Part shown: one piece after another, positions 1-64,000 of the stretch
Layout of the letters: every line of letters begins with the position of its first letter
Numbering within the stretch: the stretch's first letter is position 1
NCBI GenBank assembly: GCA_050257555.1
Contig: JBLMXB010000028.1
Location: 1,149 to 65,148, forward strand
Direction: 5' to 3'
Source: Hyphomicrobiales bacterium
Lineage (GTDB): Bacteria; Eisenbacteria; RBG-16-71-46; SZUA-252
DNA: 64,000 nt
Program-made: the position numbers and the translations under genes
The notes under the pieces: generated by a model
The model's database searches: none
The model's input: the letters and a program-made list of their open reading frames with translations, nothing else
What the model was told of the DNA's origin: nothing

Positions 1-2146
1 TGTGCTGGATCCCCAGCTCGTACGCCGTCGTCTGCTCCGGCTTCAGGTTCGGGTTGCCGAACCCGACGAAGTACCCGCCGGTCCGGACCTTGTGCTCCAG
101 GAACTGATAGCTCACGTAGAGGTCCTGGAGGTTCGGCTGCTGGAAGAACTTGCCGTAGTTCACGTGGAGAAGCGTCTGGTCGGAGACCGGGAAGCCGACG
201 CCGATCCGCGGCGAGACGCGCTGGTAGATCTTCGAGGACTGGAGGTCGCCCGGCAGGAGCCGGGAGTACGAGGGGTCGAGCGGCTGCGTCTCGCTCACGA
301 GCGCGTCGGTGGACGGCGTCAGGTAGTCCCACCGGAGCCCGGTGTTCAGCACCAGGCCGAGCCGCTCGTACTTCGTCTGCACGTACAGCGACGCGACCTT
401 CGGATGCTTCGGAACGTCGAGAGGCGAGTCGTAGATCCCGTTGCCGTTCTTGTCCTGGAACGGCTCGCCGGAGTCGTACGCCCCGTTGCCGTTCATGTCG
501 GTGAACGTGTCGCCGGTGTTGATCTCGTTCCCGAACGCGTCGTAGCCGTAGTGGTCGACGTCGCGCGTGTTGTCGGGATTCCCGTTCGCGTCGTAGAGCT
601 GCGTCGGGAAGTAGTGGTCGTAGTACCGGAGCGTATGACGCTGGTAGTCGCCGCCGAGCTTCACCTGGAAGGACGGCGAGAGCTGGTTCGAATAGTTCGC
701 CTGGAAGCCGACGTACGAGGACTTCCGGTGGAGGAAGTCGTCGAAAACGTGCGCCCCGCCCGGGTTGGCATCGCCGTACCAGAAGAGCGCCTCCGTCTGG
801 TCGTACGCGGGGTTCCCGTTCGGACGGGCGTACCCCTTCAGGTTGTCGAAGTAGACCCCGTCGCCGCGCTTCCGGTCGGTCAGGAAGTAGTTCGCCTTGA
901 GCTCGTAGTAGGAGCGCGCGTTCAGGCTCTGGTTCCAGGTCGCGTAGACCGAGTTGTTCTTGTCCTCGTACCGGGGCGCGTGGTTCAGGTTGAACCGGTA
1001 GGAGTTCAGGTACTGCTGCCAGTCGTCCTTGTTGAACGTGCCGCCGAGCTTCAGCGTCATGAGCGGCGTCGGCTTGAAGGTCAGCTTGCCGACCGAGGCC
1101 CACGTGGCGCTCGAGTTCGAGGGGAGGATCCCCTTCTCGAAGAAGTTCGTGGAGATGTCGCCCTGGGGCGCGTACGTGACCTTGTCCGTCTCCCAGCTCG
1201 GGTTCCGGTCGCGGTCGTACTTGCGCTCGCCCGAGAGGTAGAACGTGACCTTCTTGAAGTTCGGCGTCAGCGGCCCGCCGACCGAGAGCGAGTACACGTT
1301 GTTGTCCCGGCTCGGCGACTTCAGCCAGTTGCCGGAGAGATTGTCGGTGATGCCCTCGACCGAGCCGAAGTACTTGTCGCCGCCGTCGCGCGTCACCACG
1401 TTGATGACGCCCGAGTTGATGCGGCCGTACTCGGCGTTGAACCCGCCCGACTGCACGACGATCTCGTCGATCGCGTCGCTGTTGATGGCGGTGGTCGAGA
1501 ACCCGGTCAGCGGATCCTGCTGGGAGAACCCGTCCACGTAGTACGCGACCTCGTTCGGCCGCCCGCCGCGGATGATGAGGGTGCTCCCGTTCTGCCCTTC
1601 CTGCCCGTTCAGCTGCGGGCTGTCGAGGCGCGCCTTGAAGTTCACGACGCCCGACTGCTGCGCCACGGCCTCCTGGTACCCGCGGAGCGGCTGGTTCTGG
1701 ATCTGGTCACCGGTGATGAACTTCGTGGTGCCCGTCACGTCCTTCTGGATCAGCGGACGCTCGGCCTTCACGACCACCTCGGGCACGTTCGTGAGCACGG
1801 TCGACTCGAGGCTCCAGTCGATCTTCGTCACGAAGTCCTGGATGACCTGCACCTCCTCCTTGGCCTGGGGCACGTAGCCGAGGAGCGCGACCCGGACCGT
1901 GTACGTGCCGGCCGGGATGTTGAGGATGAAGTAGTTGCCCTGCGGATCGGTGACGGCGCCGCGCTTCAGATCGGGGATCGAGACCGACGCCAGCCCGATC
2001 GGCTCACCGGTCTTGGAATCGCGCACCGTCCCCGAGATCGAGCCCGTCGTGCCGGCCCATGTGGTCTGCGCGGTCAGAAAAACGAAAAAGGCGCTCACCA
2101 CCAATGTGGCGACGCCTACGAACCGCCGCGTGCGAGTTCGCACCAT
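1..2146 (-). CDS. TonB-dependent receptor with N-terminal carboxypeptidase-regulatory-like domain (partial; C-terminus lies beyond the left window edge)
   Basis: My own reverse-strand translation. The ORF is absent from the supplied track because it runs off the edge without a stop. ATG at 2146 gives MVRTRTRRFVGVATLVVSAFFVFLTAQTTWAGTTGSISGTVRDSKTGEPIGLASVSIPDLKRGAVTDPQGNYFILNIPAGTYTVRVALLGY, which is a signal peptide plus a CarboxypepD_reg-like domain. Plug-like motifs follow: STLIIRGGRPNEVAYYVDGF and DEIVVQSGGFNAEYG. At the window edge it reads FGNPNLKPEQTTAYELGIQH, a typical TBDR barrel motif. The listed + ORF 2..2305 is its antisense shadow. Confidence 0.85.
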   Translation of the reverse strand, partial: MVRTRTRRFVGVATLVVSAFFVFLTAQTTWAGTTGSISGTVRDSKTGEPIGLASVSIPDLKRGAVTDPQGNYFILNIPAGTYTVRVALLGYVPQAKEEVQVIQDFVTKIDWSLESTVLTNVPEVVVKAERPLIQKDVTGTTKFITGDQIQNQPLRGYQEAVAQQSGVVNFKARLDSPQLNGQEGQNGSTLIIRGGRPNEVAYYVDGFSQQDPLTGFSTTAINSDAIDEIVVQSGGFNAEYGRINSGVINVVTRDGGDKYFGSVEGITDNLSGNWLKSPSRDNNVYSLSVGGPLTPNFKKVTFYLSGERKYDRDRNPSWETDKVTYAPQGDISTNFFEKGILPSNSSATWASVGKLTFKPTPLMTLKLGGTFNKDDWQQYLNSYRFNLNHAPRYEDKNNSVYATWNQSLNARSYYELKANYFLTDRKRGDGVYFDNLKGYARPNGNPAYDQTEALFWYGDANPGGAHVFDDFLHRKSSYVGFQANYSNQLSPSFQVKLGGDYQRHTLRYYDHYFPTQLYDANGNPDNTRDVDHYGYDAFGNEINTGDTFTDMNGNGAYDSGEPFQDKNGNGIYDSPLDVPKHPKVASLYVQTKYERLGLVLNTGLRWDYLTPSTDALVSETQPLDPSYSRLLPGDLQSSKIYQRVSPRIGVGFPVSDQTLLHVNYGKFFQQPNLQDLYVSYQFLEHKVRTGGYFVGFGNPNLKPEQTTAYELGIQH

Positions 2147-2404
2147 GACTCGTCCTCCCTTGACCAACCGTGGAAACGCCATGCGGGGGTCGATCACTCC
2201 CTCCCTGGTCCCCTCTACCCGAGCCCACGTTCGGCGGGATCCTCCGTCCCGCCGAGGGGCATCCATCGCCCGTACCTGGGCCCCTCATCGGCATTGGTCC
2301 ACTGAACCGGCTCGTACTCTAGGCAGTCCCTCCCTCGTCCCGCTCGTTCGAAGACATGCCGCGGCGCCATGTCGGATTGGGCCGCAACACCTTGCACGAT
2401 CGCC

Positions 2405-2434
2405 ACACTAGGAACGGCCGCCGACGCATGTCAA
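2405..2434 (-). promoter_or_regulatory. Candidate sigma70-type promoter for the TonB-dependent receptor gene
   Basis: On the minus strand: aaaaaggg TTGACA (2434..2429), an 18-nt spacer, then TAGTGT (2410..2405). It sits in a local AT-richer patch just downstream of the terminator hairpin of the preceding gene. It would give a leader of about 250 nt. Sequence match only. Confidence 0.3.
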
Positions 2435-2453
2435 CCCTTTTTCGCAACGAGAA

Positions 2454-2482
2454 GGCCCCCCGGCCGGGAGGGCCGGGGGGCC
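2454..2482 (-). terminator. Rho-independent-type terminator hairpin after the beta-barrel gene
   Basis: Perfect 12-bp GC stem, GGCCCCCCGGCC / GGCCGGGGGGCC, with a 5-nt loop. On the minus strand it is followed by TTCTCGTT. It lies about 48 nt past the stop of CDS 2531..3838. Confidence 0.5.
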
Positions 2483-2530
2483 GATGCGGCACCGGGGCGT
2501 CGCCGCCCCGGCCGATGTCGCTACGGGATC

Positions 2531-3838
2531 CTAGAAGTGGTACGTCGCCGAGACGCGGTTGAACGGCGCGCGCTCGTTCCCCGACAGCGCCCAGCCGCCC
2601 GTGAGCGGGAACTGGTCGTTGATCACCATGTCGACGTCGAGGTTGTTCCAGCGGATGCCGGCCCCGAGGTTCATGTTGAAGTCGGAGAAGCGCTCCTTGA
2701 CCGTGTACGTATTGGTCGGAGCGGCGAAATCGGAGCCTTCCTCCTTGTACATCATGTGGCCGCGGCTCGCGCCGATGCGGAGCTTGAGCCACTTGGTGGC
2801 GTCGGTCTCGATCGCCGCGAAGACCATCGGGATGGCCGTCGTCTTCTGCGTGATCGACTTCGTCGCGCCGCTGGCGACCGCGTCGTTGTTGTCGGTGCGG
2901 TCATACGCGTGCTTCGACTGCGAGACGACCACGCCCCAGAGGAGCAGGTTGTTGTCGTTCACGCGCATGTTGTCCGAGATGCCGGCGCCGTAGTTCTTGT
3001 ACGTCTCGTCGGCGCTGCGGGCCGTCGGCGTCACGCCGGTCACTTCCCACGACAGGTCGTCGTTCACGTACCAGGCCGCCGGGTACCAGGTGTGCGTGTC
3101 GCCGCGATGGAGGATGCCGCGGGCCGCGACCATGTACGACGCGTTCCCGCCGTCCTTCCACGTCTCGCCGCCGGCCGGGGTCTCCGTCCGGTCGAGCGTG
3201 TACCGGCGATAGGTGGCCACGCCCTCGATCCGGTCGTCGTTCTTCAGGTGGAGCGCGATCGCGGGGCTGATCCCCCACGTATTGATCTCCACGCCGGTCG
3301 AGGTGATGACGTTATCGAAGAAGTTGGCCCCGAACGGATACGGATCGAACGAGAAGTCCTCGCCGCGCGCGCTGTAGCTCGACGGCGCGTTGTCCGAGAA
3401 CTCGAAGTACGAGTTCGTGATGTCGAGACGAACCGCGAAGTCGAGGTTCGTGAACGCCTTGCCCCAGATCATGTCGAGCTGCTCGTTGTTCAGGTTGCTC
3501 GACGCGGTCGTCGCGTTGAGCGCCGACTGCTTCATCTGGAAGGCGATGGCGCCGAAGCGCGGGAAGTTGCGGATCACCGTGTAGCTCTTGTCGAGCGCGG
3601 ACGCCGAATTGACGTTGCCGTTCGGGTCGTTCCCCAGCTCGGCCAGCACCAGGTTGTTCTGGCGCACGACCGACGTCGGGTAATAGAAGATGTTGGCGTA
3701 GTCATCGGTGAACTGGCTCGTGTACGGCGTGCTCAAGCCCATGCCCTCGACGCGCGAGAGCGAAGCCTGGCTGGTCCCCGCGGTCATCGCGAGGAGCGCC
3801 ACGGCGCCGAGCACCACAATCAGCTTGCGCTGAAACAT
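2531..3838 (-). CDS. Outer-membrane beta-barrel protein (porin/FadL/PorV-like, family not resolved)
   Basis: 435 aa with signal peptide MFQRKLIVVLGAVALLAMTAGTSQA. Composition is rich in N/S/T/D/Y/G with alternating beta-strand pattern, and it ends in the aromatic terminus ATYHF, as expected for BAM substrates. RBS AAGGAGG precedes the ATG. The N-terminal GMGLSTPY..DDYANIFYYPTSV loosely resembles the FadL/PorV hatch motif (inference). Confidence 0.75.
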   Translation of the reverse strand: MFQRKLIVVLGAVALLAMTAGTSQASLSRVEGMGLSTPYTSQFTDDYANIFYYPTSVVRQNNLVLAELGNDPNGNVNSASALDKSYTVIRNFPRFGAIAFQMKQSALNATTASSNLNNEQLDMIWGKAFTNLDFAVRLDITNSYFEFSDNAPSSYSARGEDFSFDPYPFGANFFDNVITSTGVEINTWGISPAIALHLKNDDRIEGVATYRRYTLDRTETPAGGETWKDGGNASYMVAARGILHRGDTHTWYPAAWYVNDDLSWEVTGVTPTARSADETYKNYGAGISDNMRVNDNNLLLWGVVVSQSKHAYDRTDNNDAVASGATKSITQKTTAIPMVFAAIETDATKWLKLRIGASRGHMMYKEEGSDFAAPTNTYTVKERFSDFNMNLGAGIRWNNLDVDMVINDQFPLTGGWALSGNERAPFNRVSATYHF

Positions 3839-4081
3839 ACGGTCGATACCTCCTTGGTTTGCGGACCCCGGACAATCCGGGACCCTCGAGCCCAGGTCCT
3901 GCGCACATCATGGTCGGTCGATGGACCCGGGGAGATCCGGTAGAGCAATTCCTGCTCGTGGACCCTCGCTCGCCACCCCCTTTCCGTTGCTTCCGTCATC
4001 CATGCGCCGCCGGGCAAGCGACGGCGCCCCACCCATTTCGCTGGGAGATGCGTCCTCAGGGACCGCGGAAAATCCGGCGGC

Positions 4082-4110
4082 ACGTTAGGGGTCGGCCGGA
4101 GCGGTGTCAA
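4082..4110 (-). promoter_or_regulatory. Candidate promoter for the beta-barrel gene
   Basis: On the minus strand: AT-rich aattaccgtaacaatcgtaataattcgt, then TTGACA (4110..4105), a 17-nt spacer, then TAACGT (4087..4082). This is the only AT-rich island in the 339-nt gap. It implies a 5' leader of about 240 nt. Confidence 0.3.
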
Positions 4111-4138
4111 ACGAATTATTACGATTGTTACGGTAATT

Positions 4139-4155
4139 CCCGCTCTTCCAGCGGG
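4139..4155 (-). terminator. Small hairpin after the GWxTD gene (weak terminator candidate)
   Basis: CCCGCT-GGAAG-AGCGGG on the minus strand, 6-bp stem, about 23 nt after the stop at 4178, followed by an A/T-rich stretch. Confidence 0.25.
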
Positions 4156-4177
4156 TTACGCGCCGCTTCCGAGGGGG

Positions 4178-5587
4178 TCAGGGAGCGCGGTTGGGGTCGA
4201 GTTCGTAACGTCCGAAGCCGTCACGATCTACGAACACGAACGTCTTCCGCTCGCGGTAGTAGTACCAGATCTCCTCCGGGGGGCGATCGAAGTTGAACGG
4301 GTTCCGGACCACCTCGTCGGGCTTGCCGTAGACGATGTAGATGCGGCCCATGTCGGTCTTCCAGCCCGGGGTGCCGACCGAGAAGTGCTGGTTGGCGTAG
4401 AGGACGCGCTGATAGAACTCGTCCATCGCCTCGTTCTGGGGGGTGTCGGGCGTCGGATCCCGCCGCTTCCAGAACGCCGTCCAGAATTGCCGGCGCGCCT
4501 CCTCCGTCTTCAGGGTCTCCATCTCCCTCTTCTCGGCGTCATTCGCGATGTAGCGCAACACCTCGATCGACCCCTTCGGATCGGCCAGGATCGAGGCGAT
4601 CGACGGCGCGACCTCGAAGGCCCGCTCGCGGGTCACGGGGCTAGGCTTCCTTCCCCCCTTCCCCTGCGGCGCGGGGAGGGCCAGCTCCACCACGAAGCGG
4701 TACGAGCCCGGGATCAGGGTGCCGATTCCGGGGCGGAGGAGGAACGGGGTGCGGCCGCCGCGCCGGGGGAGGACCGTGTCCCCGTGCGCGACCCGGTCCT
4801 GGATGTCGTTCAGCACCTTGTACTCGAGGCGATACGTGGACCCCCGCTCCCCCTCCGGCCGCGAGTCGACGATCTCGCCGAAGACGGCCAGGCGATTGAC
4901 GTCGTCCGTGAACCGCCGGGACGGCCGGGGATCGAGGGACGCCCGCAGGTCGGCGGGGTCGACCGGACCGGAGCCCGCGGTGCCGAGCGAGAGATCGGTG
5001 AACCAGAGCCGGGCGTCCGACTGCGACGGGACCTCGACCGAGACCGTCGTGCCCGCTTCGCGCTGGGCCACGAGATCCCCGATCACGACGTCGACGTCGT
5101 ACTTCCCCGCCGGCGCCTTCAGCGTCACGTGGTCGACGATGTCGTCCCCCCGGCTCCGCGTCTCGGCGTACGTCGGCACCCGGAGGTCCCGCTGGAAGAC
5201 GTCGCCGGCCACCTGCCGGCCCCCCTTCGAGCGGCGGAAGACGACCCTCACGTCGTACGCGGCGTGGTACCCGTCGGGCGCGCGCTCGAAGAGGAGCTCG
5301 GAGCGCGCCATCCGGTAGTCGAACCGGACCTCCGGCGCCCCCTGGTCTCCGGGCTCGATCGACGCGTCGACCGAGAAGCGGGGACGTCCCTGGCTGGTGC
5401 CGGGAACCGGCATGTCCGACTGGCTCGCCGGGCCGGGATTCGGGTACTGCGCCCACGATGCGCCAGGAACGGACCAGGCCCCGAGGAGGAGGAGCAGCGC
5501 CGCGACCGGTCCGCGGCCCGTCCGCGCCCGTCGGCGGCGGGCGGGCCCCCGCGCCGCGCTATCGGAGGACCGCGATCGCTTTCGCAT
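4178..5587 (-). CDS. GWxTD domain-containing secreted protein
   Basis: 469 aa. An Arg-rich N-region is followed by a hydrophobic signal (VAALLLLLGAWSVPGASWA). The C-terminal domain contains the name-giving motif in FSVGTPGWKTDMGRIYIVYGKPDEV...EIWYYY. The start overlaps the end of the upstream LVIVD gene by 29 nt. Confidence 0.8.
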   Translation of the reverse strand: MRKRSRSSDSAARGPARRRRARTGRGPVAALLLLLGAWSVPGASWAQYPNPGPASQSDMPVPGTSQGRPRFSVDASIEPGDQGAPEVRFDYRMARSELLFERAPDGYHAAYDVRVVFRRSKGGRQVAGDVFQRDLRVPTYAETRSRGDDIVDHVTLKAPAGKYDVDVVIGDLVAQREAGTTVSVEVPSQSDARLWFTDLSLGTAGSGPVDPADLRASLDPRPSRRFTDDVNRLAVFGEIVDSRPEGERGSTYRLEYKVLNDIQDRVAHGDTVLPRRGGRTPFLLRPGIGTLIPGSYRFVVELALPAPQGKGGRKPSPVTRERAFEVAPSIASILADPKGSIEVLRYIANDAEKREMETLKTEEARRQFWTAFWKRRDPTPDTPQNEAMDEFYQRVLYANQHFSVGTPGWKTDMGRIYIVYGKPDEVVRNPFNFDRPPEEIWYYYRERKTFVFVDRDGFGRYELDPNRAP

Positions 5588-8144
5588 CGTCCACTCCCGC
5601 GCCGCTGACGCGCACGTAATAGATGCCGCTCGCGACGCGCCGCCCGTCGCGGTCGCGCCCGTCCCAGGTCGCCGAGCCGTAGCCGCCGCCCGCGGGCGCG
5701 GGTCCCTCGATCTCCCGGACCAGGCGGCCCCGGAGATCGTAGACGCGGACCGTGATGGTCGGGCCCGGCGGGGGCGTCGCGGTCCGGAACGGGACCGTCA
5801 CGACGTCGCCGCCCCGGGACCGGAACGGGTTCGGGAAGGGCCGGCCCACGGCCGGCGCCGAAGAGACGAAGAGGGTGCCCTCCGCGACCTCGATCGAGCT
5901 CCCGTCGGCGCGGTACGCCTCGAGGCGGTAGCGATGGAGCTGCCCGGCCACGAGCGAGTCGTCGGACGCGGCCACCGCGGCGGGGTCGAGGAGGGCCCGG
6001 TTCACGAGACGTCCCGACGGAGCGGGGACGTCCGACGTCGCGGCCCCGAGATCGCGGTAGAGATTGAGGCCGACGGCCCCGGGGACCGAGACCGGCGCCC
6101 AGCGGATCACGGCGCGAGGCGAGGCGCTCGCAGGGTCGAGCGTCACCGAGAGCGACGGGACGACGTCCGGCGTCGGGGCGACCCGGTACCGCTCGAGGGC
6201 CAGGCCCGAGGCGACCAGGAGCGTGTCGCCGGTCCATGCCCCGCTCCGGGCGACGGCCGGAACGTCGATCGGTCCCCGCGCGGCGGGCGCGCTCAGGCTC
6301 GAGACGTCGACGACCAGCGCCCCCTCGCCGCCGAGGAGGAGGGCTGCCGAATCGCCGCTCCGGGCGATGCCGAGGATCGGGGGCGTGGCGAGCGTCGCGC
6401 GGAGGATCAGCGCCGCCGGCTGGAACGCGTCCACGATCTGGAGGCCGTACGACCGCGTCCCGACGAGGAGGACCGCCCCCGTCAGGTCGAGCGCGCGCGC
6501 TCCCTGGCCGGACGGCGCTCCGATCGACGTCGGGGCATCGGGGTTCCCGAATCCGATCGAGGCGAGGCCGAGCGTCTCGTCGGCCACGAAGAGGACCGTG
6601 TCGCGCGCCGCGAGGGCGCGGACGTCCTGGAGCGCCGGGTAGTCGACGCTGCCGCGCGCGGTGGGCAGCGTCGAGTCGGCCACGTCCACGAACGTGACCC
6701 CGGCGCTCCCCGCCCCGCGGCGGCCGGCCGCGACGAGGTTCGGCCCCGCGATCGCGACCGCGCTCGTGAGCCCCGGCAGCGCGACGGCCCCGATCCGGGA
6801 CGGCGCCGCCGGGTCGCGCACGTCCACGACCTCGAGGCCCGACGTGCCGCCGGCGACGAACGCGAGGCCCCTCGTGGAGTCGACGACGACGTCGAACGCG
6901 CGGCCGGTCCCGCTCTCGGGGAGCGCGCCGACGAGCGAGGAATCGGCGCCGTCCGTCCGGTAGATCCGAAGCCCGCCGGTGTAGTCCGCGACGTACGCGA
7001 GCCCGCCCACGGTCGCCACCCGGCGCGTCCGCCCCGTCCCGCCGTACGGCGGGGCCGGGAGCGGCCCGGCGCCGGCCGCGAGCTCCACCTCCGAGGCCCC
7101 GACCTCGTCCGGCTCGCTCACCGTCGCGACGTCGACGGTCGAGACGGCGAACCCGCCCGCCACCGCGCGGACCCAGAGCGGCTCCAGCGTGGTCAGGAAG
7201 TTCCCGATCAGCGTGAGGTCGTTCCCCCCGGCCCCGGTCCGGAGGAACGTGGCGAGGGTCCTCCCCTCCGCGACCGCGGCGAGCGTGTCGCCGGCGACCG
7301 CGACCGACCGGACGAGCTTGGACCCCTGCACCGTCACCGATCGAACGATCGAGCGGGCGGCCATGTCGATCACCGTCACGCCGGCGTTCCCGTCGGCGAC
7401 GAACGCGAGCGGGCCGGTCCACGCGACGTCGCTCGCCTCGTGGGCGTTGAACCCGAACTCGGCGAGCGACTCGGGCGCCGCCGCGGCCCCGCTCCAGCGA
7501 TAGACGGTGAGGAGGAGCTTCGTCAGCGTGCCGGGCCGCGTGCTGACCACGAGCACCGAATCGGAGCGCGCGGCCACGGCGCGCACGCGCCGTCCGTCGT
7601 CGTACGTCACGGAACGCGCGAGGGAGAATCCCGACGTCGCGTCGTACGCGAGGAAGTCGAGCGTCGAGTCGCCGGAGGCCGCGACGAGGCCCGGCCAGGC
7701 GCCGAGCGCCGTGCCGAGCGTCACGTCGCCGAGGCGGTCGATCGAGGCGCCCGCGAGGGGAGCGGCGGGGTCGGACGCGTCGACGGAGAGGACGCCGCGG
7801 GCGCCGGCGAAGAGGAAGAGCGTGCTGCCGTACGCCGCCGCGGACCGGATCGAGCCGGCCGCGCGGAAGAGCGAGCGCGAGCCGAGGCTGTCGGCGCGGG
7901 CGAGGAGGAGCTCCACGCCGGAGCCGGTCGGGACGGCCGCGACCCACGAGCCGGCGGCGGGAAGGTCGACGGCGGGCCCGTACGTCGCGGCAAGCGACGA
8001 GGGAACGCCCCGATCCGCGACGACCTGGGGGGCCGAGCGCGCGACGGCCGGCAGCCCCGCGAGGAGGCAGCCCGCCAACGCGATTCGCGACCAGGCGCGC
8101 CACCGGCCGACCGTGCGGGAGATCATTCGGCACGACGCTAGCAC
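5559..8144 (-). CDS. LVIVD-repeat beta-propeller protein with FlgD-Ig/T9SS-type C-terminal domain
   Basis: 861 aa. An alternative start at 8126 (MISRTVGRW) is equally plausible. Signal peptide ALAGCLLAGLPAVARSA. Repeated LVIVD-like units: GVLSVDASDPAAP, GVTVIDMAARS, GLEVVDVRDPAAP, GVTFVDVADSTLP, GLQIVDAFQPAAL, ALVVDVSSLSAPA. C-terminal tail: FPNPFRS...ITVRVYDLRGRLVREI...[20 protein letters not shown]...AIAVLR. Confidence 0.8.
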   Translation of the reverse strand: MLASCRMISRTVGRWRAWSRIALAGCLLAGLPAVARSAPQVVADRGVPSSLAATYGPAVDLPAAGSWVAAVPTGSGVELLLARADSLGSRSLFRAAGSIRSAAAYGSTLFLFAGARGVLSVDASDPAAPLAGASIDRLGDVTLGTALGAWPGLVAASGDSTLDFLAYDATSGFSLARSVTYDDGRRVRAVAARSDSVLVVSTRPGTLTKLLLTVYRWSGAAAAPESLAEFGFNAHEASDVAWTGPLAFVADGNAGVTVIDMAARSIVRSVTVQGSKLVRSVAVAGDTLAAVAEGRTLATFLRTGAGGNDLTLIGNFLTTLEPLWVRAVAGGFAVSTVDVATVSEPDEVGASEVELAAGAGPLPAPPYGGTGRTRRVATVGGLAYVADYTGGLRIYRTDGADSSLVGALPESGTGRAFDVVVDSTRGLAFVAGGTSGLEVVDVRDPAAPSRIGAVALPGLTSAVAIAGPNLVAAGRRGAGSAGVTFVDVADSTLPTARGSVDYPALQDVRALAARDTVLFVADETLGLASIGFGNPDAPTSIGAPSGQGARALDLTGAVLLVGTRSYGLQIVDAFQPAALILRATLATPPILGIARSGDSAALLLGGEGALVVDVSSLSAPAARGPIDVPAVARSGAWTGDTLLVASGLALERYRVAPTPDVVPSLSVTLDPASASPRAVIRWAPVSVPGAVGLNLYRDLGAATSDVPAPSGRLVNRALLDPAAVAASDDSLVAGQLHRYRLEAYRADGSSIEVAEGTLFVSSAPAVGRPFPNPFRSRGGDVVTVPFRTATPPPGPTITVRVYDLRGRLVREIEGPAPAGGGYGSATWDGRDRDGRRVASGIYYVRVSGAGVDDAKAIAVLR

Positions 8145-8216
8145 GGGCGTCCGAACCCCTCAAGTTTGAAGTCTTTCCGCTTGTTCTCCGGAGCGCGCGT
8201 CGGATACCGTTTCGCG

Positions 8217-8870
8217 ATGCATCTCGTCGAATCGATCCTCTCCCCGCTCTCGGCGTTCATCCTCGCCACGATCTCCTCCTGGGGCTACGCGGGCATCGTC
8301 GCCTGCATGGCCATCGAGAGCGCCTGCATCCCGCTCCCGAGCGAGATCATCATGCCCTTCTCGGGATACCTCGCCTCCACCGGTAGGTTCTCGCTCTGGG
8401 GCGTCACGCTCGCGGGGGCGGTCGGCAACGTGCTCGGCTCGTGGGCCGCGTACGCGGCCGGGGCGCGCGGCGGCCGGCCGCTCGCGGAGCGGTTCGCCCG
8501 GTGGCGGATCATCCGGATGGACGAGTACGACAAGGCGGACCAGTGGCTGAAGCGGCACGGGCTCCAGGTCGTGTTCTGGACGCGGCTCCTCCCGATCGTG
8601 CGGACGTTCGTCTCCTTCCCCGCCGGGGCGGCGCGGGTCCCGTTCGGGCGCTTCACCCTCTACACGCTCGTGGGCTCGATCCCCTGGGCGTTCGCGCTGG
8701 CGCTGGTCGGCGCGATCCTGGGCGAGCACTGGGAAGATATCCGCACGTACTGGCGCGGGTTCGACCTCGTGGTCCTCGCGGGCCTCGCGGTTCTTTTCAT
8801 CCTTTGGGCCCGCCATCATTTCCAAGGGGAAGGCACCCGCGCGCCGCGGGAACGGGACGCGGCCGATTGA
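8217..8870 (+). CDS. DedA family membrane protein
   Basis: The track ORF starts at TTG 8166; I prefer ATG 8217 (MHLVESIL), which gives 217 aa, the typical DedA length. Motifs: GYAGIVACMAIESACIPLPSEIIMPFSGYL and WTRLLPIVRTFVSFPAGAARVPFGRF. Confidence 0.8.
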   Translation: MHLVESILSPLSAFILATISSWGYAGIVACMAIESACIPLPSEIIMPFSGYLASTGRFSLWGVTLAGAVGNVLGSWAAYAAGARGGRPLAERFARWRIIRMDEYDKADQWLKRHGLQVVFWTRLLPIVRTFVSFPAGAARVPFGRFTLYTLVGSIPWAFALALVGAILGEHWEDIRTYWRGFDLVVLAGLAVLFILWARHHFQGEGTRAPRERDAAD

Positions 8871-8907
8871 CGGCCCCCGGGTCGCATGTTAGTCTCGGCA
8901 ACCCATT

Positions 8908-8981
8908 TGGGGGATCGTCCAGTGGTAGGACACGTGGCTCTGGACCACGGTACAGGGGTTCGAATCCTCTTCCCCCAGCCA
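8908..8981 (+). tRNA. tRNA-Gln (anticodon CUG), CCA encoded
   Basis: Hand-folded cloverleaf. Acceptor TGGGGGA/TCCCCCA, D arm GTCC-AGTGGTA-GGAC, anticodon stem CGTGG/CCACG with loop CTCTGGA (CTG at positions 34-36), T arm AGGGG-TTCGAAT-CCTCT, discriminator G, then CCA. Confidence 0.85.
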
Positions 8982-9022
8982 CATCTTCTCAGGACGCGAG
9001 ACGCGACCATGATGCCGGTTGT

Positions 9023-9097
9023 GGCGCTATCGTCTAGGGGTTAGGACGGGTGGTTCTCAGCCATCAAACCGGGGTTCGAATCCCCGTAGCGCTACCA
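9023..9097 (+). tRNA. tRNA-Glu (anticodon CUC), CCA encoded
   Basis: Hand-folded cloverleaf. Acceptor GGCGCTA/TAGCGCT (with a G1-U72 wobble), D arm GTCT-AGGGGTTA-GGAC, anticodon stem GGTGG/CCATC with loop TTCTCAG (CTC at positions 34-36), T arm CGGGG-TTCGAAT-CCCCG, discriminator A, then CCA. Confidence 0.85.
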
Positions 9098-11878
9098 ACC
9101 GACAGCGGGCGACCGGCGCGGGCCCGCCGGGGCCCGCGGCGTTCCCTGCTCGGACTCTCCCTCGCGCTCCTCCTCGCCGCCGCGCCCCCGTCGAGCGCCC
9201 AGCCGCGCGAGTCCGCGCGCCCCGGCGCCGCCGGGCTCCCGGCCAACGTCGAGCGCGTCGACTCGCTCGGCGGGATCACGCAGTACCGGCTCCGATCGAA
9301 CGGGATGATCCTCTACGCCATTCCGAACCACGCCGCCCCGGTCATCACGTTCGAGGTCGTCTATCACGTCGGCTCGAGGAACGAGTGCCCCGGGAACACC
9401 GGCTCGGCCCACCTCCTCGAGCACATGCTCTTCAACAAGAGCACGAAGAACTTCGGGAAGGCGAACGGGAAGCCGACGTTCCAGGAGGTGCTCTACCAGG
9501 CCGGCGCCGACTTCGGCTCCTCGAACATGACGACGTGGAACGACCGGATGACCGGCTACTCGACCCTCCCCGCCGATCAGCTCGACCTGGCGATGCGGAT
9601 CGAGGCGGACCGGCTCGGCCGCGCGCTGATCCTCGACTCGGAGCGCCAGCCCGAGATGTCGGTGGTCCGGAACGAGTACGAGATCGGGGAGAACAACCCG
9701 TACAACGTGCTCGACAAGGAAGTGATCGCCGAGACGATCCAGGCGCATCCCTACCACTGGGACACGATCGGGTACCGCTCGGACATCGAGGGGGTCTCGA
9801 CCGAGACGCTCCGGAAGCACTATCACGAGTTCTTCCACCCCGACAACGCCGAGGCCATCCTGGTCGGCGACTTCGACGTCGCGAACGCGCTCCGGATCTT
9901 CGACCGGCAGTTTGGCGCGTTTCCGCGGGCGATGGAGCCGATTCCGAAGGTGATCACGGTCGAGCCGCCGCAGCAGGGCGAGCGGCGCACGATCGTGAGG
10001 CGGCCGGGAACCGTCGGCATCGTGGAGCTCGCGTACCTGAGGCCGGGCGCCCTCGATCCCGACTACGTGCCGCTCGACGTGCTCACGACGATCCTGACGT
10101 CGGGCGTGAACTCGCGCCTCCGTCAGGCCCTTGTCGAGACGGGGCTCGCGACCGACGTCTCCGCCTGGAACTTCCAGTTCCGCGATCCCTACCCGATCGT
10201 CACGCAGGCGACCGTCGCCCCCGGGAAGACGCACGAGCAGGTCGAGGCGGCGCTCAAGGCGGCGCTCGCCAAGATCGGCGAGGACGGCGTCACGAAGGCC
10301 GAGCTCGAGCGGGCGAAGAATCAGCTCGAGGTTTCCGTCATCCGGGGTCGCGACGGCACGTACGAGCTCGCCTCCTCGCTCGGCGAGGCGGTGGCGTCGG
10401 CGAACTGGAAGTGGTTCGTCGGCTACGTCGATTCGGTCCGGCAGGTCACGGCCGACGACGTGAAGCGGGTCGCCGCGAAGTACCTCGTCCCCGATCACGC
10501 GAACGTCGGATGGTTCGAGCCGCTCTCGGAGAAGCCGGCCGCGTCGAAGGGCCCGGCGCCGAAGAAGAAGGCGCACGGCGCGGGCGGCGCGTCCGACGAG
10601 CCGGCGACCGGCTTCGCGTCGCGCACCCTGCATCGCGTGCTGCCGAACGGGCTGATCCTCGACGTGCTGCCGAACCACGCCGTGCCGACCGTCGCGATCG
10701 ACGGGCTCGTCTTCGCGGGCGAGATGGACGGGGACCCCGCCAAACCGGCCGTGCCGGACCTGACGGCCGAGATGATGAATCGGGGCACGAAGACGCGCGA
10801 CAAGCGCGCGATCGCGGCGGCCCTCGACGGGGTCGGCGCGCAGCTCTCGATCTCGGCCGGGCTGAACGACGCGACGGTCACCGGATCGGGCCTCTCCCGC
10901 GACCTCCGGCTCCTCCTCACGATCCTGGCCGACGAGCTCCGGAACCCCTCGTTCCCCGACTCCGAGATCACGAAGGCGAAGGCGGAGATGAAGGCCGACC
11001 TCCTGCGGGCCGACGACAACACCCGGATCCGCGCCTGGAACCGGATCCGCCGCCTCGTCTATCCGGAGGGGCACCCCTACTACGCGCCGACGACGCAGAC
11101 GATGCTCGCGAGCCTGAGCGCGACGAAGGCCGCGGACCTCCGCGCCTTCCACGACGCGCGCTGGGTCGGCTCGGGCACGATCCTCGCCATCGTGGGCGAC
11201 GTCGATCCCGAGAGGACGGCCGCGCTCGTCGATTCCCTCTTCGGGGGGATGCCGCGGGGCGAGCGCCCCGCGCTCCACGTCCCGGTCACGAAGCCGGACG
11301 CGCCGGAGCGCGTCGTCGAGACGCTCCCCGGCAAGGCGAACATCGACTTCGTGTACGGGAAGGCGAGCGGGCTCAAGCGGACCGACCCCGACTACGAGGC
11401 GTCGATCATCGCGAACGCCGCGCTCGGGCAGAGCGCGCTCACGTCCCGCATCGGGAAGCGCGTCCGCGACACCGAGGGGCTCTCCTACTCGCTCTACTCC
11501 CGCTTCTTCTGGAGCGACCTGGTGGACGGCGTCTGGTTCGTCGACGTCGCGGTCGCGCCGCAGAACCTCGCGAAGGCGCTCCGCTCCACGAAGGACGAGA
11601 TCGAGACGTACTACAAGGGAGGGATCACCGACGAGGAGGTCCGCGTCCAGAAGGAGTTCTTCGCGGGGAACTACGTGGTCCGCCTGGCGACGAACGCGGG
11701 GATCGCGAGCGCCCTCACGTCCGCCGAGAAGTTCGGCTTCGGGCCCTCCTACCTCGACGACTTCCCCCGGAGGATCCGCGCCGTCACGAAGGACCAGGTC
11801 GACCGTGCCATCCAGGAACGGCTCGACCCCGCGGCGATGCACCTCGTCGTCGCCGGCGACGTCACCTCGATCCCCTAG
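9050..11878 (+). CDS. M16 (pitrilysin) family zinc peptidase, fused active plus inactive halves, secreted
   Basis: HxxEH zinc motif in GSAHLLEHMLFNKST. A second M16-like half starts around LPNGLILDVLPNHAVPTVAID. Signal peptide RRSLLGLSLALLLAAAPPSSAQP. The 5' end is uncertain: the only canonical in-frame start (GTG 9050) lies inside tRNA-Glu (see findings). The stop is secure. Confidence 0.8.
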   Translation: MVLSHQTGVRIPVALPTDSGRPARARRGPRRSLLGLSLALLLAAAPPSSAQPRESARPGAAGLPANVERVDSLGGITQYRLRSNGMILYAIPNHAAPVITFEVVYHVGSRNECPGNTGSAHLLEHMLFNKSTKNFGKANGKPTFQEVLYQAGADFGSSNMTTWNDRMTGYSTLPADQLDLAMRIEADRLGRALILDSERQPEMSVVRNEYEIGENNPYNVLDKEVIAETIQAHPYHWDTIGYRSDIEGVSTETLRKHYHEFFHPDNAEAILVGDFDVANALRIFDRQFGAFPRAMEPIPKVITVEPPQQGERRTIVRRPGTVGIVELAYLRPGALDPDYVPLDVLTTILTSGVNSRLRQALVETGLATDVSAWNFQFRDPYPIVTQATVAPGKTHEQVEAALKAALAKIGEDGVTKAELERAKNQLEVSVIRGRDGTYELASSLGEAVASANWKWFVGYVDSVRQVTADDVKRVAAKYLVPDHANVGWFEPLSEKPAASKGPAPKKKAHGAGGASDEPATGFASRTLHRVLPNGLILDVLPNHAVPTVAIDGLVFAGEMDGDPAKPAVPDLTAEMMNRGTKTRDKRAIAAALDGVGAQLSISAGLNDATVTGSGLSRDLRLLLTILADELRNPSFPDSEITKAKAEMKADLLRADDNTRIRAWNRIRRLVYPEGHPYYAPTTQTMLASLSATKAADLRAFHDARWVGSGTILAIVGDVDPERTAALVDSLFGGMPRGERPALHVPVTKPDAPERVVETLPGKANIDFVYGKASGLKRTDPDYEASIIANAALGQSALTSRIGKRVRDTEGLSYSLYSRFFWSDLVDGVWFVDVAVAPQNLAKALRSTKDEIETYYKGGITDEEVRVQKEFFAGNYVVRLATNAGIASALTSAEKFGFGPSYLDDFPRRIRAVTKDQVDRAIQERLDPAAMHLVVAGDVTSIP

Positions 11879-13068
11879 CCCGCGGCGCGGAGCAGCGCCC
11901 GCTCCACCCCCCTCGTCGCCTCGCCCCGCGCCTCGAACGCGCCCCACGCCTCCTCGAGCGTCGCCCGCATCGCCTCCGCGTACCGCGTCCTCGAGAATCC
12001 CTCGGCGTGGCGCCGGAGCGTGGAAGGCTCGAACGTCCGCCGCGACGCCGCCTCGATCGCCCGGACGAGGCCGTCGTCGCTCGGGTCGTCGTAGAGGACG
12101 CCGGTCGCGGGGGTCACGACCTCGGAGGCCCCGCCCTTCGCGAGCGCGATCGCCGGCCGACCGCACGCCATCGCCTCGAGGGGCGCGATGCCGAAATCCT
12201 CCTCGTGCGCCTGGACGAGCGCCCGGCACCCCCGGTACGCGTCGCGGAGCGCCGCGTCGTCGAGCCAGCCGTCGAACCGCACGGTCGGCCCCGCGATCCG
12301 CTCGAGGCGCGGGCGGTCGGGTCCCGTGCCGACGATCCGGAGCGGGAGCCCGCGCGCGTTCGCCACGCGGATCGTCCGCTCCACGCCCTTGTAGGGGACG
12401 AGCGCCGACACGATGAGGTACGGAGCGTCGCCCGACGGCGCGGGTGTGGTCCCGGGCGCCGCCTCGCGGGGCGTGAAGAACGCGACGTCCACGGGCGGAT
12501 GGACCACGCGGGACGGGCGCCCGTAGTGCCGCGCGATCCGGCCGCCGACGTGGGCCGAGTCGGCGACGAAGAGATCGACGCGGTCGCTGCTCGCGCGGTC
12601 CCACGCGCGGAACCGCGACGCCACCGCGGGCGCGAAGAGCCGGGTCAGGAGCCCGGCGCGGCCCGGCGCGAAGTACTCGTCGTAGAGGTCCCAGAAGTAG
12701 CGGACCGGCGTGAAGCAGTAGCAGACGTGGAGCTGGCCTGGCCCCGTCCGCGCTCCCTTCGCCGCGCAATGGCTGAGCGAGACGACGAGATCGTACGCGC
12801 GGAGGTCGAACGACTCGATCGCCGCGGGATAGAGCGGGACGAACGAGCGGTACCGGCTCCGCCCGAACGGGAGCCGCGCGATCCACGACTCGACGACGCG
12901 GCGCTCCTCGATGACCCGCGAGACGGAGCCGCGCCGGTGGACGAGCGTGTAGAGGTCGGCCGACGGAAAGAGCTCGCAGAGGACCTCGAGGCATTTCTCG
13001 CCGCCGCGCATCCCGGTCAGCCAGTCGTGGACCAGCCCGACGCGGAGCGACGCCAGGGGGCGCGCCAT
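11875..13068 (-). CDS. GT4-family glycosyltransferase
   Basis: Start re-set to ATG 13068 (MARPLASLRVGLVHDWLTGMRGGEKCLEVLCELFPSADLYTLVH). The track ORF 11875..14151 extends falsely into gltX. C-terminal EX7E-type motif: EEDFGIAPLEAMACGRPAIALAKGGASEVV. It lies 8 nt downstream of gltX. Confidence 0.8.
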   Translation of the reverse strand: MARPLASLRVGLVHDWLTGMRGGEKCLEVLCELFPSADLYTLVHRRGSVSRVIEERRVVESWIARLPFGRSRYRSFVPLYPAAIESFDLRAYDLVVSLSHCAAKGARTGPGQLHVCYCFTPVRYFWDLYDEYFAPGRAGLLTRLFAPAVASRFRAWDRASSDRVDLFVADSAHVGGRIARHYGRPSRVVHPPVDVAFFTPREAAPGTTPAPSGDAPYLIVSALVPYKGVERTIRVANARGLPLRIVGTGPDRPRLERIAGPTVRFDGWLDDAALRDAYRGCRALVQAHEEDFGIAPLEAMACGRPAIALAKGGASEVVTPATGVLYDDPSDDGLVRAIEAASRRTFEPSTLRRHAEGFSRTRYAEAMRATLEEAWGAFEARGEATRGVERALLRAAG

Positions 13069-13076
13069 CCGGCCGC

Positions 13077-14552
13077 CTACGTCGCGGGGGCGGCGGCGCG
13101 GAGCCGCGCGGCGGCGTCGCGGAGACGGCCGACGGTCTTCTCGCGGCCGAGGAGGAGGATCACGTCGAAGATGCCGGGGCTCACCTTCTTCCCGGTGAGC
13201 GCGATCCGTGCCGGCATGATCACCTCGCCCGCCTTCACCCCCTCGTCGGCGGCCAGGCCGCGGGCCGCCTTCTCGATCGGGTCGTGCTCGAACGGCGCGA
13301 CCGCCTCGAGGCGGTCGGCCAGCTTCACGAGCCGATCCGCCGCGAGCGGCTTCGCCAGGAGCTCGGCCCACGGCGCGGGCTCCGGCGCGACCCGGTCGAC
13401 GAAGAGCCACGCCCCGTAGTCGAGGAAGTGCTCGGGGCGCTTCATCCGGTCGCCGATCGCCTCGATGGCGCGCGCCAGGAGCGCGCGGTCCGCCCGCACC
13501 GCCTCCGGCAGCGCGCCCGTCCTCTCGAGGTGCGCGACCGTGAGCGCGACGCGCCGCTCGATCGGGAGCGCGCGGAAGTACTCTCCGTTCATCCACTCGA
13601 GCTTCTCGGTGTTGAAGATCGCGGGGTTCTTCGAGATCCGGTCGAGGGAGAAGACCCGGCCCAGCTCCTCGAGCGTGAAGATCTCCCGCTCCCCGTCGTA
13701 CGCCCAGCCGAGGAGCGCCAGGAAATTCACCATCGCCTCGGGCAGGATCCCCGACTCGCGGTACTCGGTGACCGACGTCGCGCCGTGGCGCTTCGAGAGG
13801 CGGGTGCCGTCGGGCCCGAGGATCATCGGCACGTGGCCGAAGACGGGCGGGTTCAGGCCGAGCGCGTCGTAGAGGCGGAGCTGGCGCGGCGTGTTCGAGA
13901 TGTGGTCGTCGCCCCGGAGGACGTGGCTGATCTCCATCGCGGTGTCGTCGATCACGGCCGCGAAGTTGTACGTCGGGTGGCGGTCGCTCCGGAAGATCAC
14001 GAGATCGTCGAGGGCGTCGTTCCGGAACGTGACGGTGCCGCGGACCGCGTCCTCCCACGACGTCTCGCCCTCGGGCATGAAGAAGCGGAGCGCGAACGGC
14101 TCCCCCGCCGCGGCGCGCGCGTCCGACGTCTCCCGCGGGAGGCGCCAGCACGTGCGGTCGTACTTGGGCGGCTCCCCCTTCGCGAGCGCCGCCTCCCGCC
14201 GCCGCTTCAGCTCCTCGGGATCGCAGAAGCAGCGGTACGCCTTCCCCTCGGCCAGGAGCCGCTCCGCCGCGGCCGCGTAGCCCGCGAGCCGCTCGCTCTG
14301 GAAGTAGGGTCCGTGCGCGCCGCCGGCCTCGGGGCCCTCGTCCCAGGAGAGGCCGAGCCAGCGCATTCCCTCGAGGATCGCGCGCACCGCCTCGGGCGTG
14401 GAGCGCTCCCGATCGGTGTCCTCGATCCGGAGCACGAAGACGCCGCCCGTGCGGCGCGCGTAGAGGTAGTTGAAGAGCGCCGTGCGCGCCCCGCCGACGT
14501 GGAGGTACCCCGTCGGGCTCGGCGCGAAGCGCACGCGGACCGGTCTCGTCAT
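13077..14552 (-). CDS. gltX: Glutamyl-tRNA synthetase
   Basis: Start re-set to ATG 14552, preceded by AAGGAGAA. Sequence MTRPVRVRFAPSPTGYLHVGGARTALFNYLYARR carries the HIGH-type motif. Also VLRIEDTDRERS and the KMSKS-type LSKRHG. 491 aa. Confidence 0.92.
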   Translation of the reverse strand: MTRPVRVRFAPSPTGYLHVGGARTALFNYLYARRTGGVFVLRIEDTDRERSTPEAVRAILEGMRWLGLSWDEGPEAGGAHGPYFQSERLAGYAAAAERLLAEGKAYRCFCDPEELKRRREAALAKGEPPKYDRTCWRLPRETSDARAAAGEPFALRFFMPEGETSWEDAVRGTVTFRNDALDDLVIFRSDRHPTYNFAAVIDDTAMEISHVLRGDDHISNTPRQLRLYDALGLNPPVFGHVPMILGPDGTRLSKRHGATSVTEYRESGILPEAMVNFLALLGWAYDGEREIFTLEELGRVFSLDRISKNPAIFNTEKLEWMNGEYFRALPIERRVALTVAHLERTGALPEAVRADRALLARAIEAIGDRMKRPEHFLDYGAWLFVDRVAPEPAPWAELLAKPLAADRLVKLADRLEAVAPFEHDPIEKAARGLAADEGVKAGEVIMPARIALTGKKVSPGIFDVILLLGREKTVGRLRDAAARLRAAAPAT

Positions 14553-14625
14553 CGGTTCTCCTTGGATGGGATCCGTCGTCGCGGGACGGCGCGCGCCGCG
14601 GCGCGCGGGCCGGCCGCCGGCGGGT

Positions 14626-17600
14626 TCAGCGGAGGAGCGCCATCTTCCGCGTGAACGTCGCCCGGCCGATCTCGGCGCGGTAGACGTAGACGCCCGAGGC
14701 CACGTTCTCGCCCCGATCCCCGCGTCCGTCCCAGAGCGCCTCATGATAGCCGGGATCGACCCGGCGCGAAACCAGCGTCCGCACGAGGCGTCCGTCCACC
14801 GTGTAGACGCGGAGGCGGACCGTCGCGGCGTCGGGTCCCGGCACCGTGTATCCGATCGCGGTCACCGGATTGAACGGGTTCGGCCGGTTCTGCGCGAGGG
14901 ACGCGCGCGCCGGCGGCGCCGCCGGTGTCGGCGGCGATCCGGGCGGAAGGTCGGCGGACGTGAGGACCGGGAACGTGGCGACGCCCGTGTGCCAGTTGTC
15001 GTGGCGGAACATCGGCCACGCCATCGACGCCGCCTGGAACGAGCCCGGGTAGCGCCACGCGTGCACCGCGCCGTCCCAGCCCGACACCGCGATGTCCACC
15101 GCGCCGTCGCCGTCCAGGTCCCAGATCGCGGGCGTGCTCCGCACCTCGCCGTCGATCTCGATCGGGAAGCCGCTCACCGGCGTCCCGTCGGCGTGGAACG
15201 CGTAGAGGCGGCGGTCCTCCGCGCCGATCAGGACCTCGAGCGAGCCGTCGCCGTCCAGGTCGGCCACCGCGGGGCTCGCCTCGGTCGGCCCCCCGAGCAC
15301 GACGTTGCTCCAGCCCGGGAGGATCGCGCCGGTCGGGTCGTAGGCGACCAGGTGCCCGTCGGCACTGCATAGGATCACGTCGAGGCTCGGGTCGCCGAAC
15401 TGCTTCCGGAGCGGGGCCAGGGCCGGCGAGTTGACGCGTCCGTTCCCCGGCGTCAGCTCGAGCGGCCGCGGCCACCCTGGCGCGCGCTGCCCCGTCGCGG
15501 TCACGACGTAGACGCTGTCGTTCGCGCAGCCGGTCGCGACCTCGAGGCCGCCGCCCGGGACGATGTCGCCGATCGCGGGCGACGCGCTCACCGTGCCGTT
15601 CAGCTGGAGCGGCCAGGAGCCCGTCGGCGACGAGCCGTCCGAATGGATCGCGTAGAGGAGACCCGACGACGTGCCGAAGACGATCTCGCGGGTCCCGTCG
15701 CCGTCCAGGTCGGCGATGGCGGGCGAGGAGATCACGTTGCCGAACGTGCCGGCGAAGAGGACGCCGTCCGTGGCGGGGTTGCCATCCCCGTCCCGGATCT
15801 CGCTGCCGTCGGCGTGCCAGCCGTACAGGACGCCGGGCGCGTTCGAGCCCACGACGATGTCGGGATGCCCGTCGCCGTCCACGTCGCCGATCGCGGGCGC
15901 CGACCAGAACGGCGCCGCCCCCTTCCGCGGCCACCCCGCCGCGAGCGCGCCGTTCGCGTGGAAGACCGCGACGAGCGAGTCGTCCCAGGAGGCCGCGATG
16001 ATCTCGGGGACGCCGTCCCCGTCGAGGTCCGCCGCCGCGGGGGTCGACGGGATGTGGTGGAGGAGCGTCGAGAAGACGCCGACCGAGACCGGATTCGCGT
16101 CGCCGTCGATCCAGTCCGTCCCGTCGGAGCGGAACGCGTAGAGGTAGTCGGCGCCGACGAGGAGCTCGGGCTTCCCGTCGCCGTCCAGGTCGGCAAGACA
16201 GACCGAGGACGACGTCGCCACGCCGGTCGAGGCCGGGAACCCGGAGAGGGCCGGCGGCGTCGTGCTCGCGAGGAAGAAGGGCGACCGCGCGCTCCGGTTC
16301 CCGCTCGAGTCGACGGCCTGGACCGCGTAGTGGTAGCGCGCGAGCGGGAGGAGGCCCGCGTCCTCGAACGTCGGCGTCCGTCCGGTCGGAAGGACCGTCG
16401 CCTCCGCGATCGCGGCGGTCGTGTCCTCGCCGGCACGGAGGACGACGTAGCCCGCGAGGTCGGGCGCGCCGACGCCGTCCCAGGCGATCGCGATCCGGTC
16501 GATCGAGGAGCCGGTGACGCGGAGCCCGGCGGGCGCCGCGGGGACGCCCAGATCGACCGGGATGGTCCACGCGTGGCCGCGCGCGTCCGCCACGTCGAGA
16601 TCGAAGAGCCTTCCCGGCGGCACCGACGTGCAGTGGAAGAGGAGCGACGACGACGCGTGCTTCGCGCCCGGCGCCGTCGCCGACGCCGTGCCGACCCCGT
16701 CGAGGACCGTGATGCCGGGCGCCGGATTCACGGCGGCGAGCGTCAGCGCCGTCGAGGCGCCGCCCCCTTCGTTCCCCAGGATCCAGGAGAGCGCGAAGTC
16801 GTCGCCGGCGCCGAGGACGCCGTCGTTCCCGTCCACGTACGTCGCCTGGACCGCGAGGATCGACGGCGCGGTCACCGCCACGGCGACGACGCTCGTGTCG
16901 GCGCGCACGCCGTCGGCGAGGACGAGGCGGAGCCGCTCGATCCGCGCGACGTTCGGCGCGGCGAGCGCGTGCGCGCGAAGCGAATCGGGGAGCGGGGCCG
17001 ACGCGCCGGCCGCGAGCGCCGGGAGGAGCGCGGTCGGCTGATCGACGACGACGCCCGGCGTGAGCGCGGAGAGCGTCGCGGTCACCGGGCCCGCGCTCGC
17101 CGAGCCGCCCTGGTTCTTCACGCTCCCCGCGAGCGCGAACGACTCCCCCGTCCCGATCAGGCCGTCGCCGTCCCCGGCCACCGCGTCGCTCGCCGCGACC
17201 GACTGCGGATCGAAGTGGGCGGGCGCGGTCGCCGCCACCGCGAGCGAGTCGAGCCACGGGATCGCGTCGCGCCTCGTCACGGCGAGCGAGAAGCCGCCGG
17301 CCGAGCCCGGATGGAACGGAACGACCGCCTGCCCCGACGCGTCGGTGAGCACCGCCTGGTAGTCCTCGCCGTCCTTCCACGCCGTAACGAGCGCCGACTC
17401 GGCCGGCGCGCCGCCGGCGGTCACGGTGACCGCGAATCCCCCCGCGTCGAGCGGCACGGTTGCCGGGTGCGCCACCACCAGGGTGTCGGGCACGCAGCGG
17501 TACATGGGAAGGCTCGGCACGCCGAGGAGCACCGTCTCGAAGTAGCCCCAGCGCTCCTGCGTCTCCGAGCGCGCCGCCGGGAGGAGCGCGGCGCGCGCGT

Positions 17601-18807
17601 TCTCCACCGCCTCGCCGAGCGTCTGCTGCGCGGGGCCGAAGAGCTCGTCCTCGAGCTGCTCGTTCATCGCGCCCGAGACGCCGGGCCATTCGTCGCGCGT
17701 GGCGCCGATGTAGGCGAGCGCGCCGCCGTCGGGGCGCCGGACCAGCCGCTCGGCGAAGGAGTCGTAGTCGACGGCCGCCGACGCGCAGTTCTGCGAGATC
17801 CAGAGCGCGCAGGAGTCGCCGTTCTGGATGGCGGGCAGGTCGGCGACCGTGATCACGTCCGGTCCGACCGCGATCTGGGCCCGGGCGCCGTGGCCGACGT
17901 GGTAGACGACGTTGTAGCCCCGCGAGAGCGCCGCCATCGCGGACGCCTTGTCGAGGGGGAGCGACCCGGGATACCGGGTCGTGTTCTCGTAGTAACGGTC
18001 CGCCGTCTGGCAGGCCGGGAGGTGCACCCGGAGCGACTCCCCCTGGATGGCGCCGTCCACCTGCACGAGCTGGCCCGGTGTCCAGTTCCGCGGGAAGAGG
18101 ACCTCCGCCAGGATCAGCTCCTTCTCGATGTTCCGGACGATCGGCGCCGTCACGTACCGGAGCTCCTTGTCCACGAGGGTCGTCGCGTCCGCGCGCGTGA
18201 CCGCGCTCAGGCGCCCCACCGCGATGTCGGGCTCCATGTCGAGGCTGTCGGCGACCTCGCCGTAGATGCCGTTCCCGTTCCCGTCCCACGTGCCGTCGAG
18301 ATCGGCGTAGTACGCGTCGCTCGGGATGTCGGTCGGCTCGCCGAACTGCACGCGCACGACGCGCATCGGGATCGCGTCGTTGTCCCCCGCGAGGATCGCC
18401 CATCGGATCCCCCACTGGTCGCGCGCGGCGCGCAGGAAATCGCGCACCGCCTCGGCGAGGTCGTTCGAGCGCGGCGCCGCGGCGCGGATGGTCGAGAGGG
18501 CGCGCACGACGGTCGGCCGTCCGGAGCGGGTCTGGAAGTCGGCGAGGCGCTGGAAGATGTCGGCGAGCGAATCGGGCGAAACGATCACGCAGTCGACCGG
18601 CGACCCGGCGGTGGACGGGAGGAGGCTCGGGGCGAAGGGCGCCGCATGCGCCCGGCTCCCGGCGCCGGGGAGCCGCAGGACCCGCTCCGGGAGCCCGGCG
18701 CGCGCGACGCCCGAGAGCGCGAGGAGCGCGACCGTGAGGAGCGCCGAAGCGAGGCCGCGGAGCCATCGACATGACGCGAAGTTATGGCGATAAGATATTT
18801 TCATCAT
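14626..18807 (-). CDS. Peptidase C25 (gingipain-like) with FG-GAP/VCBS repeats and FlgD-Ig/T9SS-type C-terminal domain
   Basis: Start re-set to ATG 18807 (MMKISYRHNFASCRWLRGLASALLTVALLALSGVARA). C25-like His/Cys dyad context: NVVYHVGHGARAQ and LWISQNCASAAVDY. Six clear repeats such as ADLDGDGKPELLVG, DLDGDGVPEIIA, DVDGDGHPDIVVG, DLDGDGTREIVFG, DLDGDGSLEVLIG and DLDGDGAVDIAVSG. C-terminal tail: NRPNPFNPVTAIGY...VRLRVYTVDGRLVRTL...WDGRGDRGENVASGVYVYRA...KMALLR. Confidence 0.8.
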   Translation of the reverse strand: MMKISYRHNFASCRWLRGLASALLTVALLALSGVARAGLPERVLRLPGAGSRAHAAPFAPSLLPSTAGSPVDCVIVSPDSLADIFQRLADFQTRSGRPTVVRALSTIRAAAPRSNDLAEAVRDFLRAARDQWGIRWAILAGDNDAIPMRVVRVQFGEPTDIPSDAYYADLDGTWDGNGNGIYGEVADSLDMEPDIAVGRLSAVTRADATTLVDKELRYVTAPIVRNIEKELILAEVLFPRNWTPGQLVQVDGAIQGESLRVHLPACQTADRYYENTTRYPGSLPLDKASAMAALSRGYNVVYHVGHGARAQIAVGPDVITVADLPAIQNGDSCALWISQNCASAAVDYDSFAERLVRRPDGGALAYIGATRDEWPGVSGAMNEQLEDELFGPAQQTLGEAVENARAALLPAARSETQERWGYFETVLLGVPSLPMYRCVPDTLVVAHPATVPLDAGGFAVTVTAGGAPAESALVTAWKDGEDYQAVLTDASGQAVVPFHPGSAGGFSLAVTRRDAIPWLDSLAVAATAPAHFDPQSVAASDAVAGDGDGLIGTGESFALAGSVKNQGGSASAGPVTATLSALTPGVVVDQPTALLPALAAGASAPLPDSLRAHALAAPNVARIERLRLVLADGVRADTSVVAVAVTAPSILAVQATYVDGNDGVLGAGDDFALSWILGNEGGGASTALTLAAVNPAPGITVLDGVGTASATAPGAKHASSSLLFHCTSVPPGRLFDLDVADARGHAWTIPVDLGVPAAPAGLRVTGSSIDRIAIAWDGVGAPDLAGYVVLRAGEDTTAAIAEATVLPTGRTPTFEDAGLLPLARYHYAVQAVDSSGNRSARSPFFLASTTPPALSGFPASTGVATSSSVCLADLDGDGKPELLVGADYLYAFRSDGTDWIDGDANPVSVGVFSTLLHHIPSTPAAADLDGDGVPEIIAASWDDSLVAVFHANGALAAGWPRKGAAPFWSAPAIGDVDGDGHPDIVVGSNAPGVLYGWHADGSEIRDGDGNPATDGVLFAGTFGNVISSPAIADLDGDGTREIVFGTSSGLLYAIHSDGSSPTGSWPLQLNGTVSASPAIGDIVPGGGLEVATGCANDSVYVVTATGQRAPGWPRPLELTPGNGRVNSPALAPLRKQFGDPSLDVILCSADGHLVAYDPTGAILPGWSNVVLGGPTEASPAVADLDGDGSLEVLIGAEDRRLYAFHADGTPVSGFPIEIDGEVRSTPAIWDLDGDGAVDIAVSGWDGAVHAWRYPGSFQAASMAWPMFRHDNWHTGVATFPVLTSADLPPGSPPTPAAPPARASLAQNRPNPFNPVTAIGYTVPGPDAATVRLRVYTVDGRLVRTLVSRRVDPGYHEALWDGRGDRGENVASGVYVYRAEIGRATFTRKMALLR

Positions 18808-18903
18808 GACGGTTACGAAATGCGCCGACCGCCCGCGACCGGGGCGGCGGCGCTTCTCCTCGATGCTACTCCTCCGCCGCGCGCGATTCAATCGGACGCG
18901 GGA

Positions 18904-20943
18904 TCAGGCGCGGCCGAGCCAGGCGGCCACGCGTTCGGCCACCGCCTCCGGCGTGAATCCGAGTTCCCGGGCGATCGTCGCGGCGGGCGCGGAGGCGCCG
19001 AAGCGATCGAGGCCGATCCGGAGCGCTTCCCGGCCCACGATCGCGGCCCAGGCGTCGGGACGCGACGCCTCGATCGAGACCAGCTTGGCGCCCTCGGGAA
19101 GGAGGGCCGACCGCGCGGCGTCGCCGGCGCGGCGGAAGCGCTCGACGCACGGCATCGAGACGACCCGCGCGCGGATCCCCTTCGCCGCGAGGAGCCGGCG
19201 GGCGGCGAGGGCGAGCGGCGTCTCCGAGCCGGTCGCGACCAGCACGACGTCGGGGGCATCGCCTTCGGCCTCGGCCGCCACGTACGCGCCCCGGCCGATG
19301 GCGGCACGATCGAAGCCGGCCGGCCGCTCGAACGGCTCGAGCTTCTGCCGCGTGAGGACGAGCGCCGACGGCCCCTCGGTCCGCGCGAGGGCCGAGGCCC
19401 ACGCGACCGCGGTCTCGAGCCCGTCGGCCGGGCGCCAGACGTCGAGGTTCGGAATGAGGCGGAGCGACGGCGTCTGCTCGATCGGCTGGTGCGTCGGCCC
19501 GTCCTCCCCCAGGAAGATCGAGTCGTGCGTGAAGACGAACACGACCCGGAGCCCGGTCAGCGCGGCGAGCCGGATCGACGGGCGCATGTAGTCGCTGAAG
19601 ACGAGGAACGTCGCGCCGAACGGGACGAACGCGCCGTAGTACGCGAGGCCGTTCACGATCGCGCCCATCGCGTGCTCGCGGACGCCGAAGTGGAACGTCC
19701 GTCCCTCGAACGTGACGGCGGCGTGCGGATCGAGGTCGCGCCGCGCGACGTCGGGGGCGCTCTTGATGTCGGTGGAGGTCGACGGAGCGAGGTCGGCCGA
19801 GCCGCCGACGAAGGACGGCACGGCCGCCGCGATCGCCTGGATCACCTTCCCCGACCACGCGCGGGTCGCGAGCGGCTCGGGCTTCGTGACGGCCGCGGCG
19901 AGCCGCGCCTCGAGATCGGCGGGGACCGCGCGCGACCAGTGCGCGTCCCAGAGCGCGGCCTCTTCCGGATGCGCGCGGCGCGCCTCCTCGAACCGCGCGT
20001 CCCACGCCGCGCGCTCCCCGCGCTTCGCCTCCGCGCGCTCGTGGAAGTGCGCGCGCGCCTCCTCGGGGACGCGGAACGGCGGCGTCACGGGCCACCCCGC
20101 GGCCCGCTTCGCGGCGGCCAGCTCCTCCTCCCCGAGCGGCTCGCCGTGCGTCTTCGCGGTCCCCTGCTTCGTCGGCGCCCCCTTGCCGATGATCGTCCGC
20201 GCGAGAATCAGGGACGGCCGCTCCGTCTCGGCGATCGCGGCGTCGAGCGCGCGGCGGACCGCGGCGCGATCGTTCCCGTCGATCCGCTGCGTCTGCCAGC
20301 CGTACGCGTCGAAGCGCCGCGCCACGTCCTCCGTGAACGCGAGGCCGGTCGGCCCCTCGATCGAGACGTGGTTGTCGTCGTAGAGATAGACGAGGTTGCC
20401 GAGGCCCCAGTAGCCGGCCAAGGATGCCGCCTCCGACGCGATCCCCTCCATGAGGTCCCCGTCGCTCACGATGCCGAACACGCGGTGGTCGAGGAGGGCG
20501 CCGAGCAAGGGCAGGCGCGCCCGGAGGAGCTCTTGGCCCAGCGCCATGCCGACGCCGTTCCCGAAGCCCTGGCCGAGCGGGCCGGTCGTCGCCTCGACGC
20601 CGGCCGTGTGACCCGCCTCCGGATGTCCCGGCGTCTTCGAGCCCCACTGCCGGAACCGCTCGATCTCCTCGATCGAGAGCCCGCACTCGAAGAGGTGGAG
20701 GAGCGAATAGAGGAGCATCGACGCGTGGCCGGCGGAGAGGACGAACCGGTCCCGATTCGGCCACGTCGCGTCGTCGGGATCGAAGCGGAGGTAGTCCGAC
20801 CAGAGCACGAGCGCCATGTCCGCCATCCCCATCGGCGCGCCGGGATGCCCCGAGTTCGCCCGCTCGACCGCGTCGGCGGCGAGGAACCGGATGGTCTGGG
20901 CGCACAGCGTTTCGAGCTCGAGGGCGGTGGATGGCGTCGGCAT
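18904..20943 (-). CDS. tkt: Transketolase
   Basis: Start re-set to ATG 20943 ([44 protein letters not shown]). TPP motif region: [36 protein letters not shown]. 679 aa. The track ORF 18904..22533 is a false upstream extension. Confidence 0.92.
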
Positions 20944-21057
20944 CGGATCGTCTCTCCCGGGAAGCGCGGCGGGGCCGCGGAGTGGGCGTGCGTTCTCGGC
21001 GTCTCGGTGTATCATAACGCGGTTCCGGATCCAGCCCCACGACTCAGGGAGAGCACG

Positions 21058-22548
21058 ATGACCCCGCTTCGAACCGTCGCCCCGTCCCTCCGCGTCGCGA
21101 CCGCGACGCTCCTCGCCGTCCTTCTCGCGCTCGGCGGCTGCGCCACGAATCCCGCCACCGGCAAGCGGCAGATCTCGCTCGTCTCGGAGAGCAAGGAGCT
21201 CGCGATGGGACGCGAGTCCGATCCGGCGGTGATCCAGGAGTACGGCCTGTACGACAACCCCGGGCTCCAGGCGTACGTCGATTCGGTCGGACAAAGGCTC
21301 GCGCGCGTGTCGCACCGCCCCGACCTCGTCTGGCACTTCCGCGTCCTCGACTCGCCCGTGGTGAACGCGTTCGCGATCCCGGGCGGGTACATCTACATCA
21401 CGCGCGGCATCCTCCCGTACATGAACTCGGAGGCGCAGCTCGCGGGCGTGCTGGGCCACGAGATCGGCCACGTGACCGCGCGACACAGCGCGCAGCAGAT
21501 CACCCGCTCCGAGCTGGCGGGGATCGGGCTGCTGGCCGGCATGATCTTCGTCGACGCGTTCCGGCCGTACGGCGGGCTGGCGCAGCAGGGTCTCGGGCTC
21601 CTCTTCCTGAAATACAGCCGCGACGACGAGTCGCAGGCCGACGCGCTCGGCATCGAGTACGCCGCGAAGGCGGGCTACGACCCCCGCGAGATCCCGCAGA
21701 CGTACGCGACGCTCAAGCGGATCGGCGAGCGCCAGGGGTCGTCGCTCCCCTCGTTCCTCTCCACCCACCCCGACCCGGGCGACCGGGAGGTCCGCACGAC
21801 GGAGCTGGCGAACGCGACGGCCGCGAGCACGCGACGGAGCCTCGAGATCGACGCGGTCCAGTACCGGCGCCACCTCGACGGGATGGTCTTCGGCGACGAT
21901 CCGCGGAACGGCTACTTCGTGGCGAACCGGTTCTACCATCCGCAGATGGCGTTCCAGCTCATCTTCCCGACCGGCTGGCAGCTCACCAACCAGCCGTCCC
22001 AGGTCGTGGCCCAGAACGGCGCGTCGGGCCCGGCGATGCAGCTCACGCTCGCGACGTCGCGGGACACGACGCTCACGGCGCCGCAGTTCGTCGACTCGCT
22101 CCGCGCGCGCGGCGAGATCGTCGACATGGCGGGACGCGCGGAGAACTTCCGCGACTATCCCTCGGCGTGGGTCGGGAGCGTCATCGCGAAGGGCTCGGGG
22201 GGCCAATCGTCGTTCCTCGCGGGCTGGGTCCAGATCGGCCCCGGCCGCTACCTCCAGGTGCTCGGCCAGGCCGACATCGGAACGCCCGCCGCCGACCAGA
22301 TCTTCGCGTCGATCCGGAGCATCGCCGCGCTCAAGGACCCGGCGAAGCTCCACGTCTCGCCCGACCGCGTCGAGGTGAAGTCGACGCCGCGGACCGAGTC
22401 GTTCGCCTCCGTCTACGCCGCGTTCCCGAACCAGGCCCTGAGCCTGGAGGACGCCTCGATCCTCAATTCGACGCGGGCCGGGACGACGTTCCTGGACGGG
22501 CAGCCGGTCAAGATCGTCGAGAAGGGCGACCACCCCGCGACGAACTGA
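21058..22548 (+). CDS. M48 family metallopeptidase lipoprotein
   Basis: Start ATG 21058, preceded by GGGAGAG. Lipobox LLALGGC. Peptidase motifs: [17 protein letters not shown] and the zinc motif [11 protein letters not shown]. 496 aa, including a C-terminal domain of about 230 aa of unknown function. Confidence 0.85.
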
Positions 22549-22567
22549 GCGGCGCCGCGCGCGCCGC
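22549..22567. terminator. GC hairpin between convergent M48 and TVP38 genes
   Basis: GCGGCGC-cgcgc-GCGCCGC, 7-bp stem, within a 28-nt convergent gap. No T-tract. Confidence 0.3.
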
Positions 22568-22576
22568 GCGGGGGAT

Positions 22577-23221
22577 TCAGGAACCGAGGAAGAGCGCGTG
22601 GCGGCCGAGCGCCGCCCCGATCGCGAGCGCCGCGTCCTTCGGCACCCGCCCGAGCAGGACCGCCAGCGTGAAGCGGCCCCACGGCACCGCCAGGATGCCC
22701 GACGCGAAGCAGATGGCGTCGGACGGCGAGAAGGGGACGAGGAAGAGGGGCACCAGGGCGAGCCACCGCTTCCCGCTCAGGAGGGCGTGCGCGCGATCCA
22801 CCGCGGGCGCCCCGATCCAGCGCTCCGCCACGGGGCGCCCGGCGCCCCGGCCGATCCAGTAGGCGCCGGTCGAGCCGAGGATCGTCCCGACCGTGGTCAC
22901 CGCCACGCCCACCACAGGACCATAGAGCGCGCCGGCCAGAAGCGGTACGAATACGCCCGGGATCGGCGCGATCAGGATCTGCGCCGCCTGGACCGCCAGG
23001 AGCACGAACGGCCCCCAGGATCCCGCGGCGCGCACCCAGGACTCGACGCGCGCCCGGCTCACGTGGGGCGCCAGGGCGTAGCCGAGCGCCACGATCGCGG
23101 CCGCCACCGCGAGGAAGAGGACGATCGTGGCCGCGGACGGGCGCGCTCGCCGGCGCGGCGGGCCGGGCGTCGGAGCGGGCGTGGGAGCGGGCGAGGAGGA
23201 AGGAGCGCGCGGCGGTTCCAT
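22577..23221 (-). CDS. TVP38/TMEM64 (DedA-superfamily) membrane protein
   Basis: Start re-set to ATG 23221 ([10 protein letters not shown]...). Motifs: [41 protein letters not shown] and [22 protein letters not shown]. 214 aa. Confidence 0.75.
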
Positions 23222-23376
23222 GGCGCGGCACTCTACGGCAGCACCGCGCGATCCGGAATCGAAAAGCGGGCCCGTTCCGCCGGGCGCGGCGGTCGGGTAT
23301 CCTTGGCCCATGCGCTTCGCGCCGTACGTCGCGCGCCGCGGTGACGGCGCCTCACCATAGACACGGGAGAACGCGA

Positions 23377-26126
<2,750 letters not shown>

Positions 26127-26130
<4 letters not shown>

Positions 26131-28100
26131 GCCGAAGACAGACGATCGCCGGGTTCCTCCGCTCGGGCGGACTCCAGCTCGGGCTCACGGCCGCGTGCGC
26201 GGCGAGCGGGCTCGGCGGGGCCGCGATCGGACGCTGGGCGCCCGAGACCGAGCTTCGCCTGCCGCTCTATCTCTTCTCGTACGCGACCGGCGCGTTCGGG
26301 CCGACGCGGGAGCTGATCCGGAACCTCCTCGCCCGCCAGCTCGACATCAACCTCCTGATGATCGTGGCGGCGGCCGGCTCCGCGCTCCTCGGCCACTGGG
26401 GCGAGGGCGCGGTCCTCCTCTTCCTCTTCTCCCTGAGCGGCGCCCTCGAGCGGATCACCATGGAGCGCACCGCGCGCTCGATCGAATCGCTGATCCAGCT
26501 CCGGCCCGACACGGCGCTCGTCCTCCGGGACGGCGCGGAGCGCCGCGTCCCGGTGGAATCGATCGCGGTCGGCGAGCGGGTGCGCGCGCTCCCGGGCGAG
26601 CACTTCGCCGTGGATGGCGTGATCCTCGAGGGCACGTCGTCCGCCGACGAGGCGACCCTGACCGGCGAGTCGGAGCCGATCGAGAAGGCGCCCGGCGACA
26701 AGGTCTTCGCAGGCACGCTGAACCTCCGCGGCGCGCCCGTGATCCGGGTCGAGAAGCGCCCGGAGGAAACGACGCTCTCGCGCATCGTCCAGGCGGTCCA
26801 GGAGGCGCACAAGGCGAAGACGACCACCGAGCGCTTCGTCGACCGGTGGCAGCGCCCCTACGTGATCTCGGTCTTCTGCGCCGCCGGCCTCGCGACGGCG
26901 ATTCCCTACGTCGAGCTCCACATCCCGTTCGTCGAGGCGTTCTACCGGGGGCTCGTGCTCCTGGTCGCCGCCTCCCCGTGCGCCGTGGTGATCGCGACGC
27001 CGGCCGCGATGCTCTCGGCCGTGACGCACGCGGCCCGGCACGGCGTCCTCTTCAAGGGGAGCGCCCACCTCGAGCGGCTGGGCGAGATCTCCGCGGTGGC
27101 GCTCGACAAGACCGGCACGGTCACGCACGGAAAGCCGCGCGTCGTGGCGGTCGAGACGGCGCCCGGCTGCGCGAGCACCGAGCGGGACCTGCTCCGCCTC
27201 GCCGCGGCCGTCGAGGCGCGGAGCGAGCACCACACGGCGCGGGCGGTACTGGCCGAGGCGGAGCGGCGCGGGCTCCCGCTTCCTCCGGTGAGCGAGTTCG
27301 AGAGCCACGCGGGCGAGGGGGTCCACGCGCACGTCGAGGGGATCTGGGTCGGCGTCGGCCGGGAGCCGCTCTTCGCGCGGCACGACGTGTCGATCCCGGA
27401 GTCGGTGCTCTCGCTCGCGCGCCGGTGGCGCGACGAGGGGCGCACCGCGCTCCTCGTGGTCGCGCGGCGGACCGTGAACGGCCAGCCGCACCCGGACGGC
27501 GGTCCCGGGAACGACCTCGCGTGCGGGGCCATCGCCGTCGCCGACACCGTGCGCCCGCACGCGCGCGCCGCCGTGGCCGCCTGCCGGCGCCTCGGCATCG
27601 AGCACGTCGCGATCCTGACCGGGGACCACGCCGGCGTCGCGCGGGCGATCGGGAACGAGATCGGGGCGGACGAGGTCCGCGCCGAGCTCCTCCCCGACCA
27701 GAAGGTGCTCGCGATCCGGGAGCTCTCCGAGCGCTGGGGCGGCCTCGCGATGGTGGGCGACGGGGTGAACGACGCGCCGGCGCTCGCCACCGCCACGGTC
27801 GGGATCGCGATGGGCGGCGCGGGCACCGACGTCGCGCTCGAGACGGCCGACGTCGTGCTGATGCGCGACGACCTGGGCGGGATCCCCTTCTCGCTCTGGC
27901 TCGCCCGCCAGTCGCGCCGCGTGGTCACGCAGAGCCTCACGCTCGCGTTCGGGGTGATCGGCGTGCTCGTGATCTCGAACCTGGTCGGGGTCCTCCCCCT
28001 CTGGATCGCGGTCGTCTGCCACGAGGGGAGCACGCTGCTCACGATCGCGAACGGGGTCCGGCTGCTCGGGATTCCCCATCCCGAGTTCGACCTCGCCTAG
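26127..28100 (+). CDS. P1B-4-type heavy-metal (Co/Fe/Ni/Zn class) translocating P-type ATPase, no N-terminal metal-binding domain
   Basis: The GTG start at 26127 overlaps the acnA TGA stop (GTGA). Motifs: TGESEP, transmembrane SPC ([12 protein letters not shown]), [17 protein letters not shown], and the last-helix HEGSTLL. 657 aa. The upstream part of track ORF 25329..28100 is an out-of-frame overlap with acnA. Confidence 0.88.
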
Positions 28101-29284
28101 CGCTCTCCCGGCACCGGCGCGTCCACCCGCACGTCCGCGCCCGCGCCCGTGAGCGTCTCCGTCGCGGGCGGACGGATTCCGAGCACCACGATCGGCGCGA
28201 GCGTCGTCACGAGCGCGTAGATCACGAGGCCGCCGAAGAGCTCCGGGGGGAGCCCGAACCGGTCGCGCGCGATCTCGGCGAGCACGAGGCTGAAGACGAG
28301 GGTCGGCGTCATGGAGAGGGCGATCCGGAGCCCGTGCCCGAACGACTCCCGGAGCGCGGCCCACCGGTGCGCGGTCACGCCGAGCGCACGGAGCGGGACC
28401 GCGGCGACCACGAAGATCGCGGCGGTCAGGAGCGCCTCGAGCGTCAGGTCCTCGGCCAGGAGATGGAGCCCCGCGGAGAAGAAGTAGAACGGGATGAAGA
28501 ACGACGCGAAGACCTCGACCGCGTGGAACATCTGGTCGTTCCCCACCGCCGGATACTGGTCGCGGAACCGGCCCGCGGCCCACCCGACCACGAACGCGCC
28601 CACCAGGTAATAGACCCCCAGCTCGCGCGTCGCGTACCCGCAGAGGATCGCGAGCATGACGAGGAACGCGAACTCCGACTTCGGCGCGAACGGGGCGACG
28701 CGCGACGCGAAGACGCGGAACGCCACCGGGAGGAGGACGATCAGTGCCGCGAGCCCCGCGGTCGACACGGCGAGGCGGACGGGCGACGTCGATTGCGTGA
28801 CGGCGAAGAGGATCAGGAGCGCGAGGAGCTCGGTCGAGATCGCCTTCACCTTGATCCACGCCGCTTCCTTGTCGGTCACCTCCATCGAACGCAGCGAGGA
28901 GAGGATGAACCCGGTCGACGGGGTCAGGAGCGCGAGGGAGACGAGGCACGCGGGGCGCCATCCGATCCCCGTGACGGCCTGGACCGCCCACGTTCCGGCC
29001 GCGATCAGCACGGTCCGGATCGCGAGGTGCTGGAGGAGGACCCGGCGGTCGCGGAAGAGCGCCGCGGTGTCGACCTCGAGGCCCGCGAGGAGGAAGAGCG
29101 CGATGATGCCGAAGGAGGCGAGGAGGGAGATGGTCGCGTCGCCGTGGAACATGCCGAGGCCCAGCCCGGCCGCGGCCCCGAGGCCCAGCTCCGTCACGGC
29201 GGCCGGGATCCGGAACCGGAGGAGCACCTTCGGCACCACGAAGAGCGCGAAGACGAGGAGGACGTAGACCAGCTCCGGGCTCAC
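28097..29284 (-). CDS. Cation:proton antiporter (CPA/Kef-type membrane domain only)
   Basis: 395 aa and polytopic. N-terminus: MSPELVYVLLVFALFVVPKVLLRFRIPAAVTELGLGAAAGLGLG...IIALFLLAGLEVD, typical of Na_H_Exchanger family proteins. The start overlaps the stop of the upstream Crp/Fnr gene (29281..29284). Confidence 0.75.
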   Translation of the reverse strand: MSPELVYVLLVFALFVVPKVLLRFRIPAAVTELGLGAAAGLGLGMFHGDATISLLASFGIIALFLLAGLEVDTAALFRDRRVLLQHLAIRTVLIAAGTWAVQAVTGIGWRPACLVSLALLTPSTGFILSSLRSMEVTDKEAAWIKVKAISTELLALLILFAVTQSTSPVRLAVSTAGLAALIVLLPVAFRVFASRVAPFAPKSEFAFLVMLAILCGYATRELGVYYLVGAFVVGWAAGRFRDQYPAVGNDQMFHAVEVFASFFIPFYFFSAGLHLLAEDLTLEALLTAAIFVVAAVPLRALGVTAHRWAALRESFGHGLRIALSMTPTLVFSLVLAEIARDRFGLPPELFGGLVIYALVTTLAPIVVLGIRPPATETLTGAGADVRVDAPVPGER

Positions 29285-29991
29285 CCGGCGTGGGCCTCCG
29301 CGATCTCGCGCAGCCGCTCCACGGACGGCACGAGGAACCGGTCCCGCCCGGTCACGACCACGCGGTCCCGGCCCCAGGCCGAGAGGATCCGGATCGCGGT
29401 CTCGACGGTCGTGCCGACGAGGTCGGCGATCTCCTGGCGCGATAGATGCAGCGGGATCTCGGTGCCCCCCTTGGCCGGACGCCCCATCCGGTCGAGCAGC
29501 GTGAGGAAGAGCTGAGCGATGCGCGCGTCGACACGCTGCCCGCGCATCTCCTGGAGCTTCTGCGTCAGCGCCACGGTCAGCTTCGTCAGCTCGCGGATGA
29601 TCGCGCGGGCGAACTCGGGGTTCCGGTCCAGGAGCTCGAAATAGTCGCGCCGCGGCACGATCAGGAGCTCGACCGGCTCCATGCAGATCGCGCTCGCCGG
29701 ATACGGCATGTAGTTGTAGACCGCGATGGCGCCGACCGGCTCCCCCTTCTCGAAGAGCTCGAGGATCACGTCGCCCGCCTCGGCGTGGGAGACGATCTTC
29801 ACCCGCCCCTTCACGATCAGCGTCAGCGCGTCGGCAGGATCGCCCGCGCGCCAGAGGAAGTCGCCGCGCTCGTAGTCGCGCACGGCCGCGAGGCCGGCGA
29901 GGCGGCGCTGGTCCTCGGCGGCGAGGCCGCGGAACATCGGCACGGCGCGGACCGCCGCGAGGACGCGATCGGCTCCCGGCGTCACGTTCAT
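29281..29991 (-). CDS. Crp/Fnr family transcriptional regulator
   Basis: Start re-set to ATG 29991 (MNVTPGADRVLAAVRAVPMFRGL), with GGAGGA about 10 nt upstream. cNMP-binding-like beta-roll: GDFLWRAGDPADALTLIVKGRVKI. C-terminal HTH: LSRQEIADLVGTTVETAIRILS. There is no N-terminal Cys cluster. 236 aa. Confidence 0.85.
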   Translation of the reverse strand: MNVTPGADRVLAAVRAVPMFRGLAAEDQRRLAGLAAVRDYERGDFLWRAGDPADALTLIVKGRVKIVSHAEAGDVILELFEKGEPVGAIAVYNYMPYPASAICMEPVELLIVPRRDYFELLDRNPEFARAIIRELTKLTVALTQKLQEMRGQRVDARIAQLFLTLLDRMGRPAKGGTEIPLHLSRQEIADLVGTTVETAIRILSAWGRDRVVVTGRDRFLVPSVERLREIAEAHAG

Positions 29992-30015
29992 CGGATCCCC
30001 ATCCTCCCCATCCGT

Positions 30016-30029
30016 ATGACGGCCGTCAT
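30016..30029. promoter_or_regulatory. Perfect 14-bp palindrome ATGAC-GGCC-GTCAT (FNR/Dnr-like box with TGA-N6-TCA core)
   Basis: Read directly from the sequence; it equals its own reverse complement. Located about 25-40 nt upstream of the Crp/Fnr start, in the divergent region facing the nos operon. Confidence 0.45.
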
Positions 30030-30111
30030 GGTACCAAAGGATACCTTCGCCTAACTCCAAGCATTTCTAGCACTTTCCGTCGCCATCCGGCACCCGGAAA
30101 GTGAACGGCCG

Positions 30112-30125
30112 GTGACCCCCGTCAT
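30112..30125. promoter_or_regulatory. Second TGAC-N4-GTCA box (gTGAC-CCCC-GTCAt)
   Basis: Same half-sites as the 30016 palindrome. It is centred about 90 nt upstream of the hemerythrin ATG (30208), which is the first gene of the nosZ operon. Confidence 0.4.
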
Positions 30126-30207
30126 ACGGTGCGAGGCCGCGGGCGACGAAACTTCTTGGTGTGAAGGGCGCCGGATCCGATCCGGCGCGAACGAGAGAGG
30201 GAGCCCG

Positions 30208-30735
30208 ATGGAAGCGAAGCGGCTGATCGAGGAGATGAAGCAGGACCACCGGCGCGTCCGGGCCGAGGTGGCGAAGCTCGCCGCGCTCTTCCGCCCGGGC
30301 GGCTCCCCGCGCCCCGGCTCGGACGCGAAGGTCGCGTCGCTCGTGGCGATGCTCCGCGAGGAGTTCCGGACCCACATGGCGGCCGAGGACGACGTGCTCT
30401 ACCCCGCCGTCGAGGCGGCCGTCCCCGCGGCCCGGGCGACGCTCGCGCCGCTCTACGGCGAGCACGAGGAGCTCCGTCTCATGCTCGACCGGATCGCGGA
30501 GACCCTGGCGGAGGAGCCGGGTCCCGACCGGGACGAGCAGCTCGGCGTCCAGATCGGCGACCTAGGCGAGCTCCTCCGGATCCACGTCCGGAAGGAGGAA
30601 TCGCTGGTCCTCAGCGTGACGGCGCGTCTCCTCGGCCCCGTCGAACTCGAAGCGATCGTCGAACGGCTCCATCCGGAGCGCCCGCTCATGGGCGCCCCGT
30701 CCACCACGAACCCGAGCAAGGGGGAATCACGATGA
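30208..30735 (+). CDS. Hemerythrin (HHE cation-binding) domain protein
   Basis: Start re-set to ATG 30208, preceded by GAGAGAGGGAG. His/Glu-containing helices: MKQDHRRV, EEFRTHMAAEDDVLYP, LYGEHEEL and LLRIHVRKEE. 175 aa. The stop overlaps the next start (ATGA). Confidence 0.7.
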   Translation: MEAKRLIEEMKQDHRRVRAEVAKLAALFRPGGSPRPGSDAKVASLVAMLREEFRTHMAAEDDVLYPAVEAAVPAARATLAPLYGEHEELRLMLDRIAETLAEEPGPDRDEQLGVQIGDLGELLRIHVRKEESLVLSVTARLLGPVELEAIVERLHPERPLMGAPSTTNPSKGESR

Positions 30736-31202
30736 ACCGCAGCCTTCTCTGGATCCTGCTCCTCGTCGCGGCGGCCACGGCGGCCGGTTGCGGCGGGGAC
30801 AAAGCCGCCGCTCCGCCGAGCACGGCGGTCGGCGCGACGTCGCCGTACGACGTCGGCCCGCGCGCCGCCGACTCCCCGGTCAGCCCCGCCCTCGCGACGC
30901 AGGGCGAGACGCTCTTCAAGACGAAGGGGTGCACCGCCTGCCATACGTACGGCAAGCGGATGACCGGTCCGAACCTCCAGGGCGTCACGCACCGGCGCAC
31001 GGCCGACTGGATGGAGCACCAGATCCTCCATCCCGAGATCATGACGAAGGAGGATCCGATCTCCCGGGCGCTCCTCGCCGAGTACGCCGTGCAGATGTCG
31101 AATCAGGGCCTCAAGCCGGACGAGGCGAAGGCCGTGGTCGAGTACCTGAAGCACCTGGACGAGCAGACCGACGCGGGCACGCTCGCCCAGGCCCCGAAAT
31201 GA
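30732..31202 (+). CDS. Monoheme c-type cytochrome lipoprotein (nos-associated)
   Basis: Lipobox AAAGC and a single CxxCH motif (KGCTACH). 156 aa. It lies directly upstream of nosZ and has a paralog at 39377..40072. Confidence 0.8.
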   Translation: MNRSLLWILLLVAAATAAGCGGDKAAAPPSTAVGATSPYDVGPRAADSPVSPALATQGETLFKTKGCTACHTYGKRMTGPNLQGVTHRRTADWMEHQILHPEIMTKEDPISRALLAEYAVQMSNQGLKPDEAKAVVEYLKHLDEQTDAGTLAQAPK

Positions 31203-31231
31203 CGAGGCCATCGAACGGAGGAGGCACGACG

Positions 31232-33127
31232 ATGAAGCGGTGGTTCGGATTCACCCTCGCCCTGGCGGCGCTCGCGATCCTCGCCGCGGCCCTGGGCGGA
31301 TGCGGCGCGGGCCGCGGGTCGAGCGCGGCGCTCAAGACGTACGTGAAGCCGGGCGAGCACGACACGCACTACGCGTTCCTCTCGGGCGGCCACTCGGGCC
31401 AGGTCTTCGTCTACGGGCTCCCCTCGTGCCGCTACATCACCACGATTCCGGTCTTCACCCCGGAGCCCGCCAAGGGCTACGGCGTGGACGAGGAGTCGAA
31501 GGCCATGCTGAAGGGCTTCACCTGGGGCGACGCGCATCACCCCGCGCTCTCGGAGACGGACGGCGACTACGACGGGCGCTGGCTCTTCATCAACGACATG
31601 CCGAACGCGCGCATCGCGCGGATCGACCTGAGCGACTTCACCACCCGCGAGATCTTCGGGCCGATCCCGAACGTCTCCGCGGCGCACGCCTCTCCCTTCC
31701 TGACGCCGAACACGGAGTACGTCTTCGCGGCATCCCGATTCTCCGTGCCGGAGCCGATCGGAACGATCGCCAAGATCGACGACTACCAGAAGGCGTTCAA
31801 GGGAATCGTGGCGGGCGTGAAGGTCAGCAACGAAGGTCACATGTCGCTGGGGTTCGAGATTCTCACGCCGCCGTTCGACTGGGACATCTGCGACGCCGGG
31901 AAGGGGCCGAGCCTCGGCTGGCAGTTCTTCACGTGCTACAACAGCGAGGAGGCGCACGACGACCTCGAGGTCAACGCGTCGCAGAACGAGATGGACTACA
32001 TCCTCGCGGTCGACTGGCGTGCGGCGCAGAAGGCCGTGGACGCCGGCAAGGCCCACACGATCGGCGGCGCGCCGGTCCTCTACCCCTCGGAGAATCCGGG
32101 TCTCTGCTACCTCCTGCCGACCCCGAAGAGCCCGCACGGCGTCGACGTATCGCCGAGCGGCGAGTACATCTGCGCCTCCGGGAAGCTCCAGGCGGAGGTC
32201 ACCGTCCACAGCTTCGCGAAGATGCAGGCCGCGATCGCGGCCGGGAAGTTCGAGAAGGTCATCGACGGAATCCCGGTGCTCCGCTTCCAGGACGTGCTCG
32301 AGGCGAAGGTCCCGGTCGGCCTCGGCCCGCTCCATACGCAGTTCGACAACAAGGGCTACGCGTACACGTCGCTCTTCCTCGATTCGCAGATCGCGAAGTG
32401 GAAGGTCGGCCCGCCGTGGAACGTCGTGGACAAGATCGACGTCTACTACTCCATCGGCCATCTCGCGGCGTCGGCCGGCGACACGCGGCACCCGACCGGC
32501 GAGTACCTGCTGGCCCTCGACAAGCTCTCGAAGGACCGCTACCTGCCGGTCGGCCCCTCGCATCCGGAAGGCGCCCAGCTGATCGACATCCGCGGCCCGA
32601 AGATGGAGCTGCTCTACGACTTCCCGACGTATCCCGAGCCGCACTACGGCCAGATCATCGAGGCGAGCAAGCTCCACCCGATGAAGATCTACCCGCTCGC
32701 GGAGAACAAGAACCCGTACGCGGTCCACTCGCCGGAGGAGACGCGGGTCGAGCGGCACGGGAAGCGGGTGGACGCCTACGTCATCGCGATCCGCACGCAC
32801 TTCACGCCGGACAACATCCGGGTGGCGCAGGGGGACACCGTCTACTTCCACGTGACGAACCTGGAACAGGACGAGGACATCACGCACGGATTCGGCATCA
32901 CGAACTCCAGCAAGGACATGCAGGTCGAGCCGGGCGAGACGAAGACGATCCGGTGGGTCGCCGAGCGCGCGGGGATCCAGCCCTTCTACTGCTCCAACTT
33001 CTGCAGTGCCCTGCACCAGGAGATGCAGGGGTACATCGAGGTGGCGCCGGCCGGGACGAAGATCGCGGCCGTGCAGCGACCCCGTCCCGAAGTCGTCGCG
33101 GAAGTCGCCGCGCTGGTGAAGCGCTGA
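31232..33127 (+). CDS. nosZ: Nitrous-oxide reductase, Sec/lipoprotein-type (clade II-like)
   Basis: Start ATG 31232, preceded by GGAGGAGG. The signal MKRWFGFTLALAALAILAAALGGC has no twin-arginine motif and carries a lipobox. CuZ-region motifs: WGDAHHP and NVSAAHASPF. CuA motif at the C-terminus: HGFGI...FYCSNFCSALHQEMQGYIEV. 631 aa. Confidence 0.92.
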   Translation: MKRWFGFTLALAALAILAAALGGCGAGRGSSAALKTYVKPGEHDTHYAFLSGGHSGQVFVYGLPSCRYITTIPVFTPEPAKGYGVDEESKAMLKGFTWGDAHHPALSETDGDYDGRWLFINDMPNARIARIDLSDFTTREIFGPIPNVSAAHASPFLTPNTEYVFAASRFSVPEPIGTIAKIDDYQKAFKGIVAGVKVSNEGHMSLGFEILTPPFDWDICDAGKGPSLGWQFFTCYNSEEAHDDLEVNASQNEMDYILAVDWRAAQKAVDAGKAHTIGGAPVLYPSENPGLCYLLPTPKSPHGVDVSPSGEYICASGKLQAEVTVHSFAKMQAAIAAGKFEKVIDGIPVLRFQDVLEAKVPVGLGPLHTQFDNKGYAYTSLFLDSQIAKWKVGPPWNVVDKIDVYYSIGHLAASAGDTRHPTGEYLLALDKLSKDRYLPVGPSHPEGAQLIDIRGPKMELLYDFPTYPEPHYGQIIEASKLHPMKIYPLAENKNPYAVHSPEETRVERHGKRVDAYVIAIRTHFTPDNIRVAQGDTVYFHVTNLEQDEDITHGFGITNSSKDMQVEPGETKTIRWVAERAGIQPFYCSNFCSALHQEMQGYIEVAPAGTKIAAVQRPRPEVVAEVAALVKR

Positions 33128-33191
33128 ACGAATCGGTCCGGGACCGGGCGCGCGTCCGGTCCCGGCCGGAACCCCGGAGGAGGTGGACGGA

Positions 33192-33809
33192 ATGGTGAAC
33201 TACCTGGGCGGCGCGTTCCCCGCGAAGGAACGGAGGCTGATCCTGCTCGCGGCGCTCGTGCTGCTGCCGGTCTTCTTCCTGCCGGTGCTCCACGTCTGGG
33301 AGATGCGCCTCTGGGCGCCGCAGTACCCCGAAGGGCTGCGCCTGACGATCTACTCGAACACGATCCGCGGCAACCTGGACCAGATCAACCTGCTGAACCA
33401 CTACGTCGGCATGCACAAGATCACGCCGGCGGACTTCAAGGAGTTCCAGTACCTGCCGCAGCTCCTGACCGGGTTCGGCGTGCTCGCGCTCCTCGCGGCG
33501 CTCCTGAATCGCCGCTGGCTGGCCGTGCTCGGCTGGGTCCTCTTCAGCGCGTTCGCGGTCTACATGTTCCGGGACTACGCGCTCTGGCTCTACCGCTACG
33601 GCCACGATCTCGATCCGCGCGCGGCGCTCAAGCTCCCCGCGTTCACGCCGCCCCTGATCGGGTACGCGAAGATGGCGAACTTCCGCGTGCTGAGCCTCCC
33701 TGGACCGGGAACGCTCCTGCTCGGCATGGCGTGGCTCCTGGGCCCCCTCGCGGTCTGGCTCGATCGACGCGACGACGCGCGCGAGCCGGCCGAGGCGAAG
33801 GCGGCGTGA
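33192..33809 (+). CDS. nosB: NosB-like integral membrane protein of clade II nos clusters
   Basis: I prefer ATG 33192, 8 nt after GGAGGAGG, over the track start GTG 33183. About four TM helices. Sequence: WAPQYPEGLRLTIYSNTIRGNLDQINLLNHYVGMHKI. Its position between nosZ and nosD matches the clade II layout (established knowledge of the cluster type). Confidence 0.65.
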   Translation: MVNYLGGAFPAKERRLILLAALVLLPVFFLPVLHVWEMRLWAPQYPEGLRLTIYSNTIRGNLDQINLLNHYVGMHKITPADFKEFQYLPQLLTGFGVLALLAALLNRRWLAVLGWVLFSAFAVYMFRDYALWLYRYGHDLDPRAALKLPAFTPPLIGYAKMANFRVLSLPGPGTLLLGMAWLLGPLAVWLDRRDDAREPAEAKAA

Positions 33810-33810
33810 C

Positions 33811-35265
33811 GTGACCGGACGCGCGCGCGCGCGCGGCTTCCTCCTCGCCGCCGCCCTGGCCGCGGCGGCGTCCCCGGCGACCGGCGCGGTCCGGTCGGTC
33901 CCCCCGCGCGACGGCGCGGTATCCGCCGCGCTCGCCGTCGCGAACGACGGCGACACGGTGCGGCTCGAGGCGGGGATCCATCGCGGCCCGCTCACGGTCG
34001 GCCGCCGGGTCCGCCTGGTCGGCGACCCGGGCGCCGTGCTCGACGGCGGCGGCGCGGCGACGGTCCTCACGGTCACGGCCTCCGGCGCCCGCGTCGAGTC
34101 GCTCGAGGTCCGTGGGAGCGGCCGGGACGTCCTGACCCTCGACGCCGGCGTCCACGTGGTGGGCGCCCGCGGGGTCGTGTTGCGCGGCCTCCGGCTCTCC
34201 GACGTCCTCTACGGCATCGCCGGCGAGCGCGCCGACTCGATCGTGATCGACGGGTGCGCCCTCGCCGGCCGCGTGCGGCCCGCGCTCGAAGCGGGCGCGG
34301 ATCTGAACGAGGCCGAGGGGAACGGCATCCACCTCTGGTACTGCCGGGACGCGGTCGTCCGCCGCTCCAGCGCGACGCGGTTCATGGACGGCGTCTATCT
34401 CTCGTTCGTCGACCGGATCCAGGTGGCCGATTCGCGCTTCTCGGGGAACGGCCGGTACGGATTCCACACGATGTACTGTCAGGAGAATCGCCTGGTCGGG
34501 AACCGGTTCGTCGCCAACCTCGCCGGTTGCGCGATCATGTTCTCGAACCACCTCGTGGTCGAGCGGAACGAGTTCCTCCGAAATCGCGGGCCGCGGACGT
34601 ACGGGCTCCTGCTCCGCGACTGTTCGTCGGGGGCGTTCACCGGGAATCGCCTGATCGACAACACGATCGCGATCTTCATGGACGGCTCGAACCGGAACGT
34701 CTTCCGGCGGAATCTGGTCCAGGACAACGGCTGGGGCCTCCTCCTCTTCTCCTCGTGCGCCGGGAACGAGTTCGCCGAGAACGACTTCCTGAACGACGAC
34801 TACCCGGTGGCGCTCGACATGCGCCGGTCGGACAACCGGTTCGACGACGGCCGGCGCGGCAACTATTGGAGCGGGAACGCTCCGTACGACCTCGACGGGG
34901 ACGGCGTCAGCGACGTGCCGTACGCTCCGGTGACCGCGTTCGCGTTCCTCTCGAAGCAGTATCCCGACCTCGCGATCCTCGCGCAGAGCCCCGCCGCGAA
35001 CGCGCTCACGATGGCGGAGCGGACGATCCCCGCGCTTAGGCCGAGCGAGATCGTCGACCGCTTCCCGCTGGTCGCGCCCGCCCCGATTCCGGCGCCCCCC
35101 GACGCCGCGCGACAGCGCGCGGGGGACGCTCGAGTCGTGGCGGCGAGCGACGATGTCCCGGGCGCCGGGTCCACGGCCCGGCGCTCCTCGCTCCCCGCCG
35201 CGGCCGGGTTCCTCGCGCTCGCGGCCGGGGGCCTCGCGGGCCTCGCCGCGCGGAGGAGCGCATGA
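33811..35265 (+). CDS. nosD: NosD, periplasmic right-handed beta-helix copper-processing protein
   Basis: GTG start 1 nt after the nosB stop. Parallel beta-helix repeats are visible (NGIHLWYCRDAVV, NGRYGFHTMYCQENRLVGN, NRFVANLAGCAIMFSNHLVVERN, NRLIDNTIAIFMDGSNRNVFRRN). C-terminal GNYWS...DLDGDGVSDVPY. 484 aa. Confidence 0.85.
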   Translation: MTGRARARGFLLAAALAAAASPATGAVRSVPPRDGAVSAALAVANDGDTVRLEAGIHRGPLTVGRRVRLVGDPGAVLDGGGAATVLTVTASGARVESLEVRGSGRDVLTLDAGVHVVGARGVVLRGLRLSDVLYGIAGERADSIVIDGCALAGRVRPALEAGADLNEAEGNGIHLWYCRDAVVRRSSATRFMDGVYLSFVDRIQVADSRFSGNGRYGFHTMYCQENRLVGNRFVANLAGCAIMFSNHLVVERNEFLRNRGPRTYGLLLRDCSSGAFTGNRLIDNTIAIFMDGSNRNVFRRNLVQDNGWGLLLFSSCAGNEFAENDFLNDDYPVALDMRRSDNRFDDGRRGNYWSGNAPYDLDGDGVSDVPYAPVTAFAFLSKQYPDLAILAQSPAANALTMAERTIPALRPSEIVDRFPLVAPAPIPAPPDAARQRAGDARVVAASDDVPGAGSTARRSSLPAAAGFLALAAGGLAGLAARRSA

Positions 35266-36209
35266 TCCGCGCCACCGGCCTCGTGAAGCGGTTCGGCGCG
35301 GTCCGCGCCGTCGACGGTCTCTCCTTCGACGTCGCGCCCGGCGAGACGTTCGCGCTGATCGGTCCGAACGGCGCCGGGAAGACGACGACCCTGAAGCTCC
35401 TCCTCGGCCTCGTCCGCCCCGACGCCGGATCGATCGCGATCGGCGCGGAGGGGCTGCCGCCCGACCGTCCCGAGGCGCGCCGCGATCTCGGATACGTGCC
35501 CCAGCGGGTCGAGTTCCCGCCGGGGAGGACCGCGGCGCAGGTGCTCGGGTTCTTCGCGGCGCTCCGCGGGCTGCCCGCGGCATCGGTCCCGCGCGCGCTC
35601 GAGCGCGTCGGCATGGCGTCGCTCGCCGATCGGCGCGCGAGCGACCTCTCGGGGGGATACGCGCAGCGGCTCTCCCTCGCGCAGGCGCTCCTGGCCGACC
35701 CCACGCTCTTGGTGCTGGACGAGCCGACCGCAAGCCTCGATCCCGAGGCGACCTGGGAGTTCCGGACCCTCCTCGAGCGGCTCCGCCGCGACGGGAAGAC
35801 GATCCTCCTCTGCTCCCACCTCCTGAGCGAGGTGGAGCGGGTCGCCGACCGCGTGCTGATCCTCATCGGGGGAAGACGCGCCGCGCTCGAGTCGCTGGCC
35901 GACCTTCGCGCGCGCCAGGCGATGAGCGCACGGCTCACGGTCGAGACGAACGGGAGCCAGGCGGCGGCGATCGAGTCGCTCCGGAGACGCGGCATCGGGT
36001 TCGAGCGCGTCGACGGCTCCCGCCTCTCGGTGGACGGGCGCGAGGGCGGTGGCGTGCGCGCCCTCGAAGCGCTCCGGGGCGACGGCGTTCCGGTCCGCTC
36101 GTTCGAGCTCCAGAGAGCGTCGCTCGAGGAGATCTTCCTCGACGTGGTCCGCGCGTCGCGAGGGGAGAACACGCCCGTCGCTCGGGAGGAGGCGCTCGAT
36201 GCCCGCTGA
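35262..36209 (+). CDS. nosF: NosF, ABC transporter ATP-binding protein
   Basis: ATGA overlap with nosD. Walker A GPNGAGKTT, ABC signature LSGGYAQR, Walker B LLVLDEPT. 315 aa. Confidence 0.88.
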   Translation: MIRATGLVKRFGAVRAVDGLSFDVAPGETFALIGPNGAGKTTTLKLLLGLVRPDAGSIAIGAEGLPPDRPEARRDLGYVPQRVEFPPGRTAAQVLGFFAALRGLPAASVPRALERVGMASLADRRASDLSGGYAQRLSLAQALLADPTLLVLDEPTASLDPEATWEFRTLLERLRRDGKTILLCSHLLSEVERVADRVLILIGGRRAALESLADLRARQAMSARLTVETNGSQAAAIESLRRRGIGFERVDGSRLSVDGREGGGVRALEALRGDGVPVRSFELQRASLEEIFLDVVRASRGENTPVAREEALDAR

Positions 36210-36666
36210 CGCGACGCTCCGCGGCGTCGCGCGCGTCGCGGCGCTCGCCCTCCTGCTCGCGGCGGCCGCCGCGGTCGGCGGCTGCGCGAAGCCGGACGCG
36301 GGGCCGCCCCGCATCGCGCGGGGGACGCCGTGCTCGGCTTGCGGCATGGAGGTCCGCGACCTCCGATTCGCCTGCGCGGTGCGCGCGGGATCGGAGATCC
36401 GGGTCTACGACTCGATCGAGTGCGCGCTCCACGGCGGCGCGGGCGCCCCGGGGTCGCGGGTCTACCTCGCCGACTTCCTTACCGCGGCGCTCCACGAAGG
36501 CGATTCGCTCTGGGTCGTGCGGGGCGACATCCCGTCGCCGATGGGGGGCGGTTACGCGGCTTTCCTCGACCGGACCGAGGCGGAGCGCGTCGCGACGGCG
36601 CGCGCGGGGCGAACCGCGCGCTTCGCGGCGTTCCTCGCGCCCAGCGCGGCGGAGGCGTCACGATGA
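36199..36666 (+). CDS. nosL: NosL, copper-chaperone lipoprotein
   Basis: Start re-set to ATG 36199, overlapping the nosF end by 11 nt. Lipobox AVGGC. NosL-type motif: CSACGMEVRDLRFACAV...VYDSIECAL. 155 aa. Confidence 0.75.
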   Translation: MPADATLRGVARVAALALLLAAAAAVGGCAKPDAGPPRIARGTPCSACGMEVRDLRFACAVRAGSEIRVYDSIECALHGGAGAPGSRVYLADFLTAALHEGDSLWVVRGDIPSPMGGGYAAFLDRTEAERVATARAGRTARFAAFLAPSAAEASR

Positions 36667-37079
36667 CCCGCAGGTACCGCGCCCTCGCGATCGCGGCCCT
36701 CGCCGGATCGCTCGTCGTGGCGCTCGCGCTGCGCGCGCCGCGCCCGGAGCCGCGGGCCGCGGCGCCGGCGCCGGCGTCCCGCCCGGACGCGGCCGTCGCG
36801 CTCGCCGTGTCGGACGGCGCGATCGTCCCCGCGCGAACGGCCACGCCGAAGGGCGCGGAGGTCACGGTCACGCTGACCAACCGGGACCGGGTGGTCCGGA
36901 CCGTGACGCTCCTCGGCTACGAGGATCGCGTCTCGGCGACGCGTCTCGAGCCCGGGGCGGCCGCGCGCGTCACGTTCGTCGCCGACAGGCCCGGCGACGA
37001 CTTCGCCTGGCTCGTGGACGGACGGCCCGCCGGCACGTTCGACGTCACCGGATCCCACCTCGTGGAGGGACATCGATGA
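36663..37079 (+). CDS. Hypothetical membrane-anchored beta-sandwich (cupredoxin-like, ligand-less) protein inside the nos operon
   Basis: ATGA overlaps at both ends, with the nosL stop and the nosY start. 138 aa. N-terminal anchor YRALAIAALAGSLVVALAL, then a Pro/Ala linker, then AVSDGAIVPARTATPKGAEVTVTLTNRDRVVRTVTLLGYEDRVSATRLEPGAAARVTFVADRPGDDFAWLVDG. This resembles the Cupredoxin_1 strand pattern but has no Cys and no positioned His/Met ligands. The coding call is good; the function is unknown. Confidence 0.6.
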   Translation: MTRRYRALAIAALAGSLVVALALRAPRPEPRAAAPAPASRPDAAVALAVSDGAIVPARTATPKGAEVTVTLTNRDRVVRTVTLLGYEDRVSATRLEPGAAARVTFVADRPGDDFAWLVDGRPAGTFDVTGSHLVEGHR

Positions 37080-37921
37080 GCGCGTTCCGCGACGCCCGAC
37101 GCCGCCGAGTCCTCGTGATCGCCCGCGAGGAGTATCGCCGCGCGCTCGAGACGCGCTGGCTCTTCGCGTTCACGGCCCTCTTCGCCGTGCTGGTGCTGGG
37201 TCTCTCCTATTTCGGACTCGCGCAGAGCCAGGAGGTCGGGTTCCAGGGATTCTCGCGCGTCACGCTGAGCCTGATGAACCTCGTGCTCTTCGTGGTGCCG
37301 CTGACCGGGCTCGTGCTCGGCGTCTCGAGCCTCACCGGAAGCGCGGAGACACTGCCACTCCTCCTCGCCCAGCCGGTCTCGCGGGGCGAGGTGCTCGCCG
37401 GAAAGTACCTCGGACTCGCGACGGCGCTCGCGGCGGCCCAGGCGCTCGGCTTCGGCGCGGGCGGACTCGTCGTCGCGCTCGCCGCCGGGCCCGACCAGAT
37501 CGGGGGCTTCGCCGTCCTGACCGCGCTCTCGCTCGTGCTCGGGTTCCTCTCCCTCGCGGCGGCGTTCGGCATCGCGTCGGTGCTCGCCGACCGCGTGCGG
37601 TCGCTCTCCGCGGCGCTCCTCCTCTGGCTCCTGCTCGTCGTGGCCTACGATCTCGCCGTGCTCGGCGCCACGGCGCTCCTCCAGGGTGTGCCGCTCCAGG
37701 CCGTGCTCTTCCCCGCCCTCCTGCTCAACCCGATCGACCTGACGCGCGTCCTCGTGACGCTGGCCGTCGGCTCGGGCGCGCTCTTCGGTCCGACGTCGGC
37801 GACCCTGGTCAAGGTGCTCGGCGGTGGAGCCGGAGTGACCCTCGCGCTCACGATGCTCGCCGTGGAGACGGCGCTCCCGCTCTTCGTCGCCGGACGCGTC
37901 TTCCGCCGGCGCGACTGGTAG
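37076..37921 (+). CDS. nosY: NosY, ABC-2 type permease
   Basis: Start ATG 37076 (ATGA overlap). Six hydrophobic helices. 281 aa. The position and the ABC-2 permease pattern match NosY. Confidence 0.8.
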   Translation: MSAFRDARRRRVLVIAREEYRRALETRWLFAFTALFAVLVLGLSYFGLAQSQEVGFQGFSRVTLSLMNLVLFVVPLTGLVLGVSSLTGSAETLPLLLAQPVSRGEVLAGKYLGLATALAAAQALGFGAGGLVVALAAGPDQIGGFAVLTALSLVLGFLSLAAAFGIASVLADRVRSLSAALLLWLLLVVAYDLAVLGATALLQGVPLQAVLFPALLLNPIDLTRVLVTLAVGSGALFGPTSATLVKVLGGGAGVTLALTMLAVETALPLFVAGRVFRRRDW

Positions 37922-37931
37922 GCCGGGCTCC

Positions 37932-39176
37932 GTGCAGATCGAGCTCCGGGAGGCGCCCGCGCCTCGGCCAGGGCGGACCACCGCGCCCGACGCGGCGCCG
38001 GGGACCGGCGGAACATCGGCCGTCCCCGACCCCTACCGCATCCTCTTTCCGCTCGGCGTCGCCTACGGCCTGACGGGCGCCGCGCTCTGGCCCCTCCACG
38101 CGCTCGGCTGGATCCCCTACCCCGCGACCCTCCACTGGACGCTGATGGCGCAAGGGTTCCAGCATTGCTTCATTCTTGGATTCCTACTCACTGCCATGCC
38201 GTCGTTTATGCATGCGGAGCATTGTGGCCGCACGGAGCTTTCGATCGGGGTGGCCGCGATGGCGGCGTTCGGCGTGGCGGCGCTCGCCGGGTGGCCGGCG
38301 ATCGCACAAGCCTGCTACCTGGCGACGCTCGTCCTGGTCGTCGGAATGGCGATCCGACGGAGGCGTCAGGGGGCGCCGTCGCCCCCCGTCGAGTTCGTCC
38401 TGGTCGCCTTCGGAATCGCGCTCGCCGCGGCCGGCTCCCTCCTGATCGCGGGAGAAGCGCTCGGGCTCGCCGCGGAGCCGTCGCCTCGCCTCGGCATCCG
38501 GCTCGTCTGGCTCGGGATGATCCTCTCCTCGGTCCTCGGCGTCGGAGGGCTCCTCGTCCCGACGTTCAGCGCCATGCGCGAGCCGCTCGTCATTCCCGGC
38601 ATCGCCCGCCCGCACGAGCGGGCGCCGCGACGCCGCCTCTACGCCGGGGTCGCGCTCCTCCTCCTCGCGTCGCTCGCGCTCGAAGCGACGGGGCACGCGC
38701 CGGCCGGGGCCCTCCTACGCGCCGCGACGGCGAGCCTCGTCCTCCTCCTCGTCTGGAAGCTCTTCCGGGCCCCGGGCCGTACCGACCTCCTCTCCTATTC
38801 GATATGGACGGCCGGCTGGATGATCTTCGCGGGGCTCTGGCTCATGGCCCTCTTCCCCCTTCGACCGCTCCTCGGCGCGCACGTCGTCCTGATCGGAGGC
38901 TTCGCGCTCCTCACGGCGGGGATCGGAACGCGGGTGGTGGTGCGGCACGGGGGGTATCCGCTCGGCGAGGAGGGGCGCGTGCTCCGCGCGGGCGTCGTGG
39001 CGCTCCTCGGGGTGGCCCTCGCCGCCCGGGTGGCCGCGGAGCTCGCGCCCGACGCGCGCGCCGCCCTCCTCTCCGCCAGCGCGCTCGCCTGGATCGCGGC
39101 ATGGACGACCTGGGGAGCCGGCGCCTGGCCGCGGGTCGCACCTCGTCGCCCGCGAGGAGACCCGCCCACTCGCTGA
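37932..39176 (+). CDS. nnrS: NnrS family membrane protein (divergent)
   Basis: GTG start 10 nt after nosY. About 12 TM helices. Sequence YRILFPLGVAYGLTGAALWPL...HWTLMAQGFQHCFILGFLLTAMPSF is comparable to the NnrS core GFLLTA(v)P motif. 414 aa. Confidence 0.6.
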   Translation: MQIELREAPAPRPGRTTAPDAAPGTGGTSAVPDPYRILFPLGVAYGLTGAALWPLHALGWIPYPATLHWTLMAQGFQHCFILGFLLTAMPSFMHAEHCGRTELSIGVAAMAAFGVAALAGWPAIAQACYLATLVLVVGMAIRRRRQGAPSPPVEFVLVAFGIALAAAGSLLIAGEALGLAAEPSPRLGIRLVWLGMILSSVLGVGGLLVPTFSAMREPLVIPGIARPHERAPRRRLYAGVALLLLASLALEATGHAPAGALLRAATASLVLLLVWKLFRAPGRTDLLSYSIWTAGWMIFAGLWLMALFPLRPLLGAHVVLIGGFALLTAGIGTRVVVRHGGYPLGEEGRVLRAGVVALLGVALAARVAAELAPDARAALLSASALAWIAAWTTWGAGAWPRVAPRRPRGDPPTR

Positions 39177-39376
39177 CCGCTCTACCCGGCGCGGACGCCG
39201 CCACATCCCCGTTCCCCCGCCTCGAGAGCGCCCCACCGGACCCCGTCGTATCCACGGCGGATGTGCTCCTCCGGTACCATGGTCGCGCGGGGGTGCCGTT
39301 TGCTAGAGTCAAAGGGTTCGGCGTTCGCGTCGTACGCCTTGCATCTCGGGCCGGACCGACCACGGAAACGCAGCGC

Positions 39377-40072
39377 ATGAGACCAAGGGTCCTTCTCCAC
39401 ATCCTCGTCGCCCTCGCGGCCGCCTCGGCCACCGGCTGCGGCTGGTTCGGCCCCCCGGAGCCGCCTCCCCCCATCGAACCGGTCACGTCGATCTACGACA
39501 GCGGTCCCCGCGCGGGCGACGCGCCCTACATGCCGTACTGGGCGGTCGAGGGGGAGTCGCTCTTCTCGCAGAAGGGGTGCAAGGCGTGTCACGCGTACGG
39601 CGTCCGCCTCACGGGACCCGACCTGAAGGGGGTCACACGGCTCAGGAGCGGGGAGTGGATGGCGCAGCAGATCCTCCACCCGGACATCATGACCGTGGAG
39701 GATCCGATCTCGATCCAGCTCAAGGCGGAGTACATCGCGCAGATGGCGAACGTCGGGCTCACGCCGCGCGAGGCGATGTCCGTCATCGAGTACCTGAAGA
39801 AGCTGGACGAGGATACGGAGGCGCGGGACGGCCCGCACGCCTTCGACAATCCGACGCCCCCGCCGTTCCAGGCGCCCGGTGAGGCGGCGCCGGGTCTATC
39901 CCCGACGGGCCTGCCCGGGACGGGGGTGCCCGAGACGGGCGCGCCTCCGCCCGTGACCGGCTCCCCCGAGGCCGCGGTGCCGGAGGCGGTCGCGCCCGAG
40001 ACCGTCCCGCCGGAGGCCCTCGCCCCCGACGCGTCGCCCGACGCGGCTACTTCTTCTCGACCGCCTTCTTGA
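39377..40072 (+). CDS. Monoheme c-type cytochrome lipoprotein with Pro/Ala/Glu-rich C-terminal tail (paralog of 30732..31202)
   Basis: Start re-set to ATG 39377. Lipobox SATGC and heme motif KGCKACH. The core aligns by eye, almost residue-for-residue, with the first cytochrome: LTGPDLKGVT / MTGPNLQGVT, QILHPDIMTVEDPIS / QILHPEIMTKEDPIS, VIEYLKKLDE / VVEYLKHLDE. 231 aa. Confidence 0.8.
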   Translation: MRPRVLLHILVALAAASATGCGWFGPPEPPPPIEPVTSIYDSGPRAGDAPYMPYWAVEGESLFSQKGCKACHAYGVRLTGPDLKGVTRLRSGEWMAQQILHPDIMTVEDPISIQLKAEYIAQMANVGLTPREAMSVIEYLKKLDEDTEARDGPHAFDNPTPPPFQAPGEAAPGLSPTGLPGTGVPETGAPPPVTGSPEAAVPEAVAPETVPPEALAPDASPDAATSSRPPS

Positions 40073-40568
40073 CGGCGGCCATCGTCGTCGCCATCTCCGA
40101 CTCCATCTTCGACGCGGTCGCCTTCCGGTCCTCCGGCTTGCTCTCGTCCGTGTACTGCTCCGTGTAGACCACGTGCGTGACCGTGCCCTTCGGCTCGAGC
40201 CGGAGCCGCGCCTCGCACATGTAGGAGCCGTTCGTCGGCTCGTGCGCGACCCGTAGCTCGCGGTTCACCGCGACGTACGTCACGATCGACCGGCCGCCGT
40301 TCCCCCACTCGTCGGTGAAGTCGAGCACGTCGCCGACCTTCGTCAGGTTCACCTTCGCGTTCGACGGGTTCTTCCAGATCGGGCACCACGTGACCAGGTT
40401 CTTCCCCGTCGTGAGGTAGGACCAGATCGCGGCGGGAGGCGCGGCGACGTCGACCGACTGCGTGATGCGGACGACCGGGATCTCGCTCCAGGCCGCCCGG
40501 GCGGCGGCCGGCGCGAGCGCGGCGAGGGCGAGAAGCAGGGCGAGGGTGGACGGGATGCGGCGCTTCAT
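40047..40568 (-). CDS. SRPBCC (START/polyketide-cyclase-like) family protein, secreted
   Basis: Start re-set to ATG 40568, preceded by GGAGG. Signal MKRRIPSTLALLLALAALAPAAARA. SRPBCC-like sequences: ITQSVDVAAPPAAIWSYLT and RLRLEPKGTVTHVVYTEQY. 173 aa. Confidence 0.65.
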   Translation of the reverse strand: MKRRIPSTLALLLALAALAPAAARAAWSEIPVVRITQSVDVAAPPAAIWSYLTTGKNLVTWCPIWKNPSNAKVNLTKVGDVLDFTDEWGNGGRSIVTYVAVNRELRVAHEPTNGSYMCEARLRLEPKGTVTHVVYTEQYTDESKPEDRKATASKMESEMATTMAAVKKAVEKK

Positions 40569-40588
40569 GACGGTCGTGCCTCCGTGGT

Positions 40589-40634
40589 GGATGCCGGCGC
40601 CGGATGCCGGCACGGGGTGGACGTTGGGGTGGAC
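40589..40634. repeat. Two pairs of short tandem direct repeats in a divergent promoter region
   Basis: GGATGCCGGC at 40589..40598 and 40602..40611 (3-nt spacer). GGGGTGGAC at 40614..40622 and 40626..40634 (3-nt spacer). Read directly from the sequence. Confidence 0.6.
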
Positions 40635-40764
40635 CGGGTATAGCGGAAGCGGCGCGCGCTGGCAAGGGGACGTGCCGGAACGCCCGCGGCCACGCCGGTG
40701 TCCCCGCCGCTGCCCGCGGCCGAACGGGCTTTCCCCCGCCCCCTCCCTTCGCTAGATTCCGTGC

Positions 40765-42015
40765 ATGACCCCGGAAGCGCAGGGCGTCGCCGGCATCGCG
40801 GTCGCCGCGATCGGCGGGCTCGCGATCGGCGTGGAGCGGCAGTGGTCGGGCCACGCGAGCGGCCCCGACGCCCACCTGGGCGGCATCCGCACCTTCACGC
40901 TCCTCGGCATCCTGGCCGGGATCGCCGGCTGGGTCTGGTCGCTCGGCGGCCTGGCCCTGGCGGCCGTCCTCGCGGCGCTCGCGGGCGCGCTCGTGATCGC
41001 GTCGTACGTGGCCTCGAGCCGCCGGGAGGCGTTCGGCACGACCGAGACCGCGGCCCTCGTCGTCGTGGCGGCGGGCGTCCTGGCCGGCGCCGGATACCTC
41101 GCCCTCGCGAGCGGCGTGATCGCCGTGACCGCCCTCCTCCTCGTCGAGAAGTCGCGCCTCCACGCCGCGGTCGCCAAGGTGGACGACGCGGAGATCCGGG
41201 CCGCGATCCGCTTCGCGGTGATGGCCGTCGTCGTCCTCCCGCTCCTCCCCGAGGGACCGTTCGGGCCGCTCGGCGGCATCCGGCCGCGCCAGCTCTGGCT
41301 CCTCGTCCTCTTCTTCTCCGGGATCAGCTTCGCCGGCTTCCTCGCGCGCCGGCTGATCGGGCTCCGGCGCGGCTACACGGTCGCGGGGCTCCTCGGCGGC
41401 CTCGTCTCCTCGACGGCGGTGACGTTCACGCTCTCGCGCACGAGCCGGGACCACCCCGGGCTCTCGAGGCCGCTCGCGGCCGCGGTGCTCGCCGCCTGCG
41501 CCGTCATGTACGCGCGCGTGCTCCTCGCCACGGCCGTCCTGAACCTCGACCTCATGAGCGCGCTCCTCCCGTACCTCGTCGCGCCGTTCTTCGCGACGGT
41601 CGTCGTGACGATGATCGGCCGGGGCCGGGGCCGCGCCGAACCGCCCCCCGATCCCGGGCCGGCGAACCCGCTCGAGCTCAAGGCGGCGCTCCAGCTCGCC
41701 GGGCTCTTCCAGCTGGTCCTCTTCGCGGTGCACGCCGCGCGCACGACCTGGGGCGACGTCGGTCTCGCGGTCTCGGGCGGCATCCTCGGGCTCACCGACA
41801 TGGACGCATTGACGATCTCGATGGCGCGGAGCGCGTCCGATCCGGCCGCGCTGCACGGAGCGGCGCAGGCCGTCGCGGTCGGCGTGGTCTCGAACACGCT
41901 CTTCAAGGGGGCGGCGGCGGCGGTGCTGGGCCGCGGAGCCCTCCGGTGGCTCGTCCCGGCGCTGCTCCTCGTGACGGCGGCCGTCGGCGTGGCCGCGATC
42001 CTCTTCCTCCGCTGA
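40765..42015 (+). CDS. MgtC/SapB-like N-terminal domain plus DUF4010-type membrane protein
   Basis: 416 aa and polytopic. N-terminus GGLAIGVERQWSGHASG...GIRTFTLLGILAG is typical of the MgtC family, followed by a long hydrophobic C-terminal half. Confidence 0.65.
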   Translation: MTPEAQGVAGIAVAAIGGLAIGVERQWSGHASGPDAHLGGIRTFTLLGILAGIAGWVWSLGGLALAAVLAALAGALVIASYVASSRREAFGTTETAALVVVAAGVLAGAGYLALASGVIAVTALLLVEKSRLHAAVAKVDDAEIRAAIRFAVMAVVVLPLLPEGPFGPLGGIRPRQLWLLVLFFSGISFAGFLARRLIGLRRGYTVAGLLGGLVSSTAVTFTLSRTSRDHPGLSRPLAAAVLAACAVMYARVLLATAVLNLDLMSALLPYLVAPFFATVVVTMIGRGRGRAEPPPDPGPANPLELKAALQLAGLFQLVLFAVHAARTTWGDVGLAVSGGILGLTDMDALTISMARSASDPAALHGAAQAVAVGVVSNTLFKGAAAAVLGRGALRWLVPALLLVTAAVGVAAILFLR

Positions 42016-42023
42016 CGCCCGGC

Positions 42024-42635
42024 GTGCTCGATCCGATCGCCTTCCTCTCCCGGGCCGAGCCGGCCGCGCGGGACGGCGACCCGGCCGACGCGCTCTTCGT
42101 CCTCGCGGGCGGCCAGGAGCGCAAGGTGGAGGCGGTCGCCCGGTGGCGCGCGGGCGCGGCCGCGACCCTGGTCGTGAGCGTCGGCCGCTTCGAGTGGCGG
42201 CGGTACGCTCTGCTCGGCCTCCCGGGCGACGACGCGCTTGGGCGCGCGGTCGAGGCGGTCCCCTATCGGAGGCGTCACTTCTTCGTCGTCGTCCCGTCCG
42301 GCGCCGGCGACGCCGGCGACCGCCGCGTGGAGATCGTACGGGTCGAACGGGGCCCGCTCGGCACGTGGCGCGAGCTGCGCGCGTTCCGGCGTCTCGCGGT
42401 CGAGCGGGGCTGGCGCTCCGTGGTACTCCTATCCTCGGCGATCCACCTCCGGCGGGTCTCCCTCCTCGCGCGTCGCGTCTTCCGGGGGACGGGGATCGCG
42501 CCGACGTATCTCGCGGTGCCGGGTGGACGGGATCGGGCCGGCCGCGCGTCCTGGCCCCGGACGCCGCGCGGCGCGGCCTTGATCGCGAGCGAGCTCGTGA
42601 AGGTCGCGTTCTACGCGGCGGTCCTATGGGGGTGA
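42024..42635 (+). CDS. DUF218 (YdcF/SanA/ElyC-like) domain protein
   Basis: The start is tentatively GTG 42024, the first start codon after the upstream stop. Sequences ALFVLAGGQERKVEA, TWRELRAFRRLAVERGWRSVVLLSSAIHLRR fit the DUF218 pattern. 203 aa. Confidence 0.5.
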   Translation: MLDPIAFLSRAEPAARDGDPADALFVLAGGQERKVEAVARWRAGAAATLVVSVGRFEWRRYALLGLPGDDALGRAVEAVPYRRRHFFVVVPSGAGDAGDRRVEIVRVERGPLGTWRELRAFRRLAVERGWRSVVLLSSAIHLRRVSLLARRVFRGTGIAPTYLAVPGGRDRAGRASWPRTPRGAALIASELVKVAFYAAVLWG

Positions 42636-42645
42636 GCCATGGAAC

Positions 42646-42675
42646 GGGCGCCCCGGACCGGAGTCCGGAGCGCCC
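42646..42675. terminator. Hairpin between convergent DUF218 and S8 genes
   Basis: GGGCGC-c-CCGGAC-cgga-GTCCGG-a-GCGCCC, two 6-bp stems with one mismatch. No T-tract. Confidence 0.35.
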
Positions 42676-42717
42676 GAGTCGCGTGCCGCTCGAGGCGGCG
42701 TCCCGCGCGATGCGGGG

Positions 42718-45700
42718 TCAGCGAATGATGGCGACGCGTCCCGTGAAGGTCTTCCCCGCCGCGCTCATCCGGATGAAGTAGACGCCCGACGCCACCGCGG
42801 TCCCGGCGGACGTGCGGCCGTCCCACGTGATCGAGTGGTAGCCCGGCGTGAACGGATGGGTCGCCACGTTGCGGACCAAGGCGCCCCGCACGTCGTAGAC
42901 CTTGAGATCGACCGGCGCGTCACGCGGGATCGCGAGCATCATCCGGACGTCGGACTGGGACATCGGATTCGACCCGATGATCCGGAACGCGAACTCCTTC
43001 GGCAGCGCCGTCTCGCCGTCCTCCACGGCCGTCGGAGTCGATTCGAGCACGGTGAAGGGCTCGGAGATCCACGATCCCATCGCCCCCAGACCGTCCACCG
43101 CCACCAGCTCCAGGATGCCGTTCGTCGTCTCCGGGCCGATCACGAGGAACGAGTAGTTGTGCCCCTGGATCTCCGGCGCGACCATCCGCCAGCTCTCTCC
43201 GCCGTCGAACGAATACCAGAGCTCGTAATAGAGCGCGGCGTGACCGTTCGGGTCGTCCCAGGCCAGGTTGATGTGCGCTCCCGCCGGATACGACTTCGGC
43301 TGGCGCGCCTCTCCCTTGTTCTCGTCGAGCCCCGACGACGACACCATCTTCGGCTTGAGGACGCGGACGTAGTCGGTCCCCTGGAACCACGAGGCGTCCT
43401 TCACCTCGCCGATCATCTCCACGGCGACGTTGTCCCCGGTCGGCAGGATGCCGACCAGCTGGATCCGCGGGAACTTGAACGCCGCCTCCTCGAGTCCGTT
43501 CCCGTCCTTGTCGTCGTAGCCGATCGGGGCGTCCGGAACGACGCCGATCGTCCGGTTCAGGAGCACGGTCGACGGATCGATCTCCCGGGCTTCGTAGCCC
43601 GCGATCGGCTCCGCCAGCCCGCTGACCCAGTTGCCGTTCGACGCCCGGTTCAGCGTGTTCGGATCGAGATCGACCATCGCGCCCACGACGCCGACGTGCA
43701 GGTTCGCCTCGACGTCGATCAGCGGGTCCGTCAGGTCGTTGCACTGGATCCGGAGCGCCCCCGAGTAGTCGCCGTCGGCGAGGCCGGTGGCCGTGAACGT
43801 CACGTTCATGTCGACGTGCCCGCCGGCCGGCACGACGCCGGAATTCGGGGAGACCGTGAGCCAACCCGGGAGCCGCGAGAACCGGAGCCGCAGGTTGTTC
43901 TTCACGTAGGCCTGGTTGTACGCGACCTGGAGCCCGATGTCCTTCGTCGCGTTCTGGATGCCGATGGTCGCCTCGTTCAGGCGGGTCCCGTCCATCTGCA
44001 GGTATTGGAAGTCGATCGTCCCGCTCGGATAGAGGATCACCTCGAACGTGTACGGACCGCCACTCGAGTAGCGCGGCACCCCCGCGTACTCCACGATGAA
44101 CCGCGTCCCGTCGTACTGCGCGTAGACGGCCCCGGCGCTACGCAGGTCGAGGTCGTCCCAGAACGGCGCGAGCAGGTTCTCCGGCGTGGAGGTGCTCGTG
44201 TTCGGGAGCGTCGTGTTCGAGAGCGACGTCGCGCTGCTCGTGAACGAGAGCCACCCGTTGGAGCAGACGCGGTACTCGGTGAACGTGTTCCCGTAGAACG
44301 GGAACGGGAACGGCAGCGGGAACGGTCCGACGTTCTGATCGTCGCCGTTCACCGGCAGGTGCGTCCCCGTGCTCGTGATGTCGACCCAGTCGAACGGCGT
44401 GCCCTGCACCGGATCGTCGCTGTCCGCGTACCGGTAGCCGTACGCGTCGGGTCCGCCCGAGGCCAGGGCGGCGGGTCCGCCCGGCTCGCCGGGCTGATCC
44501 TTCCCCGTCTCGGCCGACGGATGCGCCTGCACGGCCGCGGGGAGCATCACCAGCCCCTCCGCGCTCCAGGTCAGATCGCTCCCGCCGGTGTTGTCCATCC
44601 GGAGGATCTTGGTCTTCGTCTCCGCCGTCGGCCCCAGCGTCGTGGCGAGCGCCGCGCGCACGGAGTTGGCCCCCATCGAAGCCTCGGGCGGGATGTACGC
44701 CACGCCCGTGAGGCCGACCGACAGGGCGCCGTTCGGATCGTTGCTCTCGACCAGGAGCTGTCCCAGGCACGGGTTGGGCGGGACGCACGGATTGGGCGGG
44801 CGGAACCGCACGGTCAGCGCCCTCCCCGCCCGGTTTCCGAGCGTGAACGGAACCGCGGGCGGATCGACCAGCTGCCAGCTCGGATCGACGATCGAGAGGG
44901 AGCGGATCTCCACCACGTCGCTGCCCGAGTTCTGGATGTCGACGGTCAGCTCGCGTTCCTGCCCGATGTACAGCCACCCGAAGTCGAGCGCCGCGGGCGT
45001 CGCCGCCACGTGCGGCGTGCCGACGGCGACGAGCGTCGCCGGCAGGTTCGTGACGCCCTCGTCGGGATCGTTGCTCGCCAGCCGGAGCGTGCCGGCGTAC
45101 GTGCCTCCGAAGAGGTCCGCGGAGTTGAACGTCACCTGGATCGGCAGCGAGCCTCCCGGCGGAATCGTGCCCGACGACGGGCTGGCGACGAGCCAGTCGG
45201 GGGTCGTGCGGAACTCGATCGCCAGGTTGTCGTGCACGTACGCGTCGTTGTAGACGACCGTGAGGCCGTCGTCCTTCGTCGCGTTCTGGATTCCGATCGT
45301 GGCCTCGTTCAGCCGCGTCCCCTGCATCGACAGGTACTGGAACATGATCCGACCGGACGGATAGAGGATCACCTCGAACGTGTACGGTCCGCCGGAGGAG
45401 TATCGCGGCACGGCCACGAACGAGAGGATGAACCGCGTGCCGTCGCGGTACGTGTAGAGCCGCTGGACCGAGCCGGGATTCAGATCGTCCCAGAAGGGAG
45501 CGAGCAGGTTCTCCGGCACGCCGCTTCCGCTGTTCGGGAGCGGCTGGTTCGTCAGCGCGGTGAGCGTGCTCGTGAACGAGAGCCACCCGTTCGTGCAGAC
45601 GTTGATCGTGTTGAACGCGTTCCCGTAGAACGGGAAGTCGAAGCCGATCGGGACGCCCTGGAGATTGGCGTCGTCCCCCGTCAGGGTCAGCGGGGTTCCG

Positions 45701-48700
45701 ATCGCGGTGAGGTCGACCCAGTCGAAGGCCGGCCCGTTCGGATCGTCGCTATCCCGCCACGTGTACCCGAACATGTCGGGCCCGCCGGTCCCCCGGATCC
45801 CCTGCCGCGGATCGACGGCCTCCTTCCCGAGGACGAGCTCGTCGTACGTCGGCACCGACGTCGCGGTGAGCGTCGTGCCCACGACGAACGTCAGGTCGCT
45901 CCCTCCCTGGTTCTCGACCGACACGGTCTGCATGGACGAAGCCGGGATCGGGAGCGTCGCCGAGAGCGACGCCGGCGAGACGGCGATGTCCGGCGCGACC
46001 AGCCCGGCTCCGGAGAGCGCGACCGGGTAGGCCGGCGTGTCGGGATCGTTGGAATGGATGGTCAAGGTCGCCGGCCTCGGTCCCGCCGTGGGCGGCCCGA
46101 ACGAGACGAAGACGACGGCGTTCGCGAGCGGCGGGACCGTGAAGCTCCGGTTGTCCACGCCGTACGCGGGATCGCTCATCGTGATGTCGCTCACGACGAG
46201 CGCGTCGGTGCCCCGGTTCTGGATCGTCAGCTCCCGGATCCCGGGGAATCCGATGAAGACGTTCCCGAATTCCACCGGATCGGGCGTCGCCGCGATGTCC
46301 GGTACCCCCGTCACGGTCAGTCGCGCCGGGACCTCGAGCTCTGGCAGGACCGGGTCGTTCCCCTGGATCCGCACCGCGCCCTCGTAGACGCCGCCGAACA
46401 GGTCGGCCGCGTTGAAGCCGACGTTCAGGTCGACGAACCCGCCCGGAGGCACCGTCCCCGACGCCGGGCTCACGGTGAGGAACCGGGCCGGCGGACGGAA
46501 GCGGACCGCGAGGGAGTTCTTGATGTACGTCGCGTTGAACACGACCTGGAGCCCGTCGTTCCGATCCTGGTTCTGGATGCCGATCGTCCCGCTCGTCTTC
46601 AGCGCCATGTTCATCGTCAGATACTGGTAGAGGATCGTGCCGTTGGGATAGAGCACGATCTCGAACGTATTCGTTCCGGTATCGCTGAGGCGGGTCACGT
46701 CCTGGTACTGGATGACCAGCTTCGTGCCGTCGTTGTAGTAGTACGCGTGCTGGACGGTCGAGAAGTTGAAGTCGTCCCAGTAGACCGCGAGCAGGTTCTC
46801 CGGCACCGTGCTCCCGGTGTTCGGGATCGTGGTGTTCGTGTACGTGGTCTTCGTGCTCGTGAACGAGACGAAGCCGTTCGTGCAGATCCGGAACGAGTCG
46901 AACGAATTCCCGTAGAACGGGAACGAGAACCCGATCGGATAGGGACCGGTGTTCTGGTCGTCCCCCGTCATCGGGATCTGCGTCCCCACGGTCCGGACGT
47001 CGACCCAGGAGAACGCCGGTCCGTCCGGCTCGTCGCTGTCCTTGTACGTGTAGCCGAACACGTCGGGGCCGCCGGACTTGAGCGGGGCGGGACCCGACTG
47101 CACGTCCGCCTCTCCCTTGCCGACCGGCACGTTGTCCGCGTCGGTCCCGACCGTCACGGAGCCCGACGGCGCGTTCGTCACGGTCTCGGCCGTGAACGTG
47201 AAGTCGCTCCCTCCCGAGTTCGACACCCGGAGCGGGCGGCTCGTCGCGGTGTTCGTCAGCAGAGCGACGTCGAATGCGGTCGGTGACACCGAGAACGACG
47301 GCGCCGGCACGGCCGCGCCCGTCACCGCTACCGCGAGCGACGGGGCGTCCGGGTCGTTGCTCTCGATCGTGAGCGTCGCCGCGAGGGCGGCCGGCGCGGT
47401 CGGAGCGTACGTGACCGTGACCGCCTGGCCCGAGAGCGGGTGGAGCGTGAACGACGTCGGCGACGCCGTCAGCGTCCCGTCGCTGGACTGGATCCCGGTC
47501 ACCACCAGGTCATCGGTCCCCGGATTGGTGACCAGGAGGGTCTTCTCCGGCGTCGCGCCGACGAAGATGGTCCCGTAGTCGAGCGACGTCGGGTTCACGG
47601 CGATGTCGGGCGCGCCGATCACGTGGAGCGACGCGGGGAGCGAGACGTTCGGCTGTGCCGGGTCGTTGCTTTGGATCGGGATCGTCCCCTGGAACGTCCC
47701 GCCGTTCAATCCCGCGGCGTCGAACCGGACCTGGACCGTGGCGCTCTGGCCGGCCAGGACCCGCCCCGACGTGGGGGTGACGGAGAGCCACTGACGGAGC
47801 GGCGCGATCCGCACCGCGAGCCCGTCCCGCAGATACGTCGTGTTGAACGCGACCGTCAATCCGACCGACTTCGACGCGTTCTGGATCCCGGCCGTCGCGC
47901 TGTTCGTGGGCGAGCCGAGGGAGAGGTACTGGTACCGGATCTCCCCGTTCGGATAGAGGATCGCCTCGAACGTGTACGGGCCGCCCGTCTGGTAGTGGTT
48001 GACGTCGACCCACGCGACGATGAACCGCGCCCCGTCGTTGTACGTGTAGACGTGACCGGTGGCGGCGAAGTCGAGGTCGTCCCACATCGGCGCCACGAGG
48101 TTGGCCGGGGCGCCGCTGTTCGGGAGCGGCTGGTTGTCGTACGACGTCGCGCCGTCGCTGAACGAGAGCCACCCGTTCGTGCAGACGCGGACGTCGGTGA
48201 ACGTGGCCCCGTAGAACGGGAAGTCGAAGCCGATCGGGATGGCGGGAGACGTCGCGTCGTCTCCGGAGAGCGGCTGGAGATCGCCGACGGCGGTCAGGTC
48301 GACCCAGTCGAACGCCGGGCCGCCGGGCTCGTCACTGTCGAGCCAGCGGTACCCGTACCCGTCCGGACCACCCTTGCTCTCCGCGACCGGCCCCACCCGC
48401 GGGTCGGTCTCCCCCTTCGCGAACGGCTGGTAGTCGTAGACCACCGGCTGCGAGAAGGCGAGCTCGGGCGTCGGGATCTGGTAGTCGAGCGTCCCCTGCG
48501 CCACGTTCTGGATCGTGAGGGTCTGCGTGGCCGTCGCGCCGGTCAGGAGGTCGGCCGAGAACGAGGGAGGCGACGCCGCGATCATCGGCGCGCCGAGCGT
48601 CGTCCCCGTCGCCACGTTCGACAGTCCGCCGGCGTTGTTGAACTCGTCGAACGCCTTGATCGCGAAGTAGTACGGCGTGCTGAAGGCCAGGCCGCCCACT

Positions 48701-50217
48701 TCGAACGACTCGGCGGCTCCCGCCGACTGGGGATCGGGACCGGCCGCCAGGGTCGCCGACGGGAAGGTCGCGTCCGTGATCGGCGCGGTCGAGTACCGGA
48801 TCTCGTACCGGGTCGCGCGGCCGGTGTTGCCGTCGTCGCCCGTCGCGGTCCAGGTGAGCCGCATCGTGTTCGAGCCGGGGTCGCTGGTCATGAGATCGGC
48901 GATCGTCCCCGGCGGCGTGTCGTCGGGCTCCGCAATCGTCATGAACGCGTTCAGCCGGCCGTTCGTGACGCACTTCCCCTGGAGGGACGGCTTCACGTCC
49001 GCGGCGTTCAGGACCAGGTTCTTGATCTGGAGGTTCGGGACGTTTGGATACCGCCCCATGGCCAGCGCCACGACGCCCGCGACGTGCGGGGTCGCCATCG
49101 ACGTGCCCGAGAGCAGGCCGTAGCTGTTCCCGGGGAGCGTCGAGAGGATGCTGACGCCCGGGGCGGCGATGTCGACCGTCGTCGCGCCGTAGTTCGAGAA
49201 CGACGCGAGGTTGTCGTTGTTGTCGGTCGCGGCGACCGAGATGATGTACGGCGTGTCGTACGCGGCCGGGTACTGAGGCGTGATGTCGCTGTTCTGCCCG
49301 GAGTTCCCCGCGGCGGCCACGAAGAGCTGGCCCGCCGCGCCGGCGGCGTTGATCGCGTCGAGCAGCGCCTGCGAGAAACCGCCGCCGCCCCAGGAGTTGC
49401 TGGTCAGGCGGACGCCGACCGTGATCGCGTACTGGATGCCGAGGATCGCGTCCGACGTCGAGCCGCTGCCCCCCGCGCTCAGGAACTTGATCGCGACGAT
49501 CTTCGCCTGCCAGTTGACGCCGACGACGCCCGTGTTGTTGTTCCCCGCCGCGGCGATCGTGCCCGACGTGTGGGTCCCGTGGCCGTTGTCGTCGAACGGA
49601 TCGCCGTCGTGGTTCACGAAGTCGTATCCGTGCACGTCGTCGACGTACCCGTTCCCGTCGTCGTCGATCCCGTTGCCGGGGATCTCGCCCGGGTTGGTCC
49701 AGATGTTGGCGGACAGGTCCGGGTGGTTGTAGTCGACGCCCGTGTCGATCACGCCAACCTTGAGGTTCGGGTCACCGGTGAACTGGTCCCACGCGAGCTG
49801 GGCGCTGATGTCCGCCCCGGGCGTGCCGCCGGTCTGGCCGGTGTTGTGGAGACCGTACATCTCCGGATACCGCGGATCGTTCGGCGCCACGTCGGCCGTC
49901 AGGACGTAGTTCGGCTCGATGTAGACGACGTTCGGGTTGTGGGCGTACCGGGCGATGGCCGCTTCGACCGAGACGCCGCTCAACTTCCAGTGCTCGGCGC
50001 CGATGAAGTCGAACCGGTGTGCGACGGCGGCGTGCAGGTCGCGCTGGATCTGGCCGCGCGAGGAGGCCGCGGCGCCGGGACGGAACTTGATGATCACTTC
50101 ACCGGGAATGGTGCGGGCGTCGGGGGCCGCCGCCCGGGCGACCGGGGGACCGAGGAGCAGGAATACGAGCAGCAGGGACACGAACGACGGCACAAGCCAT
50201 CGCGGCTGGGAATGCAT
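42718..50217 (-). CDS. Giant secreted subtilisin-like (S8) serine protease with I9 propeptide, FN3-like domain, four tandem modules of about 435 aa, and FlgD-Ig/T9SS-type C-terminal domain
   Basis: ATG 50217, preceded by AAGGAGG. Signal LVPSFVSLLLVFLLLGPPVARAAA. Catalytic triad contexts: VGVIDTGVDYNHPDL, DNGHGTHTSGTIAA and LSGTSMATPHVAGV. Four modules each begin GGPD-x-(Y/F)GY and contain FPFYG, CTNGW(L/V)SF, WDD(L/F), GIQN and SNDP motifs. C-terminal tail: VDLKVYDVRGALVRNV...WDGRTSAGTAVASGVYFIRM...RVAIIR. 2499 aa. Confidence 0.9.
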   Translation of the reverse strand: MHSQPRWLVPSFVSLLLVFLLLGPPVARAAAPDARTIPGEVIIKFRPGAAASSRGQIQRDLHAAVAHRFDFIGAEHWKLSGVSVEAAIARYAHNPNVVYIEPNYVLTADVAPNDPRYPEMYGLHNTGQTGGTPGADISAQLAWDQFTGDPNLKVGVIDTGVDYNHPDLSANIWTNPGEIPGNGIDDDGNGYVDDVHGYDFVNHDGDPFDDNGHGTHTSGTIAAAGNNNTGVVGVNWQAKIVAIKFLSAGGSGSTSDAILGIQYAITVGVRLTSNSWGGGGFSQALLDAINAAGAAGQLFVAAAGNSGQNSDITPQYPAAYDTPYIISVAATDNNDNLASFSNYGATTVDIAAPGVSILSTLPGNSYGLLSGTSMATPHVAGVVALAMGRYPNVPNLQIKNLVLNAADVKPSLQGKCVTNGRLNAFMTIAEPDDTPPGTIADLMTSDPGSNTMRLTWTATGDDGNTGRATRYEIRYSTAPITDATFPSATLAAGPDPQSAGAAESFEVGGLAFSTPYYFAIKAFDEFNNAGGLSNVATGTTLGAPMIAASPPSFSADLLTGATATQTLTIQNVAQGTLDYQIPTPELAFSQPVVYDYQPFAKGETDPRVGPVAESKGGPDGYGYRWLDSDEPGGPAFDWVDLTAVGDLQPLSGDDATSPAIPIGFDFPFYGATFTDVRVCTNGWLSFSDGATSYDNQPLPNSGAPANLVAPMWDDLDFAATGHVYTYNDGARFIVAWVDVNHYQTGGPYTFEAILYPNGEIRYQYLSLGSPTNSATAGIQNASKSVGLTVAFNTTYLRDGLAVRIAPLRQWLSVTPTSGRVLAGQSATVQVRFDAAGLNGGTFQGTIPIQSNDPAQPNVSLPASLHVIGAPDIAVNPTSLDYGTIFVGATPEKTLLVTNPGTDDLVVTGIQSSDGTLTASPTSFTLHPLSGQAVTVTYAPTAPAALAATLTIESNDPDAPSLAVAVTGAAVPAPSFSVSPTAFDVALLTNTATSRPLRVSNSGGSDFTFTAETVTNAPSGSVTVGTDADNVPVGKGEADVQSGPAPLKSGGPDVFGYTYKDSDEPDGPAFSWVDVRTVGTQIPMTGDDQNTGPYPIGFSFPFYGNSFDSFRICTNGFVSFTSTKTTYTNTTIPNTGSTVPENLLAVYWDDFNFSTVQHAYYYNDGTKLVIQYQDVTRLSDTGTNTFEIVLYPNGTILYQYLTMNMALKTSGTIGIQNQDRNDGLQVVFNATYIKNSLAVRFRPPARFLTVSPASGTVPPGGFVDLNVGFNAADLFGGVYEGAVRIQGNDPVLPELEVPARLTVTGVPDIAATPDPVEFGNVFIGFPGIRELTIQNRGTDALVVSDITMSDPAYGVDNRSFTVPPLANAVVFVSFGPPTAGPRPATLTIHSNDPDTPAYPVALSGAGLVAPDIAVSPASLSATLPIPASSMQTVSVENQGGSDLTFVVGTTLTATSVPTYDELVLGKEAVDPRQGIRGTGGPDMFGYTWRDSDDPNGPAFDWVDLTAIGTPLTLTGDDANLQGVPIGFDFPFYGNAFNTINVCTNGWLSFTSTLTALTNQPLPNSGSGVPENLLAPFWDDLNPGSVQRLYTYRDGTRFILSFVAVPRYSSGGPYTFEVILYPSGRIMFQYLSMQGTRLNEATIGIQNATKDDGLTVVYNDAYVHDNLAIEFRTTPDWLVASPSSGTIPPGGSLPIQVTFNSADLFGGTYAGTLRLASNDPDEGVTNLPATLVAVGTPHVAATPAALDFGWLYIGQERELTVDIQNSGSDVVEIRSLSIVDPSWQLVDPPAVPFTLGNRAGRALTVRFRPPNPCVPPNPCLGQLLVESNDPNGALSVGLTGVAYIPPEASMGANSVRAALATTLGPTAETKTKILRMDNTGGSDLTWSAEGLVMLPAAVQAHPSAETGKDQPGEPGGPAALASGGPDAYGYRYADSDDPVQGTPFDWVDITSTGTHLPVNGDDQNVGPFPLPFPFPFYGNTFTEYRVCSNGWLSFTSSATSLSNTTLPNTSTSTPENLLAPFWDDLDLRSAGAVYAQYDGTRFIVEYAGVPRYSSGGPYTFEVILYPSGTIDFQYLQMDGTRLNEATIGIQNATKDIGLQVAYNQAYVKNNLRLRFSRLPGWLTVSPNSGVVPAGGHVDMNVTFTATGLADGDYSGALRIQCNDLTDPLIDVEANLHVGVVGAMVDLDPNTLNRASNGNWVSGLAEPIAGYEAREIDPSTVLLNRTIGVVPDAPIGYDDKDGNGLEEAAFKFPRIQLVGILPTGDNVAVEMIGEVKDASWFQGTDYVRVLKPKMVSSSGLDENKGEARQPKSYPAGAHINLAWDDPNGHAALYYELWYSFDGGESWRMVAPEIQGHNYSFLVIGPETTNGILELVAVDGLGAMGSWISEPFTVLESTPTAVEDGETALPKEFAFRIIGSNPMSQSDVRMMLAIPRDAPVDLKVYDVRGALVRNVATHPFTPGYHSITWDGRTSAGTAVASGVYFIRMSAAGKTFTGRVAIIR
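43545..48585 (-). repeat. Four in-frame tandem coding repeats (period about 1.29-1.33 kb) inside the S8 gene
   Basis: The GGPD anchor codons lie near 48368, 47068, 45781 and 44451. DNA-level similarity is visible, for example gaacgagagccacccgttcgtgcagac and cccgtagaacgggaa recur near 48165, 46865, 45575 and 44255. The boundaries are approximate. Confidence 0.8.
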
Positions 50218-50442
50218 GCCGGACCTCCTTGGTGCTGGGGACCACGCCTACCGGCGGGGCCGCGGCAATGGGAAGCGCGATGATGTGGATCGATCGGGAT
50301 GCGACAGAGGTGGGTGCGACGTGCGGGAGCGGGTTGGGGGGGTCGGGTCACCTCCGCGTTGAGGATTCGGGTGCCGGACGCGCCGCAATCGGGTCCGAGG
50401 GGTGACGAACGGGCGGCATGATACCTCACCGCCGCGGCCGGG

Positions 50443-51885
50443 TCAACCTCGCATCGCGTCCGATCGGCGATCCGATGCCGATTTCCCCTCGGTCGTCGAG
50501 GATTCCACCCACCCCGCGCGCTCGAGCGCCTTCCACGCGTCCTCCTCGCCGAGCGCGATCAGTCGCTCGGCCTCCGCCGGGGCGTAGTCGAGCACGCCGC
50601 CGGGGAGCGCCCGGTCGGGCTCGACGATGCAGAGCCGCCGCGGCAGCGCGTCCCCCTTCCACGATGGCGGGAGCGCCCGCATCTCCTCCTGGAGGTCGCG
50701 CCAGTTCGCGAGATCGAGGAATCGACCCCAGATCGCGATCGGGTCGCGCGTCGGGGTCTCGGCCGGGGGCGCGCCGCTCGGCGCCACGACGATCACGAGG
50801 ACCGCGTCCGCGTCGTCGTAGAGGGCGGCGCGGAGCGGGTGCATCGAGATCGCGAGCGGATCGATGTACTCGCGGTCCTTCACCCGTCCCGGCTCGAAGA
50901 TCACCGGAATGGCGGAGGAGGCGACGGCGGCCTCGAGCACCTCGTCCGGCGACGTGACCGGGACCGTCTCGCCGAGCACGGACTCGACGCGCTCCCGGAA
51001 CGCCGGGGACGGATCGGGCCAGTTCACGAAGTACGTGATCCGCCCGTTGTCGAGCGCGAGCCCGCTCACGATCAGATGGAGATCGCGCGCGACGAGACGC
51101 GCCGGGTCGCCGGACGCCGCGAGGCGCCGCACCAGCCGGCGCCGCGCGGCGCCGCCCCAGATGCCCCGCGCTTTCGTCTCGGGCAGGAGGCCGAGGAACG
51201 CGCGGCGGATCAGGTGGCCGAGGCGGCCGGGCCGGTTCGCGAGCCACGCCGTGAGCGCGAGGAGGAGGAGCGTGGCGCTGAAGCGGTGCGGCCAGGGAAG
51301 GGCGAAGATCCACGCGATCAGGTGGATGGCGGCCCACGCGGCGAGGAGGGCGGCGCCCCAGGCCCGGGCGCGCTTGCCGGTCCTCGGGTCGCTGAAGCGG
51401 CTCAGGAGCGCTTCGGCGCCCCGCGAGGAGCGGAGCATGAGGAGGCCGGCGCCGGCGACGACCGCCCACGCGAGGAGATCGAGGATCGCCGACGGGACGC
51501 CGATCTGCGCCACCGGGCGGCGGAGGTAGAACGCGGGGACGCTCAGCTCGGCCGAGCCGATCCACGTCACGAGCAGCTCGATCACGCCGAGCACCAGGAG
51601 GAAGCCGCCGACGGCCCGCCACGCGAGCGCGCTCAGGCGCATCCCGATCGTGCCGGGTCGCATCTGCTTCCAGGCCGCCTCGAGCCCGCCGGCGCGGAAG
51701 CCCTGGGCCACCCACGCGACCGCGTTCAGCGCGCCGGCCGACGCGCCGGAGACGATCGCCGGCCGGAGCCCGAGCTGCTCGAGCGCCTTCAGCACGCCGA
51801 CCTCGTAACCGCCGAGCGCGCCGCCGCCCGACAGCACGACCGCGATCCGCCGGAACGGAAGGTCACGCCGGAGCCTGCGGGCCAT
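50443..51885 (-). CDS. Patatin-like phospholipase with central transmembrane segments
   Basis: Oxyanion motif VVLSGGGALGGYEVG and nucleophile elbow VSGASAGALNA. Hydrophobic stretches lie in the middle (LSALAWRAVGGFLLVLGVIELLV, LLAWAVVAGAGLLML, ALLAAWAAIHLIAWIFAL). 480 aa. Confidence 0.8.
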   Translation of the reverse strand: MARRLRRDLPFRRIAVVLSGGGALGGYEVGVLKALEQLGLRPAIVSGASAGALNAVAWVAQGFRAGGLEAAWKQMRPGTIGMRLSALAWRAVGGFLLVLGVIELLVTWIGSAELSVPAFYLRRPVAQIGVPSAILDLLAWAVVAGAGLLMLRSSRGAEALLSRFSDPRTGKRARAWGAALLAAWAAIHLIAWIFALPWPHRFSATLLLLALTAWLANRPGRLGHLIRRAFLGLLPETKARGIWGGAARRRLVRRLAASGDPARLVARDLHLIVSGLALDNGRITYFVNWPDPSPAFRERVESVLGETVPVTSPDEVLEAAVASSAIPVIFEPGRVKDREYIDPLAISMHPLRAALYDDADAVLVIVVAPSGAPPAETPTRDPIAIWGRFLDLANWRDLQEEMRALPPSWKGDALPRRLCIVEPDRALPGGVLDYAPAEAERLIALGEEDAWKALERAGWVESSTTEGKSASDRRSDAMRG

Positions 51886-52515
51886 GGCCGGATCATACGG
51901 GATTGTCGGGCGGGGCCGAAACGCCTACCCTTCGCGGCGCATGACGCCCGACTTCGACGTGCCCCTCGCCGTCCGGACGCTCCGCGCCGCCGACCCCGCC
52001 CTCGGCCGCCTGATCGAGCGGGTGGGGCCGTGCCGCTTCCGCGTCGACCCCGCGCAGAGCCCCTTCCACGCGCTGGCCGAGTCGATCACGTACCAGCAGC
52101 TCCACGGCAAGGCGGCCGAGGCGATCTTCGCGCGTGTCCGCGCGCTCTACGCGCCCCGTCGCTTCCCCACCCCGGCCGAGCTCCTCGCGACGCCCGACGA
52201 CGCGCTCCGCGCGGCCGGTCTCTCGCGCGCGAAGCTCGTCGCCATGAAGGACCTCGCGGCGAAGACCGCCGACGGGACCGTGCCGGGCGTGGCGCGCCTC
52301 CGCCGGCTCGACGACGAGGAGATCATCGAGCGGCTGACGACGATCCGCGGGGTGGGACGCTGGACGGTGGAGATGTTCCTGATGTTCCGGCTCGGCCGCC
52401 CGGACGTCCTGCCGGTCACCGACTTCGGGGTCCGGAAGGGCTACGCGGTCGCGTTCCGGAGGCGGGAGCTGCCGGCGCCGAAGTGGCTCGCCGCGCGCGG
52501 CGCGCGGTGGCGGCC

Positions 52516-55785
<3,270 letters not shown>

Positions 55786-55786
55786 G

Positions 55787-56935
55787 CTAGCGGCTCCCCT
55801 CCCGGGCGGCGTCGGCCGCCCGGCGCTCGTCCATCCGGCCCACGAACTCGCGGAAGAGGTAGTGGCTGTCGTGCGGCCCGGGACTCGCCTCGGGGTGATA
55901 CTGCACCGAGAAGACCGGGAGGTCCCGGTGGCGGAATCCCTCGACCGTGCCGTCGTTCAGGTTCACGTGGGTCAGGACGTACGTGGCGCCGTCGAAGAGG
56001 GACGGCTCGACCGCGAATCCGTGGTTCTGCGCCGTGATCTCGACCTGGCCGGTGGCGAGGTTCTTCACCGGGTGGTTCCCGCCGTGATGGCCGTACTTGA
56101 GCTTGAACGTGGAGCCGCCGCAGGCGAGGCCCAGGATCTGGTGCCCGAGACAGATCCCGAAGACCGGCCGGCCGGTCCCGATCAGCGCGCGCGCCGCCTC
56201 GATCGCGTAGACGCACGCCTCGGGGTCGCCCGGCCCGTTCGAGAAGAAGATCCCCTCGGGATCGAGCGCCAGCGCCTCGGCGGCGGAGGTGGTCGCCGGG
56301 ACCACCGTCACGTCGCAGCCGATCGCGGCGAGCATCCGGAGGATGTTCTCCTTGATGCCGAGGTCGTACGCGACGACGCGGTAGGGACGCGCGCCGTTCG
56401 GGGACGAGGCGCGGTCCCCGTACGCATAGGCGCGGTCGCACGTCACCTGCCGGGCGAGGTCGGCGCCGATCATCGACGCCGACGCGCGGGCGCGCTCGAT
56501 CAGCGCCTCGGGCGCCTCCCCCGAGGCGGCGATCACGCCTCGCTTGGCGCCGTGCGTCCGGAGGTGGCGGGTCAGCATCCGCGTGTCGATCTCGCTGATC
56601 CCGACGATCCCGGCCTCCTCGAGGTACCGATCGAGGTCCCCGGCGGCGCGCCACGAGGAGGCGGAGGAGGAGATCTCGCGGACGACGAATCCCGCCACCT
56701 GGGGGCGGGAGGACTCCACGTCGTCGCGGTTGACCCCGTAGTTGCCGATGTGCGGGTACGTCATCGTGACGATCTGCCCGCGGTAGCTGGGGTCGGTCAG
56801 GACTTCCTGGTAGCCGCAGAGGGCGGTGTTGAAGACGACTTCACCCGATGTCTCACCGATGCGTCCGAACGCCTTGCCAACGAATACGATACCGTCTTCC
56901 AGCGCGAGCACCGCTCGGGCGGCCGTCCGGGACAT
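55787..56935 (-). CDS. carA: Carbamoyl-phosphate synthase small (glutaminase) subunit
   Basis: Sequences [48 protein letters not shown]. Glutaminase active-site context GICLGHQ and HGGNHPV. 382 aa. Confidence 0.93.
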
Positions 56936-57040
56936 CGGGGGGCGGGTCGACTCCTTCCTGGCGCGGGTGGAAACGGGCTGCGTCCGGCGTTAGCCTTGGG
57001 TACGGGCCGATCCCCGGCCCACCATCCCAGGAGGTGCGTC

Positions 57041-57481
57041 ATGGGACGAGTCGCCGACCTGCTCCGCGCCAAGGGCTCCGCCATTTATACCATTTCCTGC
57101 GACCAGACGGTGTACGAAGCGATCGTCGAGATGGTCCGTCACAACGTCGGTTCCCTGGTCGTACTCCAAGGCGACGATCCGGTGGGCATCGTCACGGAGC
57201 GGGACTACCTGAAGGAGATCGCGCTCCGGGGCCGCACCTCCCGCGCGACGGAGGTGCGGGAGATCATGAGCCGGACCGTCATCGTGGTGGATCCGGACCG
57301 CTCGCTCGACGACTGCATGGCCATCATGACGGAGCGCCGGGTCCGCCACCTCCCCGTCCTCGAGCACGACCGCCTGGTGGGCGTCATCTCGATCGGGGAC
57401 GTCGTCAAGGGACTCGCCAAGGACCGGCAGGTCGAGATCCGGTACCTCACCGACTACATCACGGGGAAATATCCGGCATGA
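57041..57481 (+). CDS. CBS domain pair protein
   Basis: Start ATG 57041, preceded by AGGAGG. Two CBS repeats: [21 protein letters not shown] and [21 protein letters not shown]. 146 aa. Confidence 0.8.
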
Positions 57482-58011
57482 GCTCCACGCGGACGTGGAT
57501 CGGAATCGGGCTCGCGGGCGCCGTCGCCGCCCTCGCCCTCGCGGCGTGGTCGGCGGCGGGCGCCGCGACCGGTGCCCTCCGCGTCTATTCCTTCGAGCGA
57601 AAGGGGTACGTCATGGTCGACAAGGTCGTGAAGAACGACGCCGAGTGGCGGAAGGAGCTTCCACCCGATGTCTTCCGGATCACCCGCCAGGGGGGCACGG
57701 AGCTCGCGTTCACCGGCAAGTACTGGGACAACCACGATCACGGAATCTACCGGTGCGCCGACTGCGGGAACGACCTCTTCACGTCGGACACGAAGTTCGA
57801 CAGCGGCACCGGATGGCCCAGCTTCTGGAAGCCGATCGCGCCGGAGAACGTCGACACGAAGAACGACCTGAGCCTCGGCATGGTGCGCGACGAGGTCCGC
57901 TGCGCGCGCTGCGGCGCCCACCTCGGACACGTCTTCGACGACGGGCCGAGGCCGACCGGGCTCCGCTACTGCATCAACTCCGCCGCCCTCGCGTTCACGA
58001 AGACGAAGTAG
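57478..58011 (+). CDS. msrB: Peptide-methionine (R)-S-oxide reductase MsrB with N-terminal signal/anchor
   Basis: ATGA overlap with the CBS gene. Signal [24 protein letters not shown]. Two zinc CxxC pairs (CADCGN, CARCGAH) and the catalytic RYCINS. 177 aa. Confidence 0.88.
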
Positions 58012-58022
58012 CGCCTCCACGC

Positions 58023-58047
58023 GCCGCCGGGCATGGCGCCCGGCGGC
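58023..58047. terminator. GC hairpin between convergent msrB and rtcB
   Basis: GCCGCCGGGC-atggc-GCCCGGCGGC, a 10-bp perfect stem filling most of the 39-nt convergent gap. Confidence 0.4.
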
Positions 58048-58050
58048 CGC

Positions 58051-59481
58051 TCACCCCTTCACGCAGAGGATCGGCGTGAGCTTCGCCACGATGCGCGCGA
58101 GCCCTGCCCGCTCCGCCGCCTCGACCACCGCGGTGACGTCCTTGTACGCGCCGGGCGCCTCCTCCGCGACGCCGCGCGGCGACGGGCTCCGGATCTCGAT
58201 CCCGCGAAGCCGGAGCGTCTCCATCACGTCCCGTCCCCGCCACCGCTTGAGCGCGGCCGTGCGGCTCATCGCGCGCCCGGCCCCGTGGCAGGCCGACCCG
58301 AACGAGAGCGCCTCGCTCTCCTTCGTGCCGACGAGGATGTAGGAGGCCGTCCCCATCGTCCCGCCGATCAGCACCGGCTGGCCGGTCTCGCGGAAGAGGC
58401 CCCGGAGCCCGGGGTGGCCGGGTCCCCAGGCGCGGGTCGCGCCCTTGCGATGGACGTAGAGGCGCCTCGTCGCGCCGTCCACCCGGTGCGCCTCGACCTT
58501 GCACGTGTTGTGCGAGACGTCGTAGAGGAGCGGGAGCGTCGTGCCGGGAAGCACGCGCTCGAACGCCCGGCGCGCCAGGTGCGTCACGATCTCCCGGTTC
58601 GCGAGCGCGCAGTTGATCGCCGCGCGCATCGCGCCCAGGTACTCCTGGCCGAGCTCGGAGCGGATCGGCGCGCACGCGAGCTCCCGGTCGGGGAGCGTGA
58701 TGCCGTGCCCGCCCGCGGCCGCGACCATCCGCTTCAGGTAGTCGGTGCCGATCTGGTGGCCGAGCCCGCGCGAGCCGCAGTGGATCGACACGACCGCGTC
58801 GCCGGTCGCGAGGCCGAACGCGGCGGCGGCGGCGTGGTCGCCGATCGCGGCGACCTCCTGCACCTCGAGGTAGTGGTTCCCCGATCCGAGCGTGCCCATC
58901 TCGTCCCGCTGGCGCTTCTTCGCGTGATCCGATACGGCGTCCGGGCGCGCGCCCTCCATCCGGCCGTCCTCCTCGATCCGGCCCAGGTCCTCGGCTCGAC
59001 CCCACCCGCGCTCCACGGCCCACGCGGCGCCGCCCTCGAGCATCCGCTCCATCTCCCTGGCGTCGAGGCGGATCGTCCCCGTGCTCCCGACGCCCGCGGG
59101 GACCGCGCCGAAGAGCGCGTCGGCGAGATCGGAGACCCGCGCGCGCACGTCGTGCGCCGTCCGCTCCGTGAGGAGCGTGCGGACGCCGCAGGAGATGTCG
59201 AAGCCGACGCCGCCCGCGGACACGACTCCGCCTCGGTCCGGATCGAACGCGGCGACGCCGCCGATCGGGAATCCGTAGCCCCAGTGCGCGTCCGGCATCA
59301 CGTACGCCGCCTGCTCGATGCCCGGGAGCTTCGCGACGTTCGTCGCCTGCTCGGCCACCTTCTCGTCCATGTCGCGGAGGAGCGCCTCCGTCGCGTAGAG
59401 CACGGCCGGCACGCGCATCGCCCCGCGGCGCGGGATCCGCCACGCGCACGCCGCCGTCCGCTCGAATCGGGTCGGGTCCAT
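58051..59481 (-). CDS. rtcB: RNA 3'-phosphate/2',3'-cyclic-phosphate ligase RtcB
   Basis: Start re-set to ATG 59481 (MDPTRFERTAACAWRIP). Family motifs: MPDAHWGYGFPIGGV, GGVGFDISCG, LGSGNHYLE, HCGSRGLGHQ, SHN and CHGAGR. 476 aa. Confidence 0.92.
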   Translation of the reverse strand: MDPTRFERTAACAWRIPRRGAMRVPAVLYATEALLRDMDEKVAEQATNVAKLPGIEQAAYVMPDAHWGYGFPIGGVAAFDPDRGGVVSAGGVGFDISCGVRTLLTERTAHDVRARVSDLADALFGAVPAGVGSTGTIRLDAREMERMLEGGAAWAVERGWGRAEDLGRIEEDGRMEGARPDAVSDHAKKRQRDEMGTLGSGNHYLEVQEVAAIGDHAAAAAFGLATGDAVVSIHCGSRGLGHQIGTDYLKRMVAAAGGHGITLPDRELACAPIRSELGQEYLGAMRAAINCALANREIVTHLARRAFERVLPGTTLPLLYDVSHNTCKVEAHRVDGATRRLYVHRKGATRAWGPGHPGLRGLFRETGQPVLIGGTMGTASYILVGTKESEALSFGSACHGAGRAMSRTAALKRWRGRDVMETLRLRGIEIRSPSPRGVAEEAPGAYKDVTAVVEAAERAGLARIVAKLTPILCVKG

Positions 59482-59507
59482 CGTCTCTCTCCCGCGTCGC
59501 GACGGGG

Positions 59508-60611
59508 TCAGACGTCGACGACGCACTGCGCGAGCCACGTCCCGTCCGCCTCGCGCGCCACGCGGAGCGACGTGTACGTGGCCCCCTTCACCTCCACGGC
59601 CGGCTCGTGCTCGGACGGACGCACCGGCTCCCCGGCGGCGACGCCGACGAGCCCCTCGGCGCCGAGCGTCACGTCGAACGAGCCGAAGAGCATCCGGCGC
59701 GTCGCCATCTCGTAGACCACCGCGTTCAGCCAGTCGACGAGGAGCACCTCGTCGTCGGGCGGATCGGGCATCGGAACGCGGAGCGTCACGCGCTCCTCCG
59801 CGCGGACCGAAGCGGGGTCGACGAGCACGGCCGTCAGCGCCAGGGCGGCGCCGGCGAACGCCGCCTCCTTCGTGGCGCCCCGCCCGCGCACGCCGACGTC
59901 GGCGCCGTGCTCGAAGTGCTCCCAGCGCGGCCCGGACGCGCCGGAGGTCTCGACGCGCGGCGCCCCGGCCCGTGCGGCCGCCGCGCCGAGGAGCCGCACG
60001 ACCTCCTCGTCGCTCACCTGGCGGAAGTCGTCGAAGAAGGCGCCGACGGCGAGGAACCGCTCCGGCGTCCAGAGGACCACGACCTCGTCCGCCTCGCGCT
60101 CGAGACGCCGCACGGCCTCGGGCGGCGCGACGCCCGCGGCGGCGATCAGAAGCGCCGGCCCCTGGGCGCGGATGAGCCGGAGCGCCGCGGCGAGCGTGGC
60201 GCCCGTCGCCACGCCGTCGTCGACGACCACGACCGTGCGGCCGGCGGGGTCGAGGGGGCGCCGCGCGGGCGTGTAGCGCTCGCGCCGCTCGAGGAGCGCG
60301 CGCCACTGGCGCCGCCGCTCCTCCTCCAGATACCGCTCGGTGAGTCCGATCTCCTCCGCGTTTCCGTGGAGCGTCATCCGCCCCGTCTCGTCCACGGCGC
60401 CGACGGCGAGCTCCGGCTGTCCCGGCGCGCCGAGCTTGTGGACCAGGACCACGTCGAGGTCCCCCTCGAGCGCGGCCGCGACGATCGCGGCCATCGGCAC
60501 CGCCCCGCGCGGCACGCCGAGCACGAGCGGCCGCGCGCCCCGGAGCCGCTCGAGGCGGCGGGCCAGGAGGCGCGCGGCTTCCTCCCGATCGCGGAACGGC
60601 TCGCGGTTCAC
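59508..60611 (-). CDS. Phosphoribosyltransferase-domain / archease fusion protein
   Basis: The GTG start at 60611 overlaps the TGA of the upstream UbiA gene (GTGA). N-terminal part: FRDREEAARLLARRL...LVLGVPRGAVPMA...RTVVVVDDGVATGATLAAA, which contains the PRPP loop. C-terminal part: WEHFEHGADVGVRGRGATKEAAF...VEVKGATYTSLRV...WLAQCVVDV, the archease pattern. No stop codon lies between the two parts. 367 aa. The rest of track ORF 59508..62168 is a false extension. Confidence 0.75.
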   Translation of the reverse strand: MNREPFRDREEAARLLARRLERLRGARPLVLGVPRGAVPMAAIVAAALEGDLDVVLVHKLGAPGQPELAVGAVDETGRMTLHGNAEEIGLTERYLEEERRRQWRALLERRERYTPARRPLDPAGRTVVVVDDGVATGATLAAALRLIRAQGPALLIAAAGVAPPEAVRRLEREADEVVVLWTPERFLAVGAFFDDFRQVSDEEVVRLLGAAAARAGAPRVETSGASGPRWEHFEHGADVGVRGRGATKEAAFAGAALALTAVLVDPASVRAEERVTLRVPMPDPPDDEVLLVDWLNAVVYEMATRRMLFGSFDVTLGAEGLVGVAAGEPVRPSEHEPAVEVKGATYTSLRVAREADGTWLAQCVVDV

Positions 60612-61546
60612 GGCGCCACCCCCGCGGCGCGTCCGGCGCCGGCCAGGAGGAGCCCCGCCCCCGCGCCGGCGGCGTAGAGCAGGAACGACCGGAGCGTCCA
60701 GACCTGTGCCGGCACGATCCGGCTCGTGGTCTCGGGGTCGGCGAGGAGGCGGCGCGCGGCCGCCGCGGCGTGCGGAAGCCCCGCGAGCCCGAAGAGGAGC
60801 CCGGAGGGCGCGCCGAAGGCGACGAGGAGCACGAGGCCTCCGTATGCCGCCGCCACGATCCAGCCGAAGACGCGGCTCGCCGCCCGGCGTCCGAGACGGA
60901 CCACGAGCGTCCGCTTTCCCGCTTCGCCGTCGGCGCGGCAGTCCGGGAATTCGTTGATCCAGAGGAAGGCCGCGATGAGGAGGCCGAGGGGGGCCGACGC
61001 CAGGAGCACGTCGCTCCCGACGCGGCCGCGCTGGACGAGGTACGTGCCGCACGCGATGACCGGGCCGTACACGACGGCCACGGCGAGCTCGCCCAGGCCG
61101 CGGTAGGAGAGACGGAGCGGCGACGCGTGATAGAACCACGCGAGCGCGACGCCCAGGAACCCGAACGCGAGCACGCGCGGCTCGCGGGCCAGCACGATCG
61201 CGAGGCCCGCGGCGATGCCGATCGCGTACGCCGTCGCCGCGATCGATGCCGTCTCGGCGCGGGTCAGGAGCCCGTCGACGAGGACCCGCTTGCCTCCGGA
61301 GAAGGGGCTGCGCTCCTCGGGCCGGACGTTCGCGTCCGCACCGCTCGCGAAGTCGACCAGCTCCCCCGAGGCGTTCTTCGCCGTCTCGATGGCGAAGATG
61401 CCGGCGATGGTGAGGAGGAGCCATCCGACGGCGAGCGGGCCGTCGCGCGCGGCGGCCGCCGCGCCGATCGTCATCGAGGCCGCGGACGCGAGCGTGATCT
61501 TCGGATCGGCCAGGCGATGGAGCCCACGCCACCAGTCGCCGCTCAT
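60608..61546 (-). CDS. UbiA-superfamily (MenA-like) membrane prenyltransferase
   Basis: 312 aa with about 8-9 TM helices. Asp-rich motif context AKNASGELVDFASGAD, then FSGGKRVL, and a second cytoplasmic-loop region WINEFPDCRADGEAGKRTLVVRLG, typical of the family. Confidence 0.7.
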   Translation of the reverse strand: MSGDWWRGLHRLADPKITLASAASMTIGAAAAARDGPLAVGWLLLTIAGIFAIETAKNASGELVDFASGADANVRPEERSPFSGGKRVLVDGLLTRAETASIAATAYAIGIAAGLAIVLAREPRVLAFGFLGVALAWFYHASPLRLSYRGLGELAVAVVYGPVIACGTYLVQRGRVGSDVLLASAPLGLLIAAFLWINEFPDCRADGEAGKRTLVVRLGRRAASRVFGWIVAAAYGGLVLLVAFGAPSGLLFGLAGLPHAAAAARRLLADPETTSRIVPAQVWTLRSFLLYAAGAGAGLLLAGAGRAAGVAP

Positions 61547-61706
61547 CGGTTCCCCCCGCGGGGATCGCCCCCGATCCCTCCTTGAGCGAACACCCGCCCC
61601 CCGTGCCGGTCAAGGGGAACCCGATCCACCCGGGCCGCGCTCCGGCGCATCGCGGGGGATTCCCGCGGCGCCTCGAGGGGTATATCGTGGAGGCAGGCAT
61701 TCCTCT

Positions 61707-61731
61707 CCGATCGGAACGACGCGCCGATCGG
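61707..61731. promoter_or_regulatory. Two copies of the 8-bp palindrome CCGATCGG, 17 nt centre to centre, upstream of the USP gene
   Basis: Copies at 61707..61714 and 61724..61731, read directly. They lie 42-66 nt upstream of ATG 61773. A TATATC hexamer lies about 25 nt further upstream. Confidence 0.3.
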
Positions 61732-61772
61732 ACGATTCCTCGGGCCGGCGGCGTCCGGCGAAAGGAGACGTC

Positions 61773-62207
61773 ATGAAGGTCCTCGTCGGAGTCGACGACT
61801 CGCCGTTCTCGGAGGCGGCGATCGAGTACGCGAAGCGCGCGGCCTGGCCGCAGGGGACGGAGTTCCTGGTGCTCTCCTCCAGCCCTCCGATCTGGGTGGG
61901 ACCGGGCGAGGCGGTCGCCGTGGGCCCGATCGCGCAGCTCAACCAGGAGCAGCAGGACTACCACCGGTCGATCGCCGAGAAGGCGTCGAAGTCGCTGACC
62001 GGCTCGGGCCTCGTGGCGAAGGCGATGACCGGACTCGGCGACCCGCGTTCGGCGATCGTCGACGCCGCGACCCGCGAGCGGGTCGATCTCGTGATCGTCG
62101 GATCGCACGGGCGGTCGGGATTCAAGAAGCTCCTGCTCGGGAGCGTCGCCTCGCACGTCGTGGCGCACGCACCGTGCAGCGTCCTCGTGGTGAAGCAGCC
62201 CGCCTGA
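61773..62207 (+). CDS. Universal stress protein (UspA family)
   Basis: Start ATG 61773, preceded by AAAGGAGA. Sequence MKVLVGVDDSPFSEAAIEYA...VDLVIVGSHGRSGFKKLLLGSVASHVVAHAPCSVLVV includes the ATP-binding G-2x-G-9x-G(S/T) motif. 144 aa. Confidence 0.88.
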   Translation: MKVLVGVDDSPFSEAAIEYAKRAAWPQGTEFLVLSSSPPIWVGPGEAVAVGPIAQLNQEQQDYHRSIAEKASKSLTGSGLVAKAMTGLGDPRSAIVDAATRERVDLVIVGSHGRSGFKKLLLGSVASHVVAHAPCSVLVVKQPA

Positions 62208-62216
62208 GCCGAGGCG

Positions 62217-62247
62217 CGTCCCCCGCGACGCCGCGTCGCGGGGGACG
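62217..62247. terminator. Strong GC hairpin between convergent USP and MFS genes
   Basis: CGTCCCCCGCGAC-gccgc-GTCGCGGGGGACG, a 13-bp perfect stem within the 52-nt gap. Confidence 0.5.
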
Positions 62248-62259
62248 TTCGCCGTGCGC

Positions 62260-63483
62260 TCAGCCGCCGCGCTCCTCCGGCGGCTTGACGCCCCGGAACG
62301 CGACGTAGAGGAGCACGTCGTACGCGATCTTCATCCCCGCGCCGATGACGAGGGGCGCGCCGAGCGACCCTCCCTGCATGAAGAGCCCCGCGAACGCCGG
62401 AGCCGCCGCCCACGACCCGAGCCGCACCAGGTGCGTGACGCCCGACGCCGGCGTCCGCTCCTCGGGCTTCACGACCGCCATGACGTACGACTGGCGCGTC
62501 GGGACGTCCATCTCCACCAGCGCCTCGCGCAGGAGGAAAAGGAGCGCGGCGACGCCGAACGAGGGCGCGAACGGCACCGCGAGCAGGAAGAGACTCGACG
62601 GGATGTGCGTGAAGACCATCGTGTTCACCAGGCCGATCCGCCGGGCGAGCCACGCCGCGCCGACGTGGGATGCGGCGTTCAGGAGCCGCGCGGCGAAGAA
62701 GAGGAGCCCGATCCCCGCCTCCCGCACGCCGAATCGCGCGTAGAAGAAATAGGAGAGGAGGGCCGTCGTGAGGAACCCGCCGCCCAGCCCGTCGAGCGCG
62801 AAGAGCGCGGAGATCCGCGTCACGATCCGGCGCGTCCCGGGCGAGAGCGTGAGTCGGCGGACCGGCGAGGCGAGCTCGATGCCGGGCGAGAGGCCGCGGT
62901 AGAGGATCGCGGTGACGAGGAGGAGTCCCGCGTAGACCAGGACCGCGAGACGCAGCGACTCGGGCCCCGAGGCGTGCGCGAGGCGGAAGGCGGCCGGCAG
63001 GCCCGCCGCCAGCGAGCCGAGCGCGTGGCCGGCGTCCTGCAGCACGTTGTAGTACGCGAAGACGGCCGTCCGCCGCTCGGGGGGCGCCGTCGCCGGGAGC
63101 ACGACCTGGTCGAGGATCATCGACGCCCCGCGGTCGCGTCCCATCCCGTTCAGCATCCCGAAGAACGCCGCGAGCCCGATCACGAGGAACCGGGAGGCGA
63201 GCGCGACCGCGACGCCGCCCAGGGCGCCGAGGATTCCGAGCACGATGAGCGCCCGGCGTCGCCCGAAGTGGTCGCCCCCGAGCGTGACGAGGAGCGCCGA
63301 AACGGCGGCACCCGCGAGGCCCGCCGTGATCACGGCCCCGATCCGCCCGGGATCGAAGCCCGATGCGGCCAGGTGGATCCCGATCAGGACGCCGATCATG
63401 CCGGTCGCGACGGCTCGGAGGAACGCCGCGGCGTACAGGATCGCGCGGTCGCGCGGCCGTACTTCCCGCTCGGGGCTCGTCAC
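62260..63483 (-). CDS. MFS transporter
   Basis: 407 aa with about 12 TM helices. MFS loop 2-3 motif: GGDHFGRRRALIV. Confidence 0.8.
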   Translation of the reverse strand: MTSPEREVRPRDRAILYAAAFLRAVATGMIGVLIGIHLAASGFDPGRIGAVITAGLAGAAVSALLVTLGGDHFGRRRALIVLGILGALGGVAVALASRFLVIGLAAFFGMLNGMGRDRGASMILDQVVLPATAPPERRTAVFAYYNVLQDAGHALGSLAAGLPAAFRLAHASGPESLRLAVLVYAGLLLVTAILYRGLSPGIELASPVRRLTLSPGTRRIVTRISALFALDGLGGGFLTTALLSYFFYARFGVREAGIGLLFFAARLLNAASHVGAAWLARRIGLVNTMVFTHIPSSLFLLAVPFAPSFGVAALLFLLREALVEMDVPTRQSYVMAVVKPEERTPASGVTHLVRLGSWAAAPAFAGLFMQGGSLGAPLVIGAGMKIAYDVLLYVAFRGVKPPEERGG

Positions 63484-63762
63484 GCGCGGAGACTACACCA
63501 AACGCCCGGACCGCACGTGCCGCGAGGCGGGCCCGAATTGGCAGGCCCCTGCCAGAACGGCAGGAGGTCGCGCGACGTGGGCGCCGGGCGGCGCGACGGC
63601 ATCGCGAGAACGCGCCGCGGAAGCCGAGCGCTTCGAATCGATTGCCGTGCCGCCCCGGCACGTCGCCAAGGGCGCCATGCGCGGCCCGCATCCTGCAACC
63701 GTTCCCGATGCGGTCGCCCGACCGCAGGGCGATACCGTCCACCTCCAACCGGGAGGCACGTC

Positions 63763-64000
63763 ATGACCGAGAGGAAGCGCGCGAAGGCATCGACCCCGAG
63801 CGCGCCGGCCCGAAAGGCCGCGCGTCGCCGCCGCAAGAGCACGAAGTCCGCGAAGTCCGCCACGATCACGCCCTACCGGGATCTCGAGATCCAGACGCGG
63901 CGCGTCGACCTCGATCCCGCCTGGCGGGCGCGGATCGAGGCGGAGATCGCCGGTGTCCTCGACCGGCATCCCCAGGTCCTCCGCACCCACGTGACGCTGA
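63763..64000 (+). CDS. Ribosome-associated HPF/RaiA-like protein with Lys/Arg-rich N-terminal extension (partial; runs off the right edge)
   Basis: My own translation; it is not in the track because no stop lies in the window. ATG 63763 is preceded by GGGAGG. Sequence: MTERKRAKASTPSAPARKAARRRRKSTKSAKSATITPYRDLEIQTRRVDLDPAWRARIEAEIAGVLDRHPQVLRTHVTL. The second half follows the HPF pattern (i.i..r.v.l....r..ie..l..l.r......hv.l). Confidence 0.45.
   Translation, partial: MTERKRAKASTPSAPARKAARRRRKSTKSAKSATITPYRDLEIQTRRVDLDPAWRARIEAEIAGVLDRHPQVLRTHVTL

Follow-up and report, generated by a model that had tools for sequence, protein, structure and literature searches.

Why does a secreted protease carry the same set of domains four times in its tail, is the repetition real, and what could it do for the enzyme? 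These questions were raised by the initial annotation of our window, i.e., the whole 64,000-nucleotide stretch of DNA that was analyzed, in which four tandem modules with a period of about 1.3 kb were placed within a 2499-aa S8 protease. The register of the motifs and pairwise alignments of the modules bear out this claim. In an uncultured bacterium, the gene encodes a secreted subtilisin-type protease of giant size, whose tail holds four old copies of a relative of the NIDO domain. In all, the protein contains seven Ig-type domains and four NIDO-like domains (Table 1). The repeat block extends over 43687..48588, rather than 43545..48585 as initially annotated. Between the last module and the C-terminal domain lies a region that is just 42–43% identical to its counterparts in close orthologs.

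Table 1. Features of the S8 protease gene (positions in the window).
Feature	Residues (aa)	Position	Strand	Remarks
Whole gene, secreted S8 protease	1-2499	42718..50217	minus	single open frame, GC3 94%
Putative N-terminal signal peptide	1-30	50128..50217	minus	by eye: basic n-region, hydrophobic LVPSFVSLLLVFLLL, then ARA-AA
Fervidolysin-type N-terminal propeptide	27-103	49909..50139	minus	PF22148, 45.9 bits (cut-off 21)
S8 catalytic domain, deseasin type	111-435	48913..49887	minus	PF00082, 212.6 bits; triad in conserved motifs: D158 (DTG), H213 (HGTH), S373 (GTSMA)
FN3 domain	442-525	48643..48894	minus	PF00041, 25.4 bits (cut-off 25)
Module 1	544-976	47290..48588	minus	half Ig 544-585, linker, NIDO-like core 613-808, half Ig 809-868, intact Ig 869-970
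Module 2	977-1405	46003..47289	minus	half Ig, linker, NIDO-like core 1046-1244, half Ig 1245-1304, intact Ig 1305-1403
Module 3	1406-1848	44674..46002	minus	half Ig, linker, NIDO-like core 1475-1673, half Ig 1674-1733, intact Ig 1734-1845
Module 4	1849-2177	43687..44673	minus	half Ig, linker, NIDO-like core 1918-2117, half Ig 2118-2177; no second Ig
Region between module 4 and tail	2178-2414 (237 aa)	42976..43686	minus	no Pfam family except a weak BNR motif
FlgD-Ig type C-terminal domain, presumed T9SS sorting signal	2415-2499	42721..42975	minus	PF13860, 41.9 bits (cut-off 27)

Divergence and Age of the Repeat

The motif GGPDxxGY occurs at aa 616, 1049, 1478, and 1921, so successive copies lie 433, 429, and 443 aa apart (about 1.3 kb). 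The core motifs that had been described as conserved (FPFYG, TNG..SF, WDD, and GIQN) were each recovered exactly four times and in register, in the forms FPFYG, [TS]NG[WF][LV]SF, WDD[LF], and GIQN, and SNDP-type motifs were located at aa 850, 953, 1286, 1389, 1715, 1825, and 2159. The modules share 40–47% amino acid identity over 370–429 columns (BLASTP of module 1 against module 4, E = 2e-83), and the cores alone share 48–57%. At the DNA level, the identity is 57–61% overall, 61–70% in the cores, and 66–83% in the best 120-nt windows, so the previous estimate of roughly 70% in the best-conserved stretches was about right. Tandem Repeats Finder did not detect the 1.3-kb period in the gene, as the divergence between the copies is too great for it.

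The genome is a short-read-style metagenome-assembled genome (MAG) of 179 contigs with 6.75% contamination, and in such an assembly a four-fold repeat might be a product of collapse or expansion. We rejected this explanation, to which we assign practically no weight, on the basis of the divergence of the copies, whose longest shared exact match is 32 nt, and of their recurrence with the same count and positions in other genomes. The reading frame is open throughout, and four copies at the same positions were found in 112 of 120 independent homologs, some of them on contigs of 0.6–3.5 Mb. For the last reason, the repeat is also considered to be old.

More than 118 full-length homologs were present among the matches listed, and where they were named, they were called S8 family serine peptidase, subtilisin family serine protease, or choice-of-anchor D protein. 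Those from MAGs of Candidatus Eisenbacteria, Krumholzibacteriia, Acidobacteriota, and Polarisedimenticolia have the same architecture (about 2450–2510 aa, four copies at the same positions) and are 54–84% identical to the module 3 core used as the query; none of them has been studied experimentally. The copy number among the relatives ranges from three (L005) to five (about 2900 aa). In a tree of the copies from close orthologs, the copies grouped by module position. Identity to three orthologs was 72/71/55% in the NIDO-like cores, 78/79/66% in the S8 domain, and 35–64% in the Ig parts, so that the cores rank second in conservation, after the catalytic domain. Here, dN/dS is unreliable at 94% GC3, and we relied solely on how the regions rank in dN and in identity. 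Furthermore, about 20 residues are invariant over 42 diverged copies of the core, including many that are polar or aromatic (D14, Y18, D22, D48, W109, D110, D111, and Q177). The four-fold amplification is therefore ancient and each copy has been kept by selection, as had been proposed from the sequence of the gene; the copy count, the positional clades, and the conservation of the cores all agree with this.

These data also bear on two explanations in which the modules would do little for the mature enzyme. First, the modules may be a mere spacer or stalk that has no ligand of its own and serves to keep the catalytic head clear of the outer membrane or to carry it through a capsule or S-layer. 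The modules consist mostly of Ig-type beta-sandwiches, as in adhesin stalks, and a range of three to five copies among relatives would suit a length-tuning element. However, a spacer needs neither the invariant residues of the cores nor a separate lineage for each position among close orthologs, and the better conservation of the cores relative to the Ig domains argues against it; we regard this explanation as unlikely. Second, the C-terminal region could be an appendage for maturation or inhibition that is removed on activation and plays no role in the mature enzyme. C-terminal processing is common in S8 enzymes, and T9SS cargo proteins lose their C-terminal domain. This explanation is improbable all the same, given that purifying selection acts on 1,600 residues and the copy number is fixed in at least two phyla, and that the same domain sits in proteins without a protease.

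A NIDO-Like Domain Nested in a Split Ig Domain

The initial annotation treated a short Ig-like segment at the start of each module as a unit of its own. Our alignments indicated instead that it is the N-terminal half of a choice-of-anchor-D/ASH-type Ig domain whose second half follows the core. The segment before the core aligns to positions 1–43 of the intact Ig domain (88.9%), the segment after the core aligns to positions 43–99 (98.0%), and the two joined together align to positions 1–98 (98.7%, E = 2.4e-16). In the AlphaFold model, the 40 residues of the first half form four strands (pLDDT 91–97), and the whole of module 1 was modeled with a pLDDT of 87.9. In four Ig domains, a globular all-beta domain of about 200 aa is thus inserted at around residue 43, and a more fitting description of a module is a split Ig domain that holds a nested NIDO-like domain and is followed by an intact Ig domain. 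Additionally, the GGPD...DSD motif had been taken for the end of a linker. In a model built from a deeper alignment, however, pLDDT averages 94–97 per ten-residue block over model residues 11–40, which contain this motif, and it therefore belongs to the folded domain.

The assignment of the Ig domains to the choice-of-anchor D type was upheld by both sequence and fold. NF012200, the NCBIfam choice-of-anchor D model, matched five stretches with 144.6 bits (cut-off 45), PF22544 (HYDIN-VesB-CFA65 Ig) scored 138.5 bits (cut-off 25.5), and ASH scored 85.2 bits (cut-off 27). With Foldseek, the Ig domains matched the PapD-like domain of HYDIN (2E6J, TMt 0.81, rmsd 2.0), chains of 7SQC, which are ciliary central-pair proteins (E = 7e-12), and 2QSV (E = 8e-10). 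The module Ig domains are therefore alike in sequence and fold to choice-of-anchor D domains and to the ASH/PapD-like Ig domains of HYDIN, CFAP65, CEP192, and the Porphyromonas gingivalis protein 2QSV. In contrast to the latter, four of the seven copies carry an insertion of about 225 residues, made up of the linker and the NIDO-like domain, behind their first 43 residues or so.

Relationship of the Core to Animal NIDO Domains

The resemblance of the core to NIDO, noted at first from a few motifs, was confirmed with profiles. Pfam NIDO (PF06119) scored 65.4 bits over four stretches of the whole protein (cut-off 25) and 28.9, 21.2, 20.4, and 26.3 bits on the single modules. Among the 42 copies of the domain from this protein and its homologs, 38 matched NIDO singly at E ≤ 0.01 (best, 1.3e-10), and the only other Pfam family was one marginal match to Big_4. 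These matches are partial: they cover about positions 2–60 of the 186 in the model (2–54 for the whole protein), roughly its first third, and no match along the full PF06119 model was found. When the bacterial alignment was compared by hhalign with nidogen-type N-termini from mammal, snail, and sponge, the probability was 97.7% (E = 1.5e-12, 116 columns). Homology of the NIDO-like core to the animal NIDO domain is thus supported at the level of sequence profiles.

Animal NIDO domains (PF06119; SMART SM00539) occur in nidogen-1/2, alpha-tectorin, mucin-4, SNED1, Drosophila mesh, and C. elegans DEX-1, and both forms are extracellular and mostly beta. The motifs GDD, F-x-F-[FY]-G, [TN]NG..SF, AP[FY][WL].D[LV]D, G.VYY, a strand ending in W, and TFQ/TFE.[IV]L are collinear in the two. 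In contrast to the animal domain, the bacterial form adds an N-terminal GGPDxxGYxxxDSD...W.D segment (a bacteria-specific strand), lacks a helical insert of about 25 residues (a gap in hhalign), and has a single Cys and no disulfide pattern; in the present protein, it is moreover nested in an Ig domain and occurs in four copies behind a protease. The core of module 3 was modeled with a pLDDT of 91.4 and a pTM of 0.86. A Foldseek search of the PDB with this model gave no match (best E = 0.12, TM ≤ 0.22), and a PDB sequence search with the four-copy profile gave a chance-level match alone (E = 0.08). Since no solved structure matches the core, a binding site cannot be borrowed from one.

A profile of the domain matched 25,253 clusters (50% identity) among 1.84 billion proteins. 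The other hosts are giant proteins with 1–14 copies of the domain, accompanied by PKD, DUF11, FG-GAP, and TIG but by no enzyme domain, and such an occurrence is typical of binding modules. The repeat belongs to a very common and already named, yet still uncharacterized, domain family, and it is nothing new in kind, because the family is in Pfam and the homologs are annotated in public records. Our literature searches found no paper on bacterial NIDO; a CASP11 paper mentions nidogen just in its reference list. For NIDO domains, animal or bacterial, no ligand, assigned function, or solved structure is known (doi 10.1101/2020.07.27.223107).

A fold without a characterized relative that carries invariant acidic and amide residues (DSD, GDD, WDD, and QN) might itself be catalytic or self-processing, acting on glycans or by self-cleavage, and the protein would then be a multi-enzyme. 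We consider this highly improbable: the animal NIDO domain has no reported enzymatic activity (doi 10.1101/2020.07.27.223107), searches with the NIDO-like domain against Pfam, NCBIfam, and PDB sequences returned no enzyme family, and up to 14 tandem copies are found in proteins composed of adhesin-type repeats alone.

Catalytic Domain, Export, and Genomic Context

The solved structure nearest to the catalytic domain is deseasin MCP-01 (3VV3; 369 bits, E = 3.9e-109), and the next-best subtilisin structure scored about 170 bits; in sequence, the S8 domain is nearer to deseasin than to other subtilisins. MCP-01 is a collagenolytic S8 subtilase of Pseudoalteromonas sp. SM9913 and likewise a secreted protease with a C-terminal non-catalytic beta domain. 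It has one PKD domain and about 830 aa, whereas the protein described here has 2499 aa, with an FN3 domain, the seven Ig-type and four NIDO-like domains, and a T9SS-type tail. The C-terminal PKD domain of MCP-01 reportedly binds collagen.

The curated T9SS type-A model TIGR04183 scored 19.8 bits on the tail, below its cut-off of 23. Tails of the same FlgD-Ig type were found above the cut-off in 49 ORFs of the genome, which also encodes PorU (NF033707, 481 bits; cut-off 420) and SprA (TIGR04189, 241.6 bits for the best piece; cut-off 200); a further SprA piece scored 547.9 bits but was listed jointly with its in-frame neighbors. The subtilase is probably exported by Sec and secreted by the T9SS. 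The gene is flanked by a patatin-like lipase upstream and MgtC/DUF4010 downstream, and the neighbors are entirely different in three orthologs; we therefore recognize no operon partner, and the neighborhood offers no functional hint. A scan for terminators and promoters downstream of the gene found none.

Discussion

We propose that the protein is a T9SS-exported deseasin-type protease with an Ig stalk whose four NIDO-like knobs bind a polymeric substrate. We put the probability of this reading, whose functional part is inferred, at roughly 55%. The rod of ASH/choice-of-anchor-D Ig domains would form the stalk behind the catalytic domain and FN3, and the four knobs would jut sideways from it as polyvalent binding modules. 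Their putative ligand is an insoluble polymer, e.g., proteins or glycans of detritus or cell surfaces, and binding would anchor the enzyme to its substrate, as the PKD domain does in MCP-01 and CBMs do in glycosidases. The conserved acidic clusters (DSD, GDD, and WDD) and QN are a candidate Ca2+- or ligand-binding site. More speculatively, the bacterial NIDO-like domain in general could be a calcium-dependent ligand-binding knob, and its nesting in ASH domains could produce a polyvalent "bottle-brush" that tethers enzymes or adhesins to polymers; we hold this wider idea to be doubtful at present.

If it is true, bacteria and their phages, and not animals, hold the main diversity of the NIDO fold and may be the source of the NIDO domain of the animal matrix. 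Bacterial relatives of NIDO are far more numerous than animal NIDO domains, and the Cys-poor bacterial copies would then offer a tractable route to the first structure and function of a NIDO domain. Glycosylation is not expected in the bacterial domains, which contain a single Cys and give confident fold predictions in silico; this makes them convenient subjects for determining a first structure and for binding assays. The protein itself belongs to a conserved group of giant T9SS-type exoproteases of Eisenbacteria- and Acidobacteria-like soil and sediment bacteria, and these enzymes probably attack particulate protein.

Domain organization of the protease and its four-module repeat

The 2499-aa secreted S8 protease is encoded in a single uninterrupted frame of 2499 codons with a GC3 of 94%, and its domains are listed in the table below. 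The S8 catalytic triad is complete (D158, H213, and S373), and the nearest solved subtilisin to the catalytic domain is deseasin MCP-01 (3VV3; 369 bits, E = 3.9e-109), whereas others scored about 170 bits. The initial annotation had described a four-module repeat in this protein, and both the description and its coordinates were correct. The GGPDxxGY motif occurs at aa 616, 1049, 1478, and 1921, i.e., with periods of 433, 429, and 443 aa, and FPFYG, [TS]NG[WF][LV]SF, WDD[LF], and GIQN occur four times each, in register; the protein also contains seven SNDP-type motifs. Modules 1–4 could be aligned end to end with 40–47% aa identity (module 1 vs. module 4: BLASTP E = 2e-83), and the NIDO-like cores (∼200 aa) shared 48–57% aa identity with one another. 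At the DNA level, the identity was 57–61% between modules and 61–70% between cores, with the best 120-nt windows reaching 66–83%, and the longest exact word common to the modules was 32 nt. The stretch of ∼237 aa that separates module 4 from the tail is the least conserved large part of the protein, with 42–43% identity to close orthologues, and the family scan detected no family there except a weak BNR motif.

Features of the protease gene, its neighbors, and related loci (window positions unless a contig or aa range is given)
Feature	Position	Strand	Basis or score
S8 protease gene	42718..50217	-	open frame
Signal-peptide-like N-terminus	start of 2499-aa protein		
Fervidolysin-type propeptide	aa 27-103		family scan
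Peptidase_S8			family scan, 212.6 bits
FN3 domain	aa 442-525		family scan
NIDO			family scan, four partial matches
Choice-of-anchor-D / HYDIN-VesB Ig			five matches, 144.6 and 138.5 bits
Module block as defined here	43687..48588	-	motif and alignment
Least conserved large part	42976..43686 (aa 2178-2414)		
FlgD_ig	C-terminal		family scan, 41.9 bits
Patatin-like phospholipase, upstream	50443..51885		
857-aa ORF	51893..54466	-	
FlgD-Ig tail of S8 paralogue	C5:13437-13610		own genome
PorU-type sortase	C126:2063-5419		own genome
SprA translocon	C1:31632-36140		own genome

Homology of the core to NIDO

Pfam NIDO was essentially the only family that the core hit: individually, 38 of the 42 copies matched it (best E = 1.3e-10), and each match stayed within roughly the first third of the model. 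For an independent test, animal nidogen-type N-termini were fetched, among them those of Myotis nidogen-1, a mouse-like and a nidogen-2-like fragment, and proteins from a snail and a sponge; a human nidogen sequence served as the query only, and the animal alignment was built from the retrieved records alone. Comparing the 42-copy bacterial alignment with this animal alignment, hhalign returned a probability of 97.7% (E = 1.5e-12) over 116 columns, running from GDD through F.F[FY]G, TNG..SF, APF[WL].D.D, and G.VYY to the TFQ.[IV]L strand. The core had been called reminiscent of animal NIDO, and these profile matches therefore support homology between the two; because the Pfam matches cover about the first third of that model, membership over its full length is not supported. 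Animal NIDO contains a helical segment of about 25 residues that the bacterial domain lacks, and a helix is predicted at a comparable place in the NIDO domain of SNED1, a protein outside the present alignment (doi 10.1101/2020.07.27.223107). Conversely, the bacterial domain has an additional N-terminal segment with GGPDxxGYxxxDSD.

In four animal proteins (P0270, P0290, P0315, and P0320), the homology with the bacterial domain starts at GDD and F.F[FY]G, upstream of the start of the Pfam model, which lies just before TNG. For SNED1, the annotated SMART NIDO domain begins only at aa 103 (doi 10.1101/2020.07.27.223107), and the boundaries annotated for animal NIDO domains may leave out the initial strands of the fold.

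Predicted fold of the core

With 42 diverse copies as input, AlphaFold2 predicted the core as an all-beta domain of eleven strands (pLDDT 91.4, pTM 0.86), in which model residues 11–40, a stretch that includes the GGPD…DSD segment, had pLDDT averages of 94–97. A Foldseek search of this model detected no relative among solved structures (best E = 0.12, TM ≤ 0.22), in keeping with the literature, according to which NIDO has no solved structure (doi 10.1101/2020.07.27.223107). When a model of window 45142..45816 (aa 1468–1692) was compared with a library of predicted viral structures, an uncharacterised 507-aa protein of an uncultured Caudovirales (A0A6J5P7T5) had the fold of the core (E = 9e-13, TMq 0.69, 24% identity), and several phage proteins, including cyanophage proteins and a Xanthomonas phage tail-fibre protein, matched more weakly. 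These modeled similarities suggest that phages use the NIDO-like domain too, possibly for binding.

Nesting of the core within a split Ig domain

The Pfam Ig matches that follow each core directly always start mid-model, so the segments flanking the core were aligned, and these alignments were compared with the intact Ig domain found in the same modules. The segment ahead of the core corresponded to Ig positions 1–43 (88.9%), the post-core segment to positions 43–99 (98.0%), and the two joined to positions 1–98 (98.7%, E = 2.4e-16). Since the halves complement one Ig domain, the NIDO-like domain and its linker are, on these alignments, nested within a split choice-of-anchor-D Ig domain. The "short Ig-like segment" of the initial annotation is the N-terminal half of this split domain. 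Modules 1–3 each have one further intact Ig domain, which module 4 lacks. The AlphaFold model of the whole of module 1 (pLDDT 87.9) agrees with the nested arrangement, the 40-residue pre-core half being predicted as four strands (pLDDT 91–97; linker 61–79). A structure search bore out the relation to ASH/PapD-like folds that had been put forward for checking: the Ig parts of module 1 resembled HYDIN (2E6J, TMt 0.81) and ciliary central-pair proteins (E = 7e-12). Some giant proteins (P0080, P0033, and P0034) contain 7–14 NIDO-like cores that recur about every 200 aa without intervening Ig domains; nesting in Ig is therefore one of several layouts of the domain.

Distribution of the domain

Among 1.84 billion cluster representatives, 25,253 matched a profile of the four cores at E ≤ 0.001; at E ≤ 1e-30, the number was 2,942. 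The matching proteins often had 2–14 copies, and about 57 of the best 150 matches also had an S8 domain. Others were enzyme-free giant proteins with PKD, DUF11, FG-GAP, or TIG repeats, some with back-to-back cores without Ig. The own genome contains a single other NIDO-like core, in a 2407-aa S8 paralogue (open frame, minus strand) on contig C5 that carries the same FlgD-Ig tail. A cultured Bacteroidota strain, Carboxylicivirga fragile N1Y90 (NZ_JAFMVD010000021.1:56477-65112), has a relative whose open frame (about 2668 aa) encodes an S8 domain and two NIDO-like cores at 30% identity, and this strain is a possible experimental host.

Export and gene neighborhood

The metagenome-assembled genome (3.09 Mb, 95.4% complete, 6.75% contamination) encodes PorU (481 bits, cut-off 420) and SprA (241.6 bits for its best piece, cut-off 200; 547.9 bits are listed for a further piece taken with its in-frame neighbors). 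The FlgD-Ig tail was found above the cut-off in 49 ORFs genome-wide. Of the about 50 ORFs with such an end, three are in the window, in agreement with the separate initial annotation of the shared tail. The tail of the protease itself scored 19.8 bits against the curated T9SS type-A model, just below the cut-off of 23. We therefore infer from these components that T9SS export of the protease is likely. The 857-aa ORF two genes upstream of the protease, past the phospholipase, had no Pfam match, and the neighborhoods of the gene and its orthologues gave no functional hint.

Age, conservation, and proposed function of the four copies

With the third core as query, more than 118 full-length homologues (about 2450–2510 aa) were retrieved; all of the named ones carry PF06119, and they originate from Candidatus Eisenbacteria, Krumholzibacteriia, Acidobacteria, and Polarisedimenticolia. 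Exactly four cores at near-identical positions were present in 112 of 120 proteins, this one counted, and five in the other eight; a related Eisenbacteria MAG has three. Several homologues lie on contigs of 0.6–3.5 Mb. In a tree comprising 113 cores (27 proteins, including this one), the copies of close orthologues clustered by position, not by protein, and the amplification is therefore older than their divergence. Some neighboring copies in more distant lineages were sisters, a sign of re-duplication or gene conversion at a later stage.

Against three orthologues, only the S8 domain (78, 79, and 66% identity) was more conserved than the NIDO-like cores (72, 71, and 55%), whereas the Ig parts had 35–64%, aa 2178–2414 32–43%, and the tail 25–44%. 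The view of the repeat as an old, maintained amplification, and not an assembly artefact, thus holds on copy number, positional clades, and conservation. This conservation of the cores fits poorly with the main rival reading of their role, in which the modules are pure spacer and which we consider unlikely. We give a probability of roughly 55% to a binding function, in which the Ig stalk would display four NIDO-like knobs, and these would bind a polymeric substrate and keep the deseasin-type protease on it. The analysis demonstrates the architecture and the homology, as well as how old and how conserved the repeat is. The initial finding was correct and well read but ordinary, since the protein is a new member of a family already named, abundant, and publicly annotated; its value is as tractable material for the unsolved NIDO fold.

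Follow-up and report, generated by a model that had tools for sequence, protein, structure and literature searches.

Among RtcB RNA ligases, the E. coli type is shorter (about 408 aa) and independent of archease. We know of no nucleotide-metabolic accessory enzyme for the RtcB-archease pair, and the TT1426 family of type I phosphoribosyltransferases (PRTases), with a crystal structure available since 2004, is uncharacterised. In P. horikoshii, the archease residues H9, D12, K117, D141 and I142 are required to activate RtcB (PMC3973293). The archease tip makes the RTCB interface, and the archease metal ion touches the GTP gamma-phosphate and may help PPi removal (PMC10944509). The locus described here, part of a window of 64,000 nucleotides (the whole stretch of DNA analysed), is a variant of this known ligase pair in which the archease carries a PRTase (Table 1).

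The preliminary description had placed three minus-strand genes, encoding a UbiA-family prenyltransferase, a PRTase-archease fusion and RtcB, in one tight unit bounded by a divergent gap and a hairpin, with neither rtcA nor rtcR nearby. The identities, coordinates and tight spacing of the genes were borne out by the open reading frames and Pfam, and both bounds are present. The UbiA stop codon TGA (60610..60608) and the fusion start codon GTG (60611..60609) overlap as GTGA, and the rtcB ATG at 59481 lies 26 nt past the fusion stop, with GGGAGAGAG just 5' of it. NCBI gene models on the same contig match the fusion (367 aa) and UbiA (312 aa) proteins at 100% identity. The divergent gap spans 61547..61772, the Usp gene beginning at 61773 on the plus strand. 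The hairpin has a 10-bp GC stem (-28.4 kcal/mol) and no U-tract, and its edge over shuffles of this GC-rich sequence is modest (z = -2.07; 9 of 200 were equally good). A strict sigma-70 scan returned zero sites; the block TTGACC-N17-TTCGCT, the sole well-conserved stretch of the Usp-UbiA intergenic region common to the window and loci L001 and L170, may serve as a promoter. Neither rtcA nor rtcR was found within 6 kb in the syntenic relative L001, whose genes in that range all carry a Pfam assignment; the neighbours at this distance are Usp, MFS, PHO4, PhoU, MsrB, CBS and CarAB. PADLOC defence models gave a lone match to the three proteins, ShosT over the PRPP loop, too weak for an assignment (17.5 bits, E 7e-4).

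Table 1. Features of the PRTase-archease-RtcB locus and its flanks (positions in the window)
Feature	Position	Strand	Details
Usp gene, divergent from the unit	61773..62207	+	PF00582 E 3.7e-30
Promoter-like block TTGACC-N17-TTCGCT	61585..61613	-	38 nt 5' of the UbiA ATG
UbiA-family prenyltransferase ORF	61546..60608	-	312 aa; PF01040 E 2.8e-26
PRTase::archease fusion ORF	60611..59508	-	367 aa; PF00156 residues 11-170, PF01951 residues 230-367
PRTase domain of the fusion (residues 1-216)	59964..60611	-	predicted type I phosphoribosyltransferase, TT1426 family
Disordered linker (residues 218-226)	59934..59960	-	AF2 pLDDT < 50
Archease domain (residues 230-367) and stop codon	59508..59924	-	PF01951 E 2.6e-32
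rtcB ORF	59481..58051	-	476 aa; PF01139 E 6e-166, whole model
GC-rich hairpin	58023..58047	.	between convergent rtcB and msrB; possible bidirectional terminator
MsrB gene, convergent with rtcB	57469-58011	+	PF01641 E 1.7e-50
CBS-pair protein gene, convergent with rtcB	57041-57481	+	PF00571 E 1e-25

The RtcB protein covers model positions 1-426 of 426 in PF01139 (553 bits, E 6e-166) and matches PDB entries 2epg and 1uc2 at E values of about 1e-150. The motifs MPDAH, FDISCGVR, GSGNHYLEV, IHCGSRGLGHQ, SHN and GSACHGAGR are all there, aligning with T. thermophilus RtcB, and they provide the metal-binding Asp, Cys and His residues as well as the guanylylated His (residue roles partly from PMC10944509). 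The protein is thus predicted to be a 3'-phosphate/5'-hydroxyl RNA ligase of the long archaeal/Thermus type. Along similar lines, the archease domain spans model positions 1-136 of 136 in PF01951 (112 bits) and matches PDB 4n2p (E 5.7e-18; Foldseek TM of 0.86, normalised to target length). Its residues H235, D238, K342, D366 and V367, invariant in 21 fusions, correspond to P. horikoshii H9, D12, K117, D141 and I142. With catalytic and activating residues intact, strong homology points to a ligase role for RtcB and an activator role for the archease. The AF2 model of the fusion has a mean pLDDT of 90.3 and a pTM of 0.63, only the linker falls below a pLDDT of 50, and the model contains no confident inter-domain contact. 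The linker differs in sequence and length between fusions, and the domains join ca. 10 residues ahead of the conserved archease tip that docks in the RtcB active site.

The N-terminal domain of the fusion matches PF00156 (E 5.4e-19; 68.5 bits against a cut-off of 26.3) and aligns over residues 6-208 with PDB 1wd5 (E 1.8e-43), that is, TT1426 of Thermus thermophilus, itself a predicted type I PRTase, with 49% identity in 206 aligned columns. Both have the same fold and PRPP motif, but here the PRTase is joined to archease and followed by RtcB. Foldseek placed 1wd5 on top, followed by PRPP synthetase and 6-oxopurine PRTases, also the nearest characterised structural neighbours according to PMC2427199. 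The PRPP-binding loop, VVVVDDGVATGAT, fits the pattern of four hydrophobic residues, two acidic residues and G-x-T-G-x-T. The PRG and K59 residues are kept in the alignment, and R35, K59, D131, G133, T136 and G137 vary little or not at all, covering both the loop and the PPi-binding Arg and Lys (for the roles of Arg32 and Lys56 in 1wd5, see PMC2427199). None of the NCBIfam equivalogs attains its cut-off against this domain. Judged by sequence, the domain belongs to the TT1426 family, for which we counted 1,518 cluster representatives (50% identity) at E <= 1e-30 and which is also found fused to DLH, CBS-DUF2267, CrcB and other domains.

As the preliminary description had it, the PRTase is a partner outside the textbook RtcB-archease module. 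Its linkage to archease and RtcB recurs in other genomes, so that a lack of conservation elsewhere, named earlier as a refutation, does not apply. In all five of the other independent fusion loci examined (L001, L002, L003, L004/5 and L006/7), rtcB lies 10 to 28 nt downstream of the fusion. Among unfused loci, L096 (6-nt gap) and L010 have the order archease-RtcB-PRTase, L157 and L164 have RtcB-PRTase-DLH, and L114 has PRTase-MBL-archease-RtcB; in L175, archease-RtcB is preceded by a PRTase fragment, an EreA-like gene and DLH. Two of these clusters hold further genes, for a LigD 3'-phosphoesterase (L096) and an MBL-fold hydrolase (L114). PRPP synthetase (Prs), found in 13 PRTase loci, overlaps the archease start in L176 and sits 36 nt 5' of RtcB in L068. 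Altogether, RtcB or archease was near the PRTase in 11 of 160 loci (1.84 Mb), against 0.3 to 0.6 expected (Poisson p < 1e-10). On the PRTase tree and on the archease tree alike, both neighbour-joining trees of short domains without support values, the fusions form about 8 groups. For most groups and both domains, an unfused protein is the closest relative, ahead of every fusion of another group; in the window, the PRTase domain has 76% identity to the nearest unfused protein and 70% to the nearest fusion of another group, and the archease domain has 70% and 62%, respectively. Apparently, then, the fusion originated independently several times. The literature open to search does not describe a PRTase link to archease-RtcB.

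The UbiA gene has a different distribution. The protein matches PF01040 with 92.8 bits (cut-off, 34.2), as expected of the UbiA membrane fold, and its top NCBIfam matches are MenA models, all under their cut-offs (NF004751, 128 bits against 264; TIGR00751, 77.8 against 102). It resembles MenA (1,4-dihydroxy-2-naphthoate polyprenyltransferase) in the PF01040 fold, the second Asp-rich motif and the ensuing GKRTLVVRLG, but it scores far under every MenA equivalog cut-off and its first motif is divergent (KNASGELVDFASGAD). We saw no men genes adjoining it. All 15 NCBIfam matches at E <= 0.01 are MenA, chlorophyll-synthase, homogentisate phytyltransferase or generic prenyltransferase models, none of them of the PRPP-using kind (decaprenyl-phosphate phosphoribosyltransferase type). 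The protein is predicted to be polytopic, MenA-like and not of the PRPP-using type, which goes against the proposal that it shares PRPP chemistry with the PRTase. A UbiA gene adjoins the PRTase gene only in the window, L001 and L170, and is missing from the other-lineage fusion loci L002 to L006 as well as from L010, L096, L114, L157 and L164, where the genes are unfused. At L170, which is syntenic, the UbiA gene overlaps a PRTase gene that stands alone, archease and RtcB both being missing, and close UbiA homologues elsewhere (63 to 69% identity) have unrelated neighbours. These comparative data do not sustain the three-gene unit of the preliminary description and contradict the idea that the whole unit is membrane associated through UbiA, which is clade restricted and separable from RtcB-archease. 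The conserved core is, on the comparative evidence, two genes, the fusion and RtcB; UbiA would open the transcription unit in this lineage only, outside the conserved RNA-repair module; in this clade it is probably co-transcribed, and its tie is to the PRTase gene, not to RNA repair.

The usual neighbours of TT1426-family genes are Usp, CBS, Hsp20, HPF, DLH hydrolase and PRPP-synthetase genes; neighbour clustering and Pfam together gave CBS, Usp, Hsp20, HPF-CSD and NAPRTase, plus DLH in 53 loci. Here, the arrangement Usp, unit, MsrB and CBS suggests that the module sits in an island of the same stress/dormancy type. The Usp gene has the same position in L001, L008 and L170, the CBS and MsrB genes are syntenic in L001 and L170, and one syntenic locus exists in three states, represented by L008, L170 and window/L001. 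The make-up of the TT1426-family clusters (Usp, Hsp20, CBS, DLH, erythromycin-esterase-like and NAPRTase genes) resembles that reported for the DosR regulon (PMC3177182, PMC4410610), whose PRTase-domain proteins Rv0571c and Rv2030c in M. tuberculosis we name as candidates only for further relatives.

Our preferred reading, to which we give a probability of roughly 45%, is that a stress island recruited an RtcB-archease ligase, which became tethered to the PRPP enzyme resident there, with a functional link. RtcB would seal RNA breaks bearing 2',3'-cyclic or 3'-phosphate and 5'-OH ends through a His-GMP intermediate formed from GTP, and the archease domain, encoded just 5', would activate its guanylylation. 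The archease is joined at its N-terminus to the TT1426-family PRTase of the island, and PRPP synthetase fills the equivalent position in some lineages. We infer that the link is functional because the fusion or operon arose repeatedly in unrelated lineages, with Prs substituting elsewhere. Most likely, the PRTase aids the guanylylation cycle of RtcB by acting on a purine nucleotide, PRPP or pyrophosphate; at low nucleotide levels it could supply or recycle G-nucleotide or take care of the leaving group, PPi. However, ca. 93% of the PRTase-family loci are not near RtcB and the commonest partner is the DLH hydrolase; the product of a PRTase is an NMP, whereas RtcB needs an NTP, and pyrophosphorolysis is thermodynamically unfavourable. 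Since CBS-DUF2267, CrcB and other domains are further fusion partners of the PRTase, the fusion may reflect frequent adjacency in a co-regulated island and not common chemistry. The broader proposal that TT1426-family PRTases, and Prs as well in some lineages, are unrecognised accessory enzymes of RtcB-archease, which from their tether at the archease tip couple PRPP, purine-nucleotide or pyrophosphate chemistry to guanylylation or phosphoribosylate RNA ends, seems doubtful to us.

The same promiscuity in fusion would be expected if the PRTase and archease-RtcB were separate members of one co-regulated stress/dormancy island, joined incidentally and without effect on RNA ligation. The PRTase would then serve its own pathway, e.g., a PRPP-dependent salvage with DLH hydrolase (adjacent or fused in 53 loci), Prs and NAPRTase, and neighbouring genes fuse readily. 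Archease fusions account for 4 of the 150 best PRTase-family representatives and for none of the 120 closest archease homologues among the matches listed, the linker is flexible and packing between the domains is not predicted. Nevertheless, we hold this to be somewhat unlikely, given the many apparently independent origins with a constant N-to-C order and rtcB always immediately 3', the Prs genes that likewise directly abut archease-RtcB, and an attachment site adjoining the archease tip, which inserts into the active site of RtcB. Alternatively, the PRTase fold could work as a switch that binds PRPP, (p)ppGpp or a purine nucleotide and gates whatever is fused to it; in this case it would control how archease reaches RtcB, and repair would track nucleotide or alarmone status in dormancy and recovery. 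One conserved domain on many unrelated output domains is typical of sensor modules, the gene is set among ligand-sensing CBS and Usp genes, and its structural neighbours include 6-oxopurine PRTases, which are known (p)ppGpp targets; PurR and PyrR are regulators with a PRTase fold. But there is hardly any variation in the catalytic PRPP loop, in the Arg of the PPi loop or in the Lys of the flexible loop, as in an enzyme, and the dedicated Prs of 13 loci hints at PRPP consumption. We regard such a switch as decidedly improbable.

RNA-repair systems commonly couple a ligase with end-modifying enzymes, and in that sense PRPP might serve the PRTase for phosphoribosylation or base re-addition at an RNA end or damaged ribose, which would thereby be healed before RtcB seals. 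Yeast Rit1, of a different fold, is a precedent for PRPP-dependent RNA ribosylation, and the phosphoesterase and hydrolase genes of L096 and L114 would be in keeping. However, we know of no type I PRTase that acts on RNA, we identified no RNA-binding domain or surface, and the majority of family members are not alongside RNA enzymes; we give this very little credence. Nor do we find it credible, beyond a very small chance, that UbiA, fusion and RtcB form a single membrane-associated RNA-repair machine in which UbiA and PRTase share PRPP chemistry. The GTGA overlap points to coupled translation in this genome, a UbiA gene lies 5' of the PRTase also in L001 and L170, and UbiA-family genes are near the island in L017, L156 and L174, but the latter belong to other subfamilies (27 to 39% identity) and occur at about the chance rate, and the separable distribution and MenA-like character of UbiA set out above speak against it.

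The TT1426-type PRTase seems to be a standard part of bacterial stress/dormancy gene islands. If it were an RtcB accessory, this would be the first function for a widespread, dormancy-associated PRTase family, and a functional fusion could bring to light a further level at which RNA repair is controlled when nucleotides are limiting. Even an incidental fusion would place RtcB RNA repair in a dormancy-type island, together with genes for protein repair (MsrB, Hsp20 and Lon) and DNA repair (PolX and LigD phosphoesterase).

Compared with known systems, the locus shares with E. coli rtcBA and its sigma-54 activator RtcR an RtcB ligase presumed to repair stress-damaged RNA, but rtcA and rtcR are missing nearby and a conserved sigma-70-like block lies upstream instead. 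The likeness is closer to the RtcB-archease 'tRNA splicing operon' known from bacteria and archaea (Desai et al. 2014, PMC3973293; for the human RTCB-Archease complex, PMC10944509), with archease immediately 5' of rtcB, a long RtcB (476 aa, matching the structures from P. horikoshii and T. thermophilus at ca. 1e-150) and every archease residue needed for RtcB activation kept. Genes for a tRNA methyltransferase or for other tRNA processing were not seen near the unit. The present locus differs from that operon in its Usp/CBS/MsrB stress context and in an archease that is the C-terminal half of a 367-aa protein, the N-terminal half being a type I PRTase.

The preliminary description had read the UbiA gene, the PRTase::archease fusion gene and rtcB as one RNA-repair operon, and we recovered all three as adjacent minus-strand ORFs at the coordinates that it claimed, in exact agreement with the NCBI gene models for the source contig. 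The overlap of the UbiA TGA with the fusion GTG and the 26 nt between the fusion stop and the rtcB start were also as described, and rtcB is preceded by the Shine-Dalgarno sequence GGGAGAGAG. The source is a 66-kb MAG contig labelled Hyphomicrobiales, with nearest relatives labelled Candidatus Eisenbacteria, and G+C content in the window was ~72%. The unit is bounded by Usp on one side, pointing away across a divergent gap that does measure 226 nt, and on the other by MsrB and CBS-pair genes convergent with rtcB. The hairpin placed at the end of the unit is present, but its stability exceeded that of shuffled GC-rich sequence only modestly (z = -2.07), and it has no U-tract; the intrinsic-terminator scan gave a single weak terminator-like site, as many as chance would yield.

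Features of the window and gene arrangements at the comparison loci
Locus	Feature	Position (strand)	Details
Window	UbiA-family protein	61546..60608 (minus)	312 aa; PF01040, E 2.8e-26
Window	PRTase::archease fusion	60611..59508 (minus)	367 aa; PF00156, residues 11-170; complete PF01951, residues 230-367
Window	RtcB	59481..58051 (minus)	476 aa; PF01139, E 6e-166
Window	GTGA stop-start overlap	60611..60608	
Window	TTGACC-N17-TTCGCT	61585-61613 (minus)	upstream of UbiA
Window	hairpin	58023..58047	-28.4 kcal/mol
Window	two tRNA genes	8908-8978 and 9023-9094 (plus)	spaced 45 nt
L096	archease-RtcB-PRTase	6033-10016 (with the same-strand genes after it)	6-nt gap
L010	archease-RtcB-PRTase		
L157, L164	RtcB-PRTase-DLH		
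L114	PRTase-MBL hydrolase-archease-RtcB		
L029	archease and PRTase		divergent
L064, L066	Prs-DLH-PRTase		few kb from archease-RtcB
L068	DLH::PRTase ... Prs-RtcB-archease	12706-15592 (Prs-RtcB-archease)	Prs 36 nt upstream of RtcB
L174	NMD3-like and LonB-like genes		stand-alone archease locus
L175	frameshifted PRTase, erythromycin-esterase-like gene, DLH		upstream of archease-RtcB
L176	ribose-phosphate diphosphokinase, archease-RtcB	8057-10902	diphosphokinase stop overlaps archease start
L006	Fic, zeta-toxin-like and LAGLIDADG genes	2283-5286	upstream of fusion-RtcB pair
L002	conserved ORF, 135-137 aa	8600-9013	just downstream of rtcB
L003	conserved ORF, 135-137 aa	8573-8980	just downstream of rtcB

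A strict sigma-70 promoter scan found no site. The sole well-conserved stretch of the Usp-UbiA gap across three genomes was the TTGACC-N17-TTCGCT block, common to the window, its syntenic relative L001 and L170, a locus at the same chromosomal position; it is a plausible candidate for the promoter of the whole unit. A riboswitch or other RNA element was rejected, with no Rfam match in 57800-62400 at E <= 1, and at gathering thresholds the whole 64-kb window gave two tRNAs and nothing else. A defence-system reading was also discarded, PADLOC having given one sub-threshold match, on the PRPP loop.

As judged from their conserved residues, the RtcB, archease and PRTase parts of the unit look functional. 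RtcB matched the Thermus thermophilus and Pyrococcus horikoshii crystal-structure sequences at ~1e-150, with all metal-binding and nucleophile motifs intact. In the archease half, H235, D238, K342, D366 and V367, invariant across 21/21 aligned fusions, correspond to P. horikoshii H9, D12, K117, D141 and I142, mutation of which abolishes RtcB activation (PMC3973293). The PRTase half is closely related to T. thermophilus TT1426 (PDB 1wd5; E 1.8e-43), a structural-genomics protein that is a type I PRTase by prediction only (PMC2427199), and it conserves the PRPP loop VVVVDDGVATGAT along with the Arg and Lys predicted to bind PPi. An AlphaFold model built from the fusion alignment gave both domains confidently (mean pLDDT, 90.3), with a disordered linker at residues 218-226 and an undefined interdomain orientation (pTM, 0.63). 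Its top Foldseek match was 1wd5, and the next PRTase-fold neighbours were PRPP synthetase and 6-oxopurine PRTases. In the PRPP loop, Asn replaces the second acidic residue (fusion residue 132; VVDNG) in 6 of 15 PRTases in one alignment and in 2 of the 21 fusions, which is unusual among type I PRTases.

The association of PRTase, archease and RtcB proved recurrent when its conservation was surveyed. Fusions at 45 to 62% identity were found in unrelated surroundings in L002, L003, L004/5 and L006/7, which keep the fusion and rtcB only, with rtcB 10 to 28 nt downstream. We then sampled 160 PRTase-family loci, half from GTDB species genomes and half from metagenomes (80 each), the latter being stand-alone PRTases among the matches listed, which served as a second neighbourhood sample. 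RtcB and/or archease lay within the fetched flank of 11 of them, compared with ~0.3 to 0.6 loci expected at one rtcB per 3- to 6-Mb genome (Poisson p < 1e-10). From the archease side, all three stand-alone archease loci sampled (L174, L175 and L176, with long contigs as the sole criterion) carried genes from the set that surrounds the PRTase elsewhere. The ribose-phosphate diphosphokinases (PRPP synthetases) of L176 and L068 matched TIGR01251 at 340 and 312 bits, respectively.

Some of these loci have further neighbours of their own. In L096, a LigD 3'-phosphoesterase-domain protein (PF13298, 1.7e-41), possibly an end-healing partner, and an NMD3-like zinc-ribbon protein follow the archease-RtcB-PRTase genes. 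Judging by the genes upstream of its pair, L006 alone appears to have mobile or toxin-rich surroundings. The ORF downstream of rtcB in L002 and L003 has no Pfam match and is followed by MgtC/DUF4010; it is a trait of the 62%-identity fusion clade and is missing from the window.

In neighbor-joining trees of the PRTase and archease domains, which carry no support values and are skewed in their unfused sample towards the sequences of the window, the fusions fell into ~8 groups interleaved with unfused proteins. For most groups and both domains, the nearest unfused protein was more similar than any fusion of another group: 76% versus 70% for the window PRTase (group G1), 70% versus 62% for its archease, 61% (L066) versus 47% for the G4 PRTase and 53% (L029) versus 42% for the G6 archease. 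The exceptions, in the archease comparison, were G2 (slightly reversed) and G4 (tied), and G8 had no PRTase comparison. The fusions thus appear, on these identities, to be independent in origin. The PRTase of L066 lies 7 kb from archease-RtcB, and given this neighbour and that of L029, fusions seem to arise repeatedly where the genes already adjoin; their order is fixed, with PRTase, archease and then rtcB. Since the archease-domain protein search omitted the fusion proteins themselves through a candidate-selection artefact, it provides no basis for a fusion count.

The UbiA gene behaved differently, and the three-gene model was not supported by the comparison. Synteny is complete in L001, the closest relative at 75% identity (Usp / UbiA-fusion-RtcB / MsrB-CBS / CarAB), while the same position reads Usp / stand-alone PRTase / MsrB / CarAB in L008 and Usp / UbiA overlapping a stand-alone PRTase / MsrB-CBS / CarAB in L170. 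In this clade, therefore, UbiA is tied to the PRTase gene whether or not archease and RtcB are present, and archease-rtcB was either inserted here or deleted in L008 and L170. UbiA was not found in the four distant fusion loci, and close homologues elsewhere (63 to 69% identity) adjoin unrelated genes; labels in their family include Myxococcales and Planctomycetes. UbiA-family genes near the PRTase in L017, L156 and L174 (tblastn identities for L017 and L174) belong to other subfamilies and are about as frequent as chance would predict. These comparative loci ruled out UbiA as a conserved partner of the RNA-repair genes. The protein is MenA-like, yet under every MenA equivalog cutoff, and it had no match to a PRPP-using UbiA model, which leaves the proposed PRPP chemistry shared with the PRTase unsupported.

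The main rival to a functional link is that the fusion reflects mere adjacency inside a co-regulated island. Genes flanking the 160 PRTase genes were grouped into clusters, and representatives of these clusters were searched for Pfam domains. The chief neighbour was a DLH-type alpha/beta hydrolase, found in 53 loci, mostly adjacent or fused (fusions in L068 and P0252), and far commoner than RtcB beside the TT1426-family PRTase (e.g., L013, L020, L033, L064, L066, L157 and L164). CBS pairs, Usp, Hsp20, HPF-CSD fusions, NMD3-like zinc ribbons and NAPRTase were also recurrent, as were PolX, P-type ATPase and acetyl-CoA synthetase (by sequence inspection only), and Prs was present in 13 loci; DLH, Prs and NMD3-like genes were all absent from the window. 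Such gene content marks the PRTase setting as a predicted stress or dormancy island. The PRTase is fused also to CBS-DUF2267 and CrcB; architectures among P0249, P0255, P0260, P0382 and P0355 were CBS-DUF2267-PRTase, PRTase-CrcB and PRTase with a Dak2 fragment, and in several family members of 360 to 390 aa the C terminus is extended by sequence that matches no Pfam model. A protein of ~170 to 200 aa that weakly matches the NMD3 family (PF04981) lies beside the PRTase in 12 loci (e.g., L094, L097, L098 and L115) and also occurs in the archease-RtcB loci L174 and L176; together with HPF-CSD proteins, its recurrence hints at a ribosome-related theme. The AmmeMemoRadiSam trio (radical SAM, AMMECR1 and Memo) lies 1.5 to 2.5 kb from the PRTase in ~10 to 12 loci, mostly on the opposite strand (e.g., L012, L017, L159 and L165).

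Given the recurrent fusion and the Prs genes placed directly on archease-RtcB, a functional tie of the PRTase to RtcB-archease through PRPP, purine-nucleotide or PPi chemistry is the likeliest of the readings considered. By homology, RtcB would seal RNA via His-GMP and archease would speed guanylylation. In the human complex, the conserved archease tip forms the RTCB interface, RTCB binds archease or RNA in a mutually exclusive way, and the archease metal ion touches the GTP gamma-phosphate; the authors speculate that this ion may aid PPi removal (PMC10944509). The flexible linker joins the PRTase ~10 residues before this tip (H235/D238). The PRTase might supply or recycle G nucleotides when nucleotides are limiting; it could alternatively handle PPi, sense a ligand or act directly on RNA.

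What appears new here is a PRPP-family enzyme recurrently fused in an otherwise known type of RtcB-archease operon. In the literature searched, neither a PRTase nor PRPP was tied to archease or RtcB; an earlier mention is possible. In reported gene content, the PRTase-island set resembles the Mycobacterium tuberculosis DevR/DosR regulon, which includes Usp, HspX, the PRTase-erythromycin-esterase protein Rv2030c and Rv0571c (PMC4410610, PMC3177182).

Follow-up and report, generated by a model that had tools for sequence, protein, structure and literature searches.

The window analysed here is a stretch of 64,000 nucleotides, and all positions count from its first letter. Near its right end, a gene encoding a type-I phosphoribosyltransferase (PRTase) and an archease as one polypeptide lies on the minus strand between the genes for a UbiA-like prenyltransferase and the RNA ligase RtcB. 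The features of this locus are as follows.

57041-57481, plus strand: CBS-pair protein gene, convergent with RtcB (PF00571, from the annotation of the syntenic locus L081)
57478-58011, plus strand: MsrB/SelR gene, convergent with RtcB (PF01641, from the annotation of the syntenic L081)
58051..59481, minus strand: RtcB RNA ligase gene, 476 aa (PF01139, NCBIfam RtcB models)
59508..60611, minus strand: PRTase-archease fusion ORF, GTG start 60611, 367 codons, TGA stop 59508-59510
59511..59927, minus strand: archease domain, aa 229-367, with the free V367 carboxylate at its end (PF01951, 4N2P)
59928..59963, minus strand: disordered interdomain linker, aa 217-228, roughly 12 residues (AF2)
59964..60596, minus strand: type-I PRTase domain of the TT1426 family, aa 6-216 (PF00156, 1WD5, Foldseek)
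60195..60236, minus strand: PRPP (5-phosphoribosyl) binding loop TVVVVDDGVATGAT, aa 126-139 (sequence read directly)
60608..61546, minus strand: UbiA/MenA-like prenyltransferase gene (PF01040, E 2.8e-26)
61773..62207, plus strand: universal stress protein (Usp) gene, divergent from the operon (PF00582, E 3.8e-30)

Translation of the fusion frame on the minus strand gave no internal stop, and the motifs quoted in an earlier note on this DNA (FRDREEAARLLARRL, RTVVVVDDGVATGATL, WEHFEHGADVGVRGRG, VEVKGATYTSLRV and AQCVVDV) were all found in the product, with LLGAAAARAGAPRVETSGASGPR as the linker. The public gene call on the contig is the identical 367-aa protein (P0001; identity and coverage 100%). 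GC3 in this frame was 0.95-0.97 across the PRTase, linker and archease segments, with 0.95 in the linker, which fits one continuous reading frame. On sequence grounds, these data support the view that both domains are made as one polypeptide of roughly 39 kDa. The start codon GTG 60611 and the TGA that ends the upstream UbiA-family gene overlap as GTGA. As a mechanical ORF, the frame runs on upstream without a stop to 62168 (886 aa); this extension was rejected as an Arg/Pro-rich artefact of 72% G+C, lying across the genuine UbiA gene in a different frame.

The C-terminal part of the protein matched Pfam PF01951 at aa 230-367, over model positions 1-136 of 136 (E 2.6e-32, 112.4 bits against a cutoff of 25), and it also matched the P. 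horikoshii archease 4N2P (E 5.7e-18) and 1JW3 (E 7.7e-10). Foldseek gave the archease domain TM-scores, normalised by target length, of 0.86 to 4N2P, 0.82 to 1JW3, 0.79 to 8BTX and 0.75 to human archease bound to RTCB (8ODP/8ODO), and its identity to standalone bacterial archeases reached 70%. H235, D238, K342, D366 and V367 align with H9, D12, K117, D141 and I142 of the P. horikoshii protein. These key residues were invariant in 20 fusions, every one of which ends in VDV followed by a stop. Mutagenesis had identified archease residues matching those kept in the fusions (PMC3973293), and in RTCB-archease crystal structures D51, K156, D178 and the carboxylate of I179 of human archease bind Mn(C) and the gamma-phosphate of GTP (PMC10944509). 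Judged by alignment, the fusion retains all residues that mutagenesis or crystallography has shown to act in RtcB activation, the free C-terminal carboxylate included. Because this carboxylate is a metal ligand, a partner domain would be attachable only at the N-terminus of archease, which is where the PRTase is found. By analogy with the characterised homologues, from which its biochemistry is taken, a role of the archease domain in RtcB activation is well supported.

The RtcB gene, which the earlier note had missed, starts at ATG 59481, 26 nt past the fusion stop on the same strand, and a Shine-Dalgarno-like run, GGGAGAGAG, precedes this ATG. Its product matched PF01139 over the full length (E 6e-166), the NCBIfam RtcB models, T. 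thermophilus TTHA1785 (2EPG, E 9e-151) and P. horikoshii RtcB (E 2e-150). T. thermophilus RtcB requires archease for multiple turnover (PMC4604427), and P. horikoshii RtcB was likewise shown to be archease-dependent. The presence of this gene makes the fusion a variant of the known archease-RtcB operon and not an odd fusion. As in that system (P. horikoshii, the 'tRNA splicing operon' of T. thermophilus, and human Archease-RTCB), the metal-binding and Lys/His residues are the same and a full-length archease lies directly upstream of a same-strand RtcB. The known archease is a free 16-kDa protein, whereas here it forms the C-terminal domain of a 39-kDa polypeptide behind a PRTase, and a UbiA-family gene has been added in the lineage of the window.

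The UbiA-like protein matched NCBIfam MenA-like models below cutoff. A UbiA neighbour is also found in L081, a fully syntenic fused locus of Ca. Eisenbacteria, and is absent from the other fusion loci examined; the gene is a lineage-specific operon neighbour of the fusion. The Usp gene is conserved in L081 as well, and a Usp gene lies near the fusion in L086. A scan of 57.4-62.4 kb found no sigma-70-like promoter site and one weak terminator-like hairpin just past RtcB, at 58025-58010 on the minus strand. Some RtcB operons carry Y RNA or tRNA-like RNA; a search with Rfam gave no non-coding RNA match near the fusion locus, the only matches being two tRNAs at 8.9-9.1 kb.

The N-terminal part matched Pfam PF00156 (Pribosyltran) at aa 11-170 (E 5.4e-19, 68.5 bits against a gathering cutoff of 26.3). 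Its closest relative of known structure was TT1426 of Thermus thermophilus HB8 (PDB 1WD5), a structural-genomics 'predicted phosphoribosyltransferase', matched at E 1.8e-43 over aa 6-208 by sequence and at E 3.8e-20 by Foldseek, with a TM-score of 0.82 (again normalised by target length) and about 49% identity. The two halves are thus a type-I PRTase and a complete archease, as the earlier note had read them: the Pfam HMM search passes both gathering thresholds and the structures agree. TT1426 has the same PRPP loop as the fusion and shares with it the C-terminal motif AVGxxYxDFxxVxDE(E/D)V; unlike the fused PRTase, it is a standalone protein of 208 aa. The PRPP-loop pattern of a hydrophobic strand, two acidic residues and xxx-T-G-x-T is present as VVVVDDGVATGAT at aa 127-139. 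Within the loop, D131, G133, A135 and G137 were invariant in the 20 fusions and 100% conserved in 172 standalone homologues; D132 and T136 were conserved in at least 90% of the fusions, and T136 in 99% of the standalone homologues and in 97-99% across fused and standalone members. The fused PRTase has the same family invariants as the 172 standalone homologues, which argues that this domain is not degenerate.

What the PRTase acts on was less clearly indicated. None of the NCBIfam equivalog cutoffs was reached by the domain (bits against cutoff: upp 28.3 against 208, HGPRT 24.4 against 181, APRT 21.7 against 170, pyrE 19.7 against 107, Prs 30.6 against 296). In the sources, the family carries only the label 'phosphoribosyltransferase family protein', and the names they give to its members offered no functional hint. 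After TT1426, the Foldseek neighbours were mostly hypoxanthine-guanine PRTases, at TM-scores of only 0.45-0.58, so that a purine as the substrate base is a weak lead from the structure model. When the PRPP loop is aligned to the HGPRT motif, the invariant A135 presumably stands at the position of the catalytic Asp of HGPRT, and an Ala at this position makes the purine lead weak. HGPRT, APRT, UPRT, OPRT and PRPP synthetase have the fold and the PRPP-binding loop in common with the fused PRTase. In contrast to these characterised type-I enzymes, the fused PRTase has an inserted helical stretch of roughly 40 residues (model aa 85-113), as well as the family-specific invariants K59, P63, E67, R109 and R110, for which no counterpart could be assigned. 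PADLOC gave no significant defence-system match for the PRTase, only a marginal PRPP-loop match to ShosT (E 7e-4, 17.5 bits), and no match at all for RtcB or UbiA.

A database search for the same two-domain architecture returned about 30 fused homologues of 45-77% identity in NCBI, JGI, ENA and Logan assemblies, from Ca. Eisenbacteria and Gammaproteobacteria (two phyla). The architecture is therefore not unique to the window, and these homologues, together with the open translation of 367 codons, bear out the earlier claim that no stop separates the parts and that the full-length product is a fusion. Both of the nearest relatives, at 77% and 75% identity, carry the fusion, and linker lengths among the homologues vary in steps of whole codons. 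In all seven loci compared (the window and six others), the fusion is followed directly by RtcB, with the remaining flanks differing. The fusion is nevertheless rare: both halves were covered by only 4 among the best 150 representatives at 50% identity, and the 120 closest archease relatives listed were all standalone, with no fused copy among them. The databases label the fusions 'archease' (NCBI) or 'predicted phosphoribosyltransferase/SHS2 domain-containing protein' (JGI), so the architecture is already visible in public databases, yet uncharacterised. The earlier note had called it uncharacterised to its author's knowledge. In agreement with this, our search of the accessible literature found no paper joining archease with a phosphoribosyltransferase, though an earlier mention may exist, and nothing linking Rv2630 with archease.

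The same genes also occur unfused. In L001, L014, L025 and L066, from other Proteobacteria, the order is PRTase-stop-archease-RtcB, and the PRTase and archease genes share a frame, 3-10 codons apart. A tblastn match over residues 2-367 had made these four loci candidate fusions; translation showed an in-frame stop between the genes, and they were rejected as such. The unfused relatives have a clear ATG 1-4 codons ahead of the conserved Trp of archease. Other same-strand arrangements of PRTase, archease and RtcB were found in L002, L022 and L051. The unfused order shows that the fusion arose through loss of the intervening stop codon. The PRT domain of the fused P0087 is 55-57% identical to the unfused L014, L025 and L066 and 30-42% identical to other fused copies, and the PRT domain of the unfused L001 is 58-60% identical to the fused P0023 and P0043. 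These identities point to independent fusion or fission events; the fusion arose, or split again, at least twice. We base this on the pairwise identities of PRT domains and not on a neighbour-joining (NJ) tree, in which the fused domains are scattered and which is midpoint-rooted and without branch support.

We also considered where the PRTase family is found elsewhere. The family is widespread, with 1,518 representatives at 50% identity scoring below E 1e-30. Archease-RtcB lay within 6 kb in 9 of 80 PRTase loci, and about 70 of the 80 standalone loci did not adjoin RtcB. The neighbours of standalone members include DLH-type hydrolases, AmmeMemoRadiSam genes and CBS proteins. DLH is the commonest (41 of 88 loci) and serves as a fusion partner on either side, and the family is also fused to CBS+DUF2267 and to erythromycin-esterase-like domains. 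These mostly non-RtcB neighbours and other fusion partners indicate that the core function of the PRTase is not specific to RNA ligation. The wider neighbourhood genes comprise PRPP synthetase, NaPRTase, DLH hydrolase, CBS and Usp genes. Paralogues of PRPP synthetase occurred within 6 kb in 11 of 88 PRTase loci; in L051 the gene order is RtcB-PRPPsynthetase-PRTase, and in L086 a PRPP synthetase is the divergent neighbour of the fusion. Such neighbours support use of PRPP by the PRTase domain as its putative activity.

The family in PRTase-DLH fusions and gene pairs is the same as in the fusion, whose partner in the window is archease and not DLH; no DLH gene was found near it there. Rv0571c of M. 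tuberculosis, which we take to have a PRTase-dienelactone-hydrolase architecture, is a candidate relative. The literature places Rv0571c in the DosR dormancy regulon. Elsewhere, DLH adjoins several archease-RtcB loci. Among the six closest standalone archeases on long contigs, two had a complete TT1426-type PRTase within about 1 kb, one more had a PRTase fragment about 3.5 kb away, and three had a DLH partner. Sulfuricaulis-type loci carry two PRTase paralogues, one in the archease-RtcB operon and one beside DLH, which suggests subfunctionalisation.

We propose, with a probability of roughly 60%, that the fusion is a two-headed accessory factor of the RtcB with which its gene is transcribed. 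The tip of archease (H235, D238, K342, D366 and the V367 carboxylate) would dock into the active-site cleft of RtcB and give a third metal site that holds the gamma-phosphate or pyrophosphate of GTP. This site would drive guanylylation of the RtcB His and so make RtcB a multiple-turnover ligase, joining RNA ends with a 3'-phosphate or 2',3'-cyclic phosphate to 5'-OH ends. The second head is an intact TT1426-family PRTase, tethered to archease through the disordered linker after loss of the stop codon. A further step of the proposal is more tentative, its chances lying somewhat below even. The PRTase head would be active and convert PRPP to a nucleoside 5'-monophosphate, with a purine as the likeliest base, and through the tether the nucleotide-dependent activation of RtcB would be coupled to the salvage or handling of nucleotides. 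This would take place in a response of the stress or dormancy type, when RNA cut by ribonucleases is joined again at a time of low nucleotide pools. Because RtcB needs GTP and a PRTase makes a monophosphate, direct supply of the cofactor would take further kinases.

A different explanation is that the two domains work independently and were joined by a near-neutral loss of a stop codon between neighbours in a stress or dormancy island, so that the fusion serves only their co-expression. The PRTase would then carry out general salvage, or make an unrelated metabolite with a DLH-type hydrolase, and archease would serve RtcB. This explanation is unlikely on balance and still deserves serious weight. 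The rarity of the fusion speaks for it, as does the position of the unfused genes, which a single mutation could fuse, being in the same frame and 3-10 codons apart. So does the PRTase family itself, being mostly away from RtcB and having several other fusion partners. The linker points the same way: in 20 fusions it varied in sequence and also in length, with between about 0 and about 35 additional residues and never a shift of frame, and AF2 gave residues 217-226 a pLDDT below 50, with both domains mostly above 90, a pTM of 0.60 and no confident packing between PRTase and archease. However, a merely neutral joining does not sit well with at least two independent fusion or fission events, or with retention of the fusion among homologues of 45-77% identity in two phyla. 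Immediate same-strand adjacency recurs in several gene orders, and Sulfuricaulis-type loci dedicate one PRTase paralogue to the archease-RtcB operon.

The PRTase could instead be a regulatory sensor, its fold binding PRPP, GMP or (p)ppGpp and controlling whether the archease tip can reach RtcB; nucleotide or alarmone status would in this way switch the re-ligation of RNA. PurR and PyrR use a PRTase fold as a ligand sensor, and HPRTs, entries of which are among the nearest characterised structural neighbours of the domain, are targets of (p)ppGpp. The archease strand to which the PRTase is attached, the N-terminal one, runs into the metal-binding tip, and the PRTase family co-occurs or fuses with the ligand-binding modules CBS and Usp. 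Yet the fused copies keep the full set of catalytic-looking invariants, the dedicated PRPP-synthetase paralogues nearby argue for consumption of a substrate over sensing, and AF2 predicted no docked, autoinhibited conformation. We regard a sensor as improbable.

Still more improbable is that free archease is the product, or a second product, of the gene, through proteolysis of the linker, which, being disordered, would be open to proteases, or through internal initiation. As the earlier note had stated, the only in-frame alternative starts 5' of the archease domain are GTG codons in the C-terminal helix of the PRTase, at V199 and V205. Both lie 5' of the linker, and a GAGGAGG precedes V205. 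This GAGGAGG ends 2 nt before the GTG, too close for normal Shine-Dalgarno spacing, and it encodes a family-conserved Glu-Glu of the helix that standalone TT1426 has too. A product from V199 or V205 would bear a fragment of the PRTase helix, and none of the 20 fusions has a Met or other conserved start before the archease domain. That a stop or frameshift between two genes was lost in sequencing or assembly is scarcely credible and is effectively excluded, although some Proteobacteria do have separate genes with a same-frame stop, by the about 30 fused homologues from independent assemblies in four data sources, among them the two closest relatives and the syntenic L081, by linker length differences that are always whole codons, and by the GC3 of 0.95 in frame through the linker.

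Within the reading of the fusion as a two-headed accessory factor of RtcB, the TT1426-type PRTase might be a third, mechanistically integrated component of the RtcB system, with PRPP chemistry coupled to activation of RtcB. We consider this strong form rather unlikely. In one version, the archease tip may stabilise the metal-pyrophosphate leaving group for the tethered PRTase as it does on RtcB; in another, the PRTase may make or handle a guanine nucleotide at the ligase. Should the fusion be no more than a neutral device for co-expression, it amounts to a minor annotation note. Repeated fusion and conserved adjacency nominate, through guilt by association, the uncharacterised PRTase family as a partner of the ligase, and the neighbourhood genes suggest a nucleotide-salvage and stress module with RNA re-ligation as one of its parts. 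If the integrated form is true, an orphan PRTase family with a structure available since 2004 would gain its first assigned function, and the re-ligation of RNA would be tied to nucleotide salvage within stress or dormancy islands. Such a nucleotide-salvage and stress module would bear on bacterial persistence and dormancy.

In the minus-strand translation of 59508-60611, all sequence motifs quoted in an earlier note were found again, and the absence of internal stops confirmed its claim that a phosphoribosyltransferase (PRTase) and an archease are encoded there as one 367-aa polypeptide. The public gene call on the contig is identical to this protein (P0001), and its GTG start shares the tetranucleotide GTGA with the stop of the gene before it. 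The genes around the fusion, and the tRNA genes elsewhere in the window, are as follows.

60611 (GTG) to 59508-59510 (TGA), minus: PRTase-archease fusion, 367 codons, 0 internal stops
59481 (ATG) to 58051, minus: RtcB, 476 aa, 26 nt past the fusion's stop, Pfam E 6e-166
upstream of the fusion, same strand: UbiA/MenA-like prenyltransferase, with a Pfam match and NCBIfam MenA-like matches below cutoff
61773-62207, plus: universal stress protein (Usp) gene, divergent, upstream of the UbiA-family gene
57041-58011, plus: CBS-pair gene and MsrB gene, convergent with RtcB and overlapping each other by 4 nt (ATGA)
8908-9097, plus: adjacent tRNA-Gln(CTG) and tRNA-Glu(CTC), the sole Rfam and ARAGORN matches in the window

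At the fusion locus itself, searches for Rfam families, tRNAs and defence-system models found nothing. A G+C content of 72% inflates ORFs in the fusion-RtcB region, so that ORF length alone is misleading there: many long Arg-rich ORFs blanket both strands, and the mechanical ORFs 59508-62168 (minus; fusion, 886 aa) and 58051-60306 (minus; RtcB, 751 aa) overrun the real starts far upstream. The fusion's frame is mechanically open as far as 62168, and we rejected this extension as coding because it is an Arg/Pro-rich by-product of the base composition and overlaps the real UbiA-family gene in another frame. Third-position G+C of the fusion's frame is 0.95-0.97 in the PRTase, linker and archease segments alike. 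Elsewhere in the window, a 2,499-aa ORF (42718-50217, minus), read by eye, has a signal-peptide-like N-terminus, subtilisin-type motifs (DTGVD..., HGTHTSG, GTSMATPHVAG), a module repeated at least four times, with '...DSDEP.GPAF.WVD...' in every copy, and a C-terminal segment resembling a sorting or Ig-like domain.

Both domain assignments of the earlier note held up against Pfam and solved structures. The Pfam model Pribosyltran matches aa 11-170 (E 5.4e-19), and Archease matches aa 230-367 over the whole length of the model (positions 1-136 of 136, E 2.6e-32). Among solved structures, the N-terminal half matched TT1426, a standalone Thermus thermophilus protein (1WD5, E 1.8e-43) whose entry carries the name 'hypothetical protein', and the C-terminal half matched Pyrococcus horikoshii archease (4N2P, E 5.7e-18). 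The AlphaFold2 model (mean pLDDT 90.4, pTM 0.60) shows two well-folded domains without confident mutual packing, separated by disordered residues 217-226. Foldseek on this model returned 1WD5 at a TM-score of 0.82, 4N2P at 0.86 and RTCB-bound human archease at 0.75 (all normalised by target length).

We then asked how widely the architecture occurs. Among 5.8 billion protein clusters searched, we found about 30 full-length homologues with both Pfam domains (45-77% identical; from NCBI, JGI, ENA and Logan assemblies), whose named sources are Candidatus Eisenbacteria, Ectothiorhodospiraceae, Chromatiales and other Gammaproteobacteria; NCBI names them plainly 'archease'. In their alignment both domains are conserved. 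Linker length ranges from nearly zero to about 35 additional residues, and the frame is kept in every case. A Ca. Eisenbacteria MAG (GCA_036380835.1; homologue P0003, 75% identity) shows full synteny with the window, in the common order Usp / UbiA, fusion, RtcB / MsrB, CBS / CarA, CarB; conservation of this block suggests that the window derives from a relative of that lineage. Five more fusion loci have unrelated flanks and RtcB directly downstream, which brings this adjacency to seven of seven loci, the window counted. The recurrent in-frame homologues, with whole-codon linker variation, and the constant RtcB adjacency make a missed stop or frameshift, a concern of the earlier note, untenable.

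Like archease-RtcB operons, the window has a full-length archease directly upstream of RtcB on the same strand, and the locus is of this operon class on every feature tested. A GGGAGAGAG run precedes the RtcB ATG. The window's RtcB very closely resembles TTHA1785 of T. thermophilus (E 9e-151) and the RtcB of P. horikoshii, and archease dependence is established for RtcB of both organisms (PMC3973293, PMC4604427). The fusion is predicted to be co-transcribed with this RtcB of archease-dependent type. In P. horikoshii archease, mutagenesis showed that RtcB activation requires H9, D12, K117, D141 and the C-terminal residue I142 (PMC3973293). In human RTCB-archease structures, a third Mn ion, held by D51, D178 and the C-terminal carboxylate of I179, binds the gamma-phosphate of a GTP analogue, and K156 of archease touches the leaving phosphate (PMC10944509). 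The aligned counterparts of the activation residues in the fusion, H235, D238, K342, D366 and the terminal V367, are invariant among 20 fusion proteins, all 20 of which end in VDV followed by the stop. Because the free C-terminus is a metal ligand, a partner domain can be attached only N-terminally, which explains the PRTase-archease order. In one polypeptide, a flexible tether joins an intact TT1426-type PRTase head to an intact archease head whose C-terminal metal site is free. By analogy with characterised homologues, the archease head would enter the RtcB cleft and promote His-guanylylation, and the resulting multiple-turnover ligation would join 3'-P or 2',3'-cyclic-phosphate ends to 5'-OH ends.

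The context suggests that the PRTase head may perform PRPP-dependent nucleotide synthesis functionally tied to the nucleotide-consuming activation of RtcB, a reading to which we assign a probability of about 0.4; monophosphate supply alone would not provide RtcB's GTP. The setting would be a stress-type gene neighbourhood, with Usp, CBS and MsrB in the window and PRPP synthetase, nicotinate PRTase and dienelactone hydrolase (DLH) at other loci. Among 88 PRTase loci, the neighbours include a DLH-type hydrolase (41), AmmeMemoRadiSam genes (27; e.g. L040 8419-9795, L032 7413-8630), nicotinate PRTase (11), a PRPP-synthetase paralogue within 6 kb (11; e.g. L051 5150-5959, L086 3376-4203) and a CBS protein (9). 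Of the indirect evidence that the PRTase domain consumes PRPP, these PRPP-synthetase paralogues are the strongest. At L086, the PRPP-synthetase-like paralogue is a divergent neighbour of the fusion gene. The AmmeMemoRadiSam genes near standalone PRTases, identified by eye, encode a MEMO1-like and AMMECR1 fusion and a radical-SAM enzyme.

A genome scan with one genome per species returned 80 loci, and archease-RtcB lies within 6 kb of the PRTase in 9 of them. Four of the nine were favoured by ranking, because the fusion served as the query; the remaining five (L002, L008, L022, L051, L063) give a linkage of 5/76, far above our estimate of roughly 0.3% for a gene present in one copy and a span of 12 kb. 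The gene order is archease-RtcB-PRTase at L002, PRTase-MBL hydrolase-archease-RtcB at L022 and RtcB-PRPP synthetase-PRTase at L051. We also took the six closest standalone archeases on contigs >120 kb, chosen on that criterion only. RtcB was downstream in all six, a complete TT1426-type PRTase lay within about 1 kb in two, a PRTase fragment about 3.5 kb off in one, a DLH-type hydrolase, the usual companion of this PRTase, in three, and a PRPP-synthetase-like gene in one. An MBL-fold gene with an HxHxDH motif, RNase Z-like by eye, lies immediately downstream of the PRTase at L022 (6671-7687), L034 and L064; at L022 it separates the PRTase from archease-RtcB. A standalone archease-RtcB locus with an RtcA (RNA 3'-phosphate cyclase) gene (L094, 2749-3834), with an MBL-fold gene and DLH upstream, resembles both the archease type and the rtcBA operon of E. 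coli type.

None of the 80 scanned loci contains a fusion, the PRTase being a separate gene in all. L001 (a betaproteobacterium), L014 and L066 (Sulfuricaulis) and L025 (a Pseudomonadota MAG) were rejected as fusions, since a stop codon ends the PRTase before a separate archease ORF. In each, the PRTase stop is followed after 3-10 codons by an archease ATG in the same frame and then by RtcB, so the fusion results from stop-codon loss between neighbouring operon genes. Judged by pairwise identity, fused and unfused states interleave: the PRTase domain of fused P0087 shares 55-57% identity with unfused Sulfuricaulis-type genes and only 30-42% with other fused copies, that of unfused L001 shares 58-60% with fused P0023 and P0043, and the archease domains of fused P0043, P0188 and P0229 share only 25-40% with the remainder. 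To explain this pattern, fusion or fission must have happened independently at least twice. A near-neutral fusion that secures co-expression is a rival reading, which we consider rather unlikely. The Sulfuricaulis-type loci (L014, L025, L066) each hold two TT1426-type PRTase paralogues, one directly upstream of archease-RtcB (only 33-36% identical to the window's domain) and one beside a DLH hydrolase on the opposite strand (42-43%), with AmmeMemoRadiSam genes between them and nicotinate PRTase downstream; this looks like subfunctionalisation.

No NCBIfam equivalog of a named PRTase came near its cutoff on the N-terminal domain, which is therefore a type-I PRTase outside the named specificities; its sequence assigns it to the TT1426 subfamily and to no named PRTase. 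Beyond TT1426, most of its closest structural neighbours in Foldseek are hypoxanthine-guanine PRTases; with TM-scores of just 0.45-0.58, this is a weak lead towards a purine substrate. A ligand-sensing regulatory role for such a domain is improbable in our judgement: the family invariants, including K59, P63, E67, R109, R110, R125, the PRPP loop D131-G-x-A-T-G137, D175, F196 and D201, are equally kept in 172 standalone and 30 fused domains, and the fused PRTase is thus not a degenerate pseudo-enzyme.

The fused archease domain reaches 70% identity with ordinary standalone archeases of bacteria and has therefore not diverged from them. Production of free archease through internal initiation or cleavage, a reading compatible with the others, is quite improbable in our judgement. 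A sequencing or assembly artefact is scarcely credible beside the recurrent homologues. When the archease domain alone was searched, all 120 matches listed were standalone archeases, and the archease domains of P0001-P0003, 71-100% identical to the query, were yet missing among them; this is probably a property of candidate selection or ranking, and fused-to-standalone ratios from these matches should not be over-read.

In an exhaustive HMMER search of 1.84 billion representatives, 1,518 matches fell below E 1e-30 and only 4 of the best 150 covered both query halves, so the PRTase family is large and its archease fusion rare. Other architectures in the family include PRTase-DLH, DLH-PRTase, CBS+DUF2267-PRTase and PRTase-erythromycin-esterase-like. 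M. tuberculosis Rv0571c is a putative PRTase-DLH protein of the TT1426 family, and the DosR regulon presumably includes RtcB. Published lists place Rv0571c in the DosR regulon.

The covalent PRTase-archease architecture is already in public databases under automatic names. Our literature search found no published description or test of it, in agreement with the earlier note that it is not a characterised architecture, as far as that search reached; an earlier comparative-genomics mention is possible. The fusion is rare and may amount to co-expression and nothing beyond. It is also real, recurrent and testable, and gives a first clue to the function of an orphan family of enzymes.
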